DNA of 55,988 nt from a virus (Duplodnaviria; Caudoviricetes), in the IMG/VR virus record IMGVR_UViG_3300042323_000878, positions 1-55,988 of that record; one strand, written 5' to 3'. A program made the position numbers and the translations under genes. Numbering within the stretch: position 1 is the stretch's first letter; each line of letters opens with the position of its first letter. Below are positions 1-55,988 of this stretch, piece after piece. The notes beneath the pieces are model-generated. The model was not told the origin of the DNA and searched no databases. It saw only the letters and a program-made list of their open reading frames with translations.

Positions 1-127
1 ACAGGATGATTTGAGATAGAGCCTATTTCCGGTCTTGTGGAATAACTGATGCCTCCGAAAATCGTCCCGTTGCCAACTGCCAGAACCCCGCCGCGAACAT
101 CCAACTTATAGGCAGGCGTCCCGCCAA
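1..127. repeat. 127-bp exact direct repeat, copy 1 (copy 2 at 55524-55650)
   Basis: Direct comparison: identical from acaggatgat to ccgccaa, then t versus c, with near identity for about 14 more bases. Confidence 0.95.
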
Positions 128-1094
128 TCCCCACATTACCGGATGCATCCGCAATCAGCTTCACATTCCCATCACCATCACTCAGGACAACATTGTTGCT
201 AGAGGTTCTGATGTCGTAGCCGCCTTGGTTGCCGGTGAATGAGCCGAGGATTGAATGGCCGGTTCCTGTGGTTATTGCGCTGCCAGAGCCTGAGCCGAAA
301 GCGCTGTTTTTACCGCCAGTCGCAGCTATTAAAGCCTGATGCCCAAAGCCGGTATTGTTGCTGCCTGTTGAATTTGCCTGCAACACATTCACGCCGCCGC
401 CAGAGTTGAATTGTCCAGACGTGTTGTTAGACAAAGCGCCCCCACCAAAAGCTACATTGCCAACACCTGCGCCAGTGTTGTTGACTAAAGCACCTTGACC
501 CATCCGCACGTTAAACGGCACATTACCAGCGCCCAAACCTACGGGGACGGTGTTAATAGTCGCATCGCTCGTGGCGCTCAGTGTCGTGAACGCACCGGAG
601 TTGGGGGTCGTGTTGCCGATGGGGCCAGGAGTGGACAGTTGTGTGTTGCCGCTGAGCTGGAATCGTGTGCCGTCGTCAATGATGTTCATCGTCGCGCCGA
701 CAGGGATGTCCCCTGCAATCAGCGGTGTCGTCCCGTTCTTGGTGATGGCGCGTGCGCCGAGACCGTTGATGTTGATGGTGACGGCACCGGTATTGGTCGC
801 AGCTGCAACAAAGCGGTACGATTGCCCTGCGCCGTAGGCCGTGAGCGCTGGAGTTAAGGAGCCTGTGATGGTGTTCGTTCCAGCCACCGAGGTGATCCAC
901 ACCGCAGCACCGTTTCTGCCTACTGGATTTATAATGCCGATGCGCTGCACGACTCCGGACGAGTCTTCGTAAAACAAGACGCCGTCTGCAGTGTTGATTG
1001 CGAGTTCGCCGTCTGCCAAGTTCGTGTTCGTCGGGACAGCACTCGCAGTCGCGGAACGGTACAATTGTATCGGCACGTAACCGGGTTGTGGCAT
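1..1094 (-). CDS. Tail fibre protein, N-terminal part; runs off the window start and continues in frame at 55523->54788 if the genome is circularised
   Basis: Not in the ORF track. Open frame from ATG at 1094 (MPQPGYVPIQLYRSATASAVP...GELAINTADG) with Gly/Asn/Thr-rich repeats, ending in DASGNVGIGGTPAYKLDVRGG. Same frame as the 54788-55960 ORF across the 127-bp repeat. Confidence 0.85.
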   Translation of the reverse strand, partial: MPQPGYVPIQLYRSATASAVPTNTNLADGELAINTADGVLFYEDSSGVVQRIGIINPVGRNGAAVWITSVAGTNTITGSLTPALTAYGAGQSYRFVAAATNTGAVTININGLGARAITKNGTTPLIAGDIPVGATMNIIDDGTRFQLSGNTQLSTPGPIGNTTPNSGAFTTLSATSDATINTVPVGLGAGNVPFNVRMGQGALVNNTGAGVGNVAFGGGALSNNTSGQFNSGGGVNVLQANSTGSNNTGFGHQALIAATGGKNSAFGSGSGSAITTGTGHSILGSFTGNQGGYDIRTSSNNVVLSDGDGNVKLIADASGNVGIGGTPAYKLDVRGGVLAVGNGTIFGGISYSTRPEIGSISNHP

Positions 1095-1100
1095 GGTGTG

Positions 1101-1448
1101 TTACCTCAGATTTTCTAGTTTGTAAAGCGTCTTCAAATACAAAGCGCTCAACTCGTCCACAATGTTCCCCAAGGCGGCGATGTCGCAGCACAGCTTGTCT
1201 CGGTTGTCTTCCAACCAAACCACATCGCCCTTGAGCTGTTGGGTGATGTCCTTGATTGTTTCGCCGGGCACATCGCCGACCAACCCAAAAGCGCCTTGGT
1301 GCGCTTCAACGTACTTGTCTAGTGTTTCCGTTAAGCCTTCATAAAACTCGCCCAGTGCGGAGTGTTGAGAAAAAGACTTTGTCGTCCAGTGCGACAGGTG
1401 CGCACCGTTGCGGGTCTTGAAGGAGCGGGAGATAAGTTTTTCGATCAT
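1101..1448 (-). CDS. Ferritin/Dps-like small phage protein (DUF5856-like)
   Basis: HLSHW...SFSQHSALGEFYEGL..TLDKYVEAHQG resembles the four-helix ferritin-like phage family. ATGA overlap with the upstream gene. Confidence 0.6.
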   Translation of the reverse strand: MIEKLISRSFKTRNGAHLSHWTTKSFSQHSALGEFYEGLTETLDKYVEAHQGAFGLVGDVPGETIKDITQQLKGDVVWLEDNRDKLCCDIAALGNIVDELSALYLKTLYKLENLR

Positions 1449-1672
1449 GGGATTAAAGGCCCATCAGGTCTCACAAAAGGCAACAACGCACTTTCTGTGC
1501 CGCGTGCCGCGAGTCGATACGGGTCGAAGTCGTCTAGGTCGTCTTTGCAAACGCGCAACCCGTTGTTGTTCGGGTCCAAGAGCAATTTGCTGAGAGGAAA
1601 CTTCTTCGAGCACCGGCCACAAAGCCCAATGCCGTAGGTGCTCTCTCCGGAGGTGTCGAGGTAGAGGCTCAT
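1445..1672 (-). CDS. Small CxxC-containing virion-module protein
   Basis: CGRC...LRVC...D.FDP. Overlaps both neighbours by 4 bp. Confidence 0.65.
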   Translation of the reverse strand: MSLYLDTSGESTYGIGLCGRCSKKFPLSKLLLDPNNNGLRVCKDDLDDFDPYRLAARGTESALLPFVRPDGPLIP

Positions 1673-2661
1673 GCCGTGTACACCGAGATCGTGGGTTGAA
1701 CGCGCATGGGCGAGCCGTCGTTGTCGCCTGAGCGAGCGTTTTGCAAAGCAAAGGCGGCCTTGGCTTCCAGTGGCTGCATCAGCGCCATGTCTGCAGAGGG
1801 TGTTTGGTACAACAGCGCAGCGGCCAAGCCACTGATAATTGCTTCCATCCAGCGCTGAGGGACTTCAATGTCTTGCGTCAAGGTGCCCACATCCATGATG
1901 TGCCGGTGCCTCCAAACAACCAACTGCATGAATTCTGCTGCATCGTTGGGCGCAGGCCAGACATTGATGACCGGGTTGAGCTGGTTGCGCTGGAACCACA
2001 TCGACAGAGGTCTGCCTTGAAAAACCTTGTTGCTCTGTGCAACGTAGTCGTCTCGGTTCAAAATGCCCATGGGTATTTCTTGCGGCAGTGTGCCGAGATA
2101 GACCCGCGAAGACAACCGTGGAGCGACCGACAAAACCCGGAAATAAGCGGCAAAACGGGCAGGAAGGATGTCAACCCACGTCCATTGCCCGGCAACCGCA
2201 GCAACCGACGATGCGCCCACCTGCGTCCATGTTGCGCCGTCAGGAGATGTTTCGAAGGTGACAGGAACAGATGCACCTGACCATTTTATGCCCACCGTGC
2301 TGACTTGCGGAGAGGCGCTGATTTGCCCGGTGAAGTTGACTGAATAGCTGGTCGGGGTGTCGGTCACGACACCAATTGCTTCTTGCGTGACGCGCAAATT
2401 GGCGTTGAGCACGTCTACCGTGCCGACATCCAGTGTGACGAGGGGTTGCCCTGTGTAAAAGGGATAGAGTTGCTTTTCGATGCACCACGACGGGGCTTTG
2501 TCGTTGGCGAGTTGCGAGAGGAACAAATACAGTGCGTCTTTTGCGTACTCCTGCATCTCAGGCGTGATTGCTTGAGCGCTGAGCCGCAGACGGCGGAATG
2601 CCTGATCCACGACACGGTTTGTGTTGAACGCAGTCGCGCTAATTGTTCCTGAAACAGCCAC
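1669..2661 (-). CDS. Putative head-tail adaptor / tail tubular protein
   Basis: 330 aa with an adaptor-like N-terminus (VDQAFRRLR...AKDALYLFLSQLAN) and a WPAPN motif, located in the structural module. Confidence 0.55.
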   Translation of the reverse strand: MAVSGTISATAFNTNRVVDQAFRRLRLSAQAITPEMQEYAKDALYLFLSQLANDKAPSWCIEKQLYPFYTGQPLVTLDVGTVDVLNANLRVTQEAIGVVTDTPTSYSVNFTGQISASPQVSTVGIKWSGASVPVTFETSPDGATWTQVGASSVAAVAGQWTWVDILPARFAAYFRVLSVAPRLSSRVYLGTLPQEIPMGILNRDDYVAQSNKVFQGRPLSMWFQRNQLNPVINVWPAPNDAAEFMQLVVWRHRHIMDVGTLTQDIEVPQRWMEAIISGLAAALLYQTPSADMALMQPLEAKAAFALQNARSGDNDGSPMRVQPTISVYTA

Positions 2662-2719
2662 TAAGTACTCCGTTTTGTTGACGGGTGACGGGCTGTTTCA
2701 GCCTGTGCCTTGCCCTCGA

Positions 2720-2748
2720 ATTATAGCTTAAAACCCACTTTTTGCAAA
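2720..2748 (-). promoter_or_regulatory. Sigma70-like promoter TTTGC-N18-TATAAT (copy 1 of 4)
   Basis: Minus strand reads TTTGCaaaaagtgggttttaagcTATAAT upstream of 2661. Same spacing at 7769, 12239 and 52538. Confidence 0.7.
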
Positions 2749-2749
2749 A

Positions 2750-2917
2750 TTAAGCTTGCGCACTTTGTAACTTGACGAGTGCGCTTTCAGCTTCTGCGAT
2801 TTGTGCGTCGATGAGGTTAATTGCGGCGACATCGCCGCGCTGCTCTGCTTGGACGCGTTGCTGTCGTTGATACGACAAGAGGTTGTTGAGCAACCGGATA
2901 ATTTCTTGAGTAATCAT
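2750..2917 (-). CDS. Small 55-aa helical protein
   Basis: Not in the track. ATG at 2917 with an AGGGGGA SD, MITQEIIRLLNNLLSYQRQQRVQAEQRGD...; stop TAA at 2750. Confidence 0.6.
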   Translation of the reverse strand: MITQEIIRLLNNLLSYQRQQRVQAEQRGDVAAINLIDAQIAEAESALVKLQSAQA

Positions 2918-2927
2918 AGTTCCCCCT

Positions 2928-5057
2928 TTAAACAGTTCTTGACAGTTTGACTTTGACTTGACCAGCAGCTACGGCGGTTGTATCGGTGTCCGCTACAGCG
3001 CCAGTAATTGCGATTCCCAAGCCCAAGGCGAAGCGGTAGGACTGAAAGCCTGCCGTCAGTTCAGCAACACCTGGCACGCCAGCAACAGCAGCAGGGACGC
3101 AGATAACCATCTCTGGGACATCTGTTGCCAACACTGGGGCTGTGGCTTTGTTGTAAAGCTTCACAAAGGCGGCGGTAGCTCCAATGTTGGTTGCATAGAA
3201 GCTGCTCACCCCGCTAGTGCCTGTCAAAATCAGCGCAATATTCGTCGTTGCCAAGCTGTTGACGAAGTACGGCGTGGCAGGGGCCGCTGGCGTGCCTTGC
3301 GTAGTGATGGCTCCAATGTTCCAAGTGCCGGACTGAGAGGCTGCAGTCGTGCCGCCTTGCAACACCACCGGCATCGCGGACGCTGTGTCTCCTGTAGACC
3401 GGGCCAATGCTTCGACGCGCAACCGCTCATAGTCAAATATCCGCACAAAACTCATGCGCAAATCGGTGCGCTTGATGACGCCGCCGCCGCAGTCCGTCAC
3501 GGCAAAGTCTGCTGGCAAGGTGCGCTGTCCATTGAAGGGCAAGACGAGCGTCAGCACCGTGGTTGCGAAGTTTGCAACTTTCCAAGGCCCGTCCACGCCC
3601 AAGCTCACGCCGGTCAAGTTCGCACGCACACCGACGAGGTTTGCCAAGTCACCAATGACCAATCCTGCCCAGTTGGTATTGCCTGTGAGCACCAACTGGC
3701 GAGTGCCGTCCACCAGTGTGGTCAGCGTTGCATTTTGAGCAACGACCGCATTGGCTCCGAGCGCCGACATTAAGTTACCGCCTTGCACCTTGGCGACGTA
3801 GCCTCCGTAGCTCGTAATCGTTCCAGCCGCACCTTGAACAATGGTGTATTCGGTAGGGCTGACGATTGAAGCAACAACGGTCGCCACCAGCAAATTTGGG
3901 AACTCCGTGGCTCCTTGGGCGCGCGTGCCATATTGCACGACAAGGTCGCCAATAATCAAGCCGTGGGGCCGGTCTGTGACGATGTTCGCCGTGGTTGTTC
4001 CGGTCTTTGTGGCGGTCACAATCTGCGCCACTGGCACCGTCAGCGACTTGTTGTTGGTCGACCGGATTCGCAGCTTGTACATCTCTGCAGGGTCAGGACA
4101 CACCTGCGTGCGAGTGCTCCGTGCAGTTGTTTGCGCTAGCGAATCTACCGGGCTGTCTGCCCATTGAATTCGGTCAGACTGCAACAACAACCTGTATTCA
4201 CTGGCAGGGACGAAGGCGTAAGTGTACGCGCTGTTGACGAGTTGCGTGGATGCGGTTGTGCTGACTGTCATGGCATGGTTGCCAGCGACCGTGCCGCTGG
4301 GCAGGGCATCACCAGACTCCGACCGAACATACAGCGAGGCATTGGTGGCTGTGCCGTTTTCGAAAATCTGCGACACGCCGTTGCGAGCGCGCCCGAACCG
4401 TTCACGGAAGTAAACAAAGCCTTTGGCCCCAACGGGGTTGGTGATTGTTTGCGATGGGAGGGTGCCGCCCGGTCCAGCAGTGCAGGTAATTTGCGTTGGC
4501 GTCGGAATAGAGGCAACCACCAACGCTGGGTAGTTTGCAAGCTCGTTAGCGCAGTCTTTGACCCCAATCGACTTGCCAATGCTCAGACCGTGTGGCAAAA
4601 CAGTGTCGATGGTCAGCGTACTGGTGGTCTGCGAGATTGCCGAAATTTCCAACTCAGGCACATCCGGCAACGGAGTCCCGGTGTCTACCGCTTCTATGGC
4701 AAACTCTTGCCCAAGTGTGCGTTGCGACATGTGGGCACCGAACGCAATTTCCGTGGGCATGTGAAAATAATCGCTCGGACGAAGCTCAACAATCGTCTCG
4801 GTTCCCGCTGTCAAGGGGTCTTTGCTGATCACGAGATACGAAGCGGCAGCCGCGTTGCCGTCCACATAAACCAAGTCTCCCGGCGCTTTTGTTTCTGTCC
4901 AGCTGCTGCCGTTCACAGGGTCATAAACTTCAAACGCCTCACGAAACTTGTTGGTGACGTTCTCTGCAACTGTGTGAGGGACTTTGGTCCCGTCGCCGTT
5001 GTCCGTGGCCACCAATTTTTGGCCGTGATTGAAATAATACTCAGGCGTTGCGCTCAT
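2928..5057 (-). CDS. Large beta-rich virion protein (spike/fibre-like)
   Basis: 709 aa, Thr/Ala/Gly/Val-rich, with two T..PHGL.IG repeats. AGGAG SD. Lies in the structural module. Confidence 0.6.
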   Translation of the reverse strand: MSATPEYYFNHGQKLVATDNGDGTKVPHTVAENVTNKFREAFEVYDPVNGSSWTETKAPGDLVYVDGNAAAASYLVISKDPLTAGTETIVELRPSDYFHMPTEIAFGAHMSQRTLGQEFAIEAVDTGTPLPDVPELEISAISQTTSTLTIDTVLPHGLSIGKSIGVKDCANELANYPALVVASIPTPTQITCTAGPGGTLPSQTITNPVGAKGFVYFRERFGRARNGVSQIFENGTATNASLYVRSESGDALPSGTVAGNHAMTVSTTASTQLVNSAYTYAFVPASEYRLLLQSDRIQWADSPVDSLAQTTARSTRTQVCPDPAEMYKLRIRSTNNKSLTVPVAQIVTATKTGTTTANIVTDRPHGLIIGDLVVQYGTRAQGATEFPNLLVATVVASIVSPTEYTIVQGAAGTITSYGGYVAKVQGGNLMSALGANAVVAQNATLTTLVDGTRQLVLTGNTNWAGLVIGDLANLVGVRANLTGVSLGVDGPWKVANFATTVLTLVLPFNGQRTLPADFAVTDCGGGVIKRTDLRMSFVRIFDYERLRVEALARSTGDTASAMPVVLQGGTTAASQSGTWNIGAITTQGTPAAPATPYFVNSLATTNIALILTGTSGVSSFYATNIGATAAFVKLYNKATAPVLATDVPEMVICVPAAVAGVPGVAELTAGFQSYRFALGLGIAITGAVADTDTTAVAAGQVKVKLSRTV

Positions 5058-5098
5058 TCAAATCTCCTGTTCAAATATGGGGCCGCAGCCCCTTGGGA

Positions 5099-5575
5099 TT
5101 ACTGAGGAGCGGACGAACCGTCTGGTGCGCGCTGGGCGTAAACACAAACAATCGTCACAGAGCCGGTGGACAATCCCGAGCCGGTGGCGGTGTAATTAAT
5201 CAATGCGTCTGTTGCGCCCACATTGTTCCACAAAGCAGTGACTGCGTTGGATGCAGTGGCACCAGTCATGGCTGTGGGGTTTGCGGGGCCGGTGACTGTG
5301 GTGACGCCGGTGATGTCGGTGGCTCCGATGGTGAGCTTGATTGTGGTGGCACCGCTGAATGTTGCTGTCGTGAAGAACGTGAGCGAGTGCAAAATAGAGC
5401 CTGCGGGCAGCACAAACGCGCGACCGGTTAAGCCTGCGTTGATCGAGGCAAAGCCGAGCGTGAAGGTTTGCACCAGCTGCAACACGCCTGTGTTGCGCAG
5501 CGTGCCTGCGGTTGTGCCTGTGGTGGCAGGCACTGTGCCAACGCGCAACGGGCCAGAATAAGTAGAAAATCCCAT
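5099..5575 (-). CDS. Putative capsid decoration/cement protein
   Basis: 158 aa, Thr/Gly-rich, starts MGFSTYSGPLRVG, immediately downstream of the major capsid gene. Confidence 0.6.
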   Translation of the reverse strand: MGFSTYSGPLRVGTVPATTGTTAGTLRNTGVLQLVQTFTLGFASINAGLTGRAFVLPAGSILHSLTFFTTATFSGATTIKLTIGATDITGVTTVTGPANPTAMTGATASNAVTALWNNVGATDALINYTATGSGLSTGSVTIVCVYAQRAPDGSSAPQ

Positions 5576-5586
5576 GATAGTTCCTT

Positions 5587-5648
5587 ACATGCAAGTGTTG
5601 GCGCGTCTGTCTGCATGTCGTCAGCCGGGCAAGGCTGTCAGACGCACC
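5587..5648 (-). ncRNA. Candidate pseudoknotted cis-regulatory RNA in the leader of the 158-aa gene
   Basis: Stems 5603-5609/5639-5645 and 5622-5626/5633-5637, plus a crossing stem 5587-5593/5612-5618 that abuts the SD at 5581-5586. Confidence 0.5.
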
Positions 5649-5654
5649 TGTGGG

Positions 5655-5706
5655 TTTTAAAAGTGCCCTGCAAACACCCCTCGGGAGGGGTGTTCACGGG
5701 AGCACT
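5655..5706 (-). terminator. Rho-independent terminator after the major capsid gene
   Basis: Long hairpin (aacacccctc/gaggggtgtt, extended by agtgc/gcact) followed by TTTT on the minus strand. Confidence 0.65.
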
Positions 5707-5707
5707 C

Positions 5708-6622
5708 TTAGACGCCTGCGGTGCCGTAGAATGCGCGCGGGTCAGTCCAGCTCACGTCGTAACGCTCAGTGGCTTTGTAGCGCATGGAGTCGGTTTCGAA
5801 GTCGCCTTCCATGGACTTGTCCAGCGCCCGACGCATCATCAACTTCAAGCCTTCAGGCGCGTCGGTCTTGACGCCCCACAGCGTGGTGGAGGTGATACGG
5901 CTGAGGTTGGCTTGTCCTTCGCTCAACAGCCCCATGGAATGAATGGGGTTGATGTCGTTGTCGGACGAACCAGCCCGCAGCACCGACTTGAGCAGCACTT
6001 CTGCCTGGAACACGTTGGATGGACCGGTGACGATCTTCTTCGGTGTGAGGCGGATGCGCTTGCCGTTGTTGTCGACTGCATTGCGCACTTGGATGAGCAG
6101 TTGTTCCAGCGAGGTCTGAGACAATGCAGCAGCGGTCGCGAGGACGTTGCTGAATGTGCCGCTGACGAGCGGATGGTTGTTCGCGGCCAAGGCCACCCCG
6201 TCGCCGCCCACAAACGCACCGTTGAAGGCGCGGTTGATGATGTTGGCGCAGAGAGTTTCTTTGGTCTCGATCAACGACTGGGCCAGGTGCTTGGCGTAGG
6301 TCTGACCAATACGGATGTGGTCCCCGTCTTCTACCAAGACCTTGGTCAGCGCAAAGGCCAAGCCATACACCTTGTAGACGTAGCGCTTGTTGTACAAGAC
6401 GCCGCCAGATTGGTACGTGACCGGAAAGCCGTCAGGCAACTCCGGTGCTGCGCCGAAGCCGAACAACACAGGCTCTTCGTGATACGTGCGGGCAATGCCC
6501 TTGCGCTCATCGAAAACCCCTTTCCATTCGTCTGCACGCTGGTTGTAAACACCGTCAAACACTTCGTTCAGAATTGGTTCAACAACGGATCTGAAATCCG
6601 TCGATCTCATCGGATTTGACAT
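5708..6622 (-). CDS. Major capsid protein (Mu gpT-like family of aquatic podoviruses)
   Basis: 304 aa, C-terminal MEGDFETDSMRYKATERYDVSWTDPRAFYGTAG typical of this capsid family. Downstream of portal and scaffold. Confidence 0.85.
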   Translation of the reverse strand: MSNPMRSTDFRSVVEPILNEVFDGVYNQRADEWKGVFDERKGIARTYHEEPVLFGFGAAPELPDGFPVTYQSGGVLYNKRYVYKVYGLAFALTKVLVEDGDHIRIGQTYAKHLAQSLIETKETLCANIINRAFNGAFVGGDGVALAANNHPLVSGTFSNVLATAAALSQTSLEQLLIQVRNAVDNNGKRIRLTPKKIVTGPSNVFQAEVLLKSVLRAGSSDNDINPIHSMGLLSEGQANLSRITSTTLWGVKTDAPEGLKLMMRRALDKSMEGDFETDSMRYKATERYDVSWTDPRAFYGTAGV

Positions 6623-6623
6623 A

Positions 6624-7181
6624 TTACACTCCTACCTTGTTGCCGAAGGCAATCTGTGATTGAGCCAAGGAAACTTGCACAATGGTGAACGCATCACCCG
6701 GCAAATTGTCCACTTGTGTGCCGAAGCCAATGATGCGCCACTGAGACTGGGTCGTGCCGTTGGGCGCAGCCAGTGTGGTGGTGCTCAGCCCGGTGGCGGT
6801 CGAGCCAGATGCGGCGGTGGTGTTGGCTTCTTCGCCGATGTTCGCCTGAGTCACAGACCCGACGGCTTGCACCTCGTAGATGGTCGTGTAATCGTCAGAG
6901 ACCCACGCGGTGATGTTGGTGGCGACAGTGTTGGCAGGCCAAAAAGCACTGACGGTCGGTTTGCCCGAAGCGTCCGTGTATTCGCAGCCTTGGAAGACGC
7001 CCAAAAGGTCGCCCGTAGTGCCACCAGCGACAATGGTGCCGCCAGTGCCTTCTAAGGCAACCGTGCCGCCAGAGAAGATGTTGGTGTTGTAACCTGAAGC
7101 AATCGTGTACTTACGTGCCCGGACTTGTCCGGACGGGTTGTAAGCCGGACGAAAGCCGAACGGTGCGTTCGTTGCTGACAT
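6624..7181 (-). CDS. Putative capsid stabilising/decoration protein
   Basis: NAPFGFRP...YNTNIFSG...GVFQGCEYTD motif, directly upstream of the capsid gene. Confidence 0.65.
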   Translation of the reverse strand: MSATNAPFGFRPAYNPSGQVRARKYTIASGYNTNIFSGGTVALEGTGGTIVAGGTTGDLLGVFQGCEYTDASGKPTVSAFWPANTVATNITAWVSDDYTTIYEVQAVGSVTQANIGEEANTTAASGSTATGLSTTTLAAPNGTTQSQWRIIGFGTQVDNLPGDAFTIVQVSLAQSQIAFGNKVGV

Positions 7182-7209
7182 AAATGGCTCCTAAAATTGA
7201 GGAAAAAGA

Positions 7210-7737
7210 TCAAGCCAACTCAAACTGAGCCGACCGCTTTTGCCCTAACTCTGCGTTGCCATCACCCTTCAAGAGATTCGATCCAGACGCGCGTGCTTGT
7301 TGCTCCAAGTATTCCGCCGTATCGGTGAGCTTTTCCTCTTCGCGCAACGGCGCGTCGTGGTGGGCTTCCCGCATAAAGGCTTCATACAGGCTCATCGGCA
7401 ACTTAAACGCCAGCATCTCGTTCACCCCGATAAAACCCGCGTATTCGCCTGTTTTCAAGGTCGCATACTCCCAGCCGGGAACGTCTTCCGGCTTGATGGG
7501 TTCGTATCCCAGGCGCAAACGCGTCTGGATTGAATCTCGGGGATTCGTGGTCGTCAGCCAGCACGCATGCCAGCCGGGTATTTTTGGCAAATCAGGTAGA
7601 GCAGATTGAAAGAACTGCTGCCGGAACATTTCAACTCGCTCTGCATCGGAGACGGCACGGTTTTGCGTCGCTGGGCGATCAGCGACTGAGCGGCTCTCAC
7701 GAGAATCAGCGGTCTTTTTTAGACGTTCATCGGACAT
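7210..7737 (-). CDS. Conserved head-module hypothetical protein
   Basis: 175 aa with AAGGAG SD and upstream promoter, between scaffold and capsid genes. Confidence 0.7.
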   Translation of the reverse strand: MSDERLKKTADSRESRSVADRPATQNRAVSDAERVEMFRQQFFQSALPDLPKIPGWHACWLTTTNPRDSIQTRLRLGYEPIKPEDVPGWEYATLKTGEYAGFIGVNEMLAFKLPMSLYEAFMREAHHDAPLREEEKLTDTAEYLEQQARASGSNLLKGDGNAELGQKRSAQFELA

Positions 7738-7768
7738 TTTGTATTGCTCCTTTCAGCAATTGAGTGGA

Positions 7769-7797
7769 ATTATAACTTGACTTTGCAGAAACGCAAA
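7769..7797 (-). promoter_or_regulatory. Sigma70-like promoter (copy 2 of 4)
   Basis: TTTGCgtttctgcaaagtcaagtTATAAT on the minus strand. Confidence 0.7.
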
Positions 7798-7807
7798 ATT
7801 ATGGGCT

Positions 7808-8773
7808 TTATGCACGGTTTGTGCGGTCGTATTCTGCGTAGCGCTTGACGTACCTTTGCCTTAGCACAGGATCGTCCCACACACCTGCGTCGACGAGCGC
7901 TTGTTTGCGCTCCGGACTGATGTAGATCTCGCGCCGGGTGCTTGTCGGTGCGTGCTCACGACCAGAACCGACGTTGGGGCCGCCGCGTGGACGGCGCTCT
8001 TCGCGCGTTGGCTCTGGTTCTTCACGGGCGGAGAACTTCTCAGGCAACCGACGGGCCGCGCGCTTGCGCAACTCGGTCCAATAGTCTTCGCTCTTGGGGT
8101 CATACCCGTCCTTGATCAAGGCCGAGTCAATCGCCAGCACAATCGCTGAGTCCTCGTCTCGACCGTGAATGTCGTACCACTTGTTTTCTTCCAAGAATTC
8201 CTTGGCATGCAGCGCAACTCGGTCGTCCAAGCCGGGGTTGGGCTTTTGCGGAGGCACGGCATTTTGCCGAGTGTAGCTGAGTTGGTTGACACGGGCGAGG
8301 GCTTCGTCCCGGTACTTCATCGCCTTCACGACATCTTCACCGTTTCCAGCGGCGATGGCCTTGGCGATGACCTGATCCGCCATGCGCACCTCGTCGGAGT
8401 GGTGCTTGATCTGGCGGTCCACGTCCTGCAACTGCGTTCTGAACGTGTGCGTCTCCACACCATCCAACCGGCGCTCCAAGTCTTCGTTGCGCTTGCGCAA
8501 GAAGTCCATCTCCAACTTGTCGCGGCTGATGGCGACTTCTTTGCGCTGCTTGCGGTCAAGCTTTTCCTGCCTGCGTCGCTCGCGGATTGCTTCGCGCTCC
8601 TCTTCGGTGCGGGCGTTTGCCGTTTCGCGCTGTTCTTCTGCAGTTTCAGGCTCGACTTTTTGCGTCCTGTCGCCCGTGTCGGGCTTGTCTTCGACGATTA
8701 CAATTTCGTCGGGTTCCTTTTTCTCTGGCAGGTCGTCATCAACCTCAACCATAACGCTGTCTTTTGTGGCCAT
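7808..8773 (-). CDS. Putative capsid scaffolding protein
   Basis: Acidic N-terminus, long charged coiled coil, located between portal and capsid genes. Confidence 0.7.
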   Translation of the reverse strand: MATKDSVMVEVDDDLPEKKEPDEIVIVEDKPDTGDRTQKVEPETAEEQRETANARTEEEREAIRERRRQEKLDRKQRKEVAISRDKLEMDFLRKRNEDLERRLDGVETHTFRTQLQDVDRQIKHHSDEVRMADQVIAKAIAAGNGEDVVKAMKYRDEALARVNQLSYTRQNAVPPQKPNPGLDDRVALHAKEFLEENKWYDIHGRDEDSAIVLAIDSALIKDGYDPKSEDYWTELRKRAARRLPEKFSAREEPEPTREERRPRGGPNVGSGREHAPTSTRREIYISPERKQALVDAGVWDDPVLRQRYVKRYAEYDRTNRA

Positions 8774-8785
8774 AGGGAGTGCTCC

Positions 8786-9178
8786 TTAGAAAAAGGCTTT
8801 GATTGCCAAGGGGTCGCTGGTGACGAGGCCCAAGACGTCCAGGTCGTTGAGCAGGACGTAGTAAGCTTTTGCACCATCTGCCGCAGGCGATGTCCAACGG
8901 TCGCCGCCGTAGCGAGGCGCGCGGACGTAGTCGCCCGGTTTGCACCATGCGCCTTCGGGCCACAGCTCTGCCGTGTTGCGATTGTGGAAAGCCAACGGGC
9001 CGACAGAGATGACTTTTGCGATTTGAGTATTCCACATTTGGGTATCTTTGTCGCCCTCAGTGAGAATAATGCCGCCTCGTGTCTTGGTCTCGGGGGTGCG
9101 GATTTGCACCAACACACGCGAACCCAAAGGCGTGATGCCAGGGTCTGCTGCCGGAAAAGCCATATCTAATTCACTCAT
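8786..9178 (-). CDS. groES: GroES-like co-chaperonin
   Basis: PLGSRVLVQ...TKTRGGIILT...AKVISVGP...GDYV...YGG...LLNDLDVLG are Cpn10 motifs. ATG at 9178 fits the SD spacing better than GTG at 9184. Confidence 0.85.
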   Translation of the reverse strand: MSELDMAFPAADPGITPLGSRVLVQIRTPETKTRGGIILTEGDKDTQMWNTQIAKVISVGPLAFHNRNTAELWPEGAWCKPGDYVRAPRYGGDRWTSPAADGAKAYYVLLNDLDVLGLVTSDPLAIKAFF

Positions 9179-9232
9179 AACCACATGCTCCTTTCAGCAA
9201 TGCTCTGCTCACACAACGCGAGCAAACTTCTT

Positions 9233-9427
9233 TTACAGCGGATCGTCTTCGCGACGCTCCTCGCTCAAAATTTCTAACAGCGCGTTCACTGCACGCTCCA
9301 AGCCTGCCACGTACCCCGCGCGCACACCGAAGTCGAATTCGGTCTTGTTGCCGGGGTTCTTCAAGCTGTCGAGGGCGTACTTGGCTTGTTCAGCCTTGAT
9401 GCGCCCGATGAATGCTTCCTCGTTCAC
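9233..9427 (-). CDS. Small conserved head-module protein
   Basis: 64 aa, F.FG.R.GY..GLE.A pattern, in the usual position between portal and GroES. Confidence 0.65.
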   Translation of the reverse strand: MNEEAFIGRIKAEQAKYALDSLKNPGNKTEFDFGVRAGYVAGLERAVNALLEILSEERREDDPL

Positions 9428-9538
9428 TCAGCAAGGCGTCTTGGGGGTTTTGGACGGAGCCGGGACGGGCTTGCCGCCAGCGGCCATGCGCTTGCGCTGA
9501 GGGACGAGGGGTGAATTGGCGATTGGTACAGTTGCCAT
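9428..9538 (-). CDS. 36-aa basic peptide MATVPIANSPLVPQRKRMAAGGKPVPAPSKTPKTPC
   Basis: Not in the track. AGGAG SD upstream of ATG 9538; its stop abuts the next gene's GTG. Confidence 0.6.
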   Translation of the reverse strand: MATVPIANSPLVPQRKRMAAGGKPVPAPSKTPKTPC

Positions 9539-9585
9539 AAGATGCTCCTGAGTGGTTTGAAAATAAATGCAAAAGTGGTTCATGA

Positions 9586-12057
9586 TCAACCGGGATTGAT
9601 GCCGCCCCCAGTAGACACACCCACTCGTTCGCCGGTAGCGATCTCTGCAGACGCTATGTTGAGCGCGGTTTGATTGTCTTGGTAATTTATACGCTCACGA
9701 GACGCGAGCTCTGCGGCCAACCTGCGATCCTCTGACTGCTCGGCAAACTGGCTTTCCATCATGCTCACTTGCTGCGCTTTTTCCTGCAGCTGCAACTTGA
9801 GCTTGTCGAGCTCTGCGCGCTGAGCGGCCAGTTGCTGATCCATGCCCATCTTTTGCTGCGACAGTTGCAACTTGGCTTGTTCGGATTGTTGTCGCTGCGC
9901 CAAGGTCATCTGCGCAATCTGCATGCTGTTGTCGGGCGGCATCGGGGGTTGCGGCTTGAACTGCTGCGCGGCCTGATCGATTTGCGCGAGCATCTGGCTG
10001 AAGTTGCCAAGTTCTTGCTCGATCAATCGTTGCACATTGGCAACGATTTGCGCTTCCTCTTTTGCGTCGCCTGTGTCGGCTTTTTGCACGGCGCTGTGCG
10101 CTTCGGTCAGGTAGTAAGTCAACAAGTGGTCTCGCAAGTGCGTCGCGATGGGGTAGAGGTAAGTCTTGACGATGGCCGGGTTCTTGCCGAACACAGGACT
10201 GTCTAAAAAAGCCATGTGCAACTTCAAGTGCGCGAGGTGGTCTTGTCGCGGCAGCACGTAGACGGGGCGGCCCATGGCAGCCGCGACATTCTCGGACACC
10301 GGGTCCATGTCGTCTTCGCCGGGCTTGGGTTGCAGGATGTTGTCCGGCACCTTGAGCGTGCGCAAGAACATTTCTTCCACTTGCCGCGCGTCGTACAACT
10401 GAGGCACGAGCGCCGCACGCTGCATGATGGCCTGTGTTTGCGCAAAGCGCTGCGTCTCGCTGAAGATGGCAGGGTCGCTGACCGGGATTACGTCGATCGG
10501 GCCGTCAAAGTCTGCGGGCTTTATTTCCAAGTCACCAGCTTCCGCCTCGATGTCCTCCTCCGTGAGGTAGGCGCTGTTGATCCGGTGCAGCACCTTGAAC
10601 ACACGACTCATGGAATTGTGAATGCGCGAGTGGATGGAGCTGAAGACCACCATGCCCTGTTCGATGAGCGCGAGCGTGGTGCCGACGGGTTGGTCGCCGC
10701 GCTGGTCGGCCATCTTCTCGAAGGTTGTTTGCACGACCCCTTTGCCTGCGTCGACCAAGAACCCAAGCAACTGGAACAGCGTTGCGTTGGGCCCGGGAAA
10801 TGGCATCGGCATAATCAACTTGCGGATGTCGTCGACCACACCAGAACCTTCAATTTCCACGACCTCGGTCGGCTGGATGTTGAGCGTCTGACCGTTGGGG
10901 CCACCTTTGAGCTTCAAGGCGGTCGGCACGTTCTGGATGTGTGCTGAATCTAGCAGCGCCCGCAACGCGCCTGTGGCAGCGCCTGAGAGCCCACCAATGA
11001 GGTGAGTCAATCCGATAGGATACGCGCCGCGCCAAGGAATGAACGGGAACTCCACAATCCACTCCAACTCGGTGCGACTCTCATCTTCCTCGTCCCAGTT
11101 GCGATACAAGGCGAGCGCCTTCTCAGAACTCTTGTCGATGGTGATTATGTAGGGGCAGAACTCGCCTTCATTCTCAATGTCCAAGTGCGTCGAGACCTCG
11201 AACACCGTGCGCAGGCCGTCCTCGTTGTAATGCGTCGCCTCTCGACCCTCGATCTTGTCGTTGGCTTTGGACGCGAGGCTGAAGTCTGGCAGCTCGGGAG
11301 AGGGCAACTCTGCGTCTCGGTAAACGCCCGACTTGCATCGCTCGCCGTAGGTGGATTCTGTGATGTACTGGACGTGTGTGCGCCGCTCTGCCGTGTAGAA
11401 GTTGGTCGCGGCGAACGGCAAGTAGATGTCGTCGATGGGGATGAACTCGGCCATGGGGCGGCGGCGCTTTGCGTTCCAGCACATTTTCATGTACTGCGCG
11501 CCACCGAGCGGCAACTGCGTGCTGAGCTGCTCCAACTCTGAGCGGAACTCCTGCATCTGCTCCGTCATCTGCCAATTCATGAACTCTGCTTTGCGTCGAC
11601 CTTTGTCGACCTTCTCTTTTTCCTGCTTGCCTAGGATCTTGCTCTTCACCGGGCCGTTGGCCGGGAAAATCTCCTTCATCACTCGCGCAGAAAAGTCGAC
11701 GCATGCCTCGACAAGGAGCGGATGGACGACACGGTTGGCGCCTGTGAACTGAGCCCCTCCGGGCGCATCGTCACCCAAGCCGGTGCGTCGCAAACCGTCT
11801 TCATACAACTTGTCGCGCTTTTCTCGGGCTTTTTTGTCGCGCTCAATTTTCTCGATCAGCTCGGAAACTGCGGTCGTCAGAGCCTTTTGGTCTACGTCGT
11901 CAACGATATTGGCAAAGTGCTTTTGTTGCTGCGCGTTGTCGCGCTCTTCGTCGAGGACGATGGTGGCAGAGCCGTCATCATTTTCGATGACGGATTGCTT
12001 TGTTTCCTCCAACTCAACGGTCTCGCCACTGAGCTTGGTGTCTAGGGATTCAGCCAC
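9586..12057 (-). CDS. Portal protein
   Basis: 823 aa. HPLLVEACVDF..R, LPLGG..Y.K, GAYPIGLTHLIGG and PVGTTLALIEQG motifs, Gln-rich coiled-coil C-terminus, downstream of terminase. Confidence 0.85.
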   Translation of the reverse strand: MAESLDTKLSGETVELEETKQSVIENDDGSATIVLDEERDNAQQQKHFANIVDDVDQKALTTAVSELIEKIERDKKAREKRDKLYEDGLRRTGLGDDAPGGAQFTGANRVVHPLLVEACVDFSARVMKEIFPANGPVKSKILGKQEKEKVDKGRRKAEFMNWQMTEQMQEFRSELEQLSTQLPLGGAQYMKMCWNAKRRRPMAEFIPIDDIYLPFAATNFYTAERRTHVQYITESTYGERCKSGVYRDAELPSPELPDFSLASKANDKIEGREATHYNEDGLRTVFEVSTHLDIENEGEFCPYIITIDKSSEKALALYRNWDEEDESRTELEWIVEFPFIPWRGAYPIGLTHLIGGLSGAATGALRALLDSAHIQNVPTALKLKGGPNGQTLNIQPTEVVEIEGSGVVDDIRKLIMPMPFPGPNATLFQLLGFLVDAGKGVVQTTFEKMADQRGDQPVGTTLALIEQGMVVFSSIHSRIHNSMSRVFKVLHRINSAYLTEEDIEAEAGDLEIKPADFDGPIDVIPVSDPAIFSETQRFAQTQAIMQRAALVPQLYDARQVEEMFLRTLKVPDNILQPKPGEDDMDPVSENVAAAMGRPVYVLPRQDHLAHLKLHMAFLDSPVFGKNPAIVKTYLYPIATHLRDHLLTYYLTEAHSAVQKADTGDAKEEAQIVANVQRLIEQELGNFSQMLAQIDQAAQQFKPQPPMPPDNSMQIAQMTLAQRQQSEQAKLQLSQQKMGMDQQLAAQRAELDKLKLQLQEKAQQVSMMESQFAEQSEDRRLAAELASRERINYQDNQTALNIASAEIATGERVGVSTGGGINPG

Positions 12058-12210
12058 TCAGCAAGGGGTGCGAGAGTTCTTGGCGACTGCGCCGCCCTTG
12101 GCGTAGGCGTCCATTTTCTTGGCAGGTGCTGCGGATTTGCGCTTCATCTCGGGAGGGGCTTTGGCAGATTTGCTGTCTTGCATGAGCTTTTCGAACTTTT
12201 TGATGGCCAT
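12058..12210 (-). CDS. 50-aa Lys-rich peptide MAIKKFEKLMQ...MDAYAKGGAVAKNSRTPC
   Basis: Not in the track. AGGAG SD and upstream promoter; its stop abuts the portal GTG. Confidence 0.65.
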   Translation of the reverse strand: MAIKKFEKLMQDSKSAKAPPEMKRKSAAPAKKMDAYAKGGAVAKNSRTPC

Positions 12211-12238
12211 GGTGCGTGCTCCTGAATAAAGTGAGGGA

Positions 12239-12267
12239 ATTATAACTGAAAACCCGATTTATGCAAA
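12239..12267 (-). promoter_or_regulatory. Sigma70-like promoter (copy 3 of 4)
   Basis: TTTGCataaatcgggttttcagtTATAAT on the minus strand. Confidence 0.7.
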
Positions 12268-14340
12268 TTCTTTGCGCAAATTGGCCACTATTGCGTCGAT
12301 TTCTGACTCGTCGTAGTCGTTGGCTTGGACCAAGCCACCTGCTGCGTAGCCTTCTGGCGGCGCGAATGGTTCTGGCGGCGTGAACCGCTCTCCCGGTAGA
12401 GACTCAAGATAGTTGTCTAGTTCTGACTTAGGCACAAAACGGCCACCGAGCGCTTCCATGCGCTTGGGGAACCGCTGCAAATCCACCAACCCCGCATTCC
12501 CCAAGTCCCCCACATCTGACCACTGGCCTGAGCGCACAAAATCCTGCACAAAGGGCAGGTATTCCTCTTTCGGTGCGAGGTTGGCTTTGCCCTTGATTTG
12601 GGCGATGCGGTCGCCAATTTGCCGATCGGACAAAGACTTCTGCACCAAGACCTCAAACTCCTCGCGAGAGCCGTCAAAATCAGCCAACTGATCTCGAACG
12701 GAGTCTGGCAAATCAGCTTCTGTTAATTTCCTGCCCGGCAGCACCTCCACCGTCACATGTGGCTGACCTTTTGCGTCGCGCAAGGAGTAGATGCGGGAGC
12801 GACCTTCCATGACGTCTGGGCAATAGCCGCCGACGCAATGGCCCATGGTTTCGCCTTCGTACTTGAGGGCGTCTTCGAGGGCGGCTTCGTCGAGTGTGTC
12901 GTGAAGATGCGTGACAGCGTCTTTTTCAGACTTCAGGCCGGTGGTGATGTATTTGCCGGTTTCTTTGTCCATGATGGCGAACGTCTCTGCACTGGGCGTC
13001 GGTCGCACAATGGAGTATCGCTGCGGCACCTGCCAAGCGTCCCAGCCCCCTTCCGGCTCATTGCGCACTTTCAACTCCACCCAGCGCAGCCCCTTGTCGT
13101 TGGGGGTGTTGAGCCCAGGAATGGTCGCGTACTCTTTGTGCACGACAGACGCTGCGTTGTTGGCGCGCATCATGTCCGCCTCAGCCTTCTGCGCCGCGCG
13201 CCACTCGTTGATCTTTGCAACTCGCTCGACCGCCTGCGGCACAGTGACCTTGGGCAAGGATTCGTACTTCAGCAACAGCTCAGGCGGCAATCCAGACGCA
13301 GGGTTGGTGGCGTTGCGGAGTTCGTCGATGAGGTGGTTGAAGCCGAGGCGATTGGCAGAACGTCCTTCGAGGTCATCAAAAATAGAATGAACGATCGTCT
13401 CTGGCGGCACCTTGGCCAGCCACGGATTGCGAGAAACGGTTGTTGTGCCGTCTTCGCCTGTTGTAGCCATAAACCTGCGTGCGACATCGTTGTTGACAAT
13501 AAAATCCGACATGTTTTCCCAACCGCGTGCTTGCTCTGATGACGCCAAACCTTGAGCCGGGAATCCTGCATCGACGCGGTCTATCGTCAAAACTCGACGG
13601 CCAGTGCGCGCCTCGTCTCCAAAATCTTGATGCAACATCCCTCTCTCAGCGAGCGCGCGCACAGGATCTTCGGGCGTCGCCATTTCGTTCTTGATGTACT
13701 TGGCGAGGGTTTTGTCGATCCAGTTGTTGAGGGCGCTGTCGACAGGAGGCAACGGGGGCGCTTGAATAAAGTCGCGAGCTTCTTGCGTCGTCAATCCCGG
13801 ACGCGCGTTCATCAGTTGGCGCACGGCTTCTGCCTCTGGATCTCGACGCAACCCCCGCAACGAATCTTCCAACGACCCGGCGAGCCAGTTACCGCCCTTG
13901 TTCTTTACGACGTTGGAGGACGGCGCACCTGCAGCACGGACAAACTCGCGCGCACCGTGAGCGATTGCACCGGGTGCTTGCACCAGCGCACGCAACGGCG
14001 AACCTGGCCCGAAGTAATTGCCGCCGACCAACTTGGCCCCTTCTGTGACGGCCTTGCCCGCAGGAGTGGTGCTCACCGAGCGCAACGGCAGCATCGCCTC
14101 CATCGAGTCGCTCGTGGGGAAGAAAGGTGCGTCGTATTGGAACCCTTTGTCGCGGAGCCAGTTGACCGCTGATCCTCCGAACGACTCGATGTCGCCCGGT
14201 GCGCCCAAAGCCCCTGCGAGCAACCCTCGGATTGTCGCGACAGGCAAGTCCTTGGCCGCCTCGCGGTCGTTGTTGCGCTCCGGGCGGCGACCAGCAGAGC
14301 GATAGCCGATGTAGGGTTTGTTTTCGTCAGCCACAATCAC
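12259..14340 (-). CDS. Large protein with a PcfJ-like domain; putative virion-packaged accessory protein
   Basis: L..EG..MGHCVGGY...G...IYSLRD..G.PHVTVEV and AQIKGKAN are PcfJ-like motifs. YAAGGLV near the C-terminus. Confidence 0.65.
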   Translation of the reverse strand: MIVADENKPYIGYRSAGRRPERNNDREAAKDLPVATIRGLLAGALGAPGDIESFGGSAVNWLRDKGFQYDAPFFPTSDSMEAMLPLRSVSTTPAGKAVTEGAKLVGGNYFGPGSPLRALVQAPGAIAHGAREFVRAAGAPSSNVVKNKGGNWLAGSLEDSLRGLRRDPEAEAVRQLMNARPGLTTQEARDFIQAPPLPPVDSALNNWIDKTLAKYIKNEMATPEDPVRALAERGMLHQDFGDEARTGRRVLTIDRVDAGFPAQGLASSEQARGWENMSDFIVNNDVARRFMATTGEDGTTTVSRNPWLAKVPPETIVHSIFDDLEGRSANRLGFNHLIDELRNATNPASGLPPELLLKYESLPKVTVPQAVERVAKINEWRAAQKAEADMMRANNAASVVHKEYATIPGLNTPNDKGLRWVELKVRNEPEGGWDAWQVPQRYSIVRPTPSAETFAIMDKETGKYITTGLKSEKDAVTHLHDTLDEAALEDALKYEGETMGHCVGGYCPDVMEGRSRIYSLRDAKGQPHVTVEVLPGRKLTEADLPDSVRDQLADFDGSREEFEVLVQKSLSDRQIGDRIAQIKGKANLAPKEEYLPFVQDFVRSGQWSDVGDLGNAGLVDLQRFPKRMEALGGRFVPKSELDNYLESLPGERFTPPEPFAPPEGYAAGGLVQANDYDESEIDAIVANLRKEFA

Positions 14341-15586
14341 ACTCCTTCGCTTGAGCGAGTCCGCCGTGTTTGAATCCGACTTTGAATGGCAACAGCTCTA
14401 GGCGGCGGAACTCTTGGTTGCCTTTCAGCGGCCCATATTCGATCGTCTGGTTGCGCATGTATTCTGGCAGCAACCCTTCGCGAGCTTGCAGGTCATAAAA
14501 CTCACCCATAGTCTTCAAGTCCATTGCTTTTGCCTTGTCGTATACGCTGTCCGTCGGACGCGGCACGTACTCGATGCCGAGTTTCTTGACTGCTTTTTCT
14601 GTCGACAAAGATGGCTCGTAATTCAAATCATAAATCCGTCGCACGTGCTCTGGCGTCACGTCTCCATGAATCTGCGCTTCAACGTAGTCCATCGGGTCTC
14701 TGAGGCCCAACTTGTTTTTCAAGGACACAATGTCTTCAAGCGAATACAACTCAGACCGCATCATCGGTGAACCTTCCAGCTCTGTGAGCACACGGGGCAC
14801 TTGCCTAGCGAACCGAGGCGTGCCGCTGCCGTCTTGCAAAGGCTTCAGCCCGTATCGCTCCATGAGCTGAGCGAACTTGCTCGGCAAGCCTTGTTCGTTC
14901 AGCACCTTGGACAAATCGTGCTCGTCTCGACCGTACAGCATGCCCGCCTTTTGCAACCCCAACTTTTCTATCGCGTCTTTGCGGGCTTGGCTGTAGTGCT
15001 TGGCCAATTCATAAAGCATCGACCCCTCAGCCACCGAGTCGTGATAAGGATTGCCCCCTCGCAACACCTCGTCTGCTGTGGCAAAGTTGCCTTTTGTCCT
15101 GTCGAGAGAATCATCGAACGTGATCGTTGTGCGCGCTCGGTGCTCAGGGTGCAACTCTAGTGCGTACTGGCCGTATTGCGGGATGGTGCTTTGGGGAGCG
15201 AGATAGCCTGAGCCTCGGTCAGGGTAGCGCGGGGAGAAGTAATTCTTGGTCGTGGCGAACGGATCCTCTGTCAAGTACCCGTAAGTTTGCCCCTTGTCTG
15301 CGAACATCTCTGGCTCAGCAGCGCTGCGAGCTTCGATCGAGCGTTTTGCACCAGAAGAAGCGCCTGTGCGCTTGGATTCGTGCACGCTCTTGAGTCGCCC
15401 CTCCTTCAGGTCTGTGAGCGATTTGCGACGAACGAGCACTTGTGCTTCGTTGATTGCGCGCAACTCTTCTGGGTTCAATGTGCGCGTGACCAACTCTCCC
15501 GTAGGCGAGCGCGTGGAGGCTTGCAACAGTGCGGCGAGCCTTTGTTCTGCGGCTTGGGCCTTGGCAATCAGATTAAGGATGCTCAT
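14327..15586 (-). CDS. DUF3626-like protein (possible ADP-ribosyltransferase fold)
   Basis: YGYL...QYG...LEL....R.RTTITFDDS and YVEAQIHG.V motifs. C-terminal FKHGGLA. Confidence 0.55.
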   Translation of the reverse strand: MSILNLIAKAQAAEQRLAALLQASTRSPTGELVTRTLNPEELRAINEAQVLVRRKSLTDLKEGRLKSVHESKRTGASSGAKRSIEARSAAEPEMFADKGQTYGYLTEDPFATTKNYFSPRYPDRGSGYLAPQSTIPQYGQYALELHPEHRARTTITFDDSLDRTKGNFATADEVLRGGNPYHDSVAEGSMLYELAKHYSQARKDAIEKLGLQKAGMLYGRDEHDLSKVLNEQGLPSKFAQLMERYGLKPLQDGSGTPRFARQVPRVLTELEGSPMMRSELYSLEDIVSLKNKLGLRDPMDYVEAQIHGDVTPEHVRRIYDLNYEPSLSTEKAVKKLGIEYVPRPTDSVYDKAKAMDLKTMGEFYDLQAREGLLPEYMRNQTIEYGPLKGNQEFRRLELLPFKVGFKHGGLAQAKECDCG

Positions 15587-17163
15587 GCTGCATACGGGTT
15601 GGCATATTGATGCTTGGGCTTGCGGCGATGTTCGACAACATCCTCAGCCACTTGCAGCTCAAACCAGTGCTCGTTCTTGAGGTAGATGATGGCCTGGCTG
15701 AACGTGTCGACGTAGTCATCATGCTCAGCAACAGGGAACTTGGCGAGTTGCTTCAAGAACGGTTGCGCCCAGCTCACGAACTGTCCAGGGTTTTTTGTCG
15801 ACTCTGGTATCCATAGCACATCCATTTCCAAGGTAGGTGCGGCTTGGTGGGCACGAGCAACTTTGTCCGCGTTTCCTGGATTGTAACCTATGACCGGAAC
15901 CCGTGCCAACCTTAAGTCTTGGATCAGTGACTGACCACTCGCTTTGGCTTCCACAAGGATACGATCAGGCCTTCTTGGCTTAGTGGGTTGGCCTTTGTGT
16001 GCACCCTTAGACCCGCCATACTCTGCCGTCCAGTCATCTACCGCCTTCTTGCGCAAATCAGGGTAACCGAGATGATCATCCCAAGCGTCCAGCAACATCG
16101 CATTGCGCACCCCTTTGCGAGTAAACATACCCCAAACAGTACACGCGGTTGGATCGCCTGATGACTTCTCAGTGAACGCACAATCGTAAGACTGCAACAC
16201 GAACTCCAGTTGTGGCATTGGGTCTGCCGCTGGCCAGCGTTGGAAATGTTTTACACGCAGCAAAGTGGCTTCAGTTGGCACAGGATTTTGTTGCAACTGG
16301 CCTGCAGAGCCGTACTCACCAAGCAACTGCTTAAGGTCAGTCAACTCTTTGGGTCCAAAGCGCTCAGGGCAGATGAGTTCGTCTTTAACTTTGCGTGGAT
16401 CGTATGGGCCAAGCGAGGTCTTGCGATGCTCACCGTCCCACTCAGCAGGGATGCAGATGTGTTCCCAACCGCCAAGGTCTTCAAGGATGTGACCAGAGAC
16501 GTCCTTTTCATGCAGTCGCTGCATGACCACAACCATTGCGTCGGCCTTCGGGTTGTTGAGTCGTGTGCTCCAAACCACATCAAACCATTCTAGAGTTGAT
16601 GTGCGTAAAGCATCAGACTGGGCTTCCTGAGCTGAGTGTGGGTCGTCAAGCAGCAGCCTTGACCCACCTTCGCCTGTTGCTGTACCACCCACAGAAGTTG
16701 CCATTCGGTATCCGGTCTTGTCATTCTCAAACCTGCTTTTTTGGTTTTGATCGCCGGACAGAGCAAACATTGAACCCCAACGCTCTTGGTACCAAGGGGA
16801 TTGGATCAGCCGCCGTGTCTTCAGGTTGTCACGGATTGATAGGTTGCCGGCGTACGACGAGCAAAGATACTTCTGTTGAGGGTCTGTAAGCCACTCCCAT
16901 GCAGGGAACATAACGGAAACGATCGTGGACTTGGAGTGGCGAGGAGGAATGTTGATCAACAAGCGGCGCAGTTCGCCGCTCGCTATGGCTTCAAGGTGCT
17001 CACAAATGACTTCGATATGCCAGGACGGAATAAACGGGATTCCAGGCTCAACAACGTGCCAACTCTGCTTTACAAACTCATAGAGGTTTGACTCAGCTCT
17101 GCGTTTATCACGCTCAAAGCGGATAAGCTCGAGCATGGCGGCAGGGCTAAGACTGCCTCCCAT
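15583..17163 (-). CDS. terL: Terminase large subunit
   Basis: INIPPRHSKS Walker A, LLLDDPH Walker B, QSYDCAF, VEAKASG and HDDYVD nuclease motifs. Confidence 0.95.
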   Translation of the reverse strand: MGGSLSPAAMLELIRFERDKRRAESNLYEFVKQSWHVVEPGIPFIPSWHIEVICEHLEAIASGELRRLLINIPPRHSKSTIVSVMFPAWEWLTDPQQKYLCSSYAGNLSIRDNLKTRRLIQSPWYQERWGSMFALSGDQNQKSRFENDKTGYRMATSVGGTATGEGGSRLLLDDPHSAQEAQSDALRTSTLEWFDVVWSTRLNNPKADAMVVVMQRLHEKDVSGHILEDLGGWEHICIPAEWDGEHRKTSLGPYDPRKVKDELICPERFGPKELTDLKQLLGEYGSAGQLQQNPVPTEATLLRVKHFQRWPAADPMPQLEFVLQSYDCAFTEKSSGDPTACTVWGMFTRKGVRNAMLLDAWDDHLGYPDLRKKAVDDWTAEYGGSKGAHKGQPTKPRRPDRILVEAKASGQSLIQDLRLARVPVIGYNPGNADKVARAHQAAPTLEMDVLWIPESTKNPGQFVSWAQPFLKQLAKFPVAEHDDYVDTFSQAIIYLKNEHWFELQVAEDVVEHRRKPKHQYANPYAA

Positions 17164-17643
17164 TTAAGCTTGTCCTGCAGCTTTCACCATCAACTTTTCC
17201 ATCGCAGCAAGTTCTGCGTCATTCAACCCTTTAAGGTCGATGTTTCTCGTCTGTATCGCACCGCCATTGAGCCCGGTCAATTCACTGCGTGCCAACTTAG
17301 GCACGTGGTACTCGACAACGGATTGAAACAAGTTAAATGCACGCTCAGGGTTTGGCCTGACCAAGTAGACAGGATTGCCTTCAGAATCGTACACCGGCTT
17401 ACCGTCTTTGTCGAGCAACACTTCGCCGTTAGCAACCTTGTCTAGCCAACCTTCAAGGCGGTGTGCGTTGCCATCCACGAACTCAGCAATCGCTGCTTTG
17501 GCGGTCAAAGTAATTTTGTTCTGTGTACCAACGGCACGACCAGAACCTTTTGGCTTTGTCGAACCCGGCTTTGCACCGCCGCCATTATTCGACCCAGGCT
17601 TTGCCCCGCCCTTGTTCACCGGAGCAGGCGTTCTTAGCTGCAT
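17164..17643 (-). CDS. terS: Putative terminase small subunit
   Basis: Directly upstream of terL. GR..G..NK.T and EYHVPKL.R.ELTG..GG.I motifs. Confidence 0.7.
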   Translation of the reverse strand: MQLRTPAPVNKGGAKPGSNNGGGAKPGSTKPKGSGRAVGTQNKITLTAKAAIAEFVDGNAHRLEGWLDKVANGEVLLDKDGKPVYDSEGNPVYLVRPNPERAFNLFQSVVEYHVPKLARSELTGLNGGAIQTRNIDLKGLNDAELAAMEKLMVKAAGQA

Positions 17644-17686
17644 AAATCAACTCCTTCAGTCAGATTGTCCTTAACAGATTCTACAC

Positions 17687-18160
17687 CTATTTTTTATTTG
17701 ACAACATCTCTATCTGCAGTGGTTTGCTCTTGCCAAAAGGATCCAGGAAGCGCGTTAACCAATTAGGGATGTGATCACCATAGACATACCCCAACAACTC
17801 CTTGTAAGCCTCATCTGCCCCTTCACAAACGGTGACTTTGTAACCTTTTTGCCTCAACTTCACAATCAACGCGTCTTGCTCTTGGCTTGTTTTGCCCCCG
17901 ATCCGTTTCATCTCGATAAACAACCCGCAATATGGCGGTCTTGGCTCGGCAAGGAATAAATCCGGTGCTCCTGACAAAACTCCTTCTCTTTTCATCTGTG
18001 CCGCTACTCGAAGATCTCTTTTGCCTCCGTTTGGGATGGACATAAAAACCAGGTCAGGATGAAAGTTGCGCACCCTGGCCACAAGCGTAGTTTGCTCGCT
18101 AGATTCCGATTTTGGCTTGGCTTTAACCGGTCCAGGTTTGACTACTTTTGGCTTGATCAT
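17687..18160 (-). CDS. VRR-NUC domain nuclease
   Basis: SIPNGG.R...GV..G.PDL...GLFIEMK...Q. Confidence 0.85.
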   Translation of the reverse strand: MIKPKVVKPGPVKAKPKSESSEQTTLVARVRNFHPDLVFMSIPNGGKRDLRVAAQMKREGVLSGAPDLFLAEPRPPYCGLFIEMKRIGGKTSQEQDALIVKLRQKGYKVTVCEGADEAYKELLGYVYGDHIPNWLTRFLDPFGKSKPLQIEMLSNKK

Positions 18161-18163
18161 TTT

Positions 18164-18367
18164 GGTTCGCGGTTCGGGTTCGAGTTTACTTCCAGTCCGT
18201 TCCCGGTATTTAAGCGCATATCATTATTTTTGTATTTCATATATTACCTGCCGGCAGCCAACTTTATAGTATTATCTCGAACCTCGAACCTTTTAGATAT
18301 AAATATCATATAAATCAATAACTTAAATAGGTTCGTGTTTAGGTTCGGGTTTAGGTTCGGGTTCGAA
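18164..18367. repeat. GGTTCG iteron cluster with AT-rich core and IHF-like site; candidate replication origin
   Basis: GGTTCG at 18164, 18171, 18177, 18330, 18342, 18354 and 18360; inverted CGAACC at 18278 and 18285; AATCAATAACTTA at 18313-18325. Confidence 0.6.
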
Positions 18368-18371
18368 TAAA

Positions 18372-20756
18372 TTAGCTCAAAAGGTCATTTGCACCGGGTT
18401 TTTCAAGCACGGACCTTACAAGCTCGTTAATCTCCGATCGACTTTTTTCTTTGAACTCTCTGAATGTCGAACCTTTTACCCAAATTGTGCAAGCTTTTCC
18501 TTCCCATTTCACAGGGTGTTCAAGGACCGAAAAGCCTAATTTCATGAGCATTTTATGTAATGCTTTGCCCTTAGGCACCTCAATATCTTCGACAAAACTG
18601 AGTGCTGTTGTGAAGTGTCTGCTAGACAAAATTTGGCTGTTGAAGCCATACCCACCCTCTTCAATGAGGTCTTTAACAACCCCAAAAGCATCGCTGACGT
18701 TTAGGCTGATCATCTGATTTTTAGCCAATGAGGTCGGTGCTTGGCCTTTTGGATTGAACAACGGGCTTAATTGGTATTCAATAAGCCACTTCCTAAGGCC
18801 AGGGCCATGATCTTTAATCGAGTCAAACAAGATGCTAAAGTAATCAGAATCAGCAACTGCTAGCAGCTCTTCTTGTGTATTAAATGGTGTAAATTGAACC
18901 CACCAGCGCCTATCAGTATCTTCTAAAGGCAGTGCATCGTGGTGGTTAGTAAAGGCAATGTAGTTGACTGTATTAGGGGCAACGTACTCATTTACACCCT
19001 TTGGGTGGATGGTAATTTGGTCATTTGTAATGTACGGTTTGATGGTATTCAGCACATCATGGCGGTTATGACCAACCATCCGGATCTCTTCCAAAACATT
19101 GACACAACGGCCAGCCGCCCAACTTGTAAAGCCAGTACCAAGCACCGAGGGTGACACAATGCCCACGTTTGGCATGCCCATGACCCCCATCATCAAGTTG
19201 ACAAGCACTGATTTACCATCACCCTCAATGCCTTTAATTAGAGGTGCCCAGCGGATCTTTTCACCTGGATTCTGGACACAATAAGCAATCCAACTAAGCA
19301 TGATCTCGACTGAATAAGTTTCAACCAAGATCATTGCAAGGTGGGCTTTAACCACCTCAATCGCCTTAAGATCGCCAGGGCTAAACGTTACAGGTATGTC
19401 TGGTGGGCTGTTTCTGTTGTATTCATTGGCGCACGGTGCGCCGTTAAGATCAAACAAATCATCAGCCATGGGTAGATAGATGATTTTATCTGGCGTTGGT
19501 ATACGAAACAAGTCAAGAGCCAAAGTTGCAGCCGAGTCGTCACCACAATGCCTGTTAAACATAGCTGCAAAGCCTTGCTGGCTAACTTTGCGTTTAGTCG
19601 TAACATTAAAAAACTTGTCTTCATGGGTCACATAAACCCAATCAGCCAACCATTCAGGCACGCCTTCATGCACCTTCGGTTTAATCAAACCTTTAGCATC
19701 GCCGATAGAAATTGGAAAGCCTAGATCCTTAAACTTGGTTTTAAGGATGCCAGCAAGGACCCCTCTGCTTAAATGATCCAACCCTAACTCTGCTTTGATC
19801 CCATCGACAACTGTGGTCCTTAAGCTCTCCAAATCGGTTTCACTCTCAATGGTAGTCTTGCATCTGTCAAACGTGCGTTGTTGCTCGGCTTTCTTGTGCT
19901 CACCTGCGCGCATAATGATCGAGGCAAGCGTTACGGCGCCTTGACCACCGTCCCGCTGCTCACTAAATGAATCCCACTTAGCTTCTAGTTCCCGCCGGTC
20001 ATAAGAACCTGTTTGTCGGCTTACTTTGTCCCAAAGCTCCATCCATTCTTCATCTCCACGGCCCTGATGATGCAAAGCCATGCCGAGTTGAAGCCAAAGA
20101 TCATAGGGTTCAATGTCGCCAACGTAGGGCAGCAACTCATTTTCAACACGGTCGAGGTCCCAGTCAGAAAGAGGGGGCTTATATGCCTCAAGAGAAAACG
20201 ATTCATTAGAGCTAAAATGCTCTTCAACAAACCAACTAACATCTTGAATGGAGGATGGTAAAGCTTCATGTCCATTAAGCTGATGGCCAGTGACTGTAAA
20301 GTAACGACCATCTCTATAAACTTCGATGTTGCCTTTTTTGCCGTTGATTGCAAGGTTGGACTTGGTGAATAGTTTAATGCCTGTGCCTGATGGACTTGTC
20401 TCGGCGTATCCATCAACTCGGTCTAACAAGTCTTTAGCCAACGGACTCATGACCCCATTAACGATGCACTTATCCAAATCGATGCCTTGAATGCCGTCAC
20501 TGCCATCAAAGGCTATACCGATGCCCTCATAACCTTCCATGAGGTAGGTGTCTAGAGCATCTTCAAAACTTGACCAATGCTTTGGATTAGTTACCTGGGC
20601 CAAACGACCATTAACCTGGTGTGGTACTTTCTTCCAAACTATCTCACCACTCTTTTTGACTGATTGCTCAAGTTTCCATACAACCCAGCGATGGATTGCT
20701 TTAAGCTCTTGAGGGATTGATTCTGGTTTGACAGCTAATGGTGTTGGTCGGCTCAT
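18372..20756 (-). CDS. Primase-helicase (prim-pol / PriCT-2 / DUF5906 P-loop ATPase)
   Basis: GIDLD.C, YAETSPSGTG and EVY..GRYFTVTG primase motifs; WLQLGMALH PriCT-2; GIEGDGKS Walker A; FTNH and DRRW. Confidence 0.9.
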   Translation of the reverse strand: MSRPTPLAVKPESIPQELKAIHRWVVWKLEQSVKKSGEIVWKKVPHQVNGRLAQVTNPKHWSSFEDALDTYLMEGYEGIGIAFDGSDGIQGIDLDKCIVNGVMSPLAKDLLDRVDGYAETSPSGTGIKLFTKSNLAINGKKGNIEVYRDGRYFTVTGHQLNGHEALPSSIQDVSWFVEEHFSSNESFSLEAYKPPLSDWDLDRVENELLPYVGDIEPYDLWLQLGMALHHQGRGDEEWMELWDKVSRQTGSYDRRELEAKWDSFSEQRDGGQGAVTLASIIMRAGEHKKAEQQRTFDRCKTTIESETDLESLRTTVVDGIKAELGLDHLSRGVLAGILKTKFKDLGFPISIGDAKGLIKPKVHEGVPEWLADWVYVTHEDKFFNVTTKRKVSQQGFAAMFNRHCGDDSAATLALDLFRIPTPDKIIYLPMADDLFDLNGAPCANEYNRNSPPDIPVTFSPGDLKAIEVVKAHLAMILVETYSVEIMLSWIAYCVQNPGEKIRWAPLIKGIEGDGKSVLVNLMMGVMGMPNVGIVSPSVLGTGFTSWAAGRCVNVLEEIRMVGHNRHDVLNTIKPYITNDQITIHPKGVNEYVAPNTVNYIAFTNHHDALPLEDTDRRWWVQFTPFNTQEELLAVADSDYFSILFDSIKDHGPGLRKWLIEYQLSPLFNPKGQAPTSLAKNQMISLNVSDAFGVVKDLIEEGGYGFNSQILSSRHFTTALSFVEDIEVPKGKALHKMLMKLGFSVLEHPVKWEGKACTIWVKGSTFREFKEKSRSEINELVRSVLEKPGANDLLS

Positions 20757-20968
20757 TGCGCAGACCTTTCACGTTCAATCATCATGTCTACCAGGGTTAG
20801 TATATTCGTGGCATTAACGTCACGAAGCTTAAGGCCGATGAGGACTGACCTGGCGGTATAGATCAATGAATGGAGTTCCTCAACAGACTTGACCATTCCT
20901 GGACCAAAGTCAGTTAAAGGCTTAGTCTCAAGCGCAGAAAAGTACGGGCCTTGATCATCATCTTCCAT
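20753..20968 (-). CDS. Hypothetical protein
   Basis: AAGGA SD before ATG 20968 (MEDDDQG...). ATGA overlap with the primase gene. Confidence 0.55.
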   Translation of the reverse strand: MEDDDQGPYFSALETKPLTDFGPGMVKSVEELHSLIYTARSVLIGLKLRDVNATNILTLVDMMIERERSAQ

Positions 20969-21056
20969 AGCGGGTTCCTTAAACAACAAAAATGAGAAAG
21001 TATCATACACTAAAAATTAGATGTACAATCATTGGACACTAACTTTTTAAATCAAA

Positions 21057-21311
21057 ATGACAAAAGACCCGCACCTTCAAGAAGCTTGCCAAAAGGCTCT
21101 CGAGACTCTCCTGGCCCACTTTGGTACCAAAGCAGAAATGGCGCGCAAAGCCGGTATGAGTCGCAACGCCGTAGGGCTTTGGTTCACTAGAGGCCAAGTA
21201 GGTAGAAAAGCAGCAATCAAGTTTGGCAAGATGAAGGCGTTAGGTCTTAGCAAAGAAGATATGCGGCCAGATGTGGTTGACTGGACCCCTATGAAGAAAC
21301 GTAAAAAATAG
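21057..21311 (+). CDS. Cro-like HTH transcriptional regulator
   Basis: FGTKAEMARKAGMSRNAVGLW...G HTH and C-terminal MRPD. First gene of the divergent plus-strand block. Confidence 0.75.
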   Translation: MTKDPHLQEACQKALETLLAHFGTKAEMARKAGMSRNAVGLWFTRGQVGRKAAIKFGKMKALGLSKEDMRPDVVDWTPMKKRKK

Positions 21312-21366
21312 TTGTACAACTCTTAAAAAAGTAGTGTACAATGCACTTACGGCAACATCGCCGTCT
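21305..21366 (+). promoter_or_regulatory. Early promoter/operator repeat copy 1 (AGTTGTACAACT palindrome, TACAAT, small hairpin)
   Basis: 62 bp identical but for one base to 33178-33239; 5' part shared with 24503-24532. Confidence 0.8.
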
Positions 21367-21390
21367 TAATGTTGTAAAGGAAAATTAAAA

Positions 21391-21624
21391 ATGAACGCAA
21401 AAGATTTCACCCCGGCCCAAGCAGACGCTTGGATCAAACAAGAATTCGGCAAAATAAAAACTAAGACGGACGCCAGCAATTTCTTAGCAAGTTACGCAAA
21501 AAGCGATTGCTTGTTTTTTGCGACAGAAGCTGGCATCGCTTCTGGACTCCGCATGCCCAACGCGCGCAATGCCCGCCATAAATTGTCAGCGATGGTGCAA
21601 GAAAAAATCTTCCCAGAATCTTGA
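21391..21624 (+). CDS. Hypothetical protein
   Basis: AAGGA SD, immediately after the promoter repeat. Confidence 0.65.
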   Translation: MNAKDFTPAQADAWIKQEFGKIKTKTDASNFLASYAKSDCLFFATEAGIASGLRMPNARNARHKLSAMVQEKIFPES

Positions 21625-21753
21625 AATTCAACCCAGAAAGGAAATCATCATGACCTCGCTCGTCCTCCCGCGCGCCGAAGCTCGGTTCCAAGATTTTGCG
21701 GATTGCTTGTCCATGACCGAAACTTTTGAAGCGATTGCTGCCCAGTAACCCTT

Positions 21754-21867
21754 ATGAAATTCAGTTTGGCTCTAGCCATCATTGTGTGCCTACTTCCTTT
21801 TGTGGGTTTAGGCATGCTTGCAACTAAATGGATCAGTCAACTGTGGGTATGGGCTGAGTCAAAATGA
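21754..21867 (+). CDS. Small hydrophobic membrane peptide (37 aa)
   Basis: MKFSLALAIIVCLLPFVGLGMLATKW...; ATGA overlap with the helicase gene. Confidence 0.45.
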   Translation: MKFSLALAIIVCLLPFVGLGMLATKWISQLWVWAESK

Positions 21868-23411
21868 AGCTATACAAGCATCAACCTCAGGCAGTTGAAT
21901 GGCTTAAGCCGCGACCTAAGGCTTTGTTGGCATTGGACATGGGCCTTGGCAAATCATGCATAGCTAGCTTAGACCTTCAAGCGCCTGCCTTGGTTGTGTG
22001 CCCCGCGTCACTCAAACTCAACTGGAAAGCAGAGCTAAAGATGTGGCGGCCTGAGCTAACTAGCCATGTCGTCAAGCAGGCAAAAGATGTACTCTTGCCT
22101 GCTGATGTGACGATCATTAACTACGACATTTTAGATAGAGTAGATTTACCAACCCACAAAACACTTATTGTTGACGAATGTCACTACATTAAGTCACATA
22201 AGGCCAAGCGCACAAAGCTAATGATGCGGTTGATTAAGGCCGCAGACCGGGTGCGCTTACTTAGTGGTACACCTATCTCAAACAGACCCAATGAGTTGTG
22301 GACTTTGATGTATAGCATTGGTGCTACCAAACTAGGCTGGTTTGAATTTGGTCGTCGGTTTTGTGCAGGTTGGATGACTCCTTGGGGCAGCTTTGACGTG
22401 TCTGGCTCAAGCAACGAAGAGTCATTGAGAGACTTGCTTAATCCGGTTATGTTGCGAATGACGAAAGAGCAGTGTATCGATTTGCCTGAAAAGACTTACC
22501 GGGTAATCGAGCTTGATTTGCCTGTTGACAAACGCGAAAAGCAGTTTACACAAGCGCAGATTGAAAGGCCTGACAGTATCCCTTTTGAAGCTATATCTGA
22601 CATAAGGCGCATGAACGCTGAGCGCAAGTTAGATCAGTCTGTAAGCTACATAAAAGACGTGCTTGAACAAACCGATAAGGTTGTTGTTTTCGCGCACCAC
22701 ACCCACATTATAGCGGCTCTAGAGGGCGCTTTAATTGTTTACTCACCTGTAGTGCTTACAGGAGCAACGAAGAATGATGACCGACACGCGGTTGTCACAA
22801 GGTTTCAAACAGACCCTACTTGCCGTGTGTTTATAGGTAACATTAAAGCTGCAGGCGTTGGTCTTACACTCACAGCAGCAAGTCACGTTGTGTTTGTTGA
22901 ATCGAGTTGGTCGCCGGCCGAGCTTAAACAAGCCGGTGATCGCTGTCACAGGATTGGTCAAAAGAACAACGTCACAATTGATCTTTTGTCAATAGGGGGA
23001 AGTATTGATGCTCTGATACTCCACTCGGTACTTACAAAAATGGGCGTAATCGACAACATTATTACGGAGTCTACTGACATGAACGAGAAACTAATTGCAA
23101 CCAAGCTGCGCGAGCTGGCTAACCTGTTTGATATGGCCGAAGAGGCACCTGCCGTTGAACAAGAGGCGCCTAAGCAAAAGGCCAAGCCGGTACCTACGGA
23201 TCCTGAGAAGCAAATCGAGTTGTCCATTGAAACTACTAACCAAGCTGGACCAACGCTTGACTCTTTAAGGAATGCAATGGCCAAACTGATCGGCGCAGGC
23301 AAACGTGATCAAGCCCTTGCCATCCTGGCTAAGTTGGGCGTGGCTAAGGTCAGTGAAATTCCAGAAGAACGATTTGCTGAGGCCATGCAGTTGGTTAAGG
23401 AAGCTTCTTAA
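21864..23411 (+). CDS. SNF2-family helicase with a fused C-terminal module
   Basis: DMGLGKS, DECH, LSGTP..N, GVGLTL and QAGDRCHRIGQ motifs, plus an extra ~110-aa tail. Confidence 0.9.
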   Translation: MKLYKHQPQAVEWLKPRPKALLALDMGLGKSCIASLDLQAPALVVCPASLKLNWKAELKMWRPELTSHVVKQAKDVLLPADVTIINYDILDRVDLPTHKTLIVDECHYIKSHKAKRTKLMMRLIKAADRVRLLSGTPISNRPNELWTLMYSIGATKLGWFEFGRRFCAGWMTPWGSFDVSGSSNEESLRDLLNPVMLRMTKEQCIDLPEKTYRVIELDLPVDKREKQFTQAQIERPDSIPFEAISDIRRMNAERKLDQSVSYIKDVLEQTDKVVVFAHHTHIIAALEGALIVYSPVVLTGATKNDDRHAVVTRFQTDPTCRVFIGNIKAAGVGLTLTAASHVVFVESSWSPAELKQAGDRCHRIGQKNNVTIDLLSIGGSIDALILHSVLTKMGVIDNIITESTDMNEKLIATKLRELANLFDMAEEAPAVEQEAPKQKAKPVPTDPEKQIELSIETTNQAGPTLDSLRNAMAKLIGAGKRDQALAILAKLGVAKVSEIPEERFAEAMQLVKEAS

Positions 23412-24514
23412 TGGCACACGCTAAACTTAGTCCGTCGGCCAGTGCCCGCTGGCTCACATGCCCAGGCTCTGTTTGGCTTGAACCAGATTTACCTGGCGGT
23501 GGGTCAAGCGTGTACGCAGAAAAAGGCACCGCTATGCACGAAGTGTCTGAGCAGTGCTTGACTAAAAGCTTATCACCTTCGTCATTCATCGGCAAAACAA
23601 TCAACCATCACATCATCACCCATGATATGGTTGAGTTGGTTCAAGTCTATGTTAACTACATCAATGCACTTGAAGGCGACAAGTTTTACGAAGAGAAAGT
23701 CACACTCGCAGAAGTAATCAACGACTGCTTTGGCACAGCTGACGCAATAGTGGTGTATGGTCCGCTAATGCGAGTAATCGACCTTAAAACAGGCGGTGGG
23801 GTTCGAGTAGAGGCAGAGGGCAATACCCAGCTACTCTGCTATGCGCTTGGTGCATACCTTAAATATGCGCCGGTTTATGACATTGAAACCATAGTGGTGA
23901 CCATTGTCCAACCACCAATGAACAGCATTGACTCATGGACTATCACTCTTGATGAATTGTTGTCCTTTGCCGAAGAGCTCAAGCGTGCATACGTAGCAAT
24001 ACAAAATGAACCTAACAAGTATGTAGCTAGTGAGAAAGCATGTAAATGGTGTCATGCAAGAGTTAAATGCCCTGAGATGAAGCGGCTCGCCGGAGAAGCT
24101 GCTGCATTGGACTTTGCAGGTTTAGAACCAGACTCAGTTGACGAATGGATGCCTAAGCTCACCTTACTCAAATCCTTTATTGAGGCGGTTGAAGCTAAGG
24201 CTAAAGACACTCTCCTCAATGGTGGAATTGTCAAAGGCTACAAGGTGGTTGAAGGCCGCAAGAGTCGTGACTGGGCTGATGGAGCTGCCACTGAACTGTG
24301 GCTCAAACAACAAGGCTACGACGACATATACACTAAGCCTTCACTACTTAGCGTTGCGCAAATGGAAAAAGCGTTAAAAGGAGAGGCATTAGACTTGTCG
24401 CCATTAGTTAAGGTTAGCTATGGCCAACCAACCATTGCACCGGTAACAGATGGCAGAGCCGGTGTAGACAAAACCCAGTCAGCTAAAAAGGATTTTGAAC
24501 CCGTTACAAAATAG
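23411..24514 (+). CDS. DUF2800 Cas4-like PD-(D/E)xK exonuclease
   Basis: HAKLSPS...RW..CPGS, GT.MH, FGTADA, IDLKTG, N.QL..YALGA and C.WC....C. Confidence 0.9.
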   Translation: MAHAKLSPSASARWLTCPGSVWLEPDLPGGGSSVYAEKGTAMHEVSEQCLTKSLSPSSFIGKTINHHIITHDMVELVQVYVNYINALEGDKFYEEKVTLAEVINDCFGTADAIVVYGPLMRVIDLKTGGGVRVEAEGNTQLLCYALGAYLKYAPVYDIETIVVTIVQPPMNSIDSWTITLDELLSFAEELKRAYVAIQNEPNKYVASEKACKWCHARVKCPEMKRLAGEAAALDFAGLEPDSVDEWMPKLTLLKSFIEAVEAKAKDTLLNGGIVKGYKVVEGRKSRDWADGAATELWLKQQGYDDIYTKPSLLSVAQMEKALKGEALDLSPLVKVSYGQPTIAPVTDGRAGVDKTQSAKKDFEPVTK

Positions 24515-24566
24515 TTGTACAACTCTTAAAAATCCGACGTATAATGCTACCACGACGCTTTTGTCG
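24503..24566 (+). promoter_or_regulatory. Early promoter/operator repeat copy 2
   Basis: gttacaaaatAGTTGTACAACTcttaaaaa...TATAAT followed by hairpin acgac/gtcgt and aatgttgtaaagg, as at 21368. Confidence 0.75.
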
Positions 24567-24589
24567 TATCAATGTTGTAAAGGTATATC

Positions 24590-25546
24590 ATGGCACACGA
24601 ACTCGATTTCTCTAATGGTCAAGCTAACGTTGCACTTGCCAAAAAAGGTGCATGGCATGGTCTTGGTCAAATCCTCGAAGCAGGTCAATCAATCGACGTA
24701 TGGGCAAAAGCTGCAGGCTTGACCCATACTGTCGAGCGTTCGGCCGTTCAATTTCAAGATCACGAAGGATCTTTTGCAGCCTTTCCTGGCAAAGATGTGC
24801 TTTATCGCTCAGATACATTTGCACCTCTCGGTGTGGTTAGCAACGAGTATAACATCGTTCAACCTGCAGATGTGCTTGACTTCTTTGCTCGTCTTGCAGA
24901 GAACAATCATTTTGAACTTGAAAGCGCAGGGTGTTTGTCTGGTGGTAAGCGTATTTGGGCAATGGCAAAAGTCAATGACGGTGCTACCATAATTAACCAG
25001 GACGTTGTCAAACCTTATGTCTTGTTGGCAACATCATACGATGGCACTCTCGCTACCACAGCGCGTTTTACCAGTGTTCGTGTTGTGTGCAGCAATACAC
25101 TCGGCTACGCTTCTGCTGAGTCCGGCGACACGGTTCGTATCAACCACTCAAAAGCATTTAGTGCTAAAGATGCTGCATTGGATTTAGGCATTGCACTCAA
25201 TGGCTTTGACAAGTTTCTTATTGAATCCCGCCTTCTTGCTAAGAAGCAAGTTAATGAGACCTTTGCGGTTCATTTCCTTAAAACACTTTTGCCTGTTAGC
25301 ATAGATGTAAAAACCAAAGAAGTACAACCTGTTGAAAAGACCAAAGCATTTAAATCCATCATGGCGTTGTTTAAAGGCAATGCGCTGGGCAATGAGTTTA
25401 TTGAAGCTGAAGGCACTGCTTGGGGGTTGCTTAATGCAGTCACAGAGCATGTTGATCACGGGCTGAACATGAACGCAGCATGGTTTGGCTATGGCAACAC
25501 TTTGAAAAATAAAGCACGCGGCCTTCTGATGGACGTTGTTGCTTAG
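24590..25546 (+). CDS. DUF932 / TIGR03299 phage-plasmid-like protein
   Basis: MAHEL...AWHGLG, LG.VS..Y.IVQP, ESAG.L.GG.R.W, SYDG and VRVVCSNTL motifs. Confidence 0.9.
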   Translation: MAHELDFSNGQANVALAKKGAWHGLGQILEAGQSIDVWAKAAGLTHTVERSAVQFQDHEGSFAAFPGKDVLYRSDTFAPLGVVSNEYNIVQPADVLDFFARLAENNHFELESAGCLSGGKRIWAMAKVNDGATIINQDVVKPYVLLATSYDGTLATTARFTSVRVVCSNTLGYASAESGDTVRINHSKAFSAKDAALDLGIALNGFDKFLIESRLLAKKQVNETFAVHFLKTLLPVSIDVKTKEVQPVEKTKAFKSIMALFKGNALGNEFIEAEGTAWGLLNAVTEHVDHGLNMNAAWFGYGNTLKNKARGLLMDVVA

Positions 25547-25633
25547 CACGTAAATAGTTGCCCGATGCTATCTCATCGGGTTGCCAGGTCGGAAAGACGG
25601 CCATTTTTATAACCTTAATGTTGAAAGTTAACT

Positions 25634-26161
25634 ATGAGCACAAAGTTAGTTACCCCGGAGTTTCGTGGATCATTTGTCCACCTGTTAGAGCCGCACGCAA
25701 TCAAAGGTGTGGAGAATGCCAAACCGCGTTACCAAATCACAATTCCTTTGCCAAAAAAAGATGCTTTTTGGACCAAGCTCAATCAAATGGTTGATGAGAC
25801 GGCCAAAGCCAAATGGGGAAAAATTCCCCCGAAAATGAAGTCGCCTGTCAAAGATGGTGACGAGGAAGAACGACCTGAATTGGCCGGTTGTTATAGCATT
25901 CAGGCTACCAGCAACAACAAACCTGGAATTGTTGACGCTCAACTGCAGCCTATCATGGACGCAAATGAGATCTATTCAGGTGCCTACTATCGGGCCTCAG
26001 TTCGTGCCTATGCTTGGGACCATCCTACCGGTGGAAAAGGAGTTTCGATTGCTTTGGACAACATTATGAAAACCAAGGACGGTGAAGCATTCAGCGGTCG
26101 CACAGACGCGTCTGAAGACTTTGCTGACTTTGCACAAGCTGACAACGACATGCTTGGCTAA
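25634..26161 (+). CDS. DUF2815-family ssDNA-binding protein
   Basis: R.SF.HL.EP, P.KDGD, IYSG.Y.RASV, G.KGV...LDNI.K..DGE and an acidic C-terminal tail. Confidence 0.85.
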   Translation: MSTKLVTPEFRGSFVHLLEPHAIKGVENAKPRYQITIPLPKKDAFWTKLNQMVDETAKAKWGKIPPKMKSPVKDGDEEERPELAGCYSIQATSNNKPGIVDAQLQPIMDANEIYSGAYYRASVRAYAWDHPTGGKGVSIALDNIMKTKDGEAFSGRTDASEDFADFAQADNDMLG

Positions 26162-26259
26162 CCTGCCATTTACCAACACGGGTTGGCGTGTCAATCAGGT
26201 GCAAAGCCTGTCCTAATTAGTTGTACAATCAACTACCAATCAATACGAAGGAGTTGTTT

Positions 26260-27123
26260 ATGGAAAGCAGGATCATGGGCCTTGTCAAAGCCATGCACGA
26301 AAAGTTTGGTTTAGCTAATGCTGTAGGCCCGATTAGTTTACAAAAAGAAGAAAAAGAATTCCGCATTGCCGCGATGCAAGAAGAACTTAACGAGTACGCT
26401 GAAGCGGAAACATCAGTCGACCAATATGACGCTCTTTTGGATCTTATCGTCTTCGCTGTAGGCACACTCGAGCGTCATGGCTTTCCATTGCTTGAAGGTT
26501 TTGAAGAAGTTATAAAGTGTAACATGGCCAAGGAGTTAGGCCAGAATGGTAAAAAGCGTGGTGGCTTTAAGCGTGATTTAGTCAAGCCTGCAGGTTGGAC
26601 CGGCCCTGAAGAAAAGCTTATGGACATACTCGTCAAAGCCAGTGTTGCAGCCGCCCCAAAGCCGCGTATGAGTCCTTTTTGCGTTGCACAATCGCCAAAA
26701 GAAATAGCCCCTTCCGTTGCACAATCGCCAAAAGAAATAGCCCCTTCCGTTGCACAATCGCCAAAAGAAATAGCCCCTTCTTCTGATGGAACAATTCAAC
26801 CGGGCTTTGCTCCGAAGTTTGATGCTACAAAGGTGCGTGTCGACCTACTCCCTGTCGGCCCCATGTTGCAGATTGCCGAAGTATTTACATTTGGCGCAAA
26901 AAAGTATTTTGCCGATTCGTATCGGCAAGGAGAAACCGTTGCGTGGTCGCGTACTTATGGGTCGATTATGCGCCACATGATGTCTTTTTGGAATGGCGAG
27001 GACAAGGACCCTGAGAGTCATTTATCTCATTTGGCGCATGCAGGTACTCAATTGTGTATTTTGATGGAGCACTCAACCTACAACAAAGACAAAGATGACC
27101 GTTTTGTAAGGGGCCAATCGTGA
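26260..27123 (+). CDS. MazG/PRA-PH-like NTP pyrophosphohydrolase fused to a DUF5664 (dATP/dGTP diphosphohydrolase N-terminal) domain
   Basis: EEL.EY...DAL.DL..F..G...EV..CNMAK...DLVKP.GW..P (MazG-like), then K.D..K...DLLP...V..FGA.KY...RH...W.GED.DPES.L.HLAHA. AAGGAG SD before ATG 26260. Confidence 0.85.
   Translation: MESRIMGLVKAMHEKFGLANAVGPISLQKEEKEFRIAAMQEELNEYAEAETSVDQYDALLDLIVFAVGTLERHGFPLLEGFEEVIKCNMAKELGQNGKKRGGFKRDLVKPAGWTGPEEKLMDILVKASVAAAPKPRMSPFCVAQSPKEIAPSVAQSPKEIAPSVAQSPKEIAPSSDGTIQPGFAPKFDATKVRVDLLPVGPMLQIAEVFTFGAKKYFADSYRQGETVAWSRTYGSIMRHMMSFWNGEDKDPESHLSHLAHAGTQLCILMEHSTYNKDKDDRFVRGQS
26682..26780 (+). repeat. 3 x 33-bp perfect tandem repeat encoding a VAQSPKEIAPS linker
   Basis: cgttgcacaatcgccaaaagaaatagccccttc at 26682, 26715 and 26748. 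Confidence 0.95.
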
Positions 27124-27767
27124 ACGTAACAAGCATCAGGCAGATATTTGTTAATAAGCTTGCCAATGAAGACTTTGCCGATGATGGCAATCTGGAGATT
27201 GTCAACGCCTCGTTTATCGCCGATGCGTCTTTGATCTTTGGCACTGTAAACGATGAATGGAACGGCAGAGAGCTCGAGTGGTACCTGAGCCAGTCTCTCA
27301 ACGTGAATAGCATTAGGCCTCCGGTGCCTGTTGTTTGGAAAAATGTTGCTACAAAAGACGGGCGCATAAACAGCAACTATGGTTGGTGTATTTTTAGCCG
27401 AGAAAATGGGTATCAGTTCCATAAAGCAATTGACGCGTTGGTTGCTAATAAAGCAAGTCGCCAAGCAGTCATGGTTTACATCCGGCCGTCGATGCATGAA
27501 GACTCTAAAGCCGACGGGATGCGTGACTTCATGTGCACCTACTCAACCCAGTTACTTATTCGTGGTGACCAATTGCACATGATTGTTAACATGCGGTCAA
27601 ATGACGCAATCTACGGATTTAAAGGAGACAGGTTTTGGCAAAGTACAGTCCTTGACTATAGTTTGATCAGATTGAAACAAACGTACCCAGAACTTGTCAG
27701 AGGCAACCTTTACTGGAATGCTGGCAGCTTGCACATCTACCCTCGTCACTTTGGTTTAGTTGAATGA
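27120..27767 (+). CDS. dCMP hydroxymethylase (T4 gp42-like, thymidylate synthase fold)
   Basis: Motifs recalled from T4 gp42: ASF.AD...IFG..N, RELEWY.S.SL, INSNYGW.I, RPSM..D...DGM.DFMCT (catalytic Cys), VNMRSND...GF..D (Asp at the dCMP-specificity site), WN.GSLH.Y.RHF.LV. Confidence 0.9.
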   Translation: MNVTSIRQIFVNKLANEDFADDGNLEIVNASFIADASLIFGTVNDEWNGRELEWYLSQSLNVNSIRPPVPVVWKNVATKDGRINSNYGWCIFSRENGYQFHKAIDALVANKASRQAVMVYIRPSMHEDSKADGMRDFMCTYSTQLLIRGDQLHMIVNMRSNDAIYGFKGDRFWQSTVLDYSLIRLKQTYPELVRGNLYWNAGSLHIYPRHFGLVE

Positions 27768-28723
27768 TTTACAACCCATTCACCAATATACCTAAGCAGC
27801 CTAGGTCCCATGTGCGTGGCTGGGCGCTGCATTGGGCCGAATGCCTAGGCACTACAGTTGCCGGACTTGACAGCCGGCTCGATGACCACTCTACTATCTA
27901 CATTGAACATGGAGTCAACTTTGGTGGAGTGCTTAACTTGTTTGGCGGAGTAACGGGGCAATTGGTTGATCGGTTAGATGAGTTGGTTAACTATAAAGGT
28001 AACTTAGTCAGCCTAGACTGGCCAATGCCAAACTATGCACATCAACTAAGTCTACGAATAGGCCAAGCAACATGTTCACCTAGACTGACACAAACTCTTT
28101 TGGATGCATTAGAAGAAAGATTAACGCGGTCAATCACACTGACCCAACGCGATTTGTCAGTTGACCACGTAACTATTGGTGACAGTCACTCAACTGCTTT
28201 TGCACCTGTACAATCTAGCGTCTTACGTACAAACGGGCTTACTTTACACGGGGCACTTCAAAAAGGCCACTTTATTGGGCAAATGGGCCGCTTGGTTCAT
28301 CAACCAAAGCGCGTAACTTTGGCCTGTGGATCAATAGACATCCGACACCATATAGGCCGTCAGGCAGACCCTAAGCAGGCACTTTTAGGGTTATGTGGCA
28401 ACTATTCAGACCTAGCTGACTTTTTGGCAGATGAGTATGGCGTTGAGGTTGAAATAGCGACCCCGGTGCCAGTGGAATGGGAAGGTAGAAAGATACCACA
28501 AACAGGGTTTTATAAGAAGGAGCCATTTAGCGGCACACAAGCCCAAAGGCGCGAATGGACTCAAATGTTCATTGACAAAATGTGTGAGCACGGGCTAATT
28601 AGCCCGCCTCAAGGCTGGTATTCAATGGATGGCAAAGAGTACGCAGACACCTACATGGAGCCTAACTCTTCGGTGCACATTGCACCGCCTTTTTATCGTA
28701 GAAATGATTGGGGACAACTATGA
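27764..28723 (+). CDS. SGNH/GDSL-fold hydrolase or acyltransferase-like protein in the modification operon
   Basis: IGDSHS (block I-like), GSIDIRHH (block III-like) and C-terminal SSVH (block V-like His). ATGA-coupled on both sides. Confidence 0.6.
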   Translation: MIYNPFTNIPKQPRSHVRGWALHWAECLGTTVAGLDSRLDDHSTIYIEHGVNFGGVLNLFGGVTGQLVDRLDELVNYKGNLVSLDWPMPNYAHQLSLRIGQATCSPRLTQTLLDALEERLTRSITLTQRDLSVDHVTIGDSHSTAFAPVQSSVLRTNGLTLHGALQKGHFIGQMGRLVHQPKRVTLACGSIDIRHHIGRQADPKQALLGLCGNYSDLADFLADEYGVEVEIATPVPVEWEGRKIPQTGFYKKEPFSGTQAQRREWTQMFIDKMCEHGLISPPQGWYSMDGKEYADTYMEPNSSVHIAPPFYRRNDWGQL

Positions 28724-29634
28724 GTCTATTTACCATCACGACTGACAAGTCAAATAAAGACATTCCTGATGGCATGGACATCGTACAGGCTAAGCAACAC
28801 TATGTCGCTATGCGCAAAGGTTTTGTCTCTAAGCTAAGTCCTGCGGTAGTTAAAAGATATGAGGGCAAGTGGGTATTTCGTGGCGATGTAAGTGCGAGTA
28901 GTTTGAAAGGTTATGGGGCTGAGCAGTTAATAGCTGAATGCAAAGAAGAAGTGCTTGTTTATTGCGCGCCTAGGGTAGGGATGGCTATGGACGCAATTGC
29001 TACATTGGCCAAGCTTTACGGTAAGCGTTGTGTTTTCTTTTGCCCAGCTTCTAGCGAAGCATCAATGCACCAAAAAGCGTTGCTTGCCTATGGTGCCGAC
29101 TTACGCTTCATCAAGATTGCAGCCATGCCAACACTTAATAGTTATGCAAAAAAGTGGGCCGATAAACATGGTGCAAAGTATCTTCCATTTGGCCTGGCCA
29201 AAACACCCTCAGTCACAGCAGGCATCATCAACTTGGCCGATCAAATGAAAATTGTGCCGAGTGAGATATGGATGTCAGTCTCTACCGGGACCGCAATCCG
29301 GGCCCTACAGATTGCCTGGCCAGGAGCAGCGTGTAAAGGGGTTGTTGTGGCTCGCAACATGCATGATGGTGAAATAGGTCAAGCCATGTTGTGGTCATCA
29401 TCACAGCCATTCTTAAAAGACGTTCCCGTGGCTCATAGGCCTCCCTTTCCATCGACATCAAATTACGATGCAAAATGCTGGCAAGATTTTGATGCATTTG
29501 CTGCCCCGGATGCAATCTTCATCAATGTAGGAACAGACGATAAGGTGTTGGAGATGTATAAGCAGGTAGCCAACGTGCCGCTAAAAAGCCAGCGCGAATG
29601 GCATGACCTACGTGATTTGGAGCGTGGGCTATGA
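28720..29634 (+). CDS. PLP-dependent enzyme, fold type II (tryptophan synthase beta / ACC deaminase-like)
   Basis: V.R.D.....LK (putative Schiff-base Lys), YGA.L, LPFG, SVSTGT phosphate loop, YDAK and FINVG. Confidence 0.8.
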   Translation: MSLFTITTDKSNKDIPDGMDIVQAKQHYVAMRKGFVSKLSPAVVKRYEGKWVFRGDVSASSLKGYGAEQLIAECKEEVLVYCAPRVGMAMDAIATLAKLYGKRCVFFCPASSEASMHQKALLAYGADLRFIKIAAMPTLNSYAKKWADKHGAKYLPFGLAKTPSVTAGIINLADQMKIVPSEIWMSVSTGTAIRALQIAWPGAACKGVVVARNMHDGEIGQAMLWSSSQPFLKDVPVAHRPPFPSTSNYDAKCWQDFDAFAAPDAIFINVGTDDKVLEMYKQVANVPLKSQREWHDLRDLERGL

Positions 29635-30767
29635 GAATAGAAACCACGGCCTATTATGATGAAATGGTTCGTTATGCAGCCATGGCAAAAACTCAACAAG
29701 CAGAGTGTAACTTAGGCACAATCCCGCACATGGAAGGATCAGTCAAGGATGATCTAATGCGCCATGTTGAGCTTTATGACGTGGTCAATCGCAAATACGC
29801 CGGCTTTACACAAATTGTACTTGACCTTTGGTACAACACATCGCCTGACCATCCTTACGCCCATAAGCTGCACTCTGTCAGAAAACCGATATGTAATTCG
29901 TTTCAAGGAGTTGAGAATGAGTGGTGTTTAGCTGAATGGCTTTATGTCTTTATCGTACATCGAGTCACAGGCAGCGGCATCAACTACGCCAAAAAACCGA
30001 GTGGCTATAACAACACTATTTTGCCTAAGTTTGCATCTTGTGGCAGCATCGATCAAATGGTTCAAGTCATTAAGGGTCGTGGTCCAGAATCGATTTACAC
30101 TTCTGTTGGTTATCAATTTCCGGCATTCCCTAAGAAGGTAGACGGGTACAGACTCGGCGGTGATTACTTCCTTTGTGCCTATGCACCTCAACTTGCCCGT
30201 GAAATGTCAGAATGGTTAAACTGTGGCACAAAGCATGACTTGCGCGACGTTGGCGAGTGGATGTTTGAATGGAATAAAAAGCAAGGGCTTAGGGCTTACA
30301 AATTCCAGTACGCGGCAGTCGTTAGTGATATAGCCGACTTTTTTCCCCGATATGTCAACCCGCATAGCCTGTTTTTCTATGGCACTAACGCAGTCGAGTG
30401 TTTGAAGTACGCAGCTAAGCCCTTAAGTAAAGGTAGTGAGCAAGAATTTCTAGACGAGGTATCTATGCGTTTTAGTAACGACATCGGGTCTACAGCCTAC
30501 GACGGGGAAGATATTTTTTGCGATGGAATTCGCTGGATAGAAAACTATGTACGCCCTGGCCATGACTATCAACATGTCGACAGAGATAGAGTTTGGAATA
30601 GTAGCAATATCGTAGACCACCCTTATGGCCGCCAGAAGGCAATGCTGCATCATGGCTTGATCGACTCGTTTAACAAGTTGACTGTCCACCCATCAGATGA
30701 CTACGTACTTAAGCAGGCAGGGATGAGCAAAGACCAATATACACTTAAAGTGCATGGCTTGGACTGA
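29631..30767 (+). CDS. aGPT-Pplase / amino acid:DNA transferase-like protein (HhH glycosylase-related)
   Basis: Ordered motifs D.L....LYDVVNR, F....VVSD.A, YG.NA..CL and D.ED..CD..R follow the aGPT-Pplase clade 1 pattern. Operon context supports the call. Confidence 0.6.
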   Translation: MRIETTAYYDEMVRYAAMAKTQQAECNLGTIPHMEGSVKDDLMRHVELYDVVNRKYAGFTQIVLDLWYNTSPDHPYAHKLHSVRKPICNSFQGVENEWCLAEWLYVFIVHRVTGSGINYAKKPSGYNNTILPKFASCGSIDQMVQVIKGRGPESIYTSVGYQFPAFPKKVDGYRLGGDYFLCAYAPQLAREMSEWLNCGTKHDLRDVGEWMFEWNKKQGLRAYKFQYAAVVSDIADFFPRYVNPHSLFFYGTNAVECLKYAAKPLSKGSEQEFLDEVSMRFSNDIGSTAYDGEDIFCDGIRWIENYVRPGHDYQHVDRDRVWNSSNIVDHPYGRQKAMLHHGLIDSFNKLTVHPSDDYVLKQAGMSKDQYTLKVHGLD

Positions 30768-30960
30768 CAAAAGAGGACGCTTAGTTTGCGGTTGTGGTGG
30801 TTATCACTTTCCACACAGAAAAAGAAGTCTTCGATGCTGGTATCATCCAAATGCTGAATACTTAGCAATGAGACGTCAAGGTATGGACCACATGGAAGCG
30901 ATGATTGAGTTGATATGGCATAGTGACAAAAAGCCATCAAACGATCCTTGCCCCTTCTAA
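30754..30960 (+). CDS. Small Cys/His-rich (probably Zn-binding) protein
   Basis: CGCGGYHFPHR..S..C..HP; overlaps the upstream gene. Confidence 0.6.
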   Translation: MAWTDKRGRLVCGCGGYHFPHRKRSLRCWYHPNAEYLAMRRQGMDHMEAMIELIWHSDKKPSNDPCPF

Positions 30961-30981
30961 ATACATTGTACAATTAAATTT

Positions 30982-31410
30982 ATGACTAGACCGACCCTCG
31001 ACCAGACCTATATGGAAGTTGCACGAGCATTTGCCAAACGTGCAACTTGTAGCAGAAGGCAGGTAGGTGCCGTCATTACCGGAAAAGGCTACATACTGAG
31101 CTCCGGCTATAACGGATCTTATCCTGGTTCTGTTCATTGTATAGACTCACCATGCGCAGGCTCAGGTCTGCCTAGTGGTACAGGTCTTGATAGCTGTATG
31201 AGCGCCCACGCAGAACAAAATGCTATTGCCAGGTTAAAAGACTTTGATGGTGCAGATACGTTGTACGCTACGACTTCTCCCTGCATTTCGTGTACAAAAT
31301 TGATTCTTTGTACGAATATTCGTCGCATCGTTGCTGATCAAAATTACCCGCAAAGCGGAAAGGAATTGTGGCTAAGTGCCGGCCGAGTGTGGGTCAACTA
31401 TGCGGACTAA
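30982..31410 (+). CDS. dCMP deaminase
   Basis: RATC.RRQVGAVI, GYNG, HAEQNAI and PCISC Zn motifs. Confidence 0.95.
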   Translation: MTRPTLDQTYMEVARAFAKRATCSRRQVGAVITGKGYILSSGYNGSYPGSVHCIDSPCAGSGLPSGTGLDSCMSAHAEQNAIARLKDFDGADTLYATTSPCISCTKLILCTNIRRIVADQNYPQSGKELWLSAGRVWVNYAD

Positions 31411-33184
31411 AGCAGTATTTGACATTGAGTGCTATACTAACTATTTCCTTATAGCAGTTAAGTCACTAGCAAACAATAAGCATGTTTTGTTTGAACGCTC
31501 AGATTGGACAGACTTTGACGTTGAACAGCTTAAGGGCCTTCTTAGCAAGTACACCATCATCACGTTTAACGGTAATCGGTACGACATTCAGCTCCTTAAG
31601 TACGCTATTAGTGGTGCCACCGCGACACAACTAAAAGTACTTTCTGACGACATAATTGTAAACGATCTTCGTTCATGGGTTGCTGAGTCCAAGTACAACT
31701 TGCCTAGGTGTCAGTACCTAGACCACATCGATTTGATTGAAGTTGCACCTGGTAAAGCTTCATTGAAGATTTATGGAGGTAGACTGCATAGCAGAAGAAT
31801 GCAAGATTTGCCTATAGAACCAAATGCAATTATAACTGACGACCAAAGGGCTTTACTCAGCGCGTACTGTCTAAACGACCTTGACACAACAATCGACCTT
31901 TACAATCGACTTAAGGGTCAAATAGAACTACGCGAGCAAATGGGTAAAGAGTATGGTATCGACCTACGCTCAAAGTCTGATGCACAGATAGCCGAGGCCG
32001 TGATAAAAAAACAGATTGAGGCGATCAAAGGGGACCGAGTCTATCGGCCTGACTTGCCTAAAAACTACTCGTTTAAGTATGTTGCACCCTCGTTCATACA
32101 GTTTAGCGATCCACAACTTAAACATGCACTAAACGTATTTGAAACACACCCTTTTACACTTGACGAAAAAGGCGACGTCGCTGAGCCTGAAGAGGTCGGC
32201 AAGCTTAAGATCAAACTTGGTCGCAGCGAGTACCAACTAGGCATTGGGGGCATTCATTCTTGCGAGAAGAAAGTCCACTATGTAGCTGACCAAGACCACT
32301 TACTCATAGATCGTGATGTCACGAGCTACTATCCAAACATCATTTTGAGTCAAAGGCTTTTTCCTAAGCACATTGGGCCTGAATTCCTGACCGTATATAA
32401 AGGGCTTGTCGATCGGCGCGTTAAGGCTAAGCGCGATGGTGACAAAGTGACTAATGAGGCACTTAAGGTGACGATAAATGGATCCTTTGGCAAGTTTGGA
32501 AGCCGGTGGTCGGCCCTTTACGGTCCAAACCTGTTGATTCAAACAACCGTGACAGGCCAGCTCAGTTTGCTTATGTTGATAGAGGCTCTTGAAGAGGCAG
32601 GCATACAGGTTGTGAGTGCCAATACTGACGGCATCGTGATCTATTGCCACAAGCGCAACCAAGCGGTCCTAAATCAAACAATTGTTGCTTGGGAAGAGGC
32701 AACCGGCTTTACCACAGAAGAGACCAGCTATACTGCACTCTACTCCCGTGACATTAACAACTACCTGGCGCTCAAGCCAGGGGGAAGCTATAAGGCCAAA
32801 GGGACATACGCTGATGCGGACTTGTCTAAAACCCCTACTGCTCAGATATGCACCCAAGCGGTTGTGGATTATCTACAGCTAGGTATACCGATTCAAACGA
32901 CCATTCACTCTTGCCAGGACATTCGTCAGTTTGTGTCTGTCAGGTCTGTCACCGGCGGGGCTGTCAAAGGGGATAAATACTTAGGCAAAGCGGTACGTTG
33001 GTACTATGCAAAAGGAGAGAAAGGTGCCATTAACTACAAGAAAAATGGCAACAAGGTTGCTATGACCGATGGAGCAAAGCCACTAATGCTGCTGACTGAC
33101 ACTTTGCCAGAAGACCTCGACTATGAATGGTATGTGGCAAAAACCATGTCTATACTTAAAGATTTGGGGGTTGTTACAAAATAG
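31400..33184 (+). CDS. Family B DNA polymerase with 3'-5' exonuclease
   Basis: FDIECY, FNG.RYD and YC.ND exonuclease motifs; DVTSYYP, K...NG.FGK.G and ANTDG polymerase B motifs. Confidence 0.9.
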   Translation: MRTKAVFDIECYTNYFLIAVKSLANNKHVLFERSDWTDFDVEQLKGLLSKYTIITFNGNRYDIQLLKYAISGATATQLKVLSDDIIVNDLRSWVAESKYNLPRCQYLDHIDLIEVAPGKASLKIYGGRLHSRRMQDLPIEPNAIITDDQRALLSAYCLNDLDTTIDLYNRLKGQIELREQMGKEYGIDLRSKSDAQIAEAVIKKQIEAIKGDRVYRPDLPKNYSFKYVAPSFIQFSDPQLKHALNVFETHPFTLDEKGDVAEPEEVGKLKIKLGRSEYQLGIGGIHSCEKKVHYVADQDHLLIDRDVTSYYPNIILSQRLFPKHIGPEFLTVYKGLVDRRVKAKRDGDKVTNEALKVTINGSFGKFGSRWSALYGPNLLIQTTVTGQLSLLMLIEALEEAGIQVVSANTDGIVIYCHKRNQAVLNQTIVAWEEATGFTTEETSYTALYSRDINNYLALKPGGSYKAKGTYADADLSKTPTAQICTQAVVDYLQLGIPIQTTIHSCQDIRQFVSVRSVTGGAVKGDKYLGKAVRWYYAKGEKGAINYKKNGNKVAMTDGAKPLMLLTDTLPEDLDYEWYVAKTMSILKDLGVVTK

Positions 33185-33239
33185 TTGTACAACTCTTAAA
33201 AAAGTAGTGTACAATGCACTTACGGCAATATCGCCGTCT
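33173..33239 (+). promoter_or_regulatory. Early promoter/operator repeat copy 3
   Basis: Near-identical to 21305-21366; heads the small-gene array. Confidence 0.8.
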
Positions 33240-34313
33240 CAAAGTCTTAAAGGAAATATTATGCGAAAACTTAAACGTCTTCAAATTACAAAAATGCGTT
33301 TTCAAACCGTCTTCTTTTGCGGATTCAAAACTTACACAATGAGTCTGAAATGAAAAAGTACTTAGTAACTTTTCAAGAGTCAGGCAAACCTCGCGTTAGG
33401 TTTATCGTTTTGGGCAAAAGTTCACTTGAATCACTTGAATCACTGCCAAAAAGCATTGTTGGTGACGCATACATCTCTGTGCGCCCTGCGACAGCTGAAG
33501 ACATTAGTCAGTATGGAGATGTGAAATGACTCCTCTGGAAGCTTTGTACGCACGACTCGGCCACCCACGGTGGTTCTGGCCTGCGGTGATGGCTGTGCTG
33601 CTGTTGCTCGTCTTGATCGGAGGCAACGACCAATGATCGACAAAGTTTTGTCTTACGTCATGACCGCGCTTGCTGGCATAGGTGTGGTCTCGCTGCTGTT
33701 TGCAGGGATGATCCTCATGACGCCGCAACCTAAGACCCGCCCTGTCTCACTGACCAACCCCACCCCTTGCGAACTGAAGGGCGGCGAGAACGCAGTGGAG
33801 CAGGATGGTAAATGTTTCACAAAGAAAGGACGGGAAATCAAATGAACATCACCCAACAACTCAAGCGAGTCTTTCGCAAGCTCACTCCTGCGGAGATGGC
33901 AGCAACGGAACTGGCGGAGGCTGAGTTGAACCGGCTCGACGCACAGACAGCAGTTGAGTACGCCACATCGGTGGTCGGTTACGAGGACGCAAGGATCAAG
34001 CGCCTCAGGAAATTCTTGGCAGATCAGGAGAAGGCATCATGACCGGAGCCGTTTTAGCCGGCATTTTGTCTACCTTTGTTTTTTCGTTGGTAATTTTTGG
34101 TATCTTTACGTTTGTTCTGCATAGTCGGATTATGTCGTTGGAGCGTGAAGTGCGGCTTCTTGACTCCGAGGCTGCGTCATTTAAGCACCTGCTCGACGAA
34201 AGAACAAAACAGTTTTACGCACGGCAACAACTGCTTGAGCAAGCACTGGGCATGACCTTTGTCCCAGCACAAACACACAAAGAACCTGCACGGTTTGTGA
34301 AAGGAGAAACACT

Positions 34314-34823
34314 ATGAAAACACCACACCCACAAGGCGGAATAAGTTATTACGGAGCAGGACAACAAGGCAAAGTTCAACCTGACTTGCATACCCCTTGC
34401 TTGCATCAGATGAATTCGGGAATTGGTGAACCCAAAGGAACAACCACACAGGAACAAACAAAGGCAATCATGAAAACACCACACCAATCGAATTCAACAC
34501 ATGGCCTCAAACCGTGCCCATTTTGCGGAGGGGATGCAGAGCATCAAAAAGATGATTTGCGGCATGGATACGATGAATACGAGCGGGAAGAAACCTATCA
34601 CTTTATAAAATGCAAAAATTGTGGCTCATCCTCTGGCCGACTTCACCAAAAGCACCTGTGCGATTTCACGAAATACACGGTGCGAGATTTCCGCGAAAAC
34701 CCGATTCTCAGGGCCAAAGTGGAAGACGAATATAGCGCCTACTGTGAGCAGTTGAAGCAGCTTTCTATTGACGCATGGAACTTGCGTACTGCCATTACCA
34801 AAGCAACTGGTGGTGCAGTATGA
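34314..34823 (+). CDS. Lar-like (restriction alleviation) Zn-ribbon protein
   Basis: LKPCPFCGG...C..CG...AWN.R. Second possible start at 34470. Confidence 0.65.
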   Translation: MKTPHPQGGISYYGAGQQGKVQPDLHTPCLHQMNSGIGEPKGTTTQEQTKAIMKTPHQSNSTHGLKPCPFCGGDAEHQKDDLRHGYDEYEREETYHFIKCKNCGSSSGRLHQKHLCDFTKYTVRDFRENPILRAKVEDEYSAYCEQLKQLSIDAWNLRTAITKATGGAV

Positions 34824-35764
34824 AAACACCACACCCACATAAAGATTTAATTATCCAATGGGCAGAGGATACGAGTTTGAAAATTGAGAGAAGAGCCATG
34901 CCAGAAGGAGAATGGCAACACGACAGCGGCTGGCAGAGGGTGCATATTACAGATTTAGTTGTTACACCAGGCTATGAGTACCGTTTTGCGCCCAAGATGA
35001 TCAGCCTCAACGGATTTGAGTATCCAGAGCCTCTATCGTCAGCACCGCCAAAAGGCACTGTTGTTTGGACTACGTGGGTAAGAAGTGTTGAATCGATAGT
35101 ATTCAGCGAGCTAAATGAATCAGCAATGGCAATGCTCAAACAACGACGCCTTCACCTAACCCGAGAAGCTGCGGAAATGCATTTTGAAGCGCAGATTAAA
35201 GCTGGCGGGGGTGAGGTATGAAAGAACTGATTGAACTGCTGCGCTTGGGCGCAAGCATATCGCGTGAGCGCCGCCTTTCACTTGACTACGCAAAGGTGGC
35301 CGATAAAGCCGCCGATGCACTTGAGCGGCTTACGCAAGGGGATGTTGGTTTGCCAGAGCCGGACGTAATAAACAAGTATCCGACACAAGGTTACTACACC
35401 GAGCAAAAGCTACTCGACTACGGCAACCGACGCGCTGCTGCTGCTGTGCTTGCGGATGAAGCACTGATGCGGGAGTGTTTGATAGAACTTTGGTGCTATG
35501 TGCCTCCAAAGCAGCGAGGGGACTTGTTCGACAAACTCAAAGCACGATTGGGGGAGAAATGAAACTTACACCATGGTACAGAGGCGACCAGAAGCCTGTC
35601 AGAGTTGGGGTTTTCAAAAGACGTTATCCATCAGGCTCAGAGGCGTATTGCTGGTGGGATGAAGAAGGGTTTAGCAACGGCTGTAAGACTGTGTACGAAG
35701 CCAAAGAGAGTAAAGACTTGGGGTACTCACTCCTTCAATCCCTCCCATGGCGCGGGGTGGCGAA

Positions 35765-36088
35765 ATGAGCCTAGACGTTTACCTTATGGAAATGAAGCCG
35801 GTCAGTATTTTCGAATCCAACATAACACATAACCTGATCAAAATGGCTGATGCTGTTGGCATCTATCGGCACCTTTGGCGACCAGACGAAATTGATGTTA
35901 CCAAAGCAGCGCAATTGATTGAGCCGCTTCAAACGGGACTTGCCAAGTTGCTGAAAGACCCCGAGAAATACAAGGCGCTAAACCCCGAAAACGGATGGGG
36001 CACCTACGATGGCCTTGTTCGTTTTGTGGCGGAATACCTTGAGGCTTGCGAAAAGAATCCATACGCAGATGTAAAGGTTTCAAGATGA
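35765..36088 (+). CDS. Conserved phage hypothetical protein
   Basis: MSLDVYL...NITHNL..MA...GIY..LW...NP.NGWG.Y motif family; ATGA overlaps. Confidence 0.7.
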   Translation: MSLDVYLMEMKPVSIFESNITHNLIKMADAVGIYRHLWRPDEIDVTKAAQLIEPLQTGLAKLLKDPEKYKALNPENGWGTYDGLVRFVAEYLEACEKNPYADVKVSR

Positions 36089-36230
36089 ACGACAAACAAC
36101 AAGCAGAAGTGATCATGAAAATGACTGCTTTGGAGTTGCTGGACTACGTGATGACGTTTCCAGAATATTTGATGGACAGCTATTACAAGGTTTTTGGCGA
36201 TGCTATTCGCGCACGATACAAGGAGTTGAA

Positions 36231-36821
36231 ATGAAATCAAACTATGGATACGCCGACCAGATGCAAGAATACGGCCGCCAGCCAGACAGATTGCAGAATA
36301 TAGGCTTCGCACCAAAGGGGCTTATGGATGCGCAAACGCAAGAGCAAATCATCGGAAAGCCCGATAACCTTGATCAAATCATTAATGAGTATGTTGAGTC
36401 CTACGAACTTCGCGGCGATGAGGGTGATTACACCCCGTCGGAAGGTGAGCTAAATCTCATTAAAGACGCCATCATTGGCTTGCTTGCTGACCCTGATTGG
36501 GATGCCGCATGGGGAACGCATATTAAAGCTCTTTCACAGCCACAGCGATATCTATGCGATCAGGCTGACCACGGCAATGGAATACCTTGCTCACGGTGTC
36601 AAGCACTACCAAGTGAGCCAACAGGCTGGCAACCGATAGAGAAAGCGCCGCAAAAAATGGCTGTTGATCTTTGGTGCAAAAGTAAGCACTGCAAAGATTA
36701 TGGGCGCAGAGTTACTAATGTTTGTTTAGTGGGGGATGCATGGTACGGATCAGGCCTCCCAAATGCAACTTTTGGCGAATACGCCTCCCACTGGATGGCA
36801 CTACCGAAAGCACCAACATGA
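36231..36821 (+). CDS. Mosaic early protein with a DUF551-like C-terminus
   Basis: GWQPIE.AP...VDLW...SHWM.LP..P. Confidence 0.6.
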   Translation: MKSNYGYADQMQEYGRQPDRLQNIGFAPKGLMDAQTQEQIIGKPDNLDQIINEYVESYELRGDEGDYTPSEGELNLIKDAIIGLLADPDWDAAWGTHIKALSQPQRYLCDQADHGNGIPCSRCQALPSEPTGWQPIEKAPQKMAVDLWCKSKHCKDYGRRVTNVCLVGDAWYGSGLPNATFGEYASHWMALPKAPT

Positions 36822-37225
36822 GCCGCAGCGGATATTCAGAAGACTTAGACGAATGGGCGCTGATCAGGTATCGCGGCCAAGTGGCGTCAGCCACACGCGG
36901 TAAACGCGGCCAAGCACTGCTCAGGGAAACCCTGGCCGCGCTTGATGCCATGCCGGTAAAGGTGCTTATCAGTCACGAGCTAATTGCAATTGCAGATGGC
37001 GCGTTTTGCACGCTGGGCGTTGTGGGCAAGCAGCGCGGGGTTGATCTTACGGCGCTTGACCCAGAAGACATTGAGCGTGTTGCGCAGCAGTTTGACATTG
37101 CAGCCTGCCTTGCGCGAGAAATCGTTTATGAAAATGATGAGGGTGGGGATTACAAAGAATTACCACATCAACGCTGGGTGCGTATGCGCCAGTGGGTTGC
37201 GCAACAAATTAAGGAGACAACATGA
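36818..37225 (+). CDS. Conserved phage hypothetical protein
   Basis: MSRSGYS.D...W..IR.RG.V.SA.RGKRGQA.L...LDAMP family. Confidence 0.7.
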   Translation: MSRSGYSEDLDEWALIRYRGQVASATRGKRGQALLRETLAALDAMPVKVLISHELIAIADGAFCTLGVVGKQRGVDLTALDPEDIERVAQQFDIAACLAREIVYENDEGGDYKELPHQRWVRMRQWVAQQIKETT

Positions 37226-37550
37226 AAACCCTCACCGAACTGATGGAGTTAGCTGATGCTTATGCGGAGGCGGTGGCTCAACGCACGCTAGTAAGGCGCG
37301 CCAATACTCACGCCGACCTAAAAGCCTCGCTGGCCGAAGTCTTTGCAGAGAACGAGCGACTAGCCGGTGAGCGTGATGCAGCTATTGCAGAGCGTGATGC
37401 TTTGAAGGCTGATGCTGAACGCTTGGATTGGTTTGAAACCCAAGGCATTTCCTATGGGTTTGAGGGCGTGCTTGAAGGAAACAGATGGGGAATATGCGGC
37501 CCATTCACAACGCTACGGATTGCTATCGACGCCGCAATGAAAGGAACATC

Positions 37551-38690
37551 ATGAATAAACCAGAACCACTTACGCCAGAGCAGATTGCAGTTTTTGCAAA
37601 GCTAGACGCGCCCTATGCCGAAGCATTATTAAATGCCCGTGATGCTCAGTGGGTTGAGATGCTGAGTAAGCAGGAGCCGGTGGCTGAAATTGAACTGGAC
37701 GCCGTGGATTTGGAGGAAGAAATGTTTGACGCGGCAGTTAGTTGGTGCGAATCAAATGGCATTATTGTCTTTGAGCCAGAACAACTGGGATCTTTGGTGA
37801 GTACGCTATTTGTCACGGTGCGCGATGCAGCACCACAGCAGACAAAACCATTTGACTTAATGGTTATCACCACAGCCTATGAGCAGGGCGTCGGCAAGGG
37901 CATCAAGCGTGAAAATTCCAACCCATACCAGAACGACACAGATGCTCACGCAGCTTGGCAGATTGGCTACGAAGAAGGTGAAAGCAAGCCAGCACCACAG
38001 CAGGAAAACATCCAAGCACTGCTGAAAAAAGCAGCTTATGAAGAAGAAAATCTCGCTGCAAGAAAAACAGTCATAGCCTTGGGGTACAAATACCACGGTG
38101 GAGAGCTTTGGAAGCCTCCCCTTGGGTCTTTGCCACAGCAGGAGCCCAAGTACAAGGTCACCGTTGTCGATGATCAGCACCCTAACGGCGTACCGCTGGC
38201 GCAGTGGTGCAACCCACAGCAGCCAAACCATACCGAGCATCCCCTCGAAATGGTGCGCAAGCCTTTTGGATACGTTACTCCAGGCGGGGAATTCCGTAAA
38301 ACACCCGAAGCTGCGAATGCTTATGAGTGGGGACAGAAGTTTATCGCTGTCTATACATTGCCGCAGCGCAAGCCGTTGACCACCGAGGAAATCCTCAAAT
38401 GGTATGCATCAGAAAACGGCCTTGAGGATATGTACATGGCAAAACTTTCCGATTTTGAAACGATGGTGCGAGCTGTTGAAAAAAAGCACAAGATCAAAGA
38501 CGCCAGTGTTGACCATATTCCTGACGCCACGAAAATGGTGCGTCATCCTCAGATAAACGGGTGGATCAAAAAGAGCGAACTTGACCAAGCCAAAAAGTTT
38601 GGAGGCTCTATAAACCTATGGCTTGAGCGCCATGATTGTGATACCAGGGTGTTTATTGACGCCGCGCACGGCATTAAGGACAACACATGA
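37551..38690 (+). CDS. Mosaic early protein built from PQQ-bounded segments
   Basis: ATG 37551 overlaps the upstream stop. Four exact CCACAGCAG copies internally. Confidence 0.65.
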   Translation: MNKPEPLTPEQIAVFAKLDAPYAEALLNARDAQWVEMLSKQEPVAEIELDAVDLEEEMFDAAVSWCESNGIIVFEPEQLGSLVSTLFVTVRDAAPQQTKPFDLMVITTAYEQGVGKGIKRENSNPYQNDTDAHAAWQIGYEEGESKPAPQQENIQALLKKAAYEEENLAARKTVIALGYKYHGGELWKPPLGSLPQQEPKYKVTVVDDQHPNGVPLAQWCNPQQPNHTEHPLEMVRKPFGYVTPGGEFRKTPEAANAYEWGQKFIAVYTLPQRKPLTTEEILKWYASENGLEDMYMAKLSDFETMVRAVEKKHKIKDASVDHIPDATKMVRHPQINGWIKKSELDQAKKFGGSINLWLERHDCDTRVFIDAAHGIKDNT

Positions 38691-39371
38691 AAATTTGCCC
38701 AAAACACAACATTGTCTGCGCGAATGTGCCAGTGCAGGAACAATGCACGGCTTACTGCAGCCCTTATTTAAGCGCACCAAAAGCAACAGCAGTTTTTGGC
38801 GTTCCACCTGTCATGACCGTTGCCCCAAACCCAGAAATTGCCTCACGAGATATGACCCTGCGCCAATATGCGGCTATCAAACTGAAAGTTCCAGACTCAG
38901 GAATAGATTGGCTAGACGAAATGATCACTAAAAGTTTGTGCGATGATTTTGCTGCGAAGGCGATGCAAGCTATTTTCTCAACAGTTCCGCACTTGCAATC
39001 CATTGATCCGGCTTTGGCCTCTATCGAATCCTACGAAATTTCTGATGCAATGATGGAGGCAAGGAAATGACTGAACAAAAAGAATTTGAACTGGTGGCTA
39101 GGGCTGCTGGGTACCCGCAAGGTCGCAGTAGGTCTGGCAACGGAATGCTTATGGCAAACGATTTGTATTGGAACCCCAAACTAGACGACGGGGATTCTTT
39201 CCGGCTGATGGTGAAGATGGGCATTGCTTTTTGCGCTGATAAAACAATTGCCCGAGCCGCACAGGCAATTGCGCCGTATAAAGTGATTACTGAGCAAGTG
39301 GCCGATGATGAATGCGCCGCCGCTCGTTTAGCAGTTTGGAACTGCGCTCTTGAAATTGCAAAGGGGATGAA

Positions 39372-39785
39372 ATGAAACACCATGCTTGGAACGACACCTA
39401 CAGCTTTGAAATGTCTGATCTTATTGGCCGCGTATTTAAAACGGCTATCGGCGGTATCGGTGCAGATACGCTAACACTGTCGTGCGATGAAGGCGATTTT
39501 GTTTTCCACCACGATCAGAACTGCTGCGAATCAGTCAGAATACAAGACATCACCGGTGATCTGACTGACCTTCTGGGCAGCCCTATCACTTTGGCAGAAG
39601 AAACCACAAGCTCAGAAGCGCCTGAAGGTCTGGAGCGCAACACCGCATACATAGAGAGCGAGACTTGGACTTTTTACAAACTCGCCACTATCAAGGGTTA
39701 TGTTGATATTCGCTGGCTCGGTGAAAGCAATGGCTATTACAGTGAGAGTGTTGACCTTAAATTTATTCCACGGAGGGAAGAATGA
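39372..39785 (+). CDS. Conserved phage hypothetical protein
   Basis: H.Q.CCESV.I.DI.GDL.DL.G.PI..AEE...TWTFYK.AT.KGYVDIRW.GESNGYYSESV. Confidence 0.75.
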   Translation: MKHHAWNDTYSFEMSDLIGRVFKTAIGGIGADTLTLSCDEGDFVFHHDQNCCESVRIQDITGDLTDLLGSPITLAEETTSSEAPEGLERNTAYIESETWTFYKLATIKGYVDIRWLGESNGYYSESVDLKFIPRREE

Positions 39786-41660
39786 GAAGACTTTTATTTG
39801 CAGCAGCACGAGGCGCTAGGATTGAGGCCAAGTCGGGGAGCGAATGGTGTCCGGCGCTTTCTTTGCCGTGCTGGATTCACGACCCCGTCTACCGCATCCA
39901 CCCAGATGACGAGCACCTGCAGTATGGGCCGGTTAGCACAGAGATAAAGACAATGGCTTGCCAACACCATTGGCTGAAGCAGCGTTTTATACCCAGCTTA
40001 GCGCTGGATGTCATCCTGCTAACTCCCTATGCAGACCGTTGGATGACTACATGGGGGTCTCAATCGCCGTTTGAACGGTCGCTTGCGCTGCTGATCTTGG
40101 CTGAAGCACTTGCAGACGAGGGGCTATGAACAAGCCCAAACCGCCAGAAGTCATCCATGACCTGTTTGCCAAGGCCGTGGAAAAAGAAGTCGTCCGAGAA
40201 ACTCGACGGCTCAACAAGCGCATCACAACGCTTGAGCGGCAAGCAACCCAACTGCGTGCGACGCTGCTGGAGTACAGAAACCACATGTCCCGCTACCAGA
40301 AAGAACTCAGGGAGTTTAGATCAATGATGAGAAGAGGAGAATTGGTATGATTCTGCAACTTTACAACGGGGAACGTCTTGCTATCAAAATAAGCGGCTCC
40401 TCTATTGGACTCCGTGTGGAAAGCGTCACCCTTAACTTGCATGATATGCGCGACTTGTTGAACATGGACGCAGGCGAACTGCGCGAATTCATCGGCACAT
40501 TGTGCACAAGGTTTGTGCCAGCACAGGCGAACGAAAAGCACGGTTGCCACGGAGGGGAAAATTCTACCCTGCCACAAAGGCAGTGGGTAGGGTTGACGGA
40601 TGAGGAAATCTACGCACTCTGCTCAGACTTTCACAATTGGTCAGAGTGGGACGGCGGTCGGTTTCAGAAAAAGTGGCTTGATTTAGGCAGAGAAATCGAA
40701 GCAAACCTTAAGGAGAAGAACACATGACGCCTTCAGAGACGCTGCACATAGACGCAGCGAGATATGCAACAAATCGCAAAAACGCTTATGCCGAAAGAAT
40801 GAAACGAAAAGAAGTCGCTCGTGTGAGCGAAGAAGACCTCAATGGAATTTGGCTTGCTCATTATGAAGGTTATCGGGAAGGCTATTGGGTAGCAACAGGT
40901 GATACACGGTTTAGCACCGACCCCGGAACGGTTGCAGAAACCAAACTCAAGGAGAAAAACACATGAACGCATTTCACTGGAGAGGCAAACCGAGCATCTT
41001 CTGCTACGGCAAGGACGCGTATTTCTTGACCAACAAGCACATCGAGAACGTGCACAAGCAGTCACTTTCTAGGAAGCCCAACCCTGTCTCGCTAGAAAGC
41101 GGCTCTGTGCACTTGGAGCCGACCATGCTGCGCCGCCCCAAGGCGGTCGACAAGTTGTTGTCCGGTGGTGAATTAGGGAGGAAGAAATGAGCGAACACAC
41201 AGAAGTAGACTTTTCGACTTGGGGGCAAGGAACTCTGGCCAGGCTTGCTGCAGAGTTGCACAAGGAGAACAAGCGCTTAAGCACGCTCAACATCGACCTG
41301 CAGCAAGCCAACCTCCAGCTCCAAAGCGACCTCAAGGACGCGATGGCCGAGTTGCGCAAAACCATCAAGGATCAAGAAACCATCGACGAGCTGTTCGACT
41401 TGCACGCTGGTGCGCATGATGGTAGACTTTCCAAGGTCGACGCCCCGGCTTTCCTGAAGTCTGTTTTATCATGACAAAGCCCATTGCGCCCGTTTGGGAA
41501 TACATCTCTGAGCTTTTGGGGGCCGGGTTGTACTGGGGCAAGTCCCAGGACGAGTTGTTGCTGGCCATAGCTCGGGCTAAGGCGGGTGGACGGAAGGACG
41601 CGGCTGACCACCTCCGCACCATCCTCAAGAACCGCAACCGGGTGATGTTTGAGGATGCCA

Positions 41661-41696
41661 AAAAAGAACCCTGACCAGTTGCCGGGCCAGGGTTAA
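41661..41696. terminator. Possible terminator at the convergence of early and virion gene blocks
   Basis: aaccctg...cagggtt hairpin with an A-run on its left (U-tract for minus-strand transcripts). Confidence 0.45.
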
Positions 41697-41734
41697 GGAT
41701 CGATGTCAATCGATCAAGGGAGACAACCAACGAA

Positions 41735-43708
41735 TCACTTCAAGGTCTTGAGGTAATCCTCTATGCCCATAGAGCCAGAGTCGACCGGTGCGCTCGCAGC
41801 GTCGTCAATGCTTTCTTGAGGGGCTTCGGTTCCTTGCGGGGACGGCCAGACCGCAGACGCGGCCCCAGTCGTCAGTCCTCGTTCTGTCGCCCCTGCCGCA
41901 AACGCTTTTGGTCCAGCGCCAGCAGCTTGCTCTTCAAGCAACTTGACGACCGCAGCGACGTCTTTCGGGCTTTTAGACATCAGCATCTCAGAGAGCTTGT
42001 CTGCTGTTTGTTCGCTCATAGAAGCGTTGCGCGTTGCGCGGCTCGCCAAGTTGGTGAGCGAATTCCAAAAGCCTCCCGATATCGCATCTGCCACAGCGCT
42101 GCCGATGCCTTGCCCTTCTTCGAACTGCTTTTGCATCTCAATCCGTTGGCCAGTTTGCGAGCCGCCTAGGATGCGGTTAGATTGATTGAACAATTGCGAC
42201 TCGCGCTCCAGCGCTGACTTGAACAAGTTGAATTGCGCAGGGTTGTCGAACAAAGGTTGCAACTTGGCTTGCATCTCGGGAGAGCCGATGATCCGTTGAG
42301 CCGCGTTCATGTTGCCCGATGGGCCCATGATTTTGCCGTACAAGTCTCGAGACACCCCTGTGCGGAAAGCTTCTTTTTCTGCAGGGCCCATGCCTTTAAC
42401 TAAGTTGACGACCTGCTCATGGTCCAGCTTGTTGAAGTCGTTCATCCCTTTGCGCAAAGCATCAATCACCTCCATGTCGCCTGCGTAAGCTTGTCGTGCA
42501 AATTGGTAAGCCGGGACATTCTCGTCGATGGCGTTCACAAAAACCTTGCGCAAGTCGCGCAAAGCGCTGGCCTCTGCCGTGCTCATGCCTTTGCCTTTGT
42601 AAGCGTCGTCGATGGTCGCGTCGATGCCGCGCTTGATGTAATCCAGTGTGCGCACGTCTGGTGTCTGGACAGATTCCACGATTGTGTTGCCTGCCCGGTC
42701 TTTGCCTAGCTTGTAGATCTCAGGCAGCATATATTTTGCCGGGTCTTGCCCACTGAGCTTTGCCGCCATGGCTTCTTTGTTGGCGATTGCTTTTGCTTTT
42801 TCGAAGAACCCCGCAAACTCAGGGTCTTGAAGCACTTGCATGATCCGAGGGTCGTCGACTGCGCCGTGCGCGTATGCGTCGTCGTAGACGGTTTTTGCTC
42901 CTGCGCGCAGCTCAGAAACCAGTCGTTGCTCGTCGTCGTAGAAGTTGCCGGGCTTGAGCGCGGCGGCGACTTGCTGGTGAGTGCGTTCCTTGGCTCCGAG
43001 CTTTTGGTCTGTCAGCGCTTTTTCTATCCGCAAAGAACCGGCCCCAGACCTTTGTGCGACGGTTTCTGCGAGCTTGGCTGTGCCGGGGGAGGTGTTGGCA
43101 ACAACCGAAGGCACGCGCATCGAGGTGTCTTGCCGCATCATCTTTTCAATTTGCTGAGGGGTTGCGCCGGTTTGCGCGAGGGCGGTGTTGAGCTTGCCGG
43201 CAGCGCGGTTGGCGATGAATCCCTCTGTCGGAGCCAACCGCTCCCGCAACCACGTCGCTCCTGCACTAGCGCCTCGCACCACGGGAGCCGCTGCTGCGCC
43301 CATAGCACCACCCAAGGCAGCGCCCGAAGCCGCTCCAGTGCCCCGTTGGCCTTCGGTCGCTGTGCCTGCACCGGAGACGCCGCCAGCCAGTGCGCCCAAC
43401 CCGCCCAACTTCGCTGCAGCAATTGCTGACGTCCTGCTGAGTTGATTCACACCGAGCGCTTGTCCGCCCGGCACCATCATCATCGCAATTCCCGGAGCCG
43501 CGCCGCCCACGAATTCAGAAGCTCCGGAGGTGAATGGGTAGTTCTTGGCGTAATCTCCATACTCAGAGCGGATCTTGGCGACATTTTCTTCGTATGTGCC
43601 TTGTCCGAGCTTGGACCGCAACCAAGCTTCCGCCTCGTCGCCCCAACCCATGCCGAGTCCTTGCCCAAGAACGGCACGAGCTGTGTTTTTGCCAAAGTCT
43701 GCCATCAC
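41735..43708 (-). CDS. Putative DNA ejection / internal virion protein
   Basis: 657 aa, Ala/Gly-rich N-terminus (QGL..GWGDE) and LDY.KRGID...GSQT motifs seen in podovirus injection proteins. Confidence 0.65.
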   Translation of the reverse strand: MMADFGKNTARAVLGQGLGMGWGDEAEAWLRSKLGQGTYEENVAKIRSEYGDYAKNYPFTSGASEFVGGAAPGIAMMMVPGGQALGVNQLSRTSAIAAAKLGGLGALAGGVSGAGTATEGQRGTGAASGAALGGAMGAAAAPVVRGASAGATWLRERLAPTEGFIANRAAGKLNTALAQTGATPQQIEKMMRQDTSMRVPSVVANTSPGTAKLAETVAQRSGAGSLRIEKALTDQKLGAKERTHQQVAAALKPGNFYDDEQRLVSELRAGAKTVYDDAYAHGAVDDPRIMQVLQDPEFAGFFEKAKAIANKEAMAAKLSGQDPAKYMLPEIYKLGKDRAGNTIVESVQTPDVRTLDYIKRGIDATIDDAYKGKGMSTAEASALRDLRKVFVNAIDENVPAYQFARQAYAGDMEVIDALRKGMNDFNKLDHEQVVNLVKGMGPAEKEAFRTGVSRDLYGKIMGPSGNMNAAQRIIGSPEMQAKLQPLFDNPAQFNLFKSALERESQLFNQSNRILGGSQTGQRIEMQKQFEEGQGIGSAVADAISGGFWNSLTNLASRATRNASMSEQTADKLSEMLMSKSPKDVAAVVKLLEEQAAGAGPKAFAAGATERGLTTGAASAVWPSPQGTEAPQESIDDAASAPVDSGSMGIEDYLKTLK

Positions 43709-44934
43709 TCTGCCTCCTCAGACTGGGCAGGGCTTGTGTCGCGGTAAACACCTGCGCTGACGTCCGATAAACGCTTGGCCGCGCGAGCGCGAGAAGTCTT
43801 GAGTGCTTTGTATGCGTTGGCCATGATGGCTTTGCGCTCTTCTATTGTTTTTGCTTCCAAACCTTGCACAGCCATGAGCGCCTTGCGTTCGTCGTTGGAA
43901 ATTGCTCCGGGGAAGGTCTCTTTCAACTGAGACAAAGCCGCTTTTTGCAACAAATTTTCCATCGTGCGAGTGTTTTCGAGCTTTTTGTCTTTGGACCCAA
44001 CAGCTTCCAGCGCGACGCGTTGTGCTTTGTCGACAAGAGAGGCGTCGAACGTGTTGGGGTTAAGCCGGAAAGCCTGATCCAAGCCGACCAGCGCCTGATC
44101 GACTTGCGCGACATGGTCTTCCGTTTCTCTTTTCAGCTGCACTTCTTTGGGTGTCAGTTTTTTGCTTGCCTCTTGCTGCGCCGTCATTTTTTCTTTGTTC
44201 AGCGCGAGCGTTTGTCCGGCAATTCCCGTCATCATGGCCTTGTACCAGTCGCCTTTTTCTAGGTTAGCCTTTATGTCTTTTTCCACAAAGGCATTGTACT
44301 CAGGTGTTCCGGGTTTCAAGCCGCTGTCTGCTGCACGCTTGCCAGAGTCTGACTGAGGTTTGCCAGACGCAAGGTATTGTTCCATCATCTTCACTTCGCG
44401 CGCGCGGTTGTCACGCATTTCTTCGCTCGCCAAGGTACGCACGGTGGCGAGGTCTGTGTTCGCCGCGTCTACCCGGTTTTTCGCGCCTGCTATGCCTAGT
44501 TGCATCTTGGCCGCGCGGTCTGCCGACTGAGCCGCGCGCTCTTCTTTCTTGAACTCTGCCATCGACCCTGCCGCGCCAGCCAAGCTCTCGCTGAACGCGC
44601 CTGTCCTTGTCGGTGCGCCGAACGCTGCTGCCAGCCGAAAGTACATCTCAGCCTTGGACGGGCCGTTGCCGGGTTGATTGAGGGCTTGCGTAATCATGTT
44701 GTTGAACGAGTCTGTTTCTTTTTTTGCAGCTTCACGAGCAGACCGGACTTCGCCGCCATAGTCGTTGGTGCGCGGTTGGGCCATGTAAGCCTGAAACATT
44801 GCACGGATGTCGGGTGCAGCGACAGGCGCGCCTTTGGGCGCGGCGGCCACTTCCTGTCGCTGCATAATCACGATGTCTGACGGCTTTGCGCCAGTCATGT
44901 CGTATTTTTCTGCCAATTGCTCGAAATCTTCCAT
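43705..44934 (-). CDS. Putative DNA ejection / internal virion protein
   Basis: 409 aa, helical, GAISN.E motif, in the ejection-protein block. Confidence 0.6.
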   Translation of the reverse strand: MEDFEQLAEKYDMTGAKPSDIVIMQRQEVAAAPKGAPVAAPDIRAMFQAYMAQPRTNDYGGEVRSAREAAKKETDSFNNMITQALNQPGNGPSKAEMYFRLAAAFGAPTRTGAFSESLAGAAGSMAEFKKEERAAQSADRAAKMQLGIAGAKNRVDAANTDLATVRTLASEEMRDNRAREVKMMEQYLASGKPQSDSGKRAADSGLKPGTPEYNAFVEKDIKANLEKGDWYKAMMTGIAGQTLALNKEKMTAQQEASKKLTPKEVQLKRETEDHVAQVDQALVGLDQAFRLNPNTFDASLVDKAQRVALEAVGSKDKKLENTRTMENLLQKAALSQLKETFPGAISNDERKALMAVQGLEAKTIEERKAIMANAYKALKTSRARAAKRLSDVSAGVYRDTSPAQSEEAE

Positions 44935-44946
44935 GGTGGATCCTTT

Positions 44947-46692
44947 TTAGCTCAATAGCCCTTTGCCGATGGCCATGCCTGATGCGATTTGCGACAAAGG
45001 CGAAGGCGAGTAAGTTTGTCCTGTGCTGGAAGACTGGTTGGTTTGCACAGAAGGCGTTATTGGCGCCATGCCGCGAACTTGGGTGCTGAGCCAGTCCAGC
45101 GTTGTCTTCGGGTAATCGCGCTGCTGCAAAAACTGATTGTAAGCAGAGTCGGCTTGTCGTTGCGCGAGAGACTGCATACCTTGTCCTGCCGCGTCCAACG
45201 ACGCAACATCTGCACTCCGCATCGATTGCCCTGCGCGCGCCAAGTCGGACAACGTGCCTGTGGCTTGTTGTTGCCGAGCCAAGTCGCTTTGCGCCGCGTT
45301 GAGTCCTTGGTAAAAACCAGACTGCTGTCGATTCAGGTCGGCTTGCTCCGCGTTCATGCCTTGGTACAAGCCAGATTGTTGCCGGGCCAGCGCAGCTTCA
45401 GCCGCGCTGAGCGCTTGTCCGTAGCCTTGTTGTTGTCGGCTGAGGTCGGCTTGCGCTGCGGTCAGTCCTTGCCCGTAACCTTGCTGCTGGCGTGCAAGGT
45501 CGGCTTGCGACAGACCTGCTCCTTGGTAAAAGCCTTGCTGTTGCCGGGCCAAGTCGGCTTGTGCCGTGGACATGCCTTGTGTGTAGCCTTGCTGTTGGCG
45601 TGCGAGGTCGGCTTGTGCAGCGGTCAACCCTTGTCCGTAACCGGCTTGTTGTCGAGCCATATCAGCTTGTGCCGCTGACAAGCCTTGTCCGTAACCGGCT
45701 TGCTTTCGGGCAAGGTCGGATTGTGCCGCCGACAAGCTTTGTCCATACCCTTGTTGCAACGCTTGCGACTGCTGTCCGAGAATCGAATCTTGCGTATCGC
45801 GCAATGCTCGTGCACCAAACTCCCCCATGCGGCTAGAACCAAACTGCCCTGCGCGCACAAAAGAGTCAGACACACCGGGCAACAAAACCTCGTTCAAGTT
45901 GCGAGCGCCCAGTTGCGCAATTCTGTCTGTGACAGCTGCGTTGTAGGGGTTCATGTAGTTGCCTACTTGCTGATAAGCGTCTTGTTGCGTTTCAGGAGCT
46001 AGGTAATTCCCGCCAAAGGCTTTTTGGTTCGTTTCGGGCGACAAATAATTACCGCCGAACGCTTGCTGTTGAGACGCAGGCGACAAATAATTACCGCCGA
46101 ATGTTTTTTGCCCTGCGTCCGGCGAGAAATAATTACCGCCCAAAGTTTGCTGCCCTGTGGCCGGGGCCAAGTATTCGCCGCCAAACGCTTGCTCGCCAGC
46201 TTGCGGCGAGAGGTACGAGTTGCCGAACCCGCCGAACGCTTCTCGCTGGTTGGAAATGGGATTGTAGTTTCCTTTAGCGGCTTTCTGATAAGTCTGCGGA
46301 GCCAAGTAATCCCCTCCGACCAAGTCGCTCGCGCTCTTACCAGCCATCGCCTGCATCCCGCTGAGAGATTGCTGATAAGCCGGGTTCCATGCGCCTGCGT
46401 TTTGTTTTGTGGCGTCATAAGCTTGCGATTGCAAGGGGTCTGCACCTGCAACCAAGCTCCCCGCGTAACCTTCGTACGGTCTTTGCGCAAGGTTCGTGGA
46501 CCACTGGATCTGGTTGTAGATGGCGTCTTGCATCCACTTTGGCGTCTCTGTTGTGGAGGTGACGTAAGAGGTGGCTTTGTTGGGTGCGCCTTGGAATAGA
46601 GATGCTGCCATATTGGATCCTGTGTTTGTGGGCGCGGTTGGGCCCATGTTCTGCGCCTTAGCCAACTGTTCGTCTAAGTAAGCGGAGGGCAT
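44947..46692 (-). CDS. Putative DNA ejection (pilot) protein with internal tandem repeats
   Basis: Gln/Gly/Ala-rich, AGQFGSSR motif, 14-aa and 18-aa repeat arrays. Confidence 0.65.
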   Translation of the reverse strand: MPSAYLDEQLAKAQNMGPTAPTNTGSNMAASLFQGAPNKATSYVTSTTETPKWMQDAIYNQIQWSTNLAQRPYEGYAGSLVAGADPLQSQAYDATKQNAGAWNPAYQQSLSGMQAMAGKSASDLVGGDYLAPQTYQKAAKGNYNPISNQREAFGGFGNSYLSPQAGEQAFGGEYLAPATGQQTLGGNYFSPDAGQKTFGGNYLSPASQQQAFGGNYLSPETNQKAFGGNYLAPETQQDAYQQVGNYMNPYNAAVTDRIAQLGARNLNEVLLPGVSDSFVRAGQFGSSRMGEFGARALRDTQDSILGQQSQALQQGYGQSLSAAQSDLARKQAGYGQGLSAAQADMARQQAGYGQGLTAAQADLARQQQGYTQGMSTAQADLARQQQGFYQGAGLSQADLARQQQGYGQGLTAAQADLSRQQQGYGQALSAAEAALARQQSGLYQGMNAEQADLNRQQSGFYQGLNAAQSDLARQQQATGTLSDLARAGQSMRSADVASLDAAGQGMQSLAQRQADSAYNQFLQQRDYPKTTLDWLSTQVRGMAPITPSVQTNQSSSTGQTYSPSPLSQIASGMAIGKGLLS

Positions 46693-48498
46693 TTATGCAA
46701 CCTCAGCAATGTAGTTCAAAGGGGACTTGGCGTTGGCGCTGATTTTGCCTTTGGCCAAATTGCGACCCTTGTGTTGGCGCAATTTTTCGCGCATCTGATT
46801 GAGCTTCATTGCGCCTGCTTTTGTCGACCCATCACCGAGCATGGCGACCGTTTCTGCGTCCATAACGTATTCGCCGTCCGACAAGCGAGCGTCGATTGTG
46901 TCGTCTCGACCAGAACCGCCGCCTTGCGCCAACCGCATCATCGCCAATCCACCAGAAGCCATTGTCATCGGGGCAGGCGTGTAGTTGGAGCCTGCTTGGG
47001 CGGATGGGTCGGGCTTGTTGTATGCGCCGCCAGTAATGTTCTGCCAGTTGCTGGACATGTATTGCGACAAAGGCATATTTTGTTGTTGCGCATCGCTCAT
47101 CAACTTGCCCCAATCCCAATACTGATTCGGGCGGTTGAAATATTCTTGCTGAGAAGGGCTCAGCTTTTGTATCTCAGGAGCAATGTCTTGTGGCACTGCA
47201 CTCATAGAGCCGAGCGCAGCGAGTGTGCCAACGTTCATCAGTGCGCTGCCTGTGGCTTTGTTGAGGCCTAGGTTGGTGCCGTCTATGCCTGTGCCCGTGC
47301 CTGTTGCTGCTTGAGGGCTTGCGCCGCCACGTGCCGCAACTTCAAATTCAGGGCCAGACATTGTGTCGATGCTTGGGCGTGAAGCGTATTGTTCGAATTC
47401 AGGGCCAGACATGGCATTGACTTTGGCCAGTTGGGAGTCGTATGCGCCCATGTCGATGTCCAATCCATCGACAGATTTTTGTCCGATGGAAAGGGGCTTT
47501 ACAGCGGCAGCGCTCATTCCTCCTGAGACAAGACTGCCGAGCAAGGCTTGTTGCGGGGTGTATCCTGCGGCCATAGAGTCTCCAAAAGTCTTGCCCCCAG
47601 ACGTCAACGCCCTGCCCAGCGCACCGGTGTTGCCTGCAGCAAGATCCGCAACTTTGCTGCCTGCGTACGTGCCCAAGCCGCCCATGAGCGCTCCTTGCTC
47701 GAAGCCCTTGCCTTGCGCCATGGAGCCCAAACCTCCGGCAAGAGAATTTCCGATCAAGTTCTGAGTCACGCCAGAAAGAGCTGACCCTCCCATGGACTGG
47801 ACCAACCCGCTCGCGCCACCACCTATCATGGACCCCAACCCGCCGCCCAGAGCGCCGCCAAGAGCGCCTTGCGCAAAGTTGCCGCCAGTCAATGCAGAGG
47901 TCGCGCCGCCCAAGAGGGCAGAACCCACAATCCCGAGGCCTGGGAACATGATATTGGCCGCAATAGGAACAGCAATTTTAACGATGTCGCCCAAGAATCC
48001 GCCGCCGCCTTTGAACTCGCGCAACCCGGTGTTGGGGTTGACGGTGCCGGAACCGCCCATGGCCTTGAGCACGGCGGCTTCGCGCGGGTTGATGTGGGCG
48101 AGCATTGTGTCGCCGCCGCGCCCCATGGATGCGATTTGCGCTAACCCGCCGTGGGCAAAGGCTTGCTGTTCCATGGGCTGCGGTTGTTGCTGGCTCATGC
48201 GAGAGGCAACATCGTGCAACGCTGCGAGCATGATTAGCAGCAATTTCTCGTTGAACTCTTCGGGCAAGTCGCCCGCACTGACAAAGCCTTTTTGGATGGC
48301 GGTTTGCAACACCATCTGATACTGGTCCGGGTTCTCGAGCACGAATTCGAGGGCCTTGATCACTTCGATGACCGCCTCGATGCTGATGCCGCGCTGCATT
48401 AGTTGCTGCTCCATCTGATCAGAGGCTTGCTGCATCTGAGGATTCTGAGCAACCATCGCTGCCAATTGTTCGGGTTTAATCATTTTGCTCTCCACCAT
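46693..48498 (-). CDS. Putative internal virion protein
   Basis: GRGGDTMLAHINPREA...GGSGTVNPNTGL.EF, Gly-rich middle and G.DD.I.ARLSDGEYV motifs. Confidence 0.65.
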   Translation of the reverse strand: MVESKMIKPEQLAAMVAQNPQMQQASDQMEQQLMQRGISIEAVIEVIKALEFVLENPDQYQMVLQTAIQKGFVSAGDLPEEFNEKLLLIMLAALHDVASRMSQQQPQPMEQQAFAHGGLAQIASMGRGGDTMLAHINPREAAVLKAMGGSGTVNPNTGLREFKGGGGFLGDIVKIAVPIAANIMFPGLGIVGSALLGGATSALTGGNFAQGALGGALGGGLGSMIGGGASGLVQSMGGSALSGVTQNLIGNSLAGGLGSMAQGKGFEQGALMGGLGTYAGSKVADLAAGNTGALGRALTSGGKTFGDSMAAGYTPQQALLGSLVSGGMSAAAVKPLSIGQKSVDGLDIDMGAYDSQLAKVNAMSGPEFEQYASRPSIDTMSGPEFEVAARGGASPQAATGTGTGIDGTNLGLNKATGSALMNVGTLAALGSMSAVPQDIAPEIQKLSPSQQEYFNRPNQYWDWGKLMSDAQQQNMPLSQYMSSNWQNITGGAYNKPDPSAQAGSNYTPAPMTMASGGLAMMRLAQGGGSGRDDTIDARLSDGEYVMDAETVAMLGDGSTKAGAMKLNQMREKLRQHKGRNLAKGKISANAKSPLNYIAEVA

Positions 48499-48956
48499 TT
48501 ATGCGACTCATATTCGCGTTTCAAAAAACCATAAATCAATAAATCTTCGCCGTCTGGGAACGCCTCTCTCATGCACCCTTCTGCCTTGAACCCCAAGTGC
48601 TCATCGAACCGCACCGCGCCTGCGTTGCTCTTGCGGACGAGGCCTGTGACGCGCTTGGCGTTCAGGGTGTCGAAAACATAGCCAAACAACCCATTGAACA
48701 TGGCCACAATCGCGCCAGGCGTGGCCCAGGACGATCCTTCGGTCGCAGCGGTGTGCATGTCCACATTGCGGCTCGTGAAGTTGCTCATGACCACAACAAA
48801 CACAAATTCCCCTTCTTTGTTCACGCAGCTCATCGCTCGGCACAATCCAGTCGGACAAGTTATGCCTAAGACCTCTTTTGCCCAGCTGATCGCTTCTCCT
48901 TCTCGCTCGAATCCAATGAATCTCAAAGCAACGCTCCCACAAATCTGTCTGCCCAT
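48480..48956 (-). CDS. GNAT-fold acetyltransferase-like virion-module protein
   Basis: F.YVF..L...RVTG.V...N..A.RF.E.LGF..EG..R. The true start may be a downstream TTG near 48926. Confidence 0.75.
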   Translation of the reverse strand: MGRQICGSVALRFIGFEREGEAISWAKEVLGITCPTGLCRAMSCVNKEGEFVFVVVMSNFTSRNVDMHTAATEGSSWATPGAIVAMFNGLFGYVFDTLNAKRVTGLVRKSNAGAVRFDEHLGFKAEGCMREAFPDGEDLLIYGFLKREYESHKWWRAK

Positions 48957-49150
48957 TCGTTCCAGTTATCGAACCCGTACGGGTCTGGCACCCCTTTGCC
49001 CAAAGCAACGATGTTGCGGAATTGCACCGCCCAGTCTTGCCATCGAGCTTCGTCGTCCAGCCGCCCCAAAGCCGCGTACGAGTCCAACTCCAACACAACA
49101 CAGTCTGACCAGTCTCTGACGGTCATTCCTGTCGGGCGCGTAATGTTCAT
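48923..49150 (-). CDS. Small conserved tail-module protein
   Basis: W.DW...WQDWA...PDPYGF.NW.EWA motif; ATGA overlap. Confidence 0.7.
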   Translation of the reverse strand: MNITRPTGMTVRDWSDCVVLELDSYAALGRLDDEARWQDWAVQFRNIVALGKGVPDPYGFDNWNEWADRFVGALL

Positions 49151-50679
49151 CCGCCCACCATCGTGCCGTCTCCCGGCTCCATGTGCCCGATGATCAGGCC
49201 CATCTGATAGTCGCCGCCAATCACATTCGAACGAAACTTCACGCGCAACTGTCGGCGCTGCTCTTTGAGCGAGATGATTTGTTCGCTAGGAATGCTGGCG
49301 ACCTCAGGAATGGGAAATTCCACGCTGTCCACGTCTGGCGCTCTTGCGTTGGCTCGCCCAACAATTTGCACAGTCATAGGGCCTGTTTGAACAAAGTCAG
49401 GTTCAATCGCGGCTATGCGCACTTTTTTGTTTACGCCGCGCAGCGTGATCAGCGAGATGTCGCAGGTCACAAAGTACGAGTCTATCGGGTAAATTGCAGC
49501 GCCGTCGATTGCGTCGACGCCTGATTCGTGGATCCAAACTTTGTACGTGCTTGTGTCTGTTTCCGCACTCGCCATCAATGGTGCAGGAAAGAGGTTGCTG
49601 AATGTTGCCGATGTGCGCCCGATAGAAGGCAGCTCTGTGTCGTACCAAGACTGCTCTCGTGTGTTGAAAATTATTGCGTGCGAGCATTCAGTGGCGCTGC
49701 CTCTTGGATAGCACCACCATATCTCGCCATGTCTGGGCACAGCAAAAGAAAATATTTTGGGCTTTTGGGCCGGGTTGATGTTGTCGAAGAACCAGTTCAT
49801 GTTCATGGTGTTGGGCACTTCGCGCACGACCCCGTTGAACATGAAGAATCTGTCTACTCCGGCCCAATAGATGACGCCGTCCATATCGACGACCGCGTCT
49901 GGGGAGATTATCGAGGTGCCGGTGGCGATGGTGTCGAAATTGAATATCGCGGCACCTCCTGTGAAGGACGAGCGCAGCACAGCGTCGTACGCGATGAACA
50001 ACCCTGCAGGCGCAGAGCCTGAGCCTGCGCGCAAGGGCATACCCTTAATTATCTTGCTGCCCCAAGGCCGAGCCTGTCCGGAGCCCACGCCTGTCAGGTC
50101 TGTAGGTTGCCCTGCCACCGACCAGCCAATTATCCCGTTGCTGCCGTAATAAAACAGATACGGACTGAGGTTGACGATGCCGCCAGTGGCGTTTGCGTTG
50201 GCTGGTAGCGTCACAGCGGTGAGTGCGGAAGTGCCAATCGCGTCGCCTGTGAATATTTGGCCACCCACCGCATTCGCCAAAGATGCGTTGTTGGGCGCAA
50301 CGTGAGCGACAATGACTTGGTTGGTGCCGGAGGTGTTGTACGCAAAGTCGAACATCCACTTGTTGTCCGTCGACGCCGTCAAGCCCACCGGCGTCCTGTC
50401 AAAAATCACCGAGCTGTTGCCTGCCGCATCTATCGTGAATCTCTCTAGCGTAGAAGCGCCGCCAGAGTGACAATAAACCAAGTCCCCTTCCACAAACGAA
50501 GCCAACCCGCGCGATGTCTGAGAAAGGTATTTAGAAATGCTGCGGAAGCCGTTAATCTTGCGGGGCAAGCCCCGTTGAAACCGCACCCACTGCCCGTCGG
50601 TGTAATAGTCGCCGTCGAATGAGGTGCCGTCGCGCTTGATGCCGGGCTTGGAGACGACAGGAGAGGTTTGAGCGGCCAC
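49147..50679 (-). CDS. Tail nozzle / DNA-stabilisation protein (P22 gp10-like)
   Basis: PGIKRDGT...DGQWVRFQRGLPRKI.G start and GEIWWCYP. Probable GTG start at 50679, since the longer track ORF overlaps the upstream gene. Confidence 0.7.
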   Translation of the reverse strand: MAAQTSPVVSKPGIKRDGTSFDGDYYTDGQWVRFQRGLPRKINGFRSISKYLSQTSRGLASFVEGDLVYCHSGGASTLERFTIDAAGNSSVIFDRTPVGLTASTDNKWMFDFAYNTSGTNQVIVAHVAPNNASLANAVGGQIFTGDAIGTSALTAVTLPANANATGGIVNLSPYLFYYGSNGIIGWSVAGQPTDLTGVGSGQARPWGSKIIKGMPLRAGSGSAPAGLFIAYDAVLRSSFTGGAAIFNFDTIATGTSIISPDAVVDMDGVIYWAGVDRFFMFNGVVREVPNTMNMNWFFDNINPAQKPKIFSFAVPRHGEIWWCYPRGSATECSHAIIFNTREQSWYDTELPSIGRTSATFSNLFPAPLMASAETDTSTYKVWIHESGVDAIDGAAIYPIDSYFVTCDISLITLRGVNKKVRIAAIEPDFVQTGPMTVQIVGRANARAPDVDSVEFPIPEVASIPSEQIISLKEQRRQLRVKFRSNVIGGDYQMGLIIGHMEPGDGTMVGG

Positions 50680-50681
50680 GC

Positions 50682-51860
50682 TTAAAAAGTTCCGCTGGTG
50701 TTGAGCGCTGCGAATGCTGCGTTTGCGTCTGCCGCTGTGAACACGCCAATGCCCACAGACGTCCCTCCCAAGTTGATCAGCGCCCCTCCTGGCGAAGTCG
50801 CCCCGGTGCCGCCTTGCGCAACGGACACAGGCAGAGAAACTCCGCTGGTGGAAGCGGTCACGACATTGGCCCCGTTGCAATAGAGGATGGACGTGCTACC
50901 GGCCAAAACACCTGAGCCAGACCCCGCAGCAGTCTTCACCGTCAACGTGAACGCACCCGTCGTGTTGTTGCTGACCCAATACTGCTGCACGGTTGCCGGC
51001 ACAATTATGACCCGGTTGCCCGTCAAGACGCCCGTAAAATTGTAAGATATGCGGTTCAACTCGCTGCCGGTGAGCGTGTAGTTGCCGGTGCCGGGAACAG
51101 CGATGGCCGTGTAATCGAACCCAAAAGACGTTGCTTTGCCGTAACCGATGGTGTAAAAGTTGGTTCCGTCGGTCACAATTATTGCCGACTCCAGCGGAGC
51201 AAAAGTCTTGGTCGAAGAACCGTCGATCAGAGGCGACCCGGTCGGATCCACCACCAACGACCCACTGCCTGCGTTGCGCACCATCAAGAACCAATTGTTG
51301 CCGACCGTGCCGGGCAATGGTAGCGTGAATGTGCCTCCCGCGCCCGTCCACACATACATGATGCCACGGTCGCTGGTGCCTGCGGAGAAGTTGGAATTGA
51401 ACGTCACCACAGGCACCGCAGGGCTGAGCGCGGAGCCGATGGCGACAAGCCCAGTGCCTGCGAGCGCGGCTGCGTTTTCAGCGGACGCTTGTGCGCCGTA
51501 TTGCAGCGCTGTCCAAACGCCAGCGGAGGTGAGGTTGACGGTTAAGTAAACTTGCCAAGAAACTCCCGGAGCAACCGAAGCAACAGAAACCCCTGCCGCG
51601 TTCAAAACGCTGAAAGCAAAAGCGCCTTTGTTGTTGAAGAGGATCGTCTCTCCGTTGCTCACTTGCGTAGCGTCAGGCAGCGTGATGGTGAGCGACCCCG
51701 CACTCGCCGTCACATCCATTATTCGGGCAGCATAATTTGCACCGGTCGAGGTCTCTTGCGGCCACAAAAGCGTTAAGTTTGCGCTGAGCGCAACCGCTGA
51801 ATAAGAAAGCTCAGAAGGGGATATTGGCGTGCCGCCAAAAACGTCTGTGTAGGTCGTCAC
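50682..51860 (-). CDS. Tail (fibre-proximal) structural protein
   Basis: 392 aa, Thr/Gly/Ser-rich with TLPDA and VAQGGTGATS motifs. Confidence 0.65.
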   Translation of the reverse strand: MTTYTDVFGGTPISPSELSYSAVALSANLTLLWPQETSTGANYAARIMDVTASAGSLTITLPDATQVSNGETILFNNKGAFAFSVLNAAGVSVASVAPGVSWQVYLTVNLTSAGVWTALQYGAQASAENAAALAGTGLVAIGSALSPAVPVVTFNSNFSAGTSDRGIMYVWTGAGGTFTLPLPGTVGNNWFLMVRNAGSGSLVVDPTGSPLIDGSSTKTFAPLESAIIVTDGTNFYTIGYGKATSFGFDYTAIAVPGTGNYTLTGSELNRISYNFTGVLTGNRVIIVPATVQQYWVSNNTTGAFTLTVKTAAGSGSGVLAGSTSILYCNGANVVTASTSGVSLPVSVAQGGTGATSPGGALINLGGTSVGIGVFTAADANAAFAALNTSGTF

Positions 51861-52492
51861 GCTTCGCTCCTAGAGGCAGCACGGTCGAGTATCTTTTTCA
51901 AGTCCTCCCCGTCGATTGCTTGCGCTGCACGGTCATACGCGGCTTGCCAAGTGGCAATGCGCTCGTCGTTCTTGATGAACGGGGAAGCTTCCAACAACAC
52001 CGCATACTGCAACAAGTTCGGGATGTACGCGGTCATCCAATTCACCTCGTTCGCCTCGTCTAGCAATTGAGGTTGCTCGTAATAGAGCACCTCCATCAAG
52101 GCGGAAGCGTTGGGTGTTGGCGCAATGAGCCAATTTTGGTAATTGTAGTCTGCGTAAAATTCAGGCGTCGCTGTGAGTGCGTCGTCTGGCCAATAGCTGC
52201 GGCAGTATTCGTAAGAGCGCGCGAAGAGAGGTTCGCCAGCGACCCGGATCGAAATGGTTTCGCGCCAGCGGTCGGGCTTCTGATAAGTGGACTGACCCAC
52301 GACGATAGGGGTGGTGACGGCCTTGATAAAGCCTTGCAGCTTTAACTCGCGCGCGATGCGCCGCTCTGCCATGTTGATCAGGCGCGGCAACTGCTCGTAA
52401 ACATACGGGTCATCCTGCGCCGTGAATCCGCGCTCCAGATAGCGCCGGGTGTCGTCCTGCAAAGAGCTGAAAGTCATTGTGTAAGCCATCAC
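51857..52492 (-). CDS. Tail adaptor / head-tail connector protein
   Basis: LP.LI.MAE.RI.REL, IAPTP and P.LL.Y..LLEA.PF.KNDER...W motifs. Confidence 0.7.
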   Translation of the reverse strand: MMAYTMTFSSLQDDTRRYLERGFTAQDDPYVYEQLPRLINMAERRIARELKLQGFIKAVTTPIVVGQSTYQKPDRWRETISIRVAGEPLFARSYEYCRSYWPDDALTATPEFYADYNYQNWLIAPTPNASALMEVLYYEQPQLLDEANEVNWMTAYIPNLLQYAVLLEASPFIKNDERIATWQAAYDRAAQAIDGEDLKKILDRAASRSEA

Positions 52493-52537
52493 TGTGTCCT
52501 TTGAGAAACAGCTGCTTGTACAGTCAGCGATTGCTTG

Positions 52538-52566
52538 ATTATATCCTGAAAATTCATTTTCGCAAA
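52538..52566 (-). promoter_or_regulatory. Sigma70-like promoter (copy 4 of 4)
   Basis: TTTGCgaaaatgaattttcaggaTATAAT on the minus strand. Confidence 0.7.
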
Positions 52567-53030
52567 ATATCTACGGCTGCGTTGTATTGGGAGTAGCAGG
52601 CTTTAAGCCCGAGCCTAAGCTCGTCTGCGTCCCGAGCGAGCCGCGCAAGAAATTCGCTATCGCTTTTGTAAAGTCCTGCTCCAGTGCAGCCTGCGGGAGT
52701 TCCTGCATCGGCGGGAGCTGCGGAGGCTGGACGATTGGGGCGTGACGACAACCACTCAACAAGAGCAGCGTTATCAGTGCGGAGCTTGAGACTTTCATCT
52801 TGATATTTCCTTTGTTGAGTTGCTATTGTCGCGTTGAGCGCTTGCTCTTTGGCCCTTGCGTCTTGGCCGGCCTTGACCGCCGCTTGTGCAGCAGCAAACA
52901 TCTGCTCGTTCCATTCGGCACGACACTCTGCGCCGCCCATCTTGTAGGCTTTCCAATGGCTCGCGGCCAAAGCCACTGCCACAGCGACTGCTGCCCAGAT
53001 GTGCCAGTTAAAGACCAGACCTAGAGGCAT
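52554..53030 (-). CDS. Rz: Inner-membrane spanin (Rz-like)
   Basis: N-terminal TM, coiled coil and C-terminal CTGA.L...AD.LR..L..C, in the lysis cassette. Confidence 0.8.
   Translation of the reverse strand: MPLGLVFNWHIWAAVAVAVALAASHWKAYKMGGAECRAEWNEQMFAAAQAAVKAGQDARAKEQALNATIATQQRKYQDESLKLRTDNAALVEWLSSRPNRPASAAPADAGTPAGCTGAGLYKSDSEFLARLARDADELRLGLKACYSQYNAAVDILRK
52571..52798 (-). CDS. Rz1: Outer-membrane lipoprotein spanin (Rz1-like), nested in Rz
   Basis: Signal peptide with lipobox LLSG-C and Pro-rich mature part, fully embedded in an alternate frame. Confidence 0.75.
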   Translation of the reverse strand: MKVSSSALITLLLLSGCRHAPIVQPPQLPPMQELPQAALEQDFTKAIANFLRGSLGTQTSLGSGLKPATPNTTQP

Positions 53031-53349
53031 CGCTGTCTCGCTTCAAGTCGATGTAGTTCCGCAGCGCTTTTGCGCCTGTCCATGTCGCCATATAGAGGCC
53101 TGCGTACCATTCCGTCATCTTGCCATCTTGGATCAATGCCACAAACCCCCATGTGGACACAACAAGCGCAGTGGTCAGCCCGACCTTCTCCACGCCGATC
53201 TTGCCTGTCTTGTTATCCAGCAGCATGTGCCGCAAATCAAACTCACCCGGCTCTTTGTGCCACAACCACAACAAGTATGCTGTGACAATGCTGCCAAACA
53301 GCAGCGCTACCATCGACGGGTCTTGCAGGAAGTTGAGCCAGTCCATCAC
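53008..53349 (-). CDS. Putative holin
   Basis: Three hydrophobic segments; lies between endolysin and spanins. Confidence 0.55.
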   Translation of the reverse strand: MMDWLNFLQDPSMVALLFGSIVTAYLLWLWHKEPGEFDLRHMLLDNKTGKIGVEKVGLTTALVVSTWGFVALIQDGKMTEWYAGLYMATWTGAKALRNYIDLKRDSDASRSGL

Positions 53350-53789
53350 GCCACTTCCGAAGGGTTGTTGACGTCAATCCAGACATCCTCACCTTGGGCA
53401 ATTGCTTGCCTGACCACGGTTTTAACCAATGCCACAGCAGGGCGCGAAGTACCGGCAACAAGGCTCCGGTCTGTTGCAGTCATGCCTAGCAAGGGGCATC
53501 CTTCCGTGTCGGCTGCGGTGTTGCCCGCGTGTATACGGACAAACTGAAAGCCAGGCACATCGTGAATGGTTAATGTTTCAGGCCCGAAGCGCGGGGAGTT
53601 TTCCAGCGTCACCCGATAGCGGCCAGCGGGGATGGCGGTCTTGCCTTTGATCTTCCACTGGCTGATAGGTGTGTCAAACACTTCGCGGATCTCGTCTTCA
53701 AGCGTGTGGCACAAAAACTTGTCATTAGCGTACAGCTTGCCAAGCGTTGCGCCTGCGTGACTCTGTGATCGATTAAGAACCAAGTTCAT
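53346..53789 (-). CDS. DUF5675-family putative endolysin (L,D-peptidase-like)
   Basis: TLG.L...C.TLED, TAIP.G.Y, SPRFG and IH.GN...DT.GC.L.G motifs. ATG 53789 overlaps the upstream stop. Confidence 0.8.
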   Translation of the reverse strand: MNLVLNRSQSHAGATLGKLYANDKFLCHTLEDEIREVFDTPISQWKIKGKTAIPAGRYRVTLENSPRFGPETLTIHDVPGFQFVRIHAGNTAADTEGCPLLGMTATDRSLVAGTSRPAVALVKTVVRQAIAQGEDVWIDVNNPSEVA

Positions 53790-54178
53790 AGCCACCCCAA
53801 CTTCTTCGCTGCTGTTGCGACTGCCAATCCAACAACCGCAAACACAGACCGGTCGACCCAAACGCTCGCCCTCTTGCCGTCCGGGGCTATTTCCTCAAGT
53901 CGCTTTGTGCGCTCTTCGAGTTTTTTGAGTGAAAGTGCAGAATGCTCTAACGCAGGGACAGAAGTTTCGAGCTTGATGAGCCTGACGTCCACCTTCTCCA
54001 ATGCAACGAATGCTCTTTCTGTGGCTGCCGCGCCGTTTGCTTGGCGCTCTTCAATCACGCTCAATCGGTTGACCGATTCGGTTAAGCTCTTTAGCACGAG
54101 TTTCATCTCGCTGACGTTGTCTTGTATGGCGTCTAGCTTGACCCCATACGCGTCAGTGATTCTGCGGTCTTCTGTCAT
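53786..54178 (-). CDS. Coiled-coil protein with a C-terminal TM (lysis-cassette membrane protein)
   Basis: Heptad-rich body with a hydrophobic C-terminus. Confidence 0.6.
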   Translation of the reverse strand: MTEDRRITDAYGVKLDAIQDNVSEMKLVLKSLTESVNRLSVIEERQANGAAATERAFVALEKVDVRLIKLETSVPALEHSALSLKKLEERTKRLEEIAPDGKRASVWVDRSVFAVVGLAVATAAKKLGWL

Positions 54179-54369
54179 TTTTCGTCCAATGGTTTGCTGG
54201 TCAAGACGCGCAGCACTGCGATTGCAACGCTCACAACAACGCCGACATACATCTGTTGCGTTGGCGTTATTGGGAGCATCGTGATGTAGCCTTGCACGAC
54301 AGAGAGCGCGGCCAAGAAAGCAGCGAAGATCAGGGTCTTAGACTTGAAGAGTTGGATGATGGTCGGCAT
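54175..54369 (-). CDS. Small two-TM holin-like protein
   Basis: KSKT..F, two TM segments and LR.LT.KPL..K. Confidence 0.6.
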   Translation of the reverse strand: MPTIIQLFKSKTLIFAAFLAALSVVQGYITMLPITPTQQMYVGVVVSVAIAVLRVLTSKPLDEK

Positions 54370-54372
54370 GGC

Positions 54373-54777
54373 TTATTCCGTGGTGACTTCGAGGCGAGAC
54401 TGCAGCTCGTCGATGTTTGTGTCTTTTGCTGCCAGTTCTGCTTCTTTAGCTGCAATCAGCGCATCCTTCTCAGCGATGATTCGGTCTTTGTCTGCAAGTG
54501 CAGTTGCATGAGCGCCCAGCGCATTGGCTAGGTCTTGCTCTGCTTTCACTTTTGCGTCGAGGCTGGCGGTGTTGAAAGCTGCCAAGAAAGCGTTGACGTT
54601 AAGGCTCCCCACACCGACATTGAATCCAGCTAGGTCAGCGCCATAGGCTTTGCGCTCGAAGGTTTCGCTGATTACTTCTGTACCGCGCTTGATCTGGTTT
54701 GCCCATTGGACGTTCACCATTTTTGAATCAGGGAGGATGGTGATTTGCTTAATGATTTTGGTTTCTGAGAGTGACAT
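54373..54777 (-). CDS. Tail-fibre-associated (chaperone-like) protein
   Basis: AAGGA SD before ATG 54777 (MSLSETKIIKQITI...), directly after the fibre gene. Confidence 0.6.
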   Translation of the reverse strand: MSLSETKIIKQITILPDSKMVNVQWANQIKRGTEVISETFERKAYGADLAGFNVGVGSLNVNAFLAAFNTASLDAKVKAEQDLANALGAHATALADKDRIIAEKDALIAAKEAELAAKDTNIDELQSRLEVTTE

Positions 54778-54787
54778 GGTGAGTCCT

Positions 54788-55960
54788 TTAGACGAAGTAA
54801 GTTGCAGAGCCGTAAATGATGGTAGAGGTGGCAATGGTGCTTGAAAATAAATTAGTCCCACTGACTAAACAAACACCTGTAATGGAACCTGACGTATTTG
54901 CTGTAAGACTTCCTGTCCCGTTCACGGTCCCAGCAAAAGGCAAGCCTGCGCACGCAATGCCACCAGCCGCAGCCGCGATTGAAGTCGATCCACTCAGAAT
55001 GAAAACAACAGTGACCTGCCTGCCAACTTTCGTATAAGTACCGCTCGAACTAAACGTCCCCACTACAGTAAGCCCAGCGCCTTGCGTAGGCGTCCAAGTT
55101 CCTTCTTCATAATCATCCAGCGTATTCGCATTGCTCGATGCAAGCTGAGTCGCTGGGAAAGCAATGCCGGTGCCTGCTGCGCTTGTTGCGCCTTCGAGGG
55201 CTAGGGTTGTTCCTAGGCCGACTGCGAGGGATTGCGTGAAGGTGATTGCGTTGCCTGCTGTGCCGGAGGGGGATGAGAACCAGCGGAACGTTCCTTGAAA
55301 CTGATCAGATACGGTGGCTTGTGTGCCTGTGGCGATATATTTCCAGCCGCTGTTGTAATAAGCATTGTGCGAAATAATCAAACTTGAGTTATCGCCTCCG
55401 TAGCTAGCACGCCCACTTTGATAGACTTTGTAAGTTGAATCCCAAGCACTCGGAACAACACCTAGGCCGAGGTTTCCAGGCACATCCAATAGCATCTGTG
55501 TAGTGTTATTTGTAATAAACCCAACAGGATGATTTGAGATAGAGCCTATTTCCGGTCTTGTGGAATAACTGATGCCTCCGAAAATCGTCCCGTTGCCAAC
55601 TGCCAGAACCCCGCCGCGAACATCCAACTTATAGGCAGGCGTCCCGCCAACCCCCACATTACCGCTGGCATCTTCCTTAATCGCATTGGTGGTCAGCCTG
55701 CCCGTGGTGGTGATGTCATTGGTGGCAATAGCCACCGGCATGCCCGTTGCCAGGTTAAACACGCTCACCCAGCCGGTATTGGCTGCATTGCGGATTTTGA
55801 GTATCCCGGCCGTCACGTCTGCCCAGGGTTGATAGGCGCGGGTGGTTGTGGGCTCGGTTGCGCCGCTGCTGTGGGTGCCCAGGGCAACCAGTGCGGCGTT
55901 TAGGTCTGACCTGAAGCCAGGAAAGCCTTGATTGGCAATGTCTAAATCGTGCTGTGGCAT
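54788..55960 (-). CDS. Tail fibre protein: C-terminal part shared with the 1-1094 ORF, with an alternative N-terminus at 55651-55960
   Basis: GNVGVG, GNLGLG, GIAFPATQ.ASSNANTLDDYEEGTWTP, YTKVGRQV and GLPF fibre motifs. Confidence 0.85.
   Translation of the reverse strand: MPQHDLDIANQGFPGFRSDLNAALVALGTHSSGATEPTTTRAYQPWADVTAGILKIRNAANTGWVSVFNLATGMPVAIATNDITTTGRLTTNAIKEDASGNVGVGGTPAYKLDVRGGVLAVGNGTIFGGISYSTRPEIGSISNHPVGFITNNTTQMLLDVPGNLGLGVVPSAWDSTYKVYQSGRASYGGDNSSLIISHNAYYNSGWKYIATGTQATVSDQFQGTFRWFSSPSGTAGNAITFTQSLAVGLGTTLALEGATSAAGTGIAFPATQLASSNANTLDDYEEGTWTPTQGAGLTVVGTFSSSGTYTKVGRQVTVVFILSGSTSIAAAAGGIACAGLPFAGTVNGTGSLTANTSGSITGVCLVSGTNLFSSTIATSTIIYGSATYFV
55524..55650. repeat. 127-bp exact direct repeat, copy 2
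   Basis: Identical to 1-127. Confidence 0.95.
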
Positions 55961-55988
55961 GGTGTTACTCGTACATGATGTTGATTGA

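Follow-up and report, generated by a model that had tools for sequence, protein, structure and literature searches.

A complete 55,988-bp genome of an uncultured virus (IMGVR_UViG_3300042323_000878; CheckV 100%), taken as a whole as the window analysed here, carries at 26260-31410 an operon that we judge, with somewhat better than even confidence, to be translationally coupled and to serve cytosine-based DNA hypermodification. Most likely, C is replaced by hmC and a non-sugar group, probably amino-acid-derived, is then attached; the nature of this group we infer. On balance, we favour formation of hmC before replication, followed by tailoring on DNA by ORF3 with ORF5 and by ORF4 to an amino-acid-derived adduct. 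This set of tailoring enzymes has not yet been described for cytosine.

The overlapping gene run that the earlier note had read at 26260..31410 is borne out by the ORF listing: the genes lie on the + strand, and neighbours share 4-14 bases. The ORFs span 26221/26260-27123, 27120-27767, 27764-28723, 28708/28720-29634, 29631-30767 and 30754-30960 (ORF1 to ORF6), with 30982-31410 (ORF7) and then 31376-33184 (ORF8) downstream of ORF6.

Pre-replicative genes

ORF1 (26260..27123, +) is a two-domain nucleotide pyrophosphohydrolase by Pfam, PHROG and PDB matches. Its N-terminus matches MazG/PRA-PH (25.9 bits versus a Pfam cut-off of 21.3) and its C-terminus dGTP_diPhyd_N, the former DUF5664 (Pfam, E 1.6e-26); it falls into PHROG dATP/dGTP and nucleotide pyrophosphohydrolase families and matches the putative NTP pyrophosphohydrolase PDB 3nl9 (E 2e-4). 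A perfect tandem repeat inside the gene (26682..26780, +; 33 bp x 3.0, 100% matches, TRF score 198) codes for an 11-residue repeat linker that joins both domains. By analogy with T4 gp56, ORF1 may supply dCMP from dCTP and exclude dCTP.

ORF2 (27120..27767, +) contains a Thymidylat_synt domain (Pfam) and, by its sequence, is a T4 gp42-type dCMP hydroxymethylase (deoxycytidylate 5-hydroxymethyltransferase, 5hm-dCMP synthase). It matches the T4 enzyme (PDB 1b49) with E 4.2e-57, whereas the best thymidylate synthase match (1e-7) is ~50 orders of magnitude poorer. RELEWY, DFMCT and MRSNDAIYGFKGD of ORF2 line up with RELEWY, DFMCT and MRSNDVVFGFRND of T4, with the catalytic Cys (DFMCT), the Glu (RELEWY) and the Asp179 equivalent all aligned. 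L143D is present, D169 is kept and N177 is replaced by Asp (N177D); according to the available part of PMC13326640, L143D together with D169 is the signature by which 5hm-dCMP synthases can be told from 5-hydroxy-dCMP synthases. The earlier proposal of a gp42-like enzyme with Asp at the N177 position thus holds on both the 1b49 alignment and the L143D/D169 signature.

TS homologs beside the module in other genomes are of the same type. Among IMG/VR loci, N177D and D169 are found in 45/45 homologs of the ORF5-side set (44 loci and this genome) and L143D in all 43 that could be scored; a second, ORF3-seeded set has N177D and D169 in 20/20. Asp occupies the N177 position in all 65 TS homologs checked (64 loci and this genome), and no dUMP-type homolog was found beside the module among them; the supposed coupling of the module to dCMP-type TS homologs proved universal in its relatives.

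ORF7 (30982..31410, +) is a dCMP deaminase by Pfam (dCMP_cyt_deam_1, E 2.1e-19; MafB19-deam, E 1.1e-9), and a gene of this type adjoins the module in 16/80 ORF5 loci. Like T4 cd, it may keep dTMP synthesis supplied with dUMP when dCMP is drawn off; in T4, too, a dCMP deaminase accompanies hmC synthesis. In the data set described in the accessible sections of PMC8670742, the combination of PRA-PH, TS (Asp177) and dCMP deaminase is specific to cytosine-modified metavirome contigs. ORF8 (31376..33184, +), given as context, is a DNA polymerase (phrog_1252, E 2.9e-200), which would need to accept the modified dNTP.

One could instead expect an ordinary thymidine (5-hmdU) hypermodification cluster, in which the TS homolog uses dUMP from the adjacent dCMP deaminase. 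A dCMP deaminase does follow the cluster, as in M6-type phages, and a PLP enzyme and an aGPT-Pplase-type fold are known from T-hypermodification. However, the Asp at the N177 position in all 65 homologs, this genome included, the strong preference of ORF2 for T4 gp42 over any thymidylate synthase and the failure to find 5-HMUDK in the genome make this reading extremely improbable.

Putative tailoring genes

ORF4 (28720..29634, +) is a fold-type II (PALP) PLP enzyme of the M6 gp52 / phrog_7093 family, as assigned by PHROG and alignment. It matches phrog_7093, 'threonine dehydratase', with E 2.4e-45, as does M6 gp52 itself (E 2.2e-159); its Pfam PALP match (18.2 bits) is under the cut-off of 35. 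The aldimine Lys, which corresponds to K36 of M6 in the alignment, is present in 54/54 sequences, and the motifs S-x-S-x-GT and PFP..YD.K.W are common to the ORF4 family and M6 gp52. The common phrog_7093 membership and the conserved Lys confirm true homology between the PLP enzyme and M6 gp52, a decarboxylase of thymidine hypermodification. M6 gp52 and ViI gp226 have been shown to decarboxylate amino acids on DNA bases (PMC8989533, available part), and the sequence relationship suggests that ORF4 is a decarboxylase or tailoring enzyme for a base-attached amino acid.

Within the module, conservation is highest for ORF5 (29631..30767, +). By comparison of its AF2 model (pLDDT 87.1), the protein is all-helical, resembles HhH glycosylases and falls within the aGPT-Pplase (ADDT / HMUDK_hel) structural superfamily. 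The best PDB match among 48,161 chains is 8z2m_A, PaMx11 gp46/PUGT (rmsd 4.2, 208 aligned), with a Z of 9.0 that is modest given a helical protein; the second is the queuine salvage enzyme DUF2419 (Qng1, Z 7.6), the two differing by 1.4 where matches less than 1 Z apart were treated as ties. Among the best 15 BFVD matches, 10 are named ADDT, Pplase1 or 5-hmdU DNA kinase (helical domain), a BFVD relative 52% identical to ORF5 bears the source name 'Amino acid:DNA transferase domain-containing', and Atlas neighbours bear HMUDK_hel or ADDT. Ranking the weak Pfam matches of 61 diverse ORF5 relatives puts ADDT first (E 0.00099) and HMUDK_hel third (E 0.01), each seen in a single member. No Pfam or PHROG link of ORF5 to ADDT/HMUDK_hel was found, and hhalign gave probabilities of 3%, 0.5%, 1.3% and 5.4%. 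As every sequence test (Pfam, hhalign) failed, we rejected membership of ORF5 in ADDT or HMUDK_hel at the level of sequence. The aGPT-Pplase likeness claimed in the earlier note stands at the level of fold (PUGT, BFVD) but not of sequence (Pfam, PHROG, hhalign). Judged from the model comparison, ORF5 may act on 5hmC in DNA, either as a base-flipping transferase or as a subunit that targets DNA. A tblastn search of 50,697 GenBank phage records gave no match to the family, hence none in the cultured phages there.

The DUF2419 match invites a different reading, in which ORF3-5 work on free nucleotides and finish 5hm-dCMP before replication, the completed nucleotide then being polymerised; ORF5 would act not on DNA but like Qng1, a glycosylase-fold enzyme that binds nucleotides. 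All genes do lie within a nucleotide-metabolism and replication block beside the polymerase, and the genome is without a DNA kinase (PF18748). We regard this as unlikely: the nearest relatives of ORF5 by structure in both BFVD and PDB (PUGT, the helical domains of 5-hmdU DNA kinases, HhH glycosylases) act on DNA, as do PLP enzymes of the M6 gp52 type, and the characterised pyrimidine hypermodifications of this kind covered by the available parts of PMC8989533 and PMC13326640 are all completed post-replication.

ORF3 (27764..28723, +) is a two-domain protein with an SGNH fold (AF2, Foldseek, VIA). In its model (AF2 pLDDT 90.2) a conserved N-terminal domain (~1-130) is followed by the SGNH-fold domain (~130-318), which reaches VIA Z 12-13 to the SGNH fold; Foldseek matches the model to SGNH esterases with prob 1.00. 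The GDSHS motif is unchanged across 31 relatives, with S141 and the C-terminal H305 invariant. An ORF3-like N-terminus (BLASTP 1e-32 to 1e-62) is fused to an ORF5-like C-terminus in 7 among the 150 representatives listed, and a further fusion of this kind is the 786-aa ORF of locus L107. Fold and model suggest that ORF3 is an acyl-transfer or esterase partner of ORF5.

ORF6 (30754..30960, +) is a small Cys/His-rich protein matching phrog_17384 (E 3.3e-6). Its gene overlaps that of ORF5, as the earlier note had it, but lies outside the conserved module, with a tblastn homolog in just 1/80 related loci.

Distribution of the module

The module recurs on hundreds of IMG/VR contigs. The neighbourhood survey proposed earlier showed that the same genes recur around ORF5: within 80 ORF5 loci, PLP genes were found in 54, SGNH in 51, gp42-like in 45 and MazG in 32. 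In 11/80 ORF3-seeded loci the genes are arranged in a fourth order, SGNH-ORF5-PLP-gp42 (10 complete, L116 ending at a contig edge). Phages with very different backbones have ORF4 and ORF5 next to gp42-like genes, and T4-like metagenomic phages bear the same module with gp45/gp44 neighbours. Counting against the best reading, ~21/80 ORF5 loci lack gp42-like, PLP and SGNH genes altogether within 7 kb; instead they adjoin a gene for an HhH-GPD protein along with glycosyltransferase or methyltransferase genes.

Some neighbours point to sugar chemistry. Type III ORF5 loci abut glycosyltransferase genes; T4-like module versions adjoin phrog_1574, a protein with faint glycosyltransferase-like Pfam matches; and ORF3 relatives lie beside a UDP-galactopyranose mutase (Aeromonas phage 25; Pfam GLF, E 3e-54), an inositol-3-phosphate synthase homolog (locus L100; E 1.9e-79) and a sodium:solute symporter gene. 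Hence the SGNH part is not bound to amino-acid chemistry. The adduct could then be a sugar, polyol or other non-amino-acid host metabolite, with ORF5 and ORF3 as an unconventional transferase and ORF4 making or editing the donor. We consider this decidedly unlikely, as no recognisable glycosyltransferase or sugar-nucleotide gene is found in the genome (Pfam, PHROG) and ORF4 groups with base-linked amino acid decarboxylases, not with sugar aminotransferases.

A small but real chance remains with plain 5hmC, or 5hmC bearing a small acyl group (e.g. O-acetyl added by the SGNH protein), ORF4 and ORF5 serving some other end, for example nucleotide salvage, repair or regulation. Firm family assignments are limited to the pre-replicative genes, the SGNH fold of ORF3 is closest to O-acetyl esterases and transferases, the activating kinase (PF18748) was not found in the genome, and 9 loci of the gp42.. 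SGNH type have ORF3-like and gp42-like genes without ORF5 or PLP. On the other hand, ORF4 and ORF5 overlap within one operon and adjoin gp42-like genes on those very different backbones, the closest characterised ORF4 relatives work on DNA-attached amino acids, and ORF5 is fused with the SGNH protein in other viruses.

Proposed pathway

In the favoured amino-acid pathway, families are assigned from matches and activities deduced for the pre-replication steps, whereas the post-replication steps are deduced throughout. ORF1, as a MazG-type pyrophosphohydrolase, would convert dCTP to dCMP, and ORF2, of gp42 type, dCMP to 5-hydroxymethyl-dCMP, while ORF7 would feed dTTP synthesis. 5hm-dCMP would be phosphorylated by some further enzyme, and the phage polymerase would incorporate it. 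Following replication, ORF5 would flip the base and work with the SGNH-fold ORF3, the pair derivatising the 5-CH2OH group, probably by acylation or aminoacylation or by placing an amino acid without a phosphate leaving group. An SGNH domain stands in place of the P-loop kinase of 5-hmdU systems, so (amino)acylation of the hydroxyl or phosphate-free installation is probable. ORF4, of M6 gp52 type, would then modify this amino acid; decarboxylation is the likeliest reaction and would leave cytosine with an amine-bearing side chain. Virion DNA would thereby be shielded from restriction enzymes and other nucleases.

As previously supposed, Pfam and PHROG scans of selected ORFs across the rest of the genome recognised no glycosyltransferase; nor did they recognise a dNMP kinase in the role of T4 gp1, and 5-hmdU DNA kinase (5-HMUDK, PF18748) gave 0 matches in the genome at E<=10. 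Known amino acid:DNA transferases require 5-phosphomethyl-dU, the product of 5-HMUDK, and since this kinase is missing here, the activation step of the pathway is a guess. Many ORFs of the genome have no family match at all (Pfam, PHROG), so a glycosyltransferase or kinase may have escaped recognition.

Comparison with known systems

The T-even hmC pathway comprises gp56 dCTPase, gp42 dCMP hydroxymethylase, gp1 kinase, cd deaminase and glucosyltransferases. The present operon shares with it a gp42 homolog of identical catalytic signature, an all-alpha NTP pyrophosphohydrolase and dCMP deaminase alongside, and probably synthesis of hmC as a nucleotide before replication. It differs in its 56-kb non-T4 backbone, in its SGNH, PLP and aGPT-Pplase-type tailoring genes, and in that neither glucosyltransferase nor gp1-type kinase was detected in the genome (Pfam, PHROG).

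Thymidine hypermodification in Pseudomonas phage M6, Salmonella phage ViI and PaMx11 uses a dUMP hydroxymethylase, 5-HMUDK, ADDT/aGPT-Pplase, a PLP decarboxylase and radical SAM or flavin enzymes. Here too a TS homolog would make a hydroxymethylpyrimidine that is tailored afterwards, ORF4 shares the PHROG and the Lys of M6 gp52, and the ORF5 fold is nearest to PaMx11 gp46/PUGT. However, the base is C rather than U/T, HMUDK kinase, HMUDK_hel and ADDT have no Pfam match here, and the SGNH core partner is absent from the annotated M6 cluster. Because a published metagenome survey took 5-HMUDK as its seed (PMC8989533, available part), it would have missed the present module.

Aeromonas T4-like phages 44RR2.8t, 31 and 25 have genes 42 and 56 and ORF3 homologs (26-33% identical to ORF3 across 98% of its length) that adjoin a solute symporter or UDP-galactopyranose mutase; unlike the present genome, they have no ORF5 or ORF4 homolog. 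They lack glucosyltransferases according to the part of Petrov et al. 2010 available (PMC2993671). The ORF3 homologs of 44RR and UP87 carry a fused C-terminal domain with weak HMUDK_hel matches (E 0.0036 and 6.6e-4, both below cut-off), and this C-terminal domain of the Aeromonas phage homologs does not align with ORF5. The 5-hydroxycytosine arabinosylation of RB69/DLP3 likewise employs a TS homolog that combines N177D with an acidic residue at 143, but 5ho-dCMP synthases have Asn169 where ORF2 and all 64 neighbours have Asp169, and arabinosyltransferases are absent here.

The earlier premise that T4-type hmC is normally glycosylated is too narrow, because carbamoylated hmC is already known: as far as the accessible sections of PMC8670742 describe, MetaGPA found 5-carbamoyloxymethylcytosine and a 5hmC carbamoyltransferase in metaviromes. 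That pathway resembles ours in yielding a non-sugar 5hmC derivative in uncultured phages and in its Pfam trio of TS with Asp177, PRA-PH and dCMP deaminase/MafB19 (PMC8670742, same sections). It relies on a single carbamoyltransferase, whereas the operon described here carries a three-protein set with PLP chemistry.

Genome layout around the module

The window is the complete record (55,988 bp, CheckV 100%, classed as linear). Its G+C content is 55–58% in the minus-strand structural and packaging genes (window 1–17000 and 42000–55988) and 45–50% in the plus-strand block of replication, nucleotide and modification genes, at about 21.8–40.7 kb (window 17000–42000). Such a sharp contrast between the two genome halves is compatible with a mosaic origin. 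Within the module (26260–31410), neighbouring genes overlap stop-to-start by 4–14 bases; the module genes therefore look translationally coupled. A promoter and terminator scan returned counts no higher than those for shuffled sequence. The activating kinase of ADDT-type systems (5-HMUDK, 5-phosphomethyl base) is missing from the genome, PF18748 giving 0 matches at E ≤ 10 anywhere in the window. Pfam and PHROG scans of the window, in which many ORFs had no match of any kind, found no other kinase and no glycosyltransferase, in agreement with the earlier note, which had recognised none of the latter.

The gene at 34314–34823, downstream of the polymerase, matches phrog_599 and Pfam Lar_restr_allev (E 1.2e-8). 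Its product, a Lar-like protein for restriction alleviation, would give this genome two anti-restriction devices.

Enzymes acting on nucleotides

ORF1 (26260–27123, + strand) carries two Pfam domains above cut-off, PRA-PH/MazG first (25.9 bits versus 21.3) and dGTP_diPhyd_N, the former DUF5664, second (92.6 versus 27); by these domains it is a putative all-alpha NTP pyrophosphohydrolase of the MazG/MazZ-like type. The linker between them contains a perfect 33-bp tandem repeat in 3.0 copies (26682–26780), that is, three 11-residue units, whose copy number may differ between relatives.

ORF2 (27120–27767, + strand) matches T4 deoxycytidylate hydroxymethylase (1b49, E 4.2e-57, residues 14–214), and thymidylate synthases score far weaker against it (best 1e-7). 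The catalytic cysteine, equivalent to E. coli C146 and T4 C148, lies in a DFMCT motif aligned to DFMCT of T4. An aspartate occupies the position of E. coli N177 and T4 D179, which sets dCMP specificity (GFKGD aligned to GFRND of T4). A second aspartate stands three residues N-terminal to the cysteine (DFMC; L143D), and D169 is retained (RSND). In E. coli ThyA numbering, N177D is reported to denote a dCMP substrate and L143D/E a hydroxymethyl rather than a methyl product, D169N being described as the mark of 5-hydroxy-dCMP synthases (PMC13326640, 2026). Because L143D and N177D are present and D169 is kept, ORF2 belongs to the 5hm-dCMP type, and we predict that it is a T4 gp42-type 5hm-dCMP synthase. 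Two other activities considered for this protein, 5-hydroxy-dCMP synthase and dCMP methylase, are rejected on the strength of the retained D169 together with L143D. The earlier note had called ORF1 a MazG-DUF5664 protein and ORF2 a gp42-like enzyme of the dCMP type; both calls are borne out by these domain scores, the 1b49 match and the aspartate at the N177 position. When the complete region was compared with the phage collection at the DNA level, the only match was a segment of 150 bases in gp42 genes.

ORF7 (30982–31410, + strand) encodes a dCMP deaminase. In MetaGPA data, the co-occurrence of TS homologs with Asp177, PRA-PH proteins and dCMP deaminase/MafB19 is specific to contigs that had been selected as carrying modified cytosine (PMC8670742).

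The SGNH protein and its fusions

ORF3 (27764–28723, + strand; model pLDDT 90) comprises an N-terminal domain and an SGNH domain, the fold of the latter being matched with Foldseek probability 1.00 and VIA Z 12–13 over residues about 130–318. G139, D140, S141 and H142 of block I (GDSHS) and the C-terminal H305, the histidine of block V, are invariant among 31 sequences. In the SGNH layout, the asparagine of block III contributes the oxyanion hole and an aspartate is found in block V. With the register set by eye, GSIDIRHH of ORF3 corresponds to GNIDIRHH in fused relatives and, again by eye, serine rather than aspartate stands three residues ahead of H305.

These fused relatives came from an exhaustive HMM search of 1.84 billion representatives with the ORF5 profile, which gave 169 matches. 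Among the best 150 of the 169, seven are fusions of 639–790 residues with an ORF5-like C-terminal part and an N-terminal part that matches proteins of the ORF3 family (1e-32 to 1e-62) and retains both GDSHS and GNIDIRHH. A word-index search for longer, fused ORF5 forms had found none, whereas the exhaustive HMM search did recover them. One related locus, L107, carries an ORF3-ORF5 fusion ORF of 786 residues.

Cultured T4-like phages of Aeromonas carry ORF3 homologs as well. In 44RR2.8t (ORF233c; L001 5992–8379) and UP87 (L095 1956–4373) the homolog adjoins a sodium:solute symporter and carries a fused C-terminal domain of 465 residues, whose HMUDK_hel matches are weak and below cut-off (E 0.0036 and 6.6e-4). 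This domain differs from ORF5, and neither hhalign nor hmmsearch found a relation between the two. In phage 25 (L094) the homolog is unfused and adjoins a UDP-galactopyranose mutase gene. These Aeromonas T4-like phages are described as having genes 42 and 56 and no glucosyltransferase (PMC2993671). Since these carriers of ORF3 homologs are in culture, analysis of their DNA is feasible.

A further arrangement is seen at L100 (5226–11181) and L109, two IMG/VR loci in which a gp42-like gene (Asp177) is followed by two small ORFs, an SGNH gene and a homolog of inositol-3-phosphate synthase (PDB 1gr0, E 1.9e-79), with no ORF5 or PLP gene in the set. One of the small ORFs is a candidate dUTPase by eye. 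This set may mark a cyclitol-linked modification of hmC.

The PLP enzyme

ORF4 (28720–29634, + strand) falls in phrog_7093 (E 2.4e-45), the same PHROG as M6 gp52 (E 2.2e-159). For M6 gp52 and ViI gp226, PLP-dependent decarboxylation is reported as proven, the substrates being amino acids that are already linked to a DNA base (PMC8989533). The lysine aligned with M6 K36, which forms the internal aldimine, is present in 54/54 sequences (M6 gp52 and 53 proteins of the ORF4 family), and M6 gp52 shares with the family an S-x-S-x-GT loop and, C-terminally, a PFP..YD.K.W motif. Direct comparison of ORF4 with M6 gp52 by BLASTP is weak (E 0.002), and ORF4 stays below the Pfam PALP gathering score (18.2 bits versus a cut-off of 35; M6 gp52, 39.5).

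The only tblastn matches to ORF4 in cultured phages, at 30–34% identity, are genes annotated 'DNA modification methylase' in Erythrobacter phage vB_EliS_R6L (gp1; L002) and Microcystis phage Mae-JY30 (L003 6031–6741); in one of the two, the gene adjoins ParB/sulfiredoxin genes. This annotation suggests that the PLP-fold domain serves other DNA-modification contexts too.

A predicted aGPT-Pplase-type helical protein

ORF5 (29631–30767, + strand; model pLDDT 87) can be placed by fold only. It has neither a Pfam nor a PHROG match, a PDB sequence search found nothing at E ≤ 10, and its family is strongly conserved (869 clusters at E ≤ 0.001, mostly 55–84% identical). Among 48,161 PDB representatives, the VIA wide search matched the model best with 8z2m_A, PaMx11 gp46/PUGT (Z 9.0, rmsd 4.2, 208 residues), followed by the queuine salvage enzyme DUF2419 (Z 7.6) and then by HhH-type DNA glycosylases; Foldseek returned nothing from the PDB at E ≤ 0.001. 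PUGT is the structurally solved 5-phosphomethyl-dU glycinyltransferase, and the model matches its two-lobed, helical, glycosylase-like fold. The DNA- and glycine-binding residues of PUGT are given as D24, K97, W146, K150, F173, D175, E243 and C247 (PMC11472151).

In BFVD, 10 of the best 15 matches bear the names ADDT, Pplase1 or 5-hmdU DNA kinase (helical domain). The ADDT-named ones have E 1.5e-32 (52% identity) and E 1.3e-4, and the 52%-identical relative carries the source name 'Amino acid:DNA transferase domain-containing'. Matches to PhiW-14, SP10, phiRSL1 and other HMUDK proteins reach probabilities of 0.84–1.00 but E of only 0.02–0.4. A protein-language-model atlas places ORF5 next to viral clusters in which 11–36% of members carry HMUDK_hel and 12% ADDT.

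Tests at the sequence level failed. A six-frame search of the genome with ADDT (PF18724; aGPT-Pplase clade 2/3) and HMUDK_hel (PF18723; aGPT-Pplase clade 1) gave 0 matches at E ≤ 10, and none of 31 close ORF5 relatives matched either. Among 61 diverse relatives, one matched ADDT (E 0.00099) and one HMUDK_hel (E 0.01), which rank first and third in a list of 23 families with weak matches. With hhalign, the ORF5 family and the wider family scored probabilities of 3% and 1.3% against an ADDT alignment (M6 gp51 and 8 phage homologs) and of 0.5% and 5.4% against M6 gp55. Because the fold matches and the sequence tests fail, we assign the modelled ORF5 to the aGPT-Pplase structural superfamily and file it under neither ADDT nor HMUDK_hel. 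The aGPT-Pplase likeness proposed in the earlier note thus stands for the fold (PUGT Z 9.0, names in BFVD) and not for the sequence (Pfam, hhalign 0.5–5.4%).

Gene neighbourhoods in IMG/VR

When IMG/VR was scanned with the ORF5 alignment, 583 stretches were confirmed, and 80 loci were kept from these. By tblastn (E ≤ 1e-5), these contain the PLP gene in 54 cases, SGNH in 51, gp42-like in 45, MazG in 32, deaminase in 16 and ORF6 in 1. The neighbourhood survey proposed in the earlier note finds the core conserved (PLP 54/80, SGNH 51/80, gp42-like 45/80), and its PLP enzyme is specified as gp52-type by phrog_7093 (E 2.4e-45) and the lysine in 54/54. The small Cys/His protein ORF6 (30754–30960), also counted there as part of the gene set, drops out at 1/80.

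Clustering of all ORFs revealed three layouts among the 80 loci. Type I has the order of the window, MazG-gp42-SGNH-PLP-ORF5-deaminase. Type II is T4-like, with gp45/gp44 clamp genes nearby, and reads DUF1599-gp42-(deaminase)-small UDG-like protein-ORF5-(fam1)-PLP-SGNH. Type III, about 21 loci, has HhH-GPD protein-ORF5-fam12-fam1 beside convergent glycosyl-/methyltransferase genes and is free of gp42-like, PLP and SGNH genes up to 7 kb from the ORF5 homolog. In the type III example L036 (5869–9713; about 20 are similar), the adjoining convergent genes are methyltransferase/HtrL and glycosyltransferase. Of the two neighbour-ORF clusters named here, fam1 (334 aa, no Pfam match) partners ORF5 in 56/80 loci, and fam12 is a 186-aa protein. 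The UDG-like protein of type II (141 residues; e.g. L061 6589–7014) separates the gp42-like gene from ORF5 in 33/80 loci and weakly matches the uracil-DNA-glycosylase superfamily (Pfam UDG, E 0.0011, below cut-off).

The TS homologs of the ORF5-seeded set are uniform: Asp177 and Asp169 occur in 45/45 (44 loci and the window) and Asp143 in all 43 that could be scored. A second IMG/VR scan started from SGNH-ORF5 fusion proteins and confirmed 298 stretches, again with 80 loci kept; a gp42-like gene is present in 20 of these loci, with the same signature in 20/20. Eleven of the 80 show a fourth order, SGNH-ORF5-PLP-gp42, which is complete in 10, while L116 reaches the contig end after PLP. No dUMP-type TS homolog was found next to the module in either locus set.

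Searches of 50,697 GenBank phage records with ORF5 and a distant relative (tblastn) gave no match. A scan of 185,579 species genomes gave 7 full-length ORF5 matches and one weak partial match; all 8 loci lie on contigs of MAGs from unrelated phyla, with no isolate genome among them.

Proposed pathway and relation to known systems

Taken together, sequence and fold predict three enzymes for the nucleotide pool (a pyrophosphohydrolase, a hydroxymethylase specific for dCMP and a dCMP deaminase) and, for tailoring, a gp52-type PLP enzyme, an SGNH protein and an aGPT-Pplase-fold protein that other viruses carry fused to the SGNH protein. In the pathway we envisage, dCTP would be hydrolysed and the resulting dCMP hydroxymethylated, hmC would enter DNA, ORF3 and ORF5, dispensing with a phosphate intermediate, would derivatise its hydroxymethyl group on DNA, and ORF4 would edit the amino acid attached to the base. 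The weak points of this scheme are that Pfam and PHROG scans of the window found no dNMP kinase, that the fold score of ORF5 is modest, that type III loci do without cytosine genes and that ORF3 relatives also adjoin sugar or cyclitol genes.

We rate the module as a probable phage pyrimidine hypermodification system acting on a hydroxymethyl base made by a TS homolog. A bolder reading, which we hold only tentatively and think rather unlikely to be right in full, is that ORF3 and ORF5, split here and fused elsewhere, carry out kinase-independent acyl or aminoacyl transfer to 5-hydroxymethylpyrimidine in DNA, that with the gp52-type PLP enzyme they yield the first amino-acid-derived hypermodified cytosine, and that the SGNH core is reused with other donor pathways (inositol-phosphate synthase and UDP-galactopyranose mutase neighbours). 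If true, this reading would define a modular, widespread and hitherto unseen family of cytosine hypermodification in uncultured phages.

Searches of a limited literature collection on cytosine hypermodification, SGNH, PLP and hmC returned only sugar, carbamoyl, carboxymethyl and thymidine systems. They gave no amino-acid or polyamine adduct of cytosine and no description of this gene set, though supplements might list such contigs. A published metagenome survey of thymidine hypermodification was seeded on 5-HMUDK (PMC8989533) and would for that reason have missed the module. The module is common in environmental viromes (583 ORF5 and 298 ORF3-type confirmed stretches in IMG/VR), and its absence from cultured phages would explain why the modified base has not been seen so far. 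If confirmed, it would add a natural DNA base not seen before, novel DNA-modifying enzymes of potential interest for epigenetic sequencing tools that discriminate 5hmC, and phage DNA of a new class that evades restriction and CRISPR and may, in addition, bias the preparation of metagenomic libraries.

The pairing of a helical with a putative catalytic domain resembles the layout of the 5-hmdU DNA kinases, which are likewise found split (M6 gp54/gp55) or fused (the 637-aa SP10 kinase), but here an SGNH domain, not a P-loop kinase, partners the helical domain. To our knowledge, the known amino-acid-derived DNA hypermodifications are all on 5-hmdU and all DNA-kinase-dependent, and the known derivatives of hmC are sugars or a carbamoyl group. 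What the module suggests, by comparison, is an adduct of amino-acid type on cytosine and another activation route for the hydroxymethyl group.

Follow-up and report, generated by a model that had tools for sequence, protein, structure and literature searches.

The window (i.e., the whole stretch of DNA analyzed here; 55,988 nt) is a viral genome of the Caudoviricetes, rated 100% complete by CheckV. On its plus strand, a two-domain nucleotide pyrophosphohydrolase gene (26221..27123; MazG-like, PRA-PH, and dGTP_diPhyd_N domains; Pfam PF18909, E = 1.8e-26, and PF01503, E = 1.4e-5) is followed by genes for a dCMP hydroxymethylase (27120..27767), a two-domain SGNH-like protein of 319 aa (27764..28723), a fold-type II (PALP) PLP enzyme (28720..29634), and a 378-aa all-helical protein, P378 (29631..30767). 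The operon ends with a 68-aa Cys/His-rich ORF (30754..30960; phrog_17384, function unknown, E = 3.3e-6), and a dCMP deaminase gene lies beyond it (30982..31410; Pfam PF00383, E = 2.1e-19; phrog_174). The ATG of the SGNH-like gene overlaps the stop codon of the upstream thymidylate synthase (TS)-fold gene, and its own stop codon overlaps an in-frame ATG of the PLP gene at 28720 (the ORF list starts the PLP gene at a TTG at 28708). The 319-aa product matches phrog_13881 (function unknown; E = 1.5e-64) and no Pfam family at E ≤ 1. Its relatives were compared in a family alignment of 194 sequences and in a neighborhood survey of 80 viral loci; a representative search returned 371 clusters at 50% identity (E ≤ 1e-3), a family for which Pfam has no model.

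The hydroxymethylase matches T4 dCMP hydroxymethylase (PDB 1B49/1B5E; E = 4.2e-57), and its FKGD motif aligns with T4 FRND (Asp179). Among the TS homologs of related loci, Asp occupies the specificity column in 56/56 sequences, and the catalytic Cys column is likewise kept in 56/56. Since the enzyme is thus of the T4 gp42 type, with 5-hydroxymethyl-dCMP as its product, the modified base is 5-hydroxymethylcytosine (5-hmC), as the earlier note had assumed. The pyrophosphohydrolase, with homologs in 57 of the 80 loci, may by analogy with T4 gp56 be a dCTPase-type feeder for the hydroxymethylase. The Cys/His-rich ORF has a homolog in only 1 of the 80.

The PLP enzyme shows a weak, below-cutoff match to Pfam PALP (E = 0.0017) and a clear one to phrog_7093 (E = 2.5e-45). 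M6 gp52, an experimentally demonstrated decarboxylase of a DNA-linked amino acid (PMC8989533), also matches phrog_7093 (E = 2.2e-159), and the enzyme of the window may accordingly decarboxylate a DNA-linked amino acid. These matches on either side bear out the previously described position of the SGNH-like gene between a hydroxymethylase and a PLP enzyme. The PLP gene is present in 75/80 viral loci, directly downstream of the SGNH-like gene in all 75, and is missing from three loci that keep only the SGNH-like gene and P378, as expected for a tailoring step.

Only for thymidine has postreplicative hypermodification by way of an activated hydroxymethyl group been established, always with a P-loop 5-hmdU DNA kinase (PMC8989533). 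The earlier note saw no such kinase in the operon, and the same holds for the complete genome. When every frame of 100 aa or longer was scanned for Walker A motifs, only a primase-helicase ORF (18375-20768) and an ORF at 46696-48498 had one; the SGNH-like ORF has neither a Walker A motif nor a kinase Pfam family. Searches of the genome with the models for the 5-hmdU DNA kinase (PF18748), its helical domain (PF18723), and the amino acid:DNA transferase (PF18724) found nothing at thresholds of E ≤ 10 or E ≤ 1. PF18723 was also absent from 38/38 related viral records, with PaMx11 scoring 1.2e-42 as a positive control. PF18748 was found in none of the 38, a search that had no positive control and in which PaMx11 gp49 itself reached only 18 bits. 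A small P-loop kinase (AAA_18/APS_kinase-like) is encoded ~6 kb downstream in 7 of the 80 loci.

The 319-aa protein (AF2 model pLDDT 91.9; pTM 0.88) is made up of two halves. The C-terminal ~190 residues (aa ~130-319; 28151..28720) have an SGNH-like fold without the block III Asn and the block V Asp. Foldseek matched the model to GDSL/SGNH esterases in PDB (3mil, 7toh, 4iyj, 2hsj, and others; E = 1.4e-4 to 1e-2; probability 1.00), with modest TM-scores (0.3 to 0.4 by query, ~0.5 by target), and to SGNH/GDSL esterases in BFVD, ranked after the family's own members; the matches in both databases are esterases, acetyl-xylan esterases, and lipases. The ESM Atlas placed it with an SGNH esterase cluster (TM 0.74/0.63), in agreement with the earlier note's view that the protein is SGNH-like rather than a kinase. 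Profile comparison with Escherichia coli TesA aligned block I only (hhalign; 13 columns; E = 0.023). The Pfam GDSL models (PF00657 and PF13472) missed the protein at E ≤ 1, and PF13472 had no match anywhere in the genome at E ≤ 10.

The order of strands and motifs fits blocks I, II, III, and V. The three motifs described earlier were all found in the 319-aa ORF where they had been placed and are near-invariant in the 194 relatives: GDSH (aa 139-142; 28178-28189), which is block I with Ser141 and follows strand 135-139; GSIDIRHH (aa 189-196; 28328-28351); and SVH, which ends in His305 (aa 303-305; 28670-28678). G139, S141, H142, D192, R194, R242, and R262 are invariant (194/194), D140, H196, and H305 are kept in 193/194, and H16 and R98 are near-invariant. 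The oxyanion Asn of block III is absent (G189-[S in 116, N in 76]-I191-D192, with Ile before the Asp in 181/194), and block V has the form S-x-x-H with S, G, Q, or R three positions before His305 and no conserved Asp in the 194-member alignment. Ser-His dyads are known in the SGNH/GDSL superfamily. The invariant Arg/His cluster is as compatible with a phosphorylated donor, or with phosphoryl transfer, as it is with acyl transfer.

The N-terminal ~130 aa, which include the HGVNFGGVLNLFGG motif (aa 49-62), were regarded as unassigned in the earlier note; this no longer holds. Profile comparisons indicate that the first ~100 residues are homologous to, and descend from, the acceptor (DNA) domain of T4 beta-glucosyltransferase (BGT). 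The 194-sequence family aligned with the BGT family over 91 columns (hhalign; aa 2-98, i.e., 27767..28057, versus BGT 5-115; probability 89.5%; E = 2e-6), and the N-terminal part alone gave a probability of 94.5% and an E value of 7.6e-8; reversed and unrelated controls gave E values of 0.05 to 0.6. In smaller alignments, the BGT-family invariants N70, G73, G74, and D100 (T99 is a further invariant) stand opposite N58, G61/G62, and D85. N58, kept in 192/194 members, opens the NLFGG loop (aa 58-62; 27935-27949). Asp85 (28016-28018), which is two residues off Asp100 in the 194-sequence hhalign comparison, lies in a column with 142 D, 16 E, 8 N, and 7 G (D/E in 158/194). BGT Asp100 follows the fourth strand and is the catalytic general base. 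The genome contains nothing that the Pfam BGT N-terminal model (PF09198) detects at E ≤ 10; T4 itself scores 1e-99. This homology strengthens the idea that the hydroxyl of 5-hmC is the acceptor.

A glycosyltransferase fold had been named in the earlier note as an outcome that would count against an SGNH assignment; it applies to the acceptor half and not to the C-terminal half. The whole protein could still be a noncanonical glycosyltransferase or other group transferase in which the SGNH-like half is a Rossmann-like domain that does no more than bind a nucleotide donor, and the Ser-His motifs have no part in acyl-enzyme chemistry. The BGT N-domain homology, a gene position like that of b-gt, and the sugar-gene neighbors in Aeromonas phages (see below) agree with this, as does an Arg pair after the third strand that recalls R191 and R269, the arginines with which the BGT donor domain binds phosphate and which are invariant in the BGT-family alignment. 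However, the C-terminal half has no similarity to that donor domain (hhalign E = 0.048 over 6 columns), no glycosyltransferase was among the best 50 Foldseek matches in PDB or BFVD, and a glycosylated base would leave the decarboxylase-type PLP enzyme with no obvious substrate. We consider this explanation highly improbable.

P378 (AF2 pLDDT 89.1) is an obligate partner of the SGNH-like protein: it is present in 73/80 loci, the seven misses all lie at contig ends (≤1,092 nt downstream of the SGNH-like gene), and proteins P0185, P0209, P0223, P0194, and P0265 carry it as a C-terminal fusion to the SGNH-like domain, with a partial form in P0257. HMUDK_hel, the helical domain of the 5-hmdU kinase, also occurs fused to the SGNH-like domain; P0190 shows this clearly (E = 4.5e-11), and P0182 shows it weakly, below the cutoff (E = 0.0036). 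In thymidine phages, the P-loop kinase comes together with this helical domain (PaMx11 gp49/gp50), and SP10 gp186 is a fusion of the kinase with aGPT-Pplase (PMC5889632, Table 3). P378 itself matched no PHROG, its family had no Pfam match in 34/34 members, and no member was found among 50,697 phage records. Foldseek gave only weak matches to HhH 8-oxoG glycosylases (TM 0.25/0.40) and none of the 8Z2M type. Profile comparisons with ADDT and HMUDK_hel reached E values of 0.02 to 0.5 against shallow templates (4 to 5 sequences; M6/PaMx11 members). These comparisons gave no profile or fold link to either, although a distant homology may have escaped such shallow templates, and the idea that P378 may be a DNA-base transferase or base-flipping partner is drawn by analogy. 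The evidence supports the view that the SGNH-like gene occupies the slot of the activating enzyme, travels with P378, and is fused either to P378 or to HMUDK_hel.

The fusion to HMUDK_hel, otherwise a companion of the kinase, raises the question of a kinase in function without a P-loop, which would transfer phosphate from ATP, polyphosphate, acetyl phosphate, or a similar donor to give 5-phosphomethylcytosine, to be displaced by P378. This product would be the exact cytosine analogue of the 5-PmdU intermediate. In addition, the invariant R194, R242, R262, and H142, together with the near-invariant H196, H305, H16, and R98, resemble a phosphate-binding site, and the oxyanion-hole Asn expected for acyl chemistry is missing. 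We know of no SGNH-fold kinase, however, and no nucleotide-binding motif was recognized in the protein. The GDS of block I, the His that follows it, and the C-terminal His form an acyl-enzyme signature, and the arginines could instead bind the DNA backbone or CoA. In the amino acid:DNA transferases known so far, the leaving group is a phosphate and a metal takes part (PMC8989533; PMC13458397), which favors phosphorylation here. On balance, such a kinase seems unlikely to us.

In a different arrangement, the SGNH-like protein itself would install the final acyl or aminoacyl ester on 5-hmC, P378 would be only its subunit for DNA binding or base flipping, and the attached amino acid would be remodeled by the PLP enzyme. 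DltD, an SGNH-like D-alanyl transferase, is a precedent for ester installation. Direct transfer to the hydroxyl is favored by the presence of a BGT-like acceptor half. P378 has no detectable ADDT homology, fusions of the HMUDK_hel type look more like the addition of an accessory helical domain than of a second enzyme, and three loci have only the SGNH-like and helical genes. Against this, the decarboxylase whose PHROG includes the PLP enzyme requires its substrate to have both the alpha-carboxylate and the alpha-amine free, and an amino acid whose alpha-carboxyl is tied up in an ester could offer no carboxylate for removal. In some loci P378 is accompanied by a 334-aa paralog from the same helical superfamily, which recalls the two aGPT-Pplase clades of the thymidine pathways, and on chemical grounds an ester link to a DNA base would be expected to be labile in the virion. 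We regard a final ester as rather unlikely.

The SGNH-like family is also carried by the cultured Aeromonas phages 44RR, 31, and 25. Petrov et al. 2010 reported that these phages carry genes 42 and 56 without glucosyltransferase genes, and for such phages they raised the possibility of other modifications of Hm-dCMP (PMC2993671). We likewise found gene 42 and no beta-glucosyltransferase in 44RR and 25. In both, the SGNH-like gene lies beside genes for a UDP-galactopyranose mutase and a Na/solute symporter, and such sugar-gene neighbors point to a glycan-linked role in those phages. In phage 25 it follows the mutase gene and a gene for a protein weakly similar to the BGT donor domain (E = 0.0073), and giant viruses have a similar domain joined to glycosyltransferase domains.

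These observations would suit an enzyme that acts late rather than in the first activation, either as an esterase that edits the modified base or as an O-acetyl transferase or esterase acting on a 5-hmC glycan; most SGNH proteins, including the Foldseek matches, are indeed esterases. Yet the operons of the window and of its 55-kb relatives contain no sugar genes, and the SGNH-like gene appears too constant for a late step: it defines all 80 loci and is fused with the helical partner. Moreover, the acceptor-domain homology points to the bare hydroxyl of 5-hmC, and no other gene is left in the genome for its activation. Late hydrolysis or tailoring therefore strikes us as distinctly improbable.

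The two-part protein, with its BGT-like and SGNH-like halves, probably primes 5-hmC in place of the usual kinase. Our preferred reading, to which we assign a probability of roughly 0.42, is that the two halves make up a postreplicative transferase that derivatizes the 5-hmC hydroxyl in DNA, likely with an acyl group, as a leaving group. The acyl nature of the group, its leaving-group role, DNA as the substrate, and the hydroxyl as the acceptor are each our interpretation of the features described above. The BGT-derived domain would hold the flipped-out 5-hmC of double-stranded DNA, as in T4 BGT. The SGNH-like half would take a group from a donor, an acyl group being the likeliest, with a thioester or ester as its source, and by way of an acyl-Ser141 intermediate would pass it to the 5-CH2OH of 5-hmC, yielding 5-acyloxymethylcytosine in DNA. 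This ester would be the leaving group, the counterpart of 5-phosphomethyl-uracil in thymidine hypermodification. P378 would then displace it, putting in its place an amino acid linked by the side chain, and the M6 gp52-type PLP enzyme would decarboxylate the attached amino acid to leave an aminoalkyl-substituted 5-methylcytosine.

More broadly, and with somewhat less than even confidence, we propose a new kind of DNA-base activator, in which a 5-hmC-flipping glucosyltransferase half and an SGNH half would convert the hydroxyl to an ester or leaving group with no need for ATP-dependent P-loop chemistry. With P378 and the PLP decarboxylase, it would give rise to undescribed amino-acid- or aminoalkyl-cytosines in several hundred uncultured phage lineages, and it may be the missing 5-hmC modifier of Aeromonas phages 44RR, 31, and 25. 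For 5-hmC, only glycosylation has so far been established. If the proposal is true, amino-acid-type chemistry extends to cytosine, with the kinase replaced by an unrelated enzyme, and a new 5-hmC-specific modifying enzyme could serve to label 5-hmC, as BGT does. In the literature searched, which covered few subscription journals, we found no paper joining SGNH or GDSL with hydroxymethylcytosine or phage DNA modification and no amino-acid-type pathway for cytosine. Since 44RR, 31, and 25 are cultured phages that carry this family, the question that Petrov et al. 2010 raised about other Hm-dCMP modifications becomes testable.

The proposed pathway has the order known from the thymidine systems (i.e., hydroxymethylase, activator, helical DNA-base enzyme, and PLP decarboxylase). 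Like the 5-hmdU DNA kinase, the SGNH-like protein can be fused to HMUDK_hel (P0190 and, weakly, the Aeromonas phage 44RR/31 protein) or to a helical partner, as the SP10 kinase is; unlike it, the protein has neither a P-loop nor a kinase fold, and its context is 5-hmC rather than 5-hmU. With the ViI and M6 pathways (Lee et al. 2018, 2021), the operon has in common a PLP enzyme of M6 gp52's PHROG and a single replication module that holds the hydroxymethylase, nucleotide pyrophosphatase, dCMP deaminase, and DNA polymerase. It differs in that the base is cytosine, P378 forms a family of its own, and ADDT (PF18724), HMUDK_hel (PF18723), and the kinase are undetectable in this genome.

Compared with SGNH/GDSL enzymes such as TesA, PatB, and acetyl-xylan esterases, the predicted C-terminal half has the flavodoxin-like three-layer alpha/beta/alpha fold, the block I GDS with its Ser after strand 1, the block II Gly, and the C-terminal His in S-x-x-H. 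The phage protein has, in addition, the invariant R194/R242/R262 and the near-invariant H196, and it is joined to a DNA-acceptor domain, with a DNA base as its predicted substrate. With T4 BGT, the protein has in common its homologous N-terminal ~100 residues, among them the N-x-F-G-G loop and, past the next strand, an acidic residue. Gene order agrees too, since b-gt lies immediately downstream of gene 42 just as the SGNH-like gene lies immediately downstream of the gp42 homolog, and the expected substrate is again 5-hmC in DNA. In contrast to BGT, the protein goes undetected by PF09198, an SGNH-like domain replaces the UDP-glucose-binding C-terminal Rossmann domain, and the pathway continues with a PLP enzyme instead of sugars.

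The 319-aa SGNH-like protein is encoded at window positions 27764 to 28723 (plus strand), within a chain of overlapping plus-strand genes in a viral record of 100% completeness (CheckV). The chain comprises a MazG-like plus dGTP_diPhyd_N gene (26221 to 27123), a thymidylate-synthase-fold gene (27120 to 27767), the SGNH-like gene, a PLP enzyme gene (28708 or 28720 to 29634), a gene for a 378-aa protein (29631 to 30767), and a 68-aa ORF (30754 to 30960); a dCMP deaminase gene and then a DNA polymerase gene follow. The linker between the MazG-like and dGTP_diPhyd_N domains contains three copies of the 11-residue unit VAQSPKEIAPS. The G+C content is 0.45 to 0.50 in the replication and modification module (18000 to 41000) and about 0.55 to 0.58 in the regions holding long minus-strand ORFs (1 to 17000 and 42000 to 55988). 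An earlier note had placed the SGNH-like protein where a 5-hydroxymethyl DNA kinase would be expected and had suggested that it may be an O-acyltransferase. The motifs named there (GDSH at residues 139 to 142, GSIDIRHH at 189 to 196, SVH at 303 to 305, and HGVNFGGVLNLFGG at 49 to 62) are all found at these positions, and their conservation in a 194-member alignment is far beyond chance. No variation is seen at G139, S141, H142, D192, R194, R242, or R262. D140, H196, and H305 are each conserved in 193 members, N58 in 192, and both H16 and E299 in 191.

The protein upstream matches T4 deoxycytidylate hydroxymethylase (gp42; E = 4.2e-57), with an Asp aligned to Asp179. All 56 hydroxymethylase homologs adjoining family members carry both this specificity-column Asp and the catalytic Cys. 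The base is thus 5-hydroxymethylcytosine (5-hmC), and 5-hydroxymethyluracil was rejected on the basis of the same column (Asp in 56/56).

The SGNH-like protein belongs to a sizeable, unnamed family. No Pfam family was assigned to it, the only row being a chance-level EcoEI_R_C match; its PHROG matches (phrog_13881, E = 1.5e-64, and phrog_17781) are both of unknown function, and single-sequence and profile searches of PDB chains returned nothing above chance level. A word-based search found 305 family proteins (E ≤ 1e-3) among 2733 candidates, and an exhaustive search yielded 371 representatives (50% identity), with E ≤ 1e-10 for 303 of them.

The AlphaFold2 model of the protein (input alignment of 37 sequences) was confident (pLDDT, 91.9; pTM, 0.88). 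Almost all of the probability-1.00 Foldseek matches in the PDB were GDSL/SGNH esterases (3mil, 7toh, 4iyj, 2hsj, 4hyq, Axe2, TesA, PatB, and others), with E values from 1.4e-4 up and TM scores of 0.3 to 0.4 (by query) or about 0.5 (by target). The top four BFVD matches were family members (Aeromonas phage 31 ORF233c, two uncharacterized proteins, and A0A5S9BYZ5 of Tenacibaculum phage PTm1), and phage SGNH proteins came next. Residues 130 to 319 matched an SGNH esterase cluster in the ESM Atlas (feature score, 0.94; TM, 0.74/0.63), and the motifs hold the positions of SGNH blocks I, II, III, and V relative to the strands. By hhalign, block I matched the GDS motif of E. coli TesA block I and no further region (E = 0.023). 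These searches agree with the fold proposed in the earlier note, and the modeled C-terminal half has an SGNH-like fold with a likely Ser-His pair. The protein is, however, not a canonical SGNH member, because block III has Ile in place of the oxyanion Asn, block V reads S-x-x-H instead of D-x-x-H, and the Pfam GDSL models fail to detect it. The missing oxyanion Asn, together with the Arg/His cluster, makes phosphoryl transfer to 5-hmC a serious rival to acylation. The ESM Atlas also holds viral clusters of 189- to 205-aa proteins resembling the C-terminal domain alone (feature score, 0.96) and a 972-aa giant-virus cluster with glycosyltransferase domains (PF04488 and PF01501) and a similar domain (TM, 0.78 by query).

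The N-terminal region, previously left unassigned, matched the N-domain of T4 beta-glucosyltransferase (BGT). The signal was weak with the 37-sequence alignment (E = 0.056 against T4 BGT; 0.0015 against a 24-sequence BGT family alignment), while the 194-sequence alignment gave a probability of 89.5% and an E value of 2e-6 over 91 columns (residues 2 to 98 against BGT 5 to 115). The N-terminal part alone reached 94.5% (E = 7.6e-8), compared with 0.05 to 0.6 for the controls (a reversed BGT alignment and three unrelated families). The BGT-family invariants N70, G73, G74, T99, and D100 face N58, G61/G62, and D85, with the gap near Asp85 shifting by two residues between alignments. In BGT, Asp100 is the general base and the N-domain binds the DNA. 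Profile similarity identifies the N-terminal region as homologous to the acceptor half of a glucosyltransferase. The C-terminal half had no BGT match by hhalign (E = 0.048 over 6 columns), and a GT-B assignment for the whole protein was rejected on this basis.

A search of IMG/VR found 233 relatives, and the analysis covered the best 80 of them (41 to 73% identity; 71 distinct proteins). Among these best 80 of 233, the PLP enzyme accompanies the family gene in 75 loci (the misses are two contig ends and three real cases, L030, L031, and L050), and in all 75 the distance from the SGNH-like stop codon to the start of its gene is at most 250 nt. The 378-aa protein occurs in 73 of the 80 loci, with at most 1092 nt remaining downstream in all seven misses, and a MazG-like protein in 57. 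The hydroxymethylase is present in 66; nine of the 14 misses have less than 700 nt upstream and five are genome fragments. When the five records with no nearby thymidylate-synthase-fold gene were searched whole, a fragment of it turned up at the end of the contig in one, and the remaining four records are genome fragments of 8 to 46% completeness. A 154-aa protein with a weak, below-cutoff match to the uracil-DNA-glycosylase superfamily (PF03167; E = 1.6e-4) lies just 5' of the SGNH-like gene in 11 of the best 80 of 233 loci (e.g., L038:8583-9047).

Searches of the window genome for the 5-hmdU DNA kinase (PF18748), its helical domain HMUDK_hel (PF18723), and the amino acid:DNA transferase ADDT (PF18724) found none, and the only Walker A motifs are those of the primase-helicase and of a single virion-module ORF. 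PF18723 was likewise not found in the 38 of the 80 related records that lie on longer contigs (5 of them at least 90% complete), while the thymidine-hypermodifying phage PaMx11 scores 1.2e-42. PF18748 gave no match in the same 38 records, the model being insensitive and without a positive control; for this reason, PF18723 and the Walker A scan are the main basis for calling the kinase absent. As counterevidence, a small AAA_18/APS-kinase-like P-loop kinase lies about 6 kb downstream in 7 of the best 80 of 233 loci, all of large-myovirus type. This kinase (e.g., L068:15974-16411) matches AAA_18, APS_kinase, AAA_33, and Zeta_toxin, the latter two in common with PaMx11 gp49. The SGNH-like protein itself was rejected as a P-loop kinase (no kinase Pfam family and no Walker A).

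Fusion proteins tie the SGNH-like protein and its helical partner (i.e., the 378-aa protein) together: five representatives join the two families (P0185, P0209, P0223, P0194, and P0265), and P0257 does so partially. In addition, P0190 combines an SGNH-like region with Pfam HMUDK_hel (E = 4.5e-11) and an FkbM methyltransferase domain, and Aeromonas phages 44RR and 31 encode a 795-aa protein with a weak HMUDK_hel match. A distant 334-aa paralog of the partner (hhalign, 84%; E = 7e-6; no Pfam family) occurs in 8 of the best 80 of 233 loci, between the 378-aa and SGNH-like genes (including L062:8988-9992, L060, L074, L077, L079, and L038:9034-10023). The 378-aa slot is only 29 to 32% identical to that of the window in L003 (11877-12995), L005, L007 to L011, L016, L025, and L026, whose flanking genes are 57 to 83% identical to those of the window. 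Identity in this slot reaches 78 to 86% in further relatives that are just as close. The partner looks like a cassette that is swapped, perhaps altering the group attached to the base.

The partner is all-helical (model pLDDT, 89.1). In a Foldseek search of the PDB, every row lay above an E value of 0.001, and the sole fold hints were HhH 8-oxoguanine glycosylases (TM, 0.25/0.40; E of about 3 to 7); a weak likeness of the same kind was reported for the PaMx11 gp46 transferase by its crystallographers (PMC11472151). Nothing was found by phmmer or profile search of the PDB, by comparison of 34 aligned members with Pfam, or by a tblastn search of 50,697 phage records. Comparisons with HMUDK_hel and ADDT by hhalign gave E values of 0.02 to 0.5 with small template alignments, which leave homology unestablished, and single PaMx11 proteins had only 1 and 4 close relatives, too few to deepen these templates. 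We therefore do not call the partner an aGPT-Pplase/ADDT member, and a transferase role for it would be an analogy.

The window PLP enzyme and gp52 of phage M6 share a PHROG (phrog_7093; E = 2.5e-45 and 2.2e-159, respectively); their direct similarity is low (BLASTP E = 0.002). According to Lee et al. 2021 (PMC8989533), M6 gp52 decarboxylates a thymine-attached amino acid in DNA. A PLP-enzyme-homologous domain (residues 462 to 691; HMM E = 4e-47) was also observed in gp1 of Erythrobacter phage vB_EliS_R6L (L083; an 872-codon stop-to-stop ORF), annotated as "DNA modification methylase," and comparable matches occur in Erythrobacter phage ZS04 and Microcystis phage Mae-JY30.

Among phage records, tblastn detected the family in 40 (38 Aeromonas phages and 2 of Stenotrophomonas phage IME13; 25 to 33% identity). 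A gp42 homolog (46 to 49% identity) is present in both 44RR and 25, and a search of these two phages for BGT found none. Petrov et al. 2010 (PMC2993671) list genes 42 and 56 without a glucosyltransferase in 44RR, 31, and 25 and leave other Hm-dCMP modifications in such phages as an open question. The family gene is preceded by a Na/solute symporter in 44RR and, in phage 25 (L002), directly by a UDP-galactopyranose mutase (4767 to 5831; Pfam GLF, E = 5e-54) and a 358-aa protein (5872 to 6948; phrog_14998). The latter weakly resembles the BGT donor domain (E = 0.0073) and is unrelated to the C-terminal half of the 44RR fusion. These genes hint at galactofuranose chemistry on phage 25 DNA. Because of such sugar-gene and symporter neighbors, a glycan-linked role stays plausible for 44RR and 25. 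Noncanonical glycosyl transfer is a less likely activity for the SGNH-like enzyme than acylation.

Because of the acceptor half, the Ser-His half, the company of the module, and the lack of an available kinase, we propose that 5-hmC in DNA is O-derivatized, most likely by acylation via acyl-Ser141. This is the most economical reading, and we infer its chemistry throughout. The BGT-type half would present the 5-hmC hydroxyl and the SGNH-type half would provide the Ser-His catalytic site; the resulting ester would be a leaving group for the helical partner, and the attached amino acid would then undergo PLP-dependent decarboxylation. The enzyme could instead install the final ester directly or act as a late esterase, both of which we consider less likely. 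The acyltransferase interpretation of the earlier note is partly supported, by the SGNH-like fold and the absence of a detected kinase, and is sharpened by the glucosyltransferase-half homology.

Our literature search, which mostly covered the main texts of open-access articles, found no description of the family in work on SGNH/GDSL proteins with hydroxymethylcytosine, phage, or DNA modification, nor of an enzyme joining a BGT half to an SGNH half. Searches on hypermodified cytosine, PLP, and aGPT-Pplase returned only thymidine work and the T4 glucosyltransferases, and the supplementary metagenomic clusters reported by Lee et al. (2021) could be relevant here. The word "SGNH" was not found in a 2026 5-hydroxycytosine paper, a 2023 glycosyltransferase preprint, and a 2026 diaminopropane-thymine paper.

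The SGNH-like enzyme is the first and constant member of its module, and the remaining members resemble later steps of thymidine hypermodification. In thymidine-hypermodifying phages, HMUDK_hel is the companion to the P-loop kinase, and PaMx11 gp50 adjoins the kinase gp49. In T4, b-gt lies directly 3' of gene 42, and the SGNH-like gene likewise lies directly 3' of the gp42 homolog.
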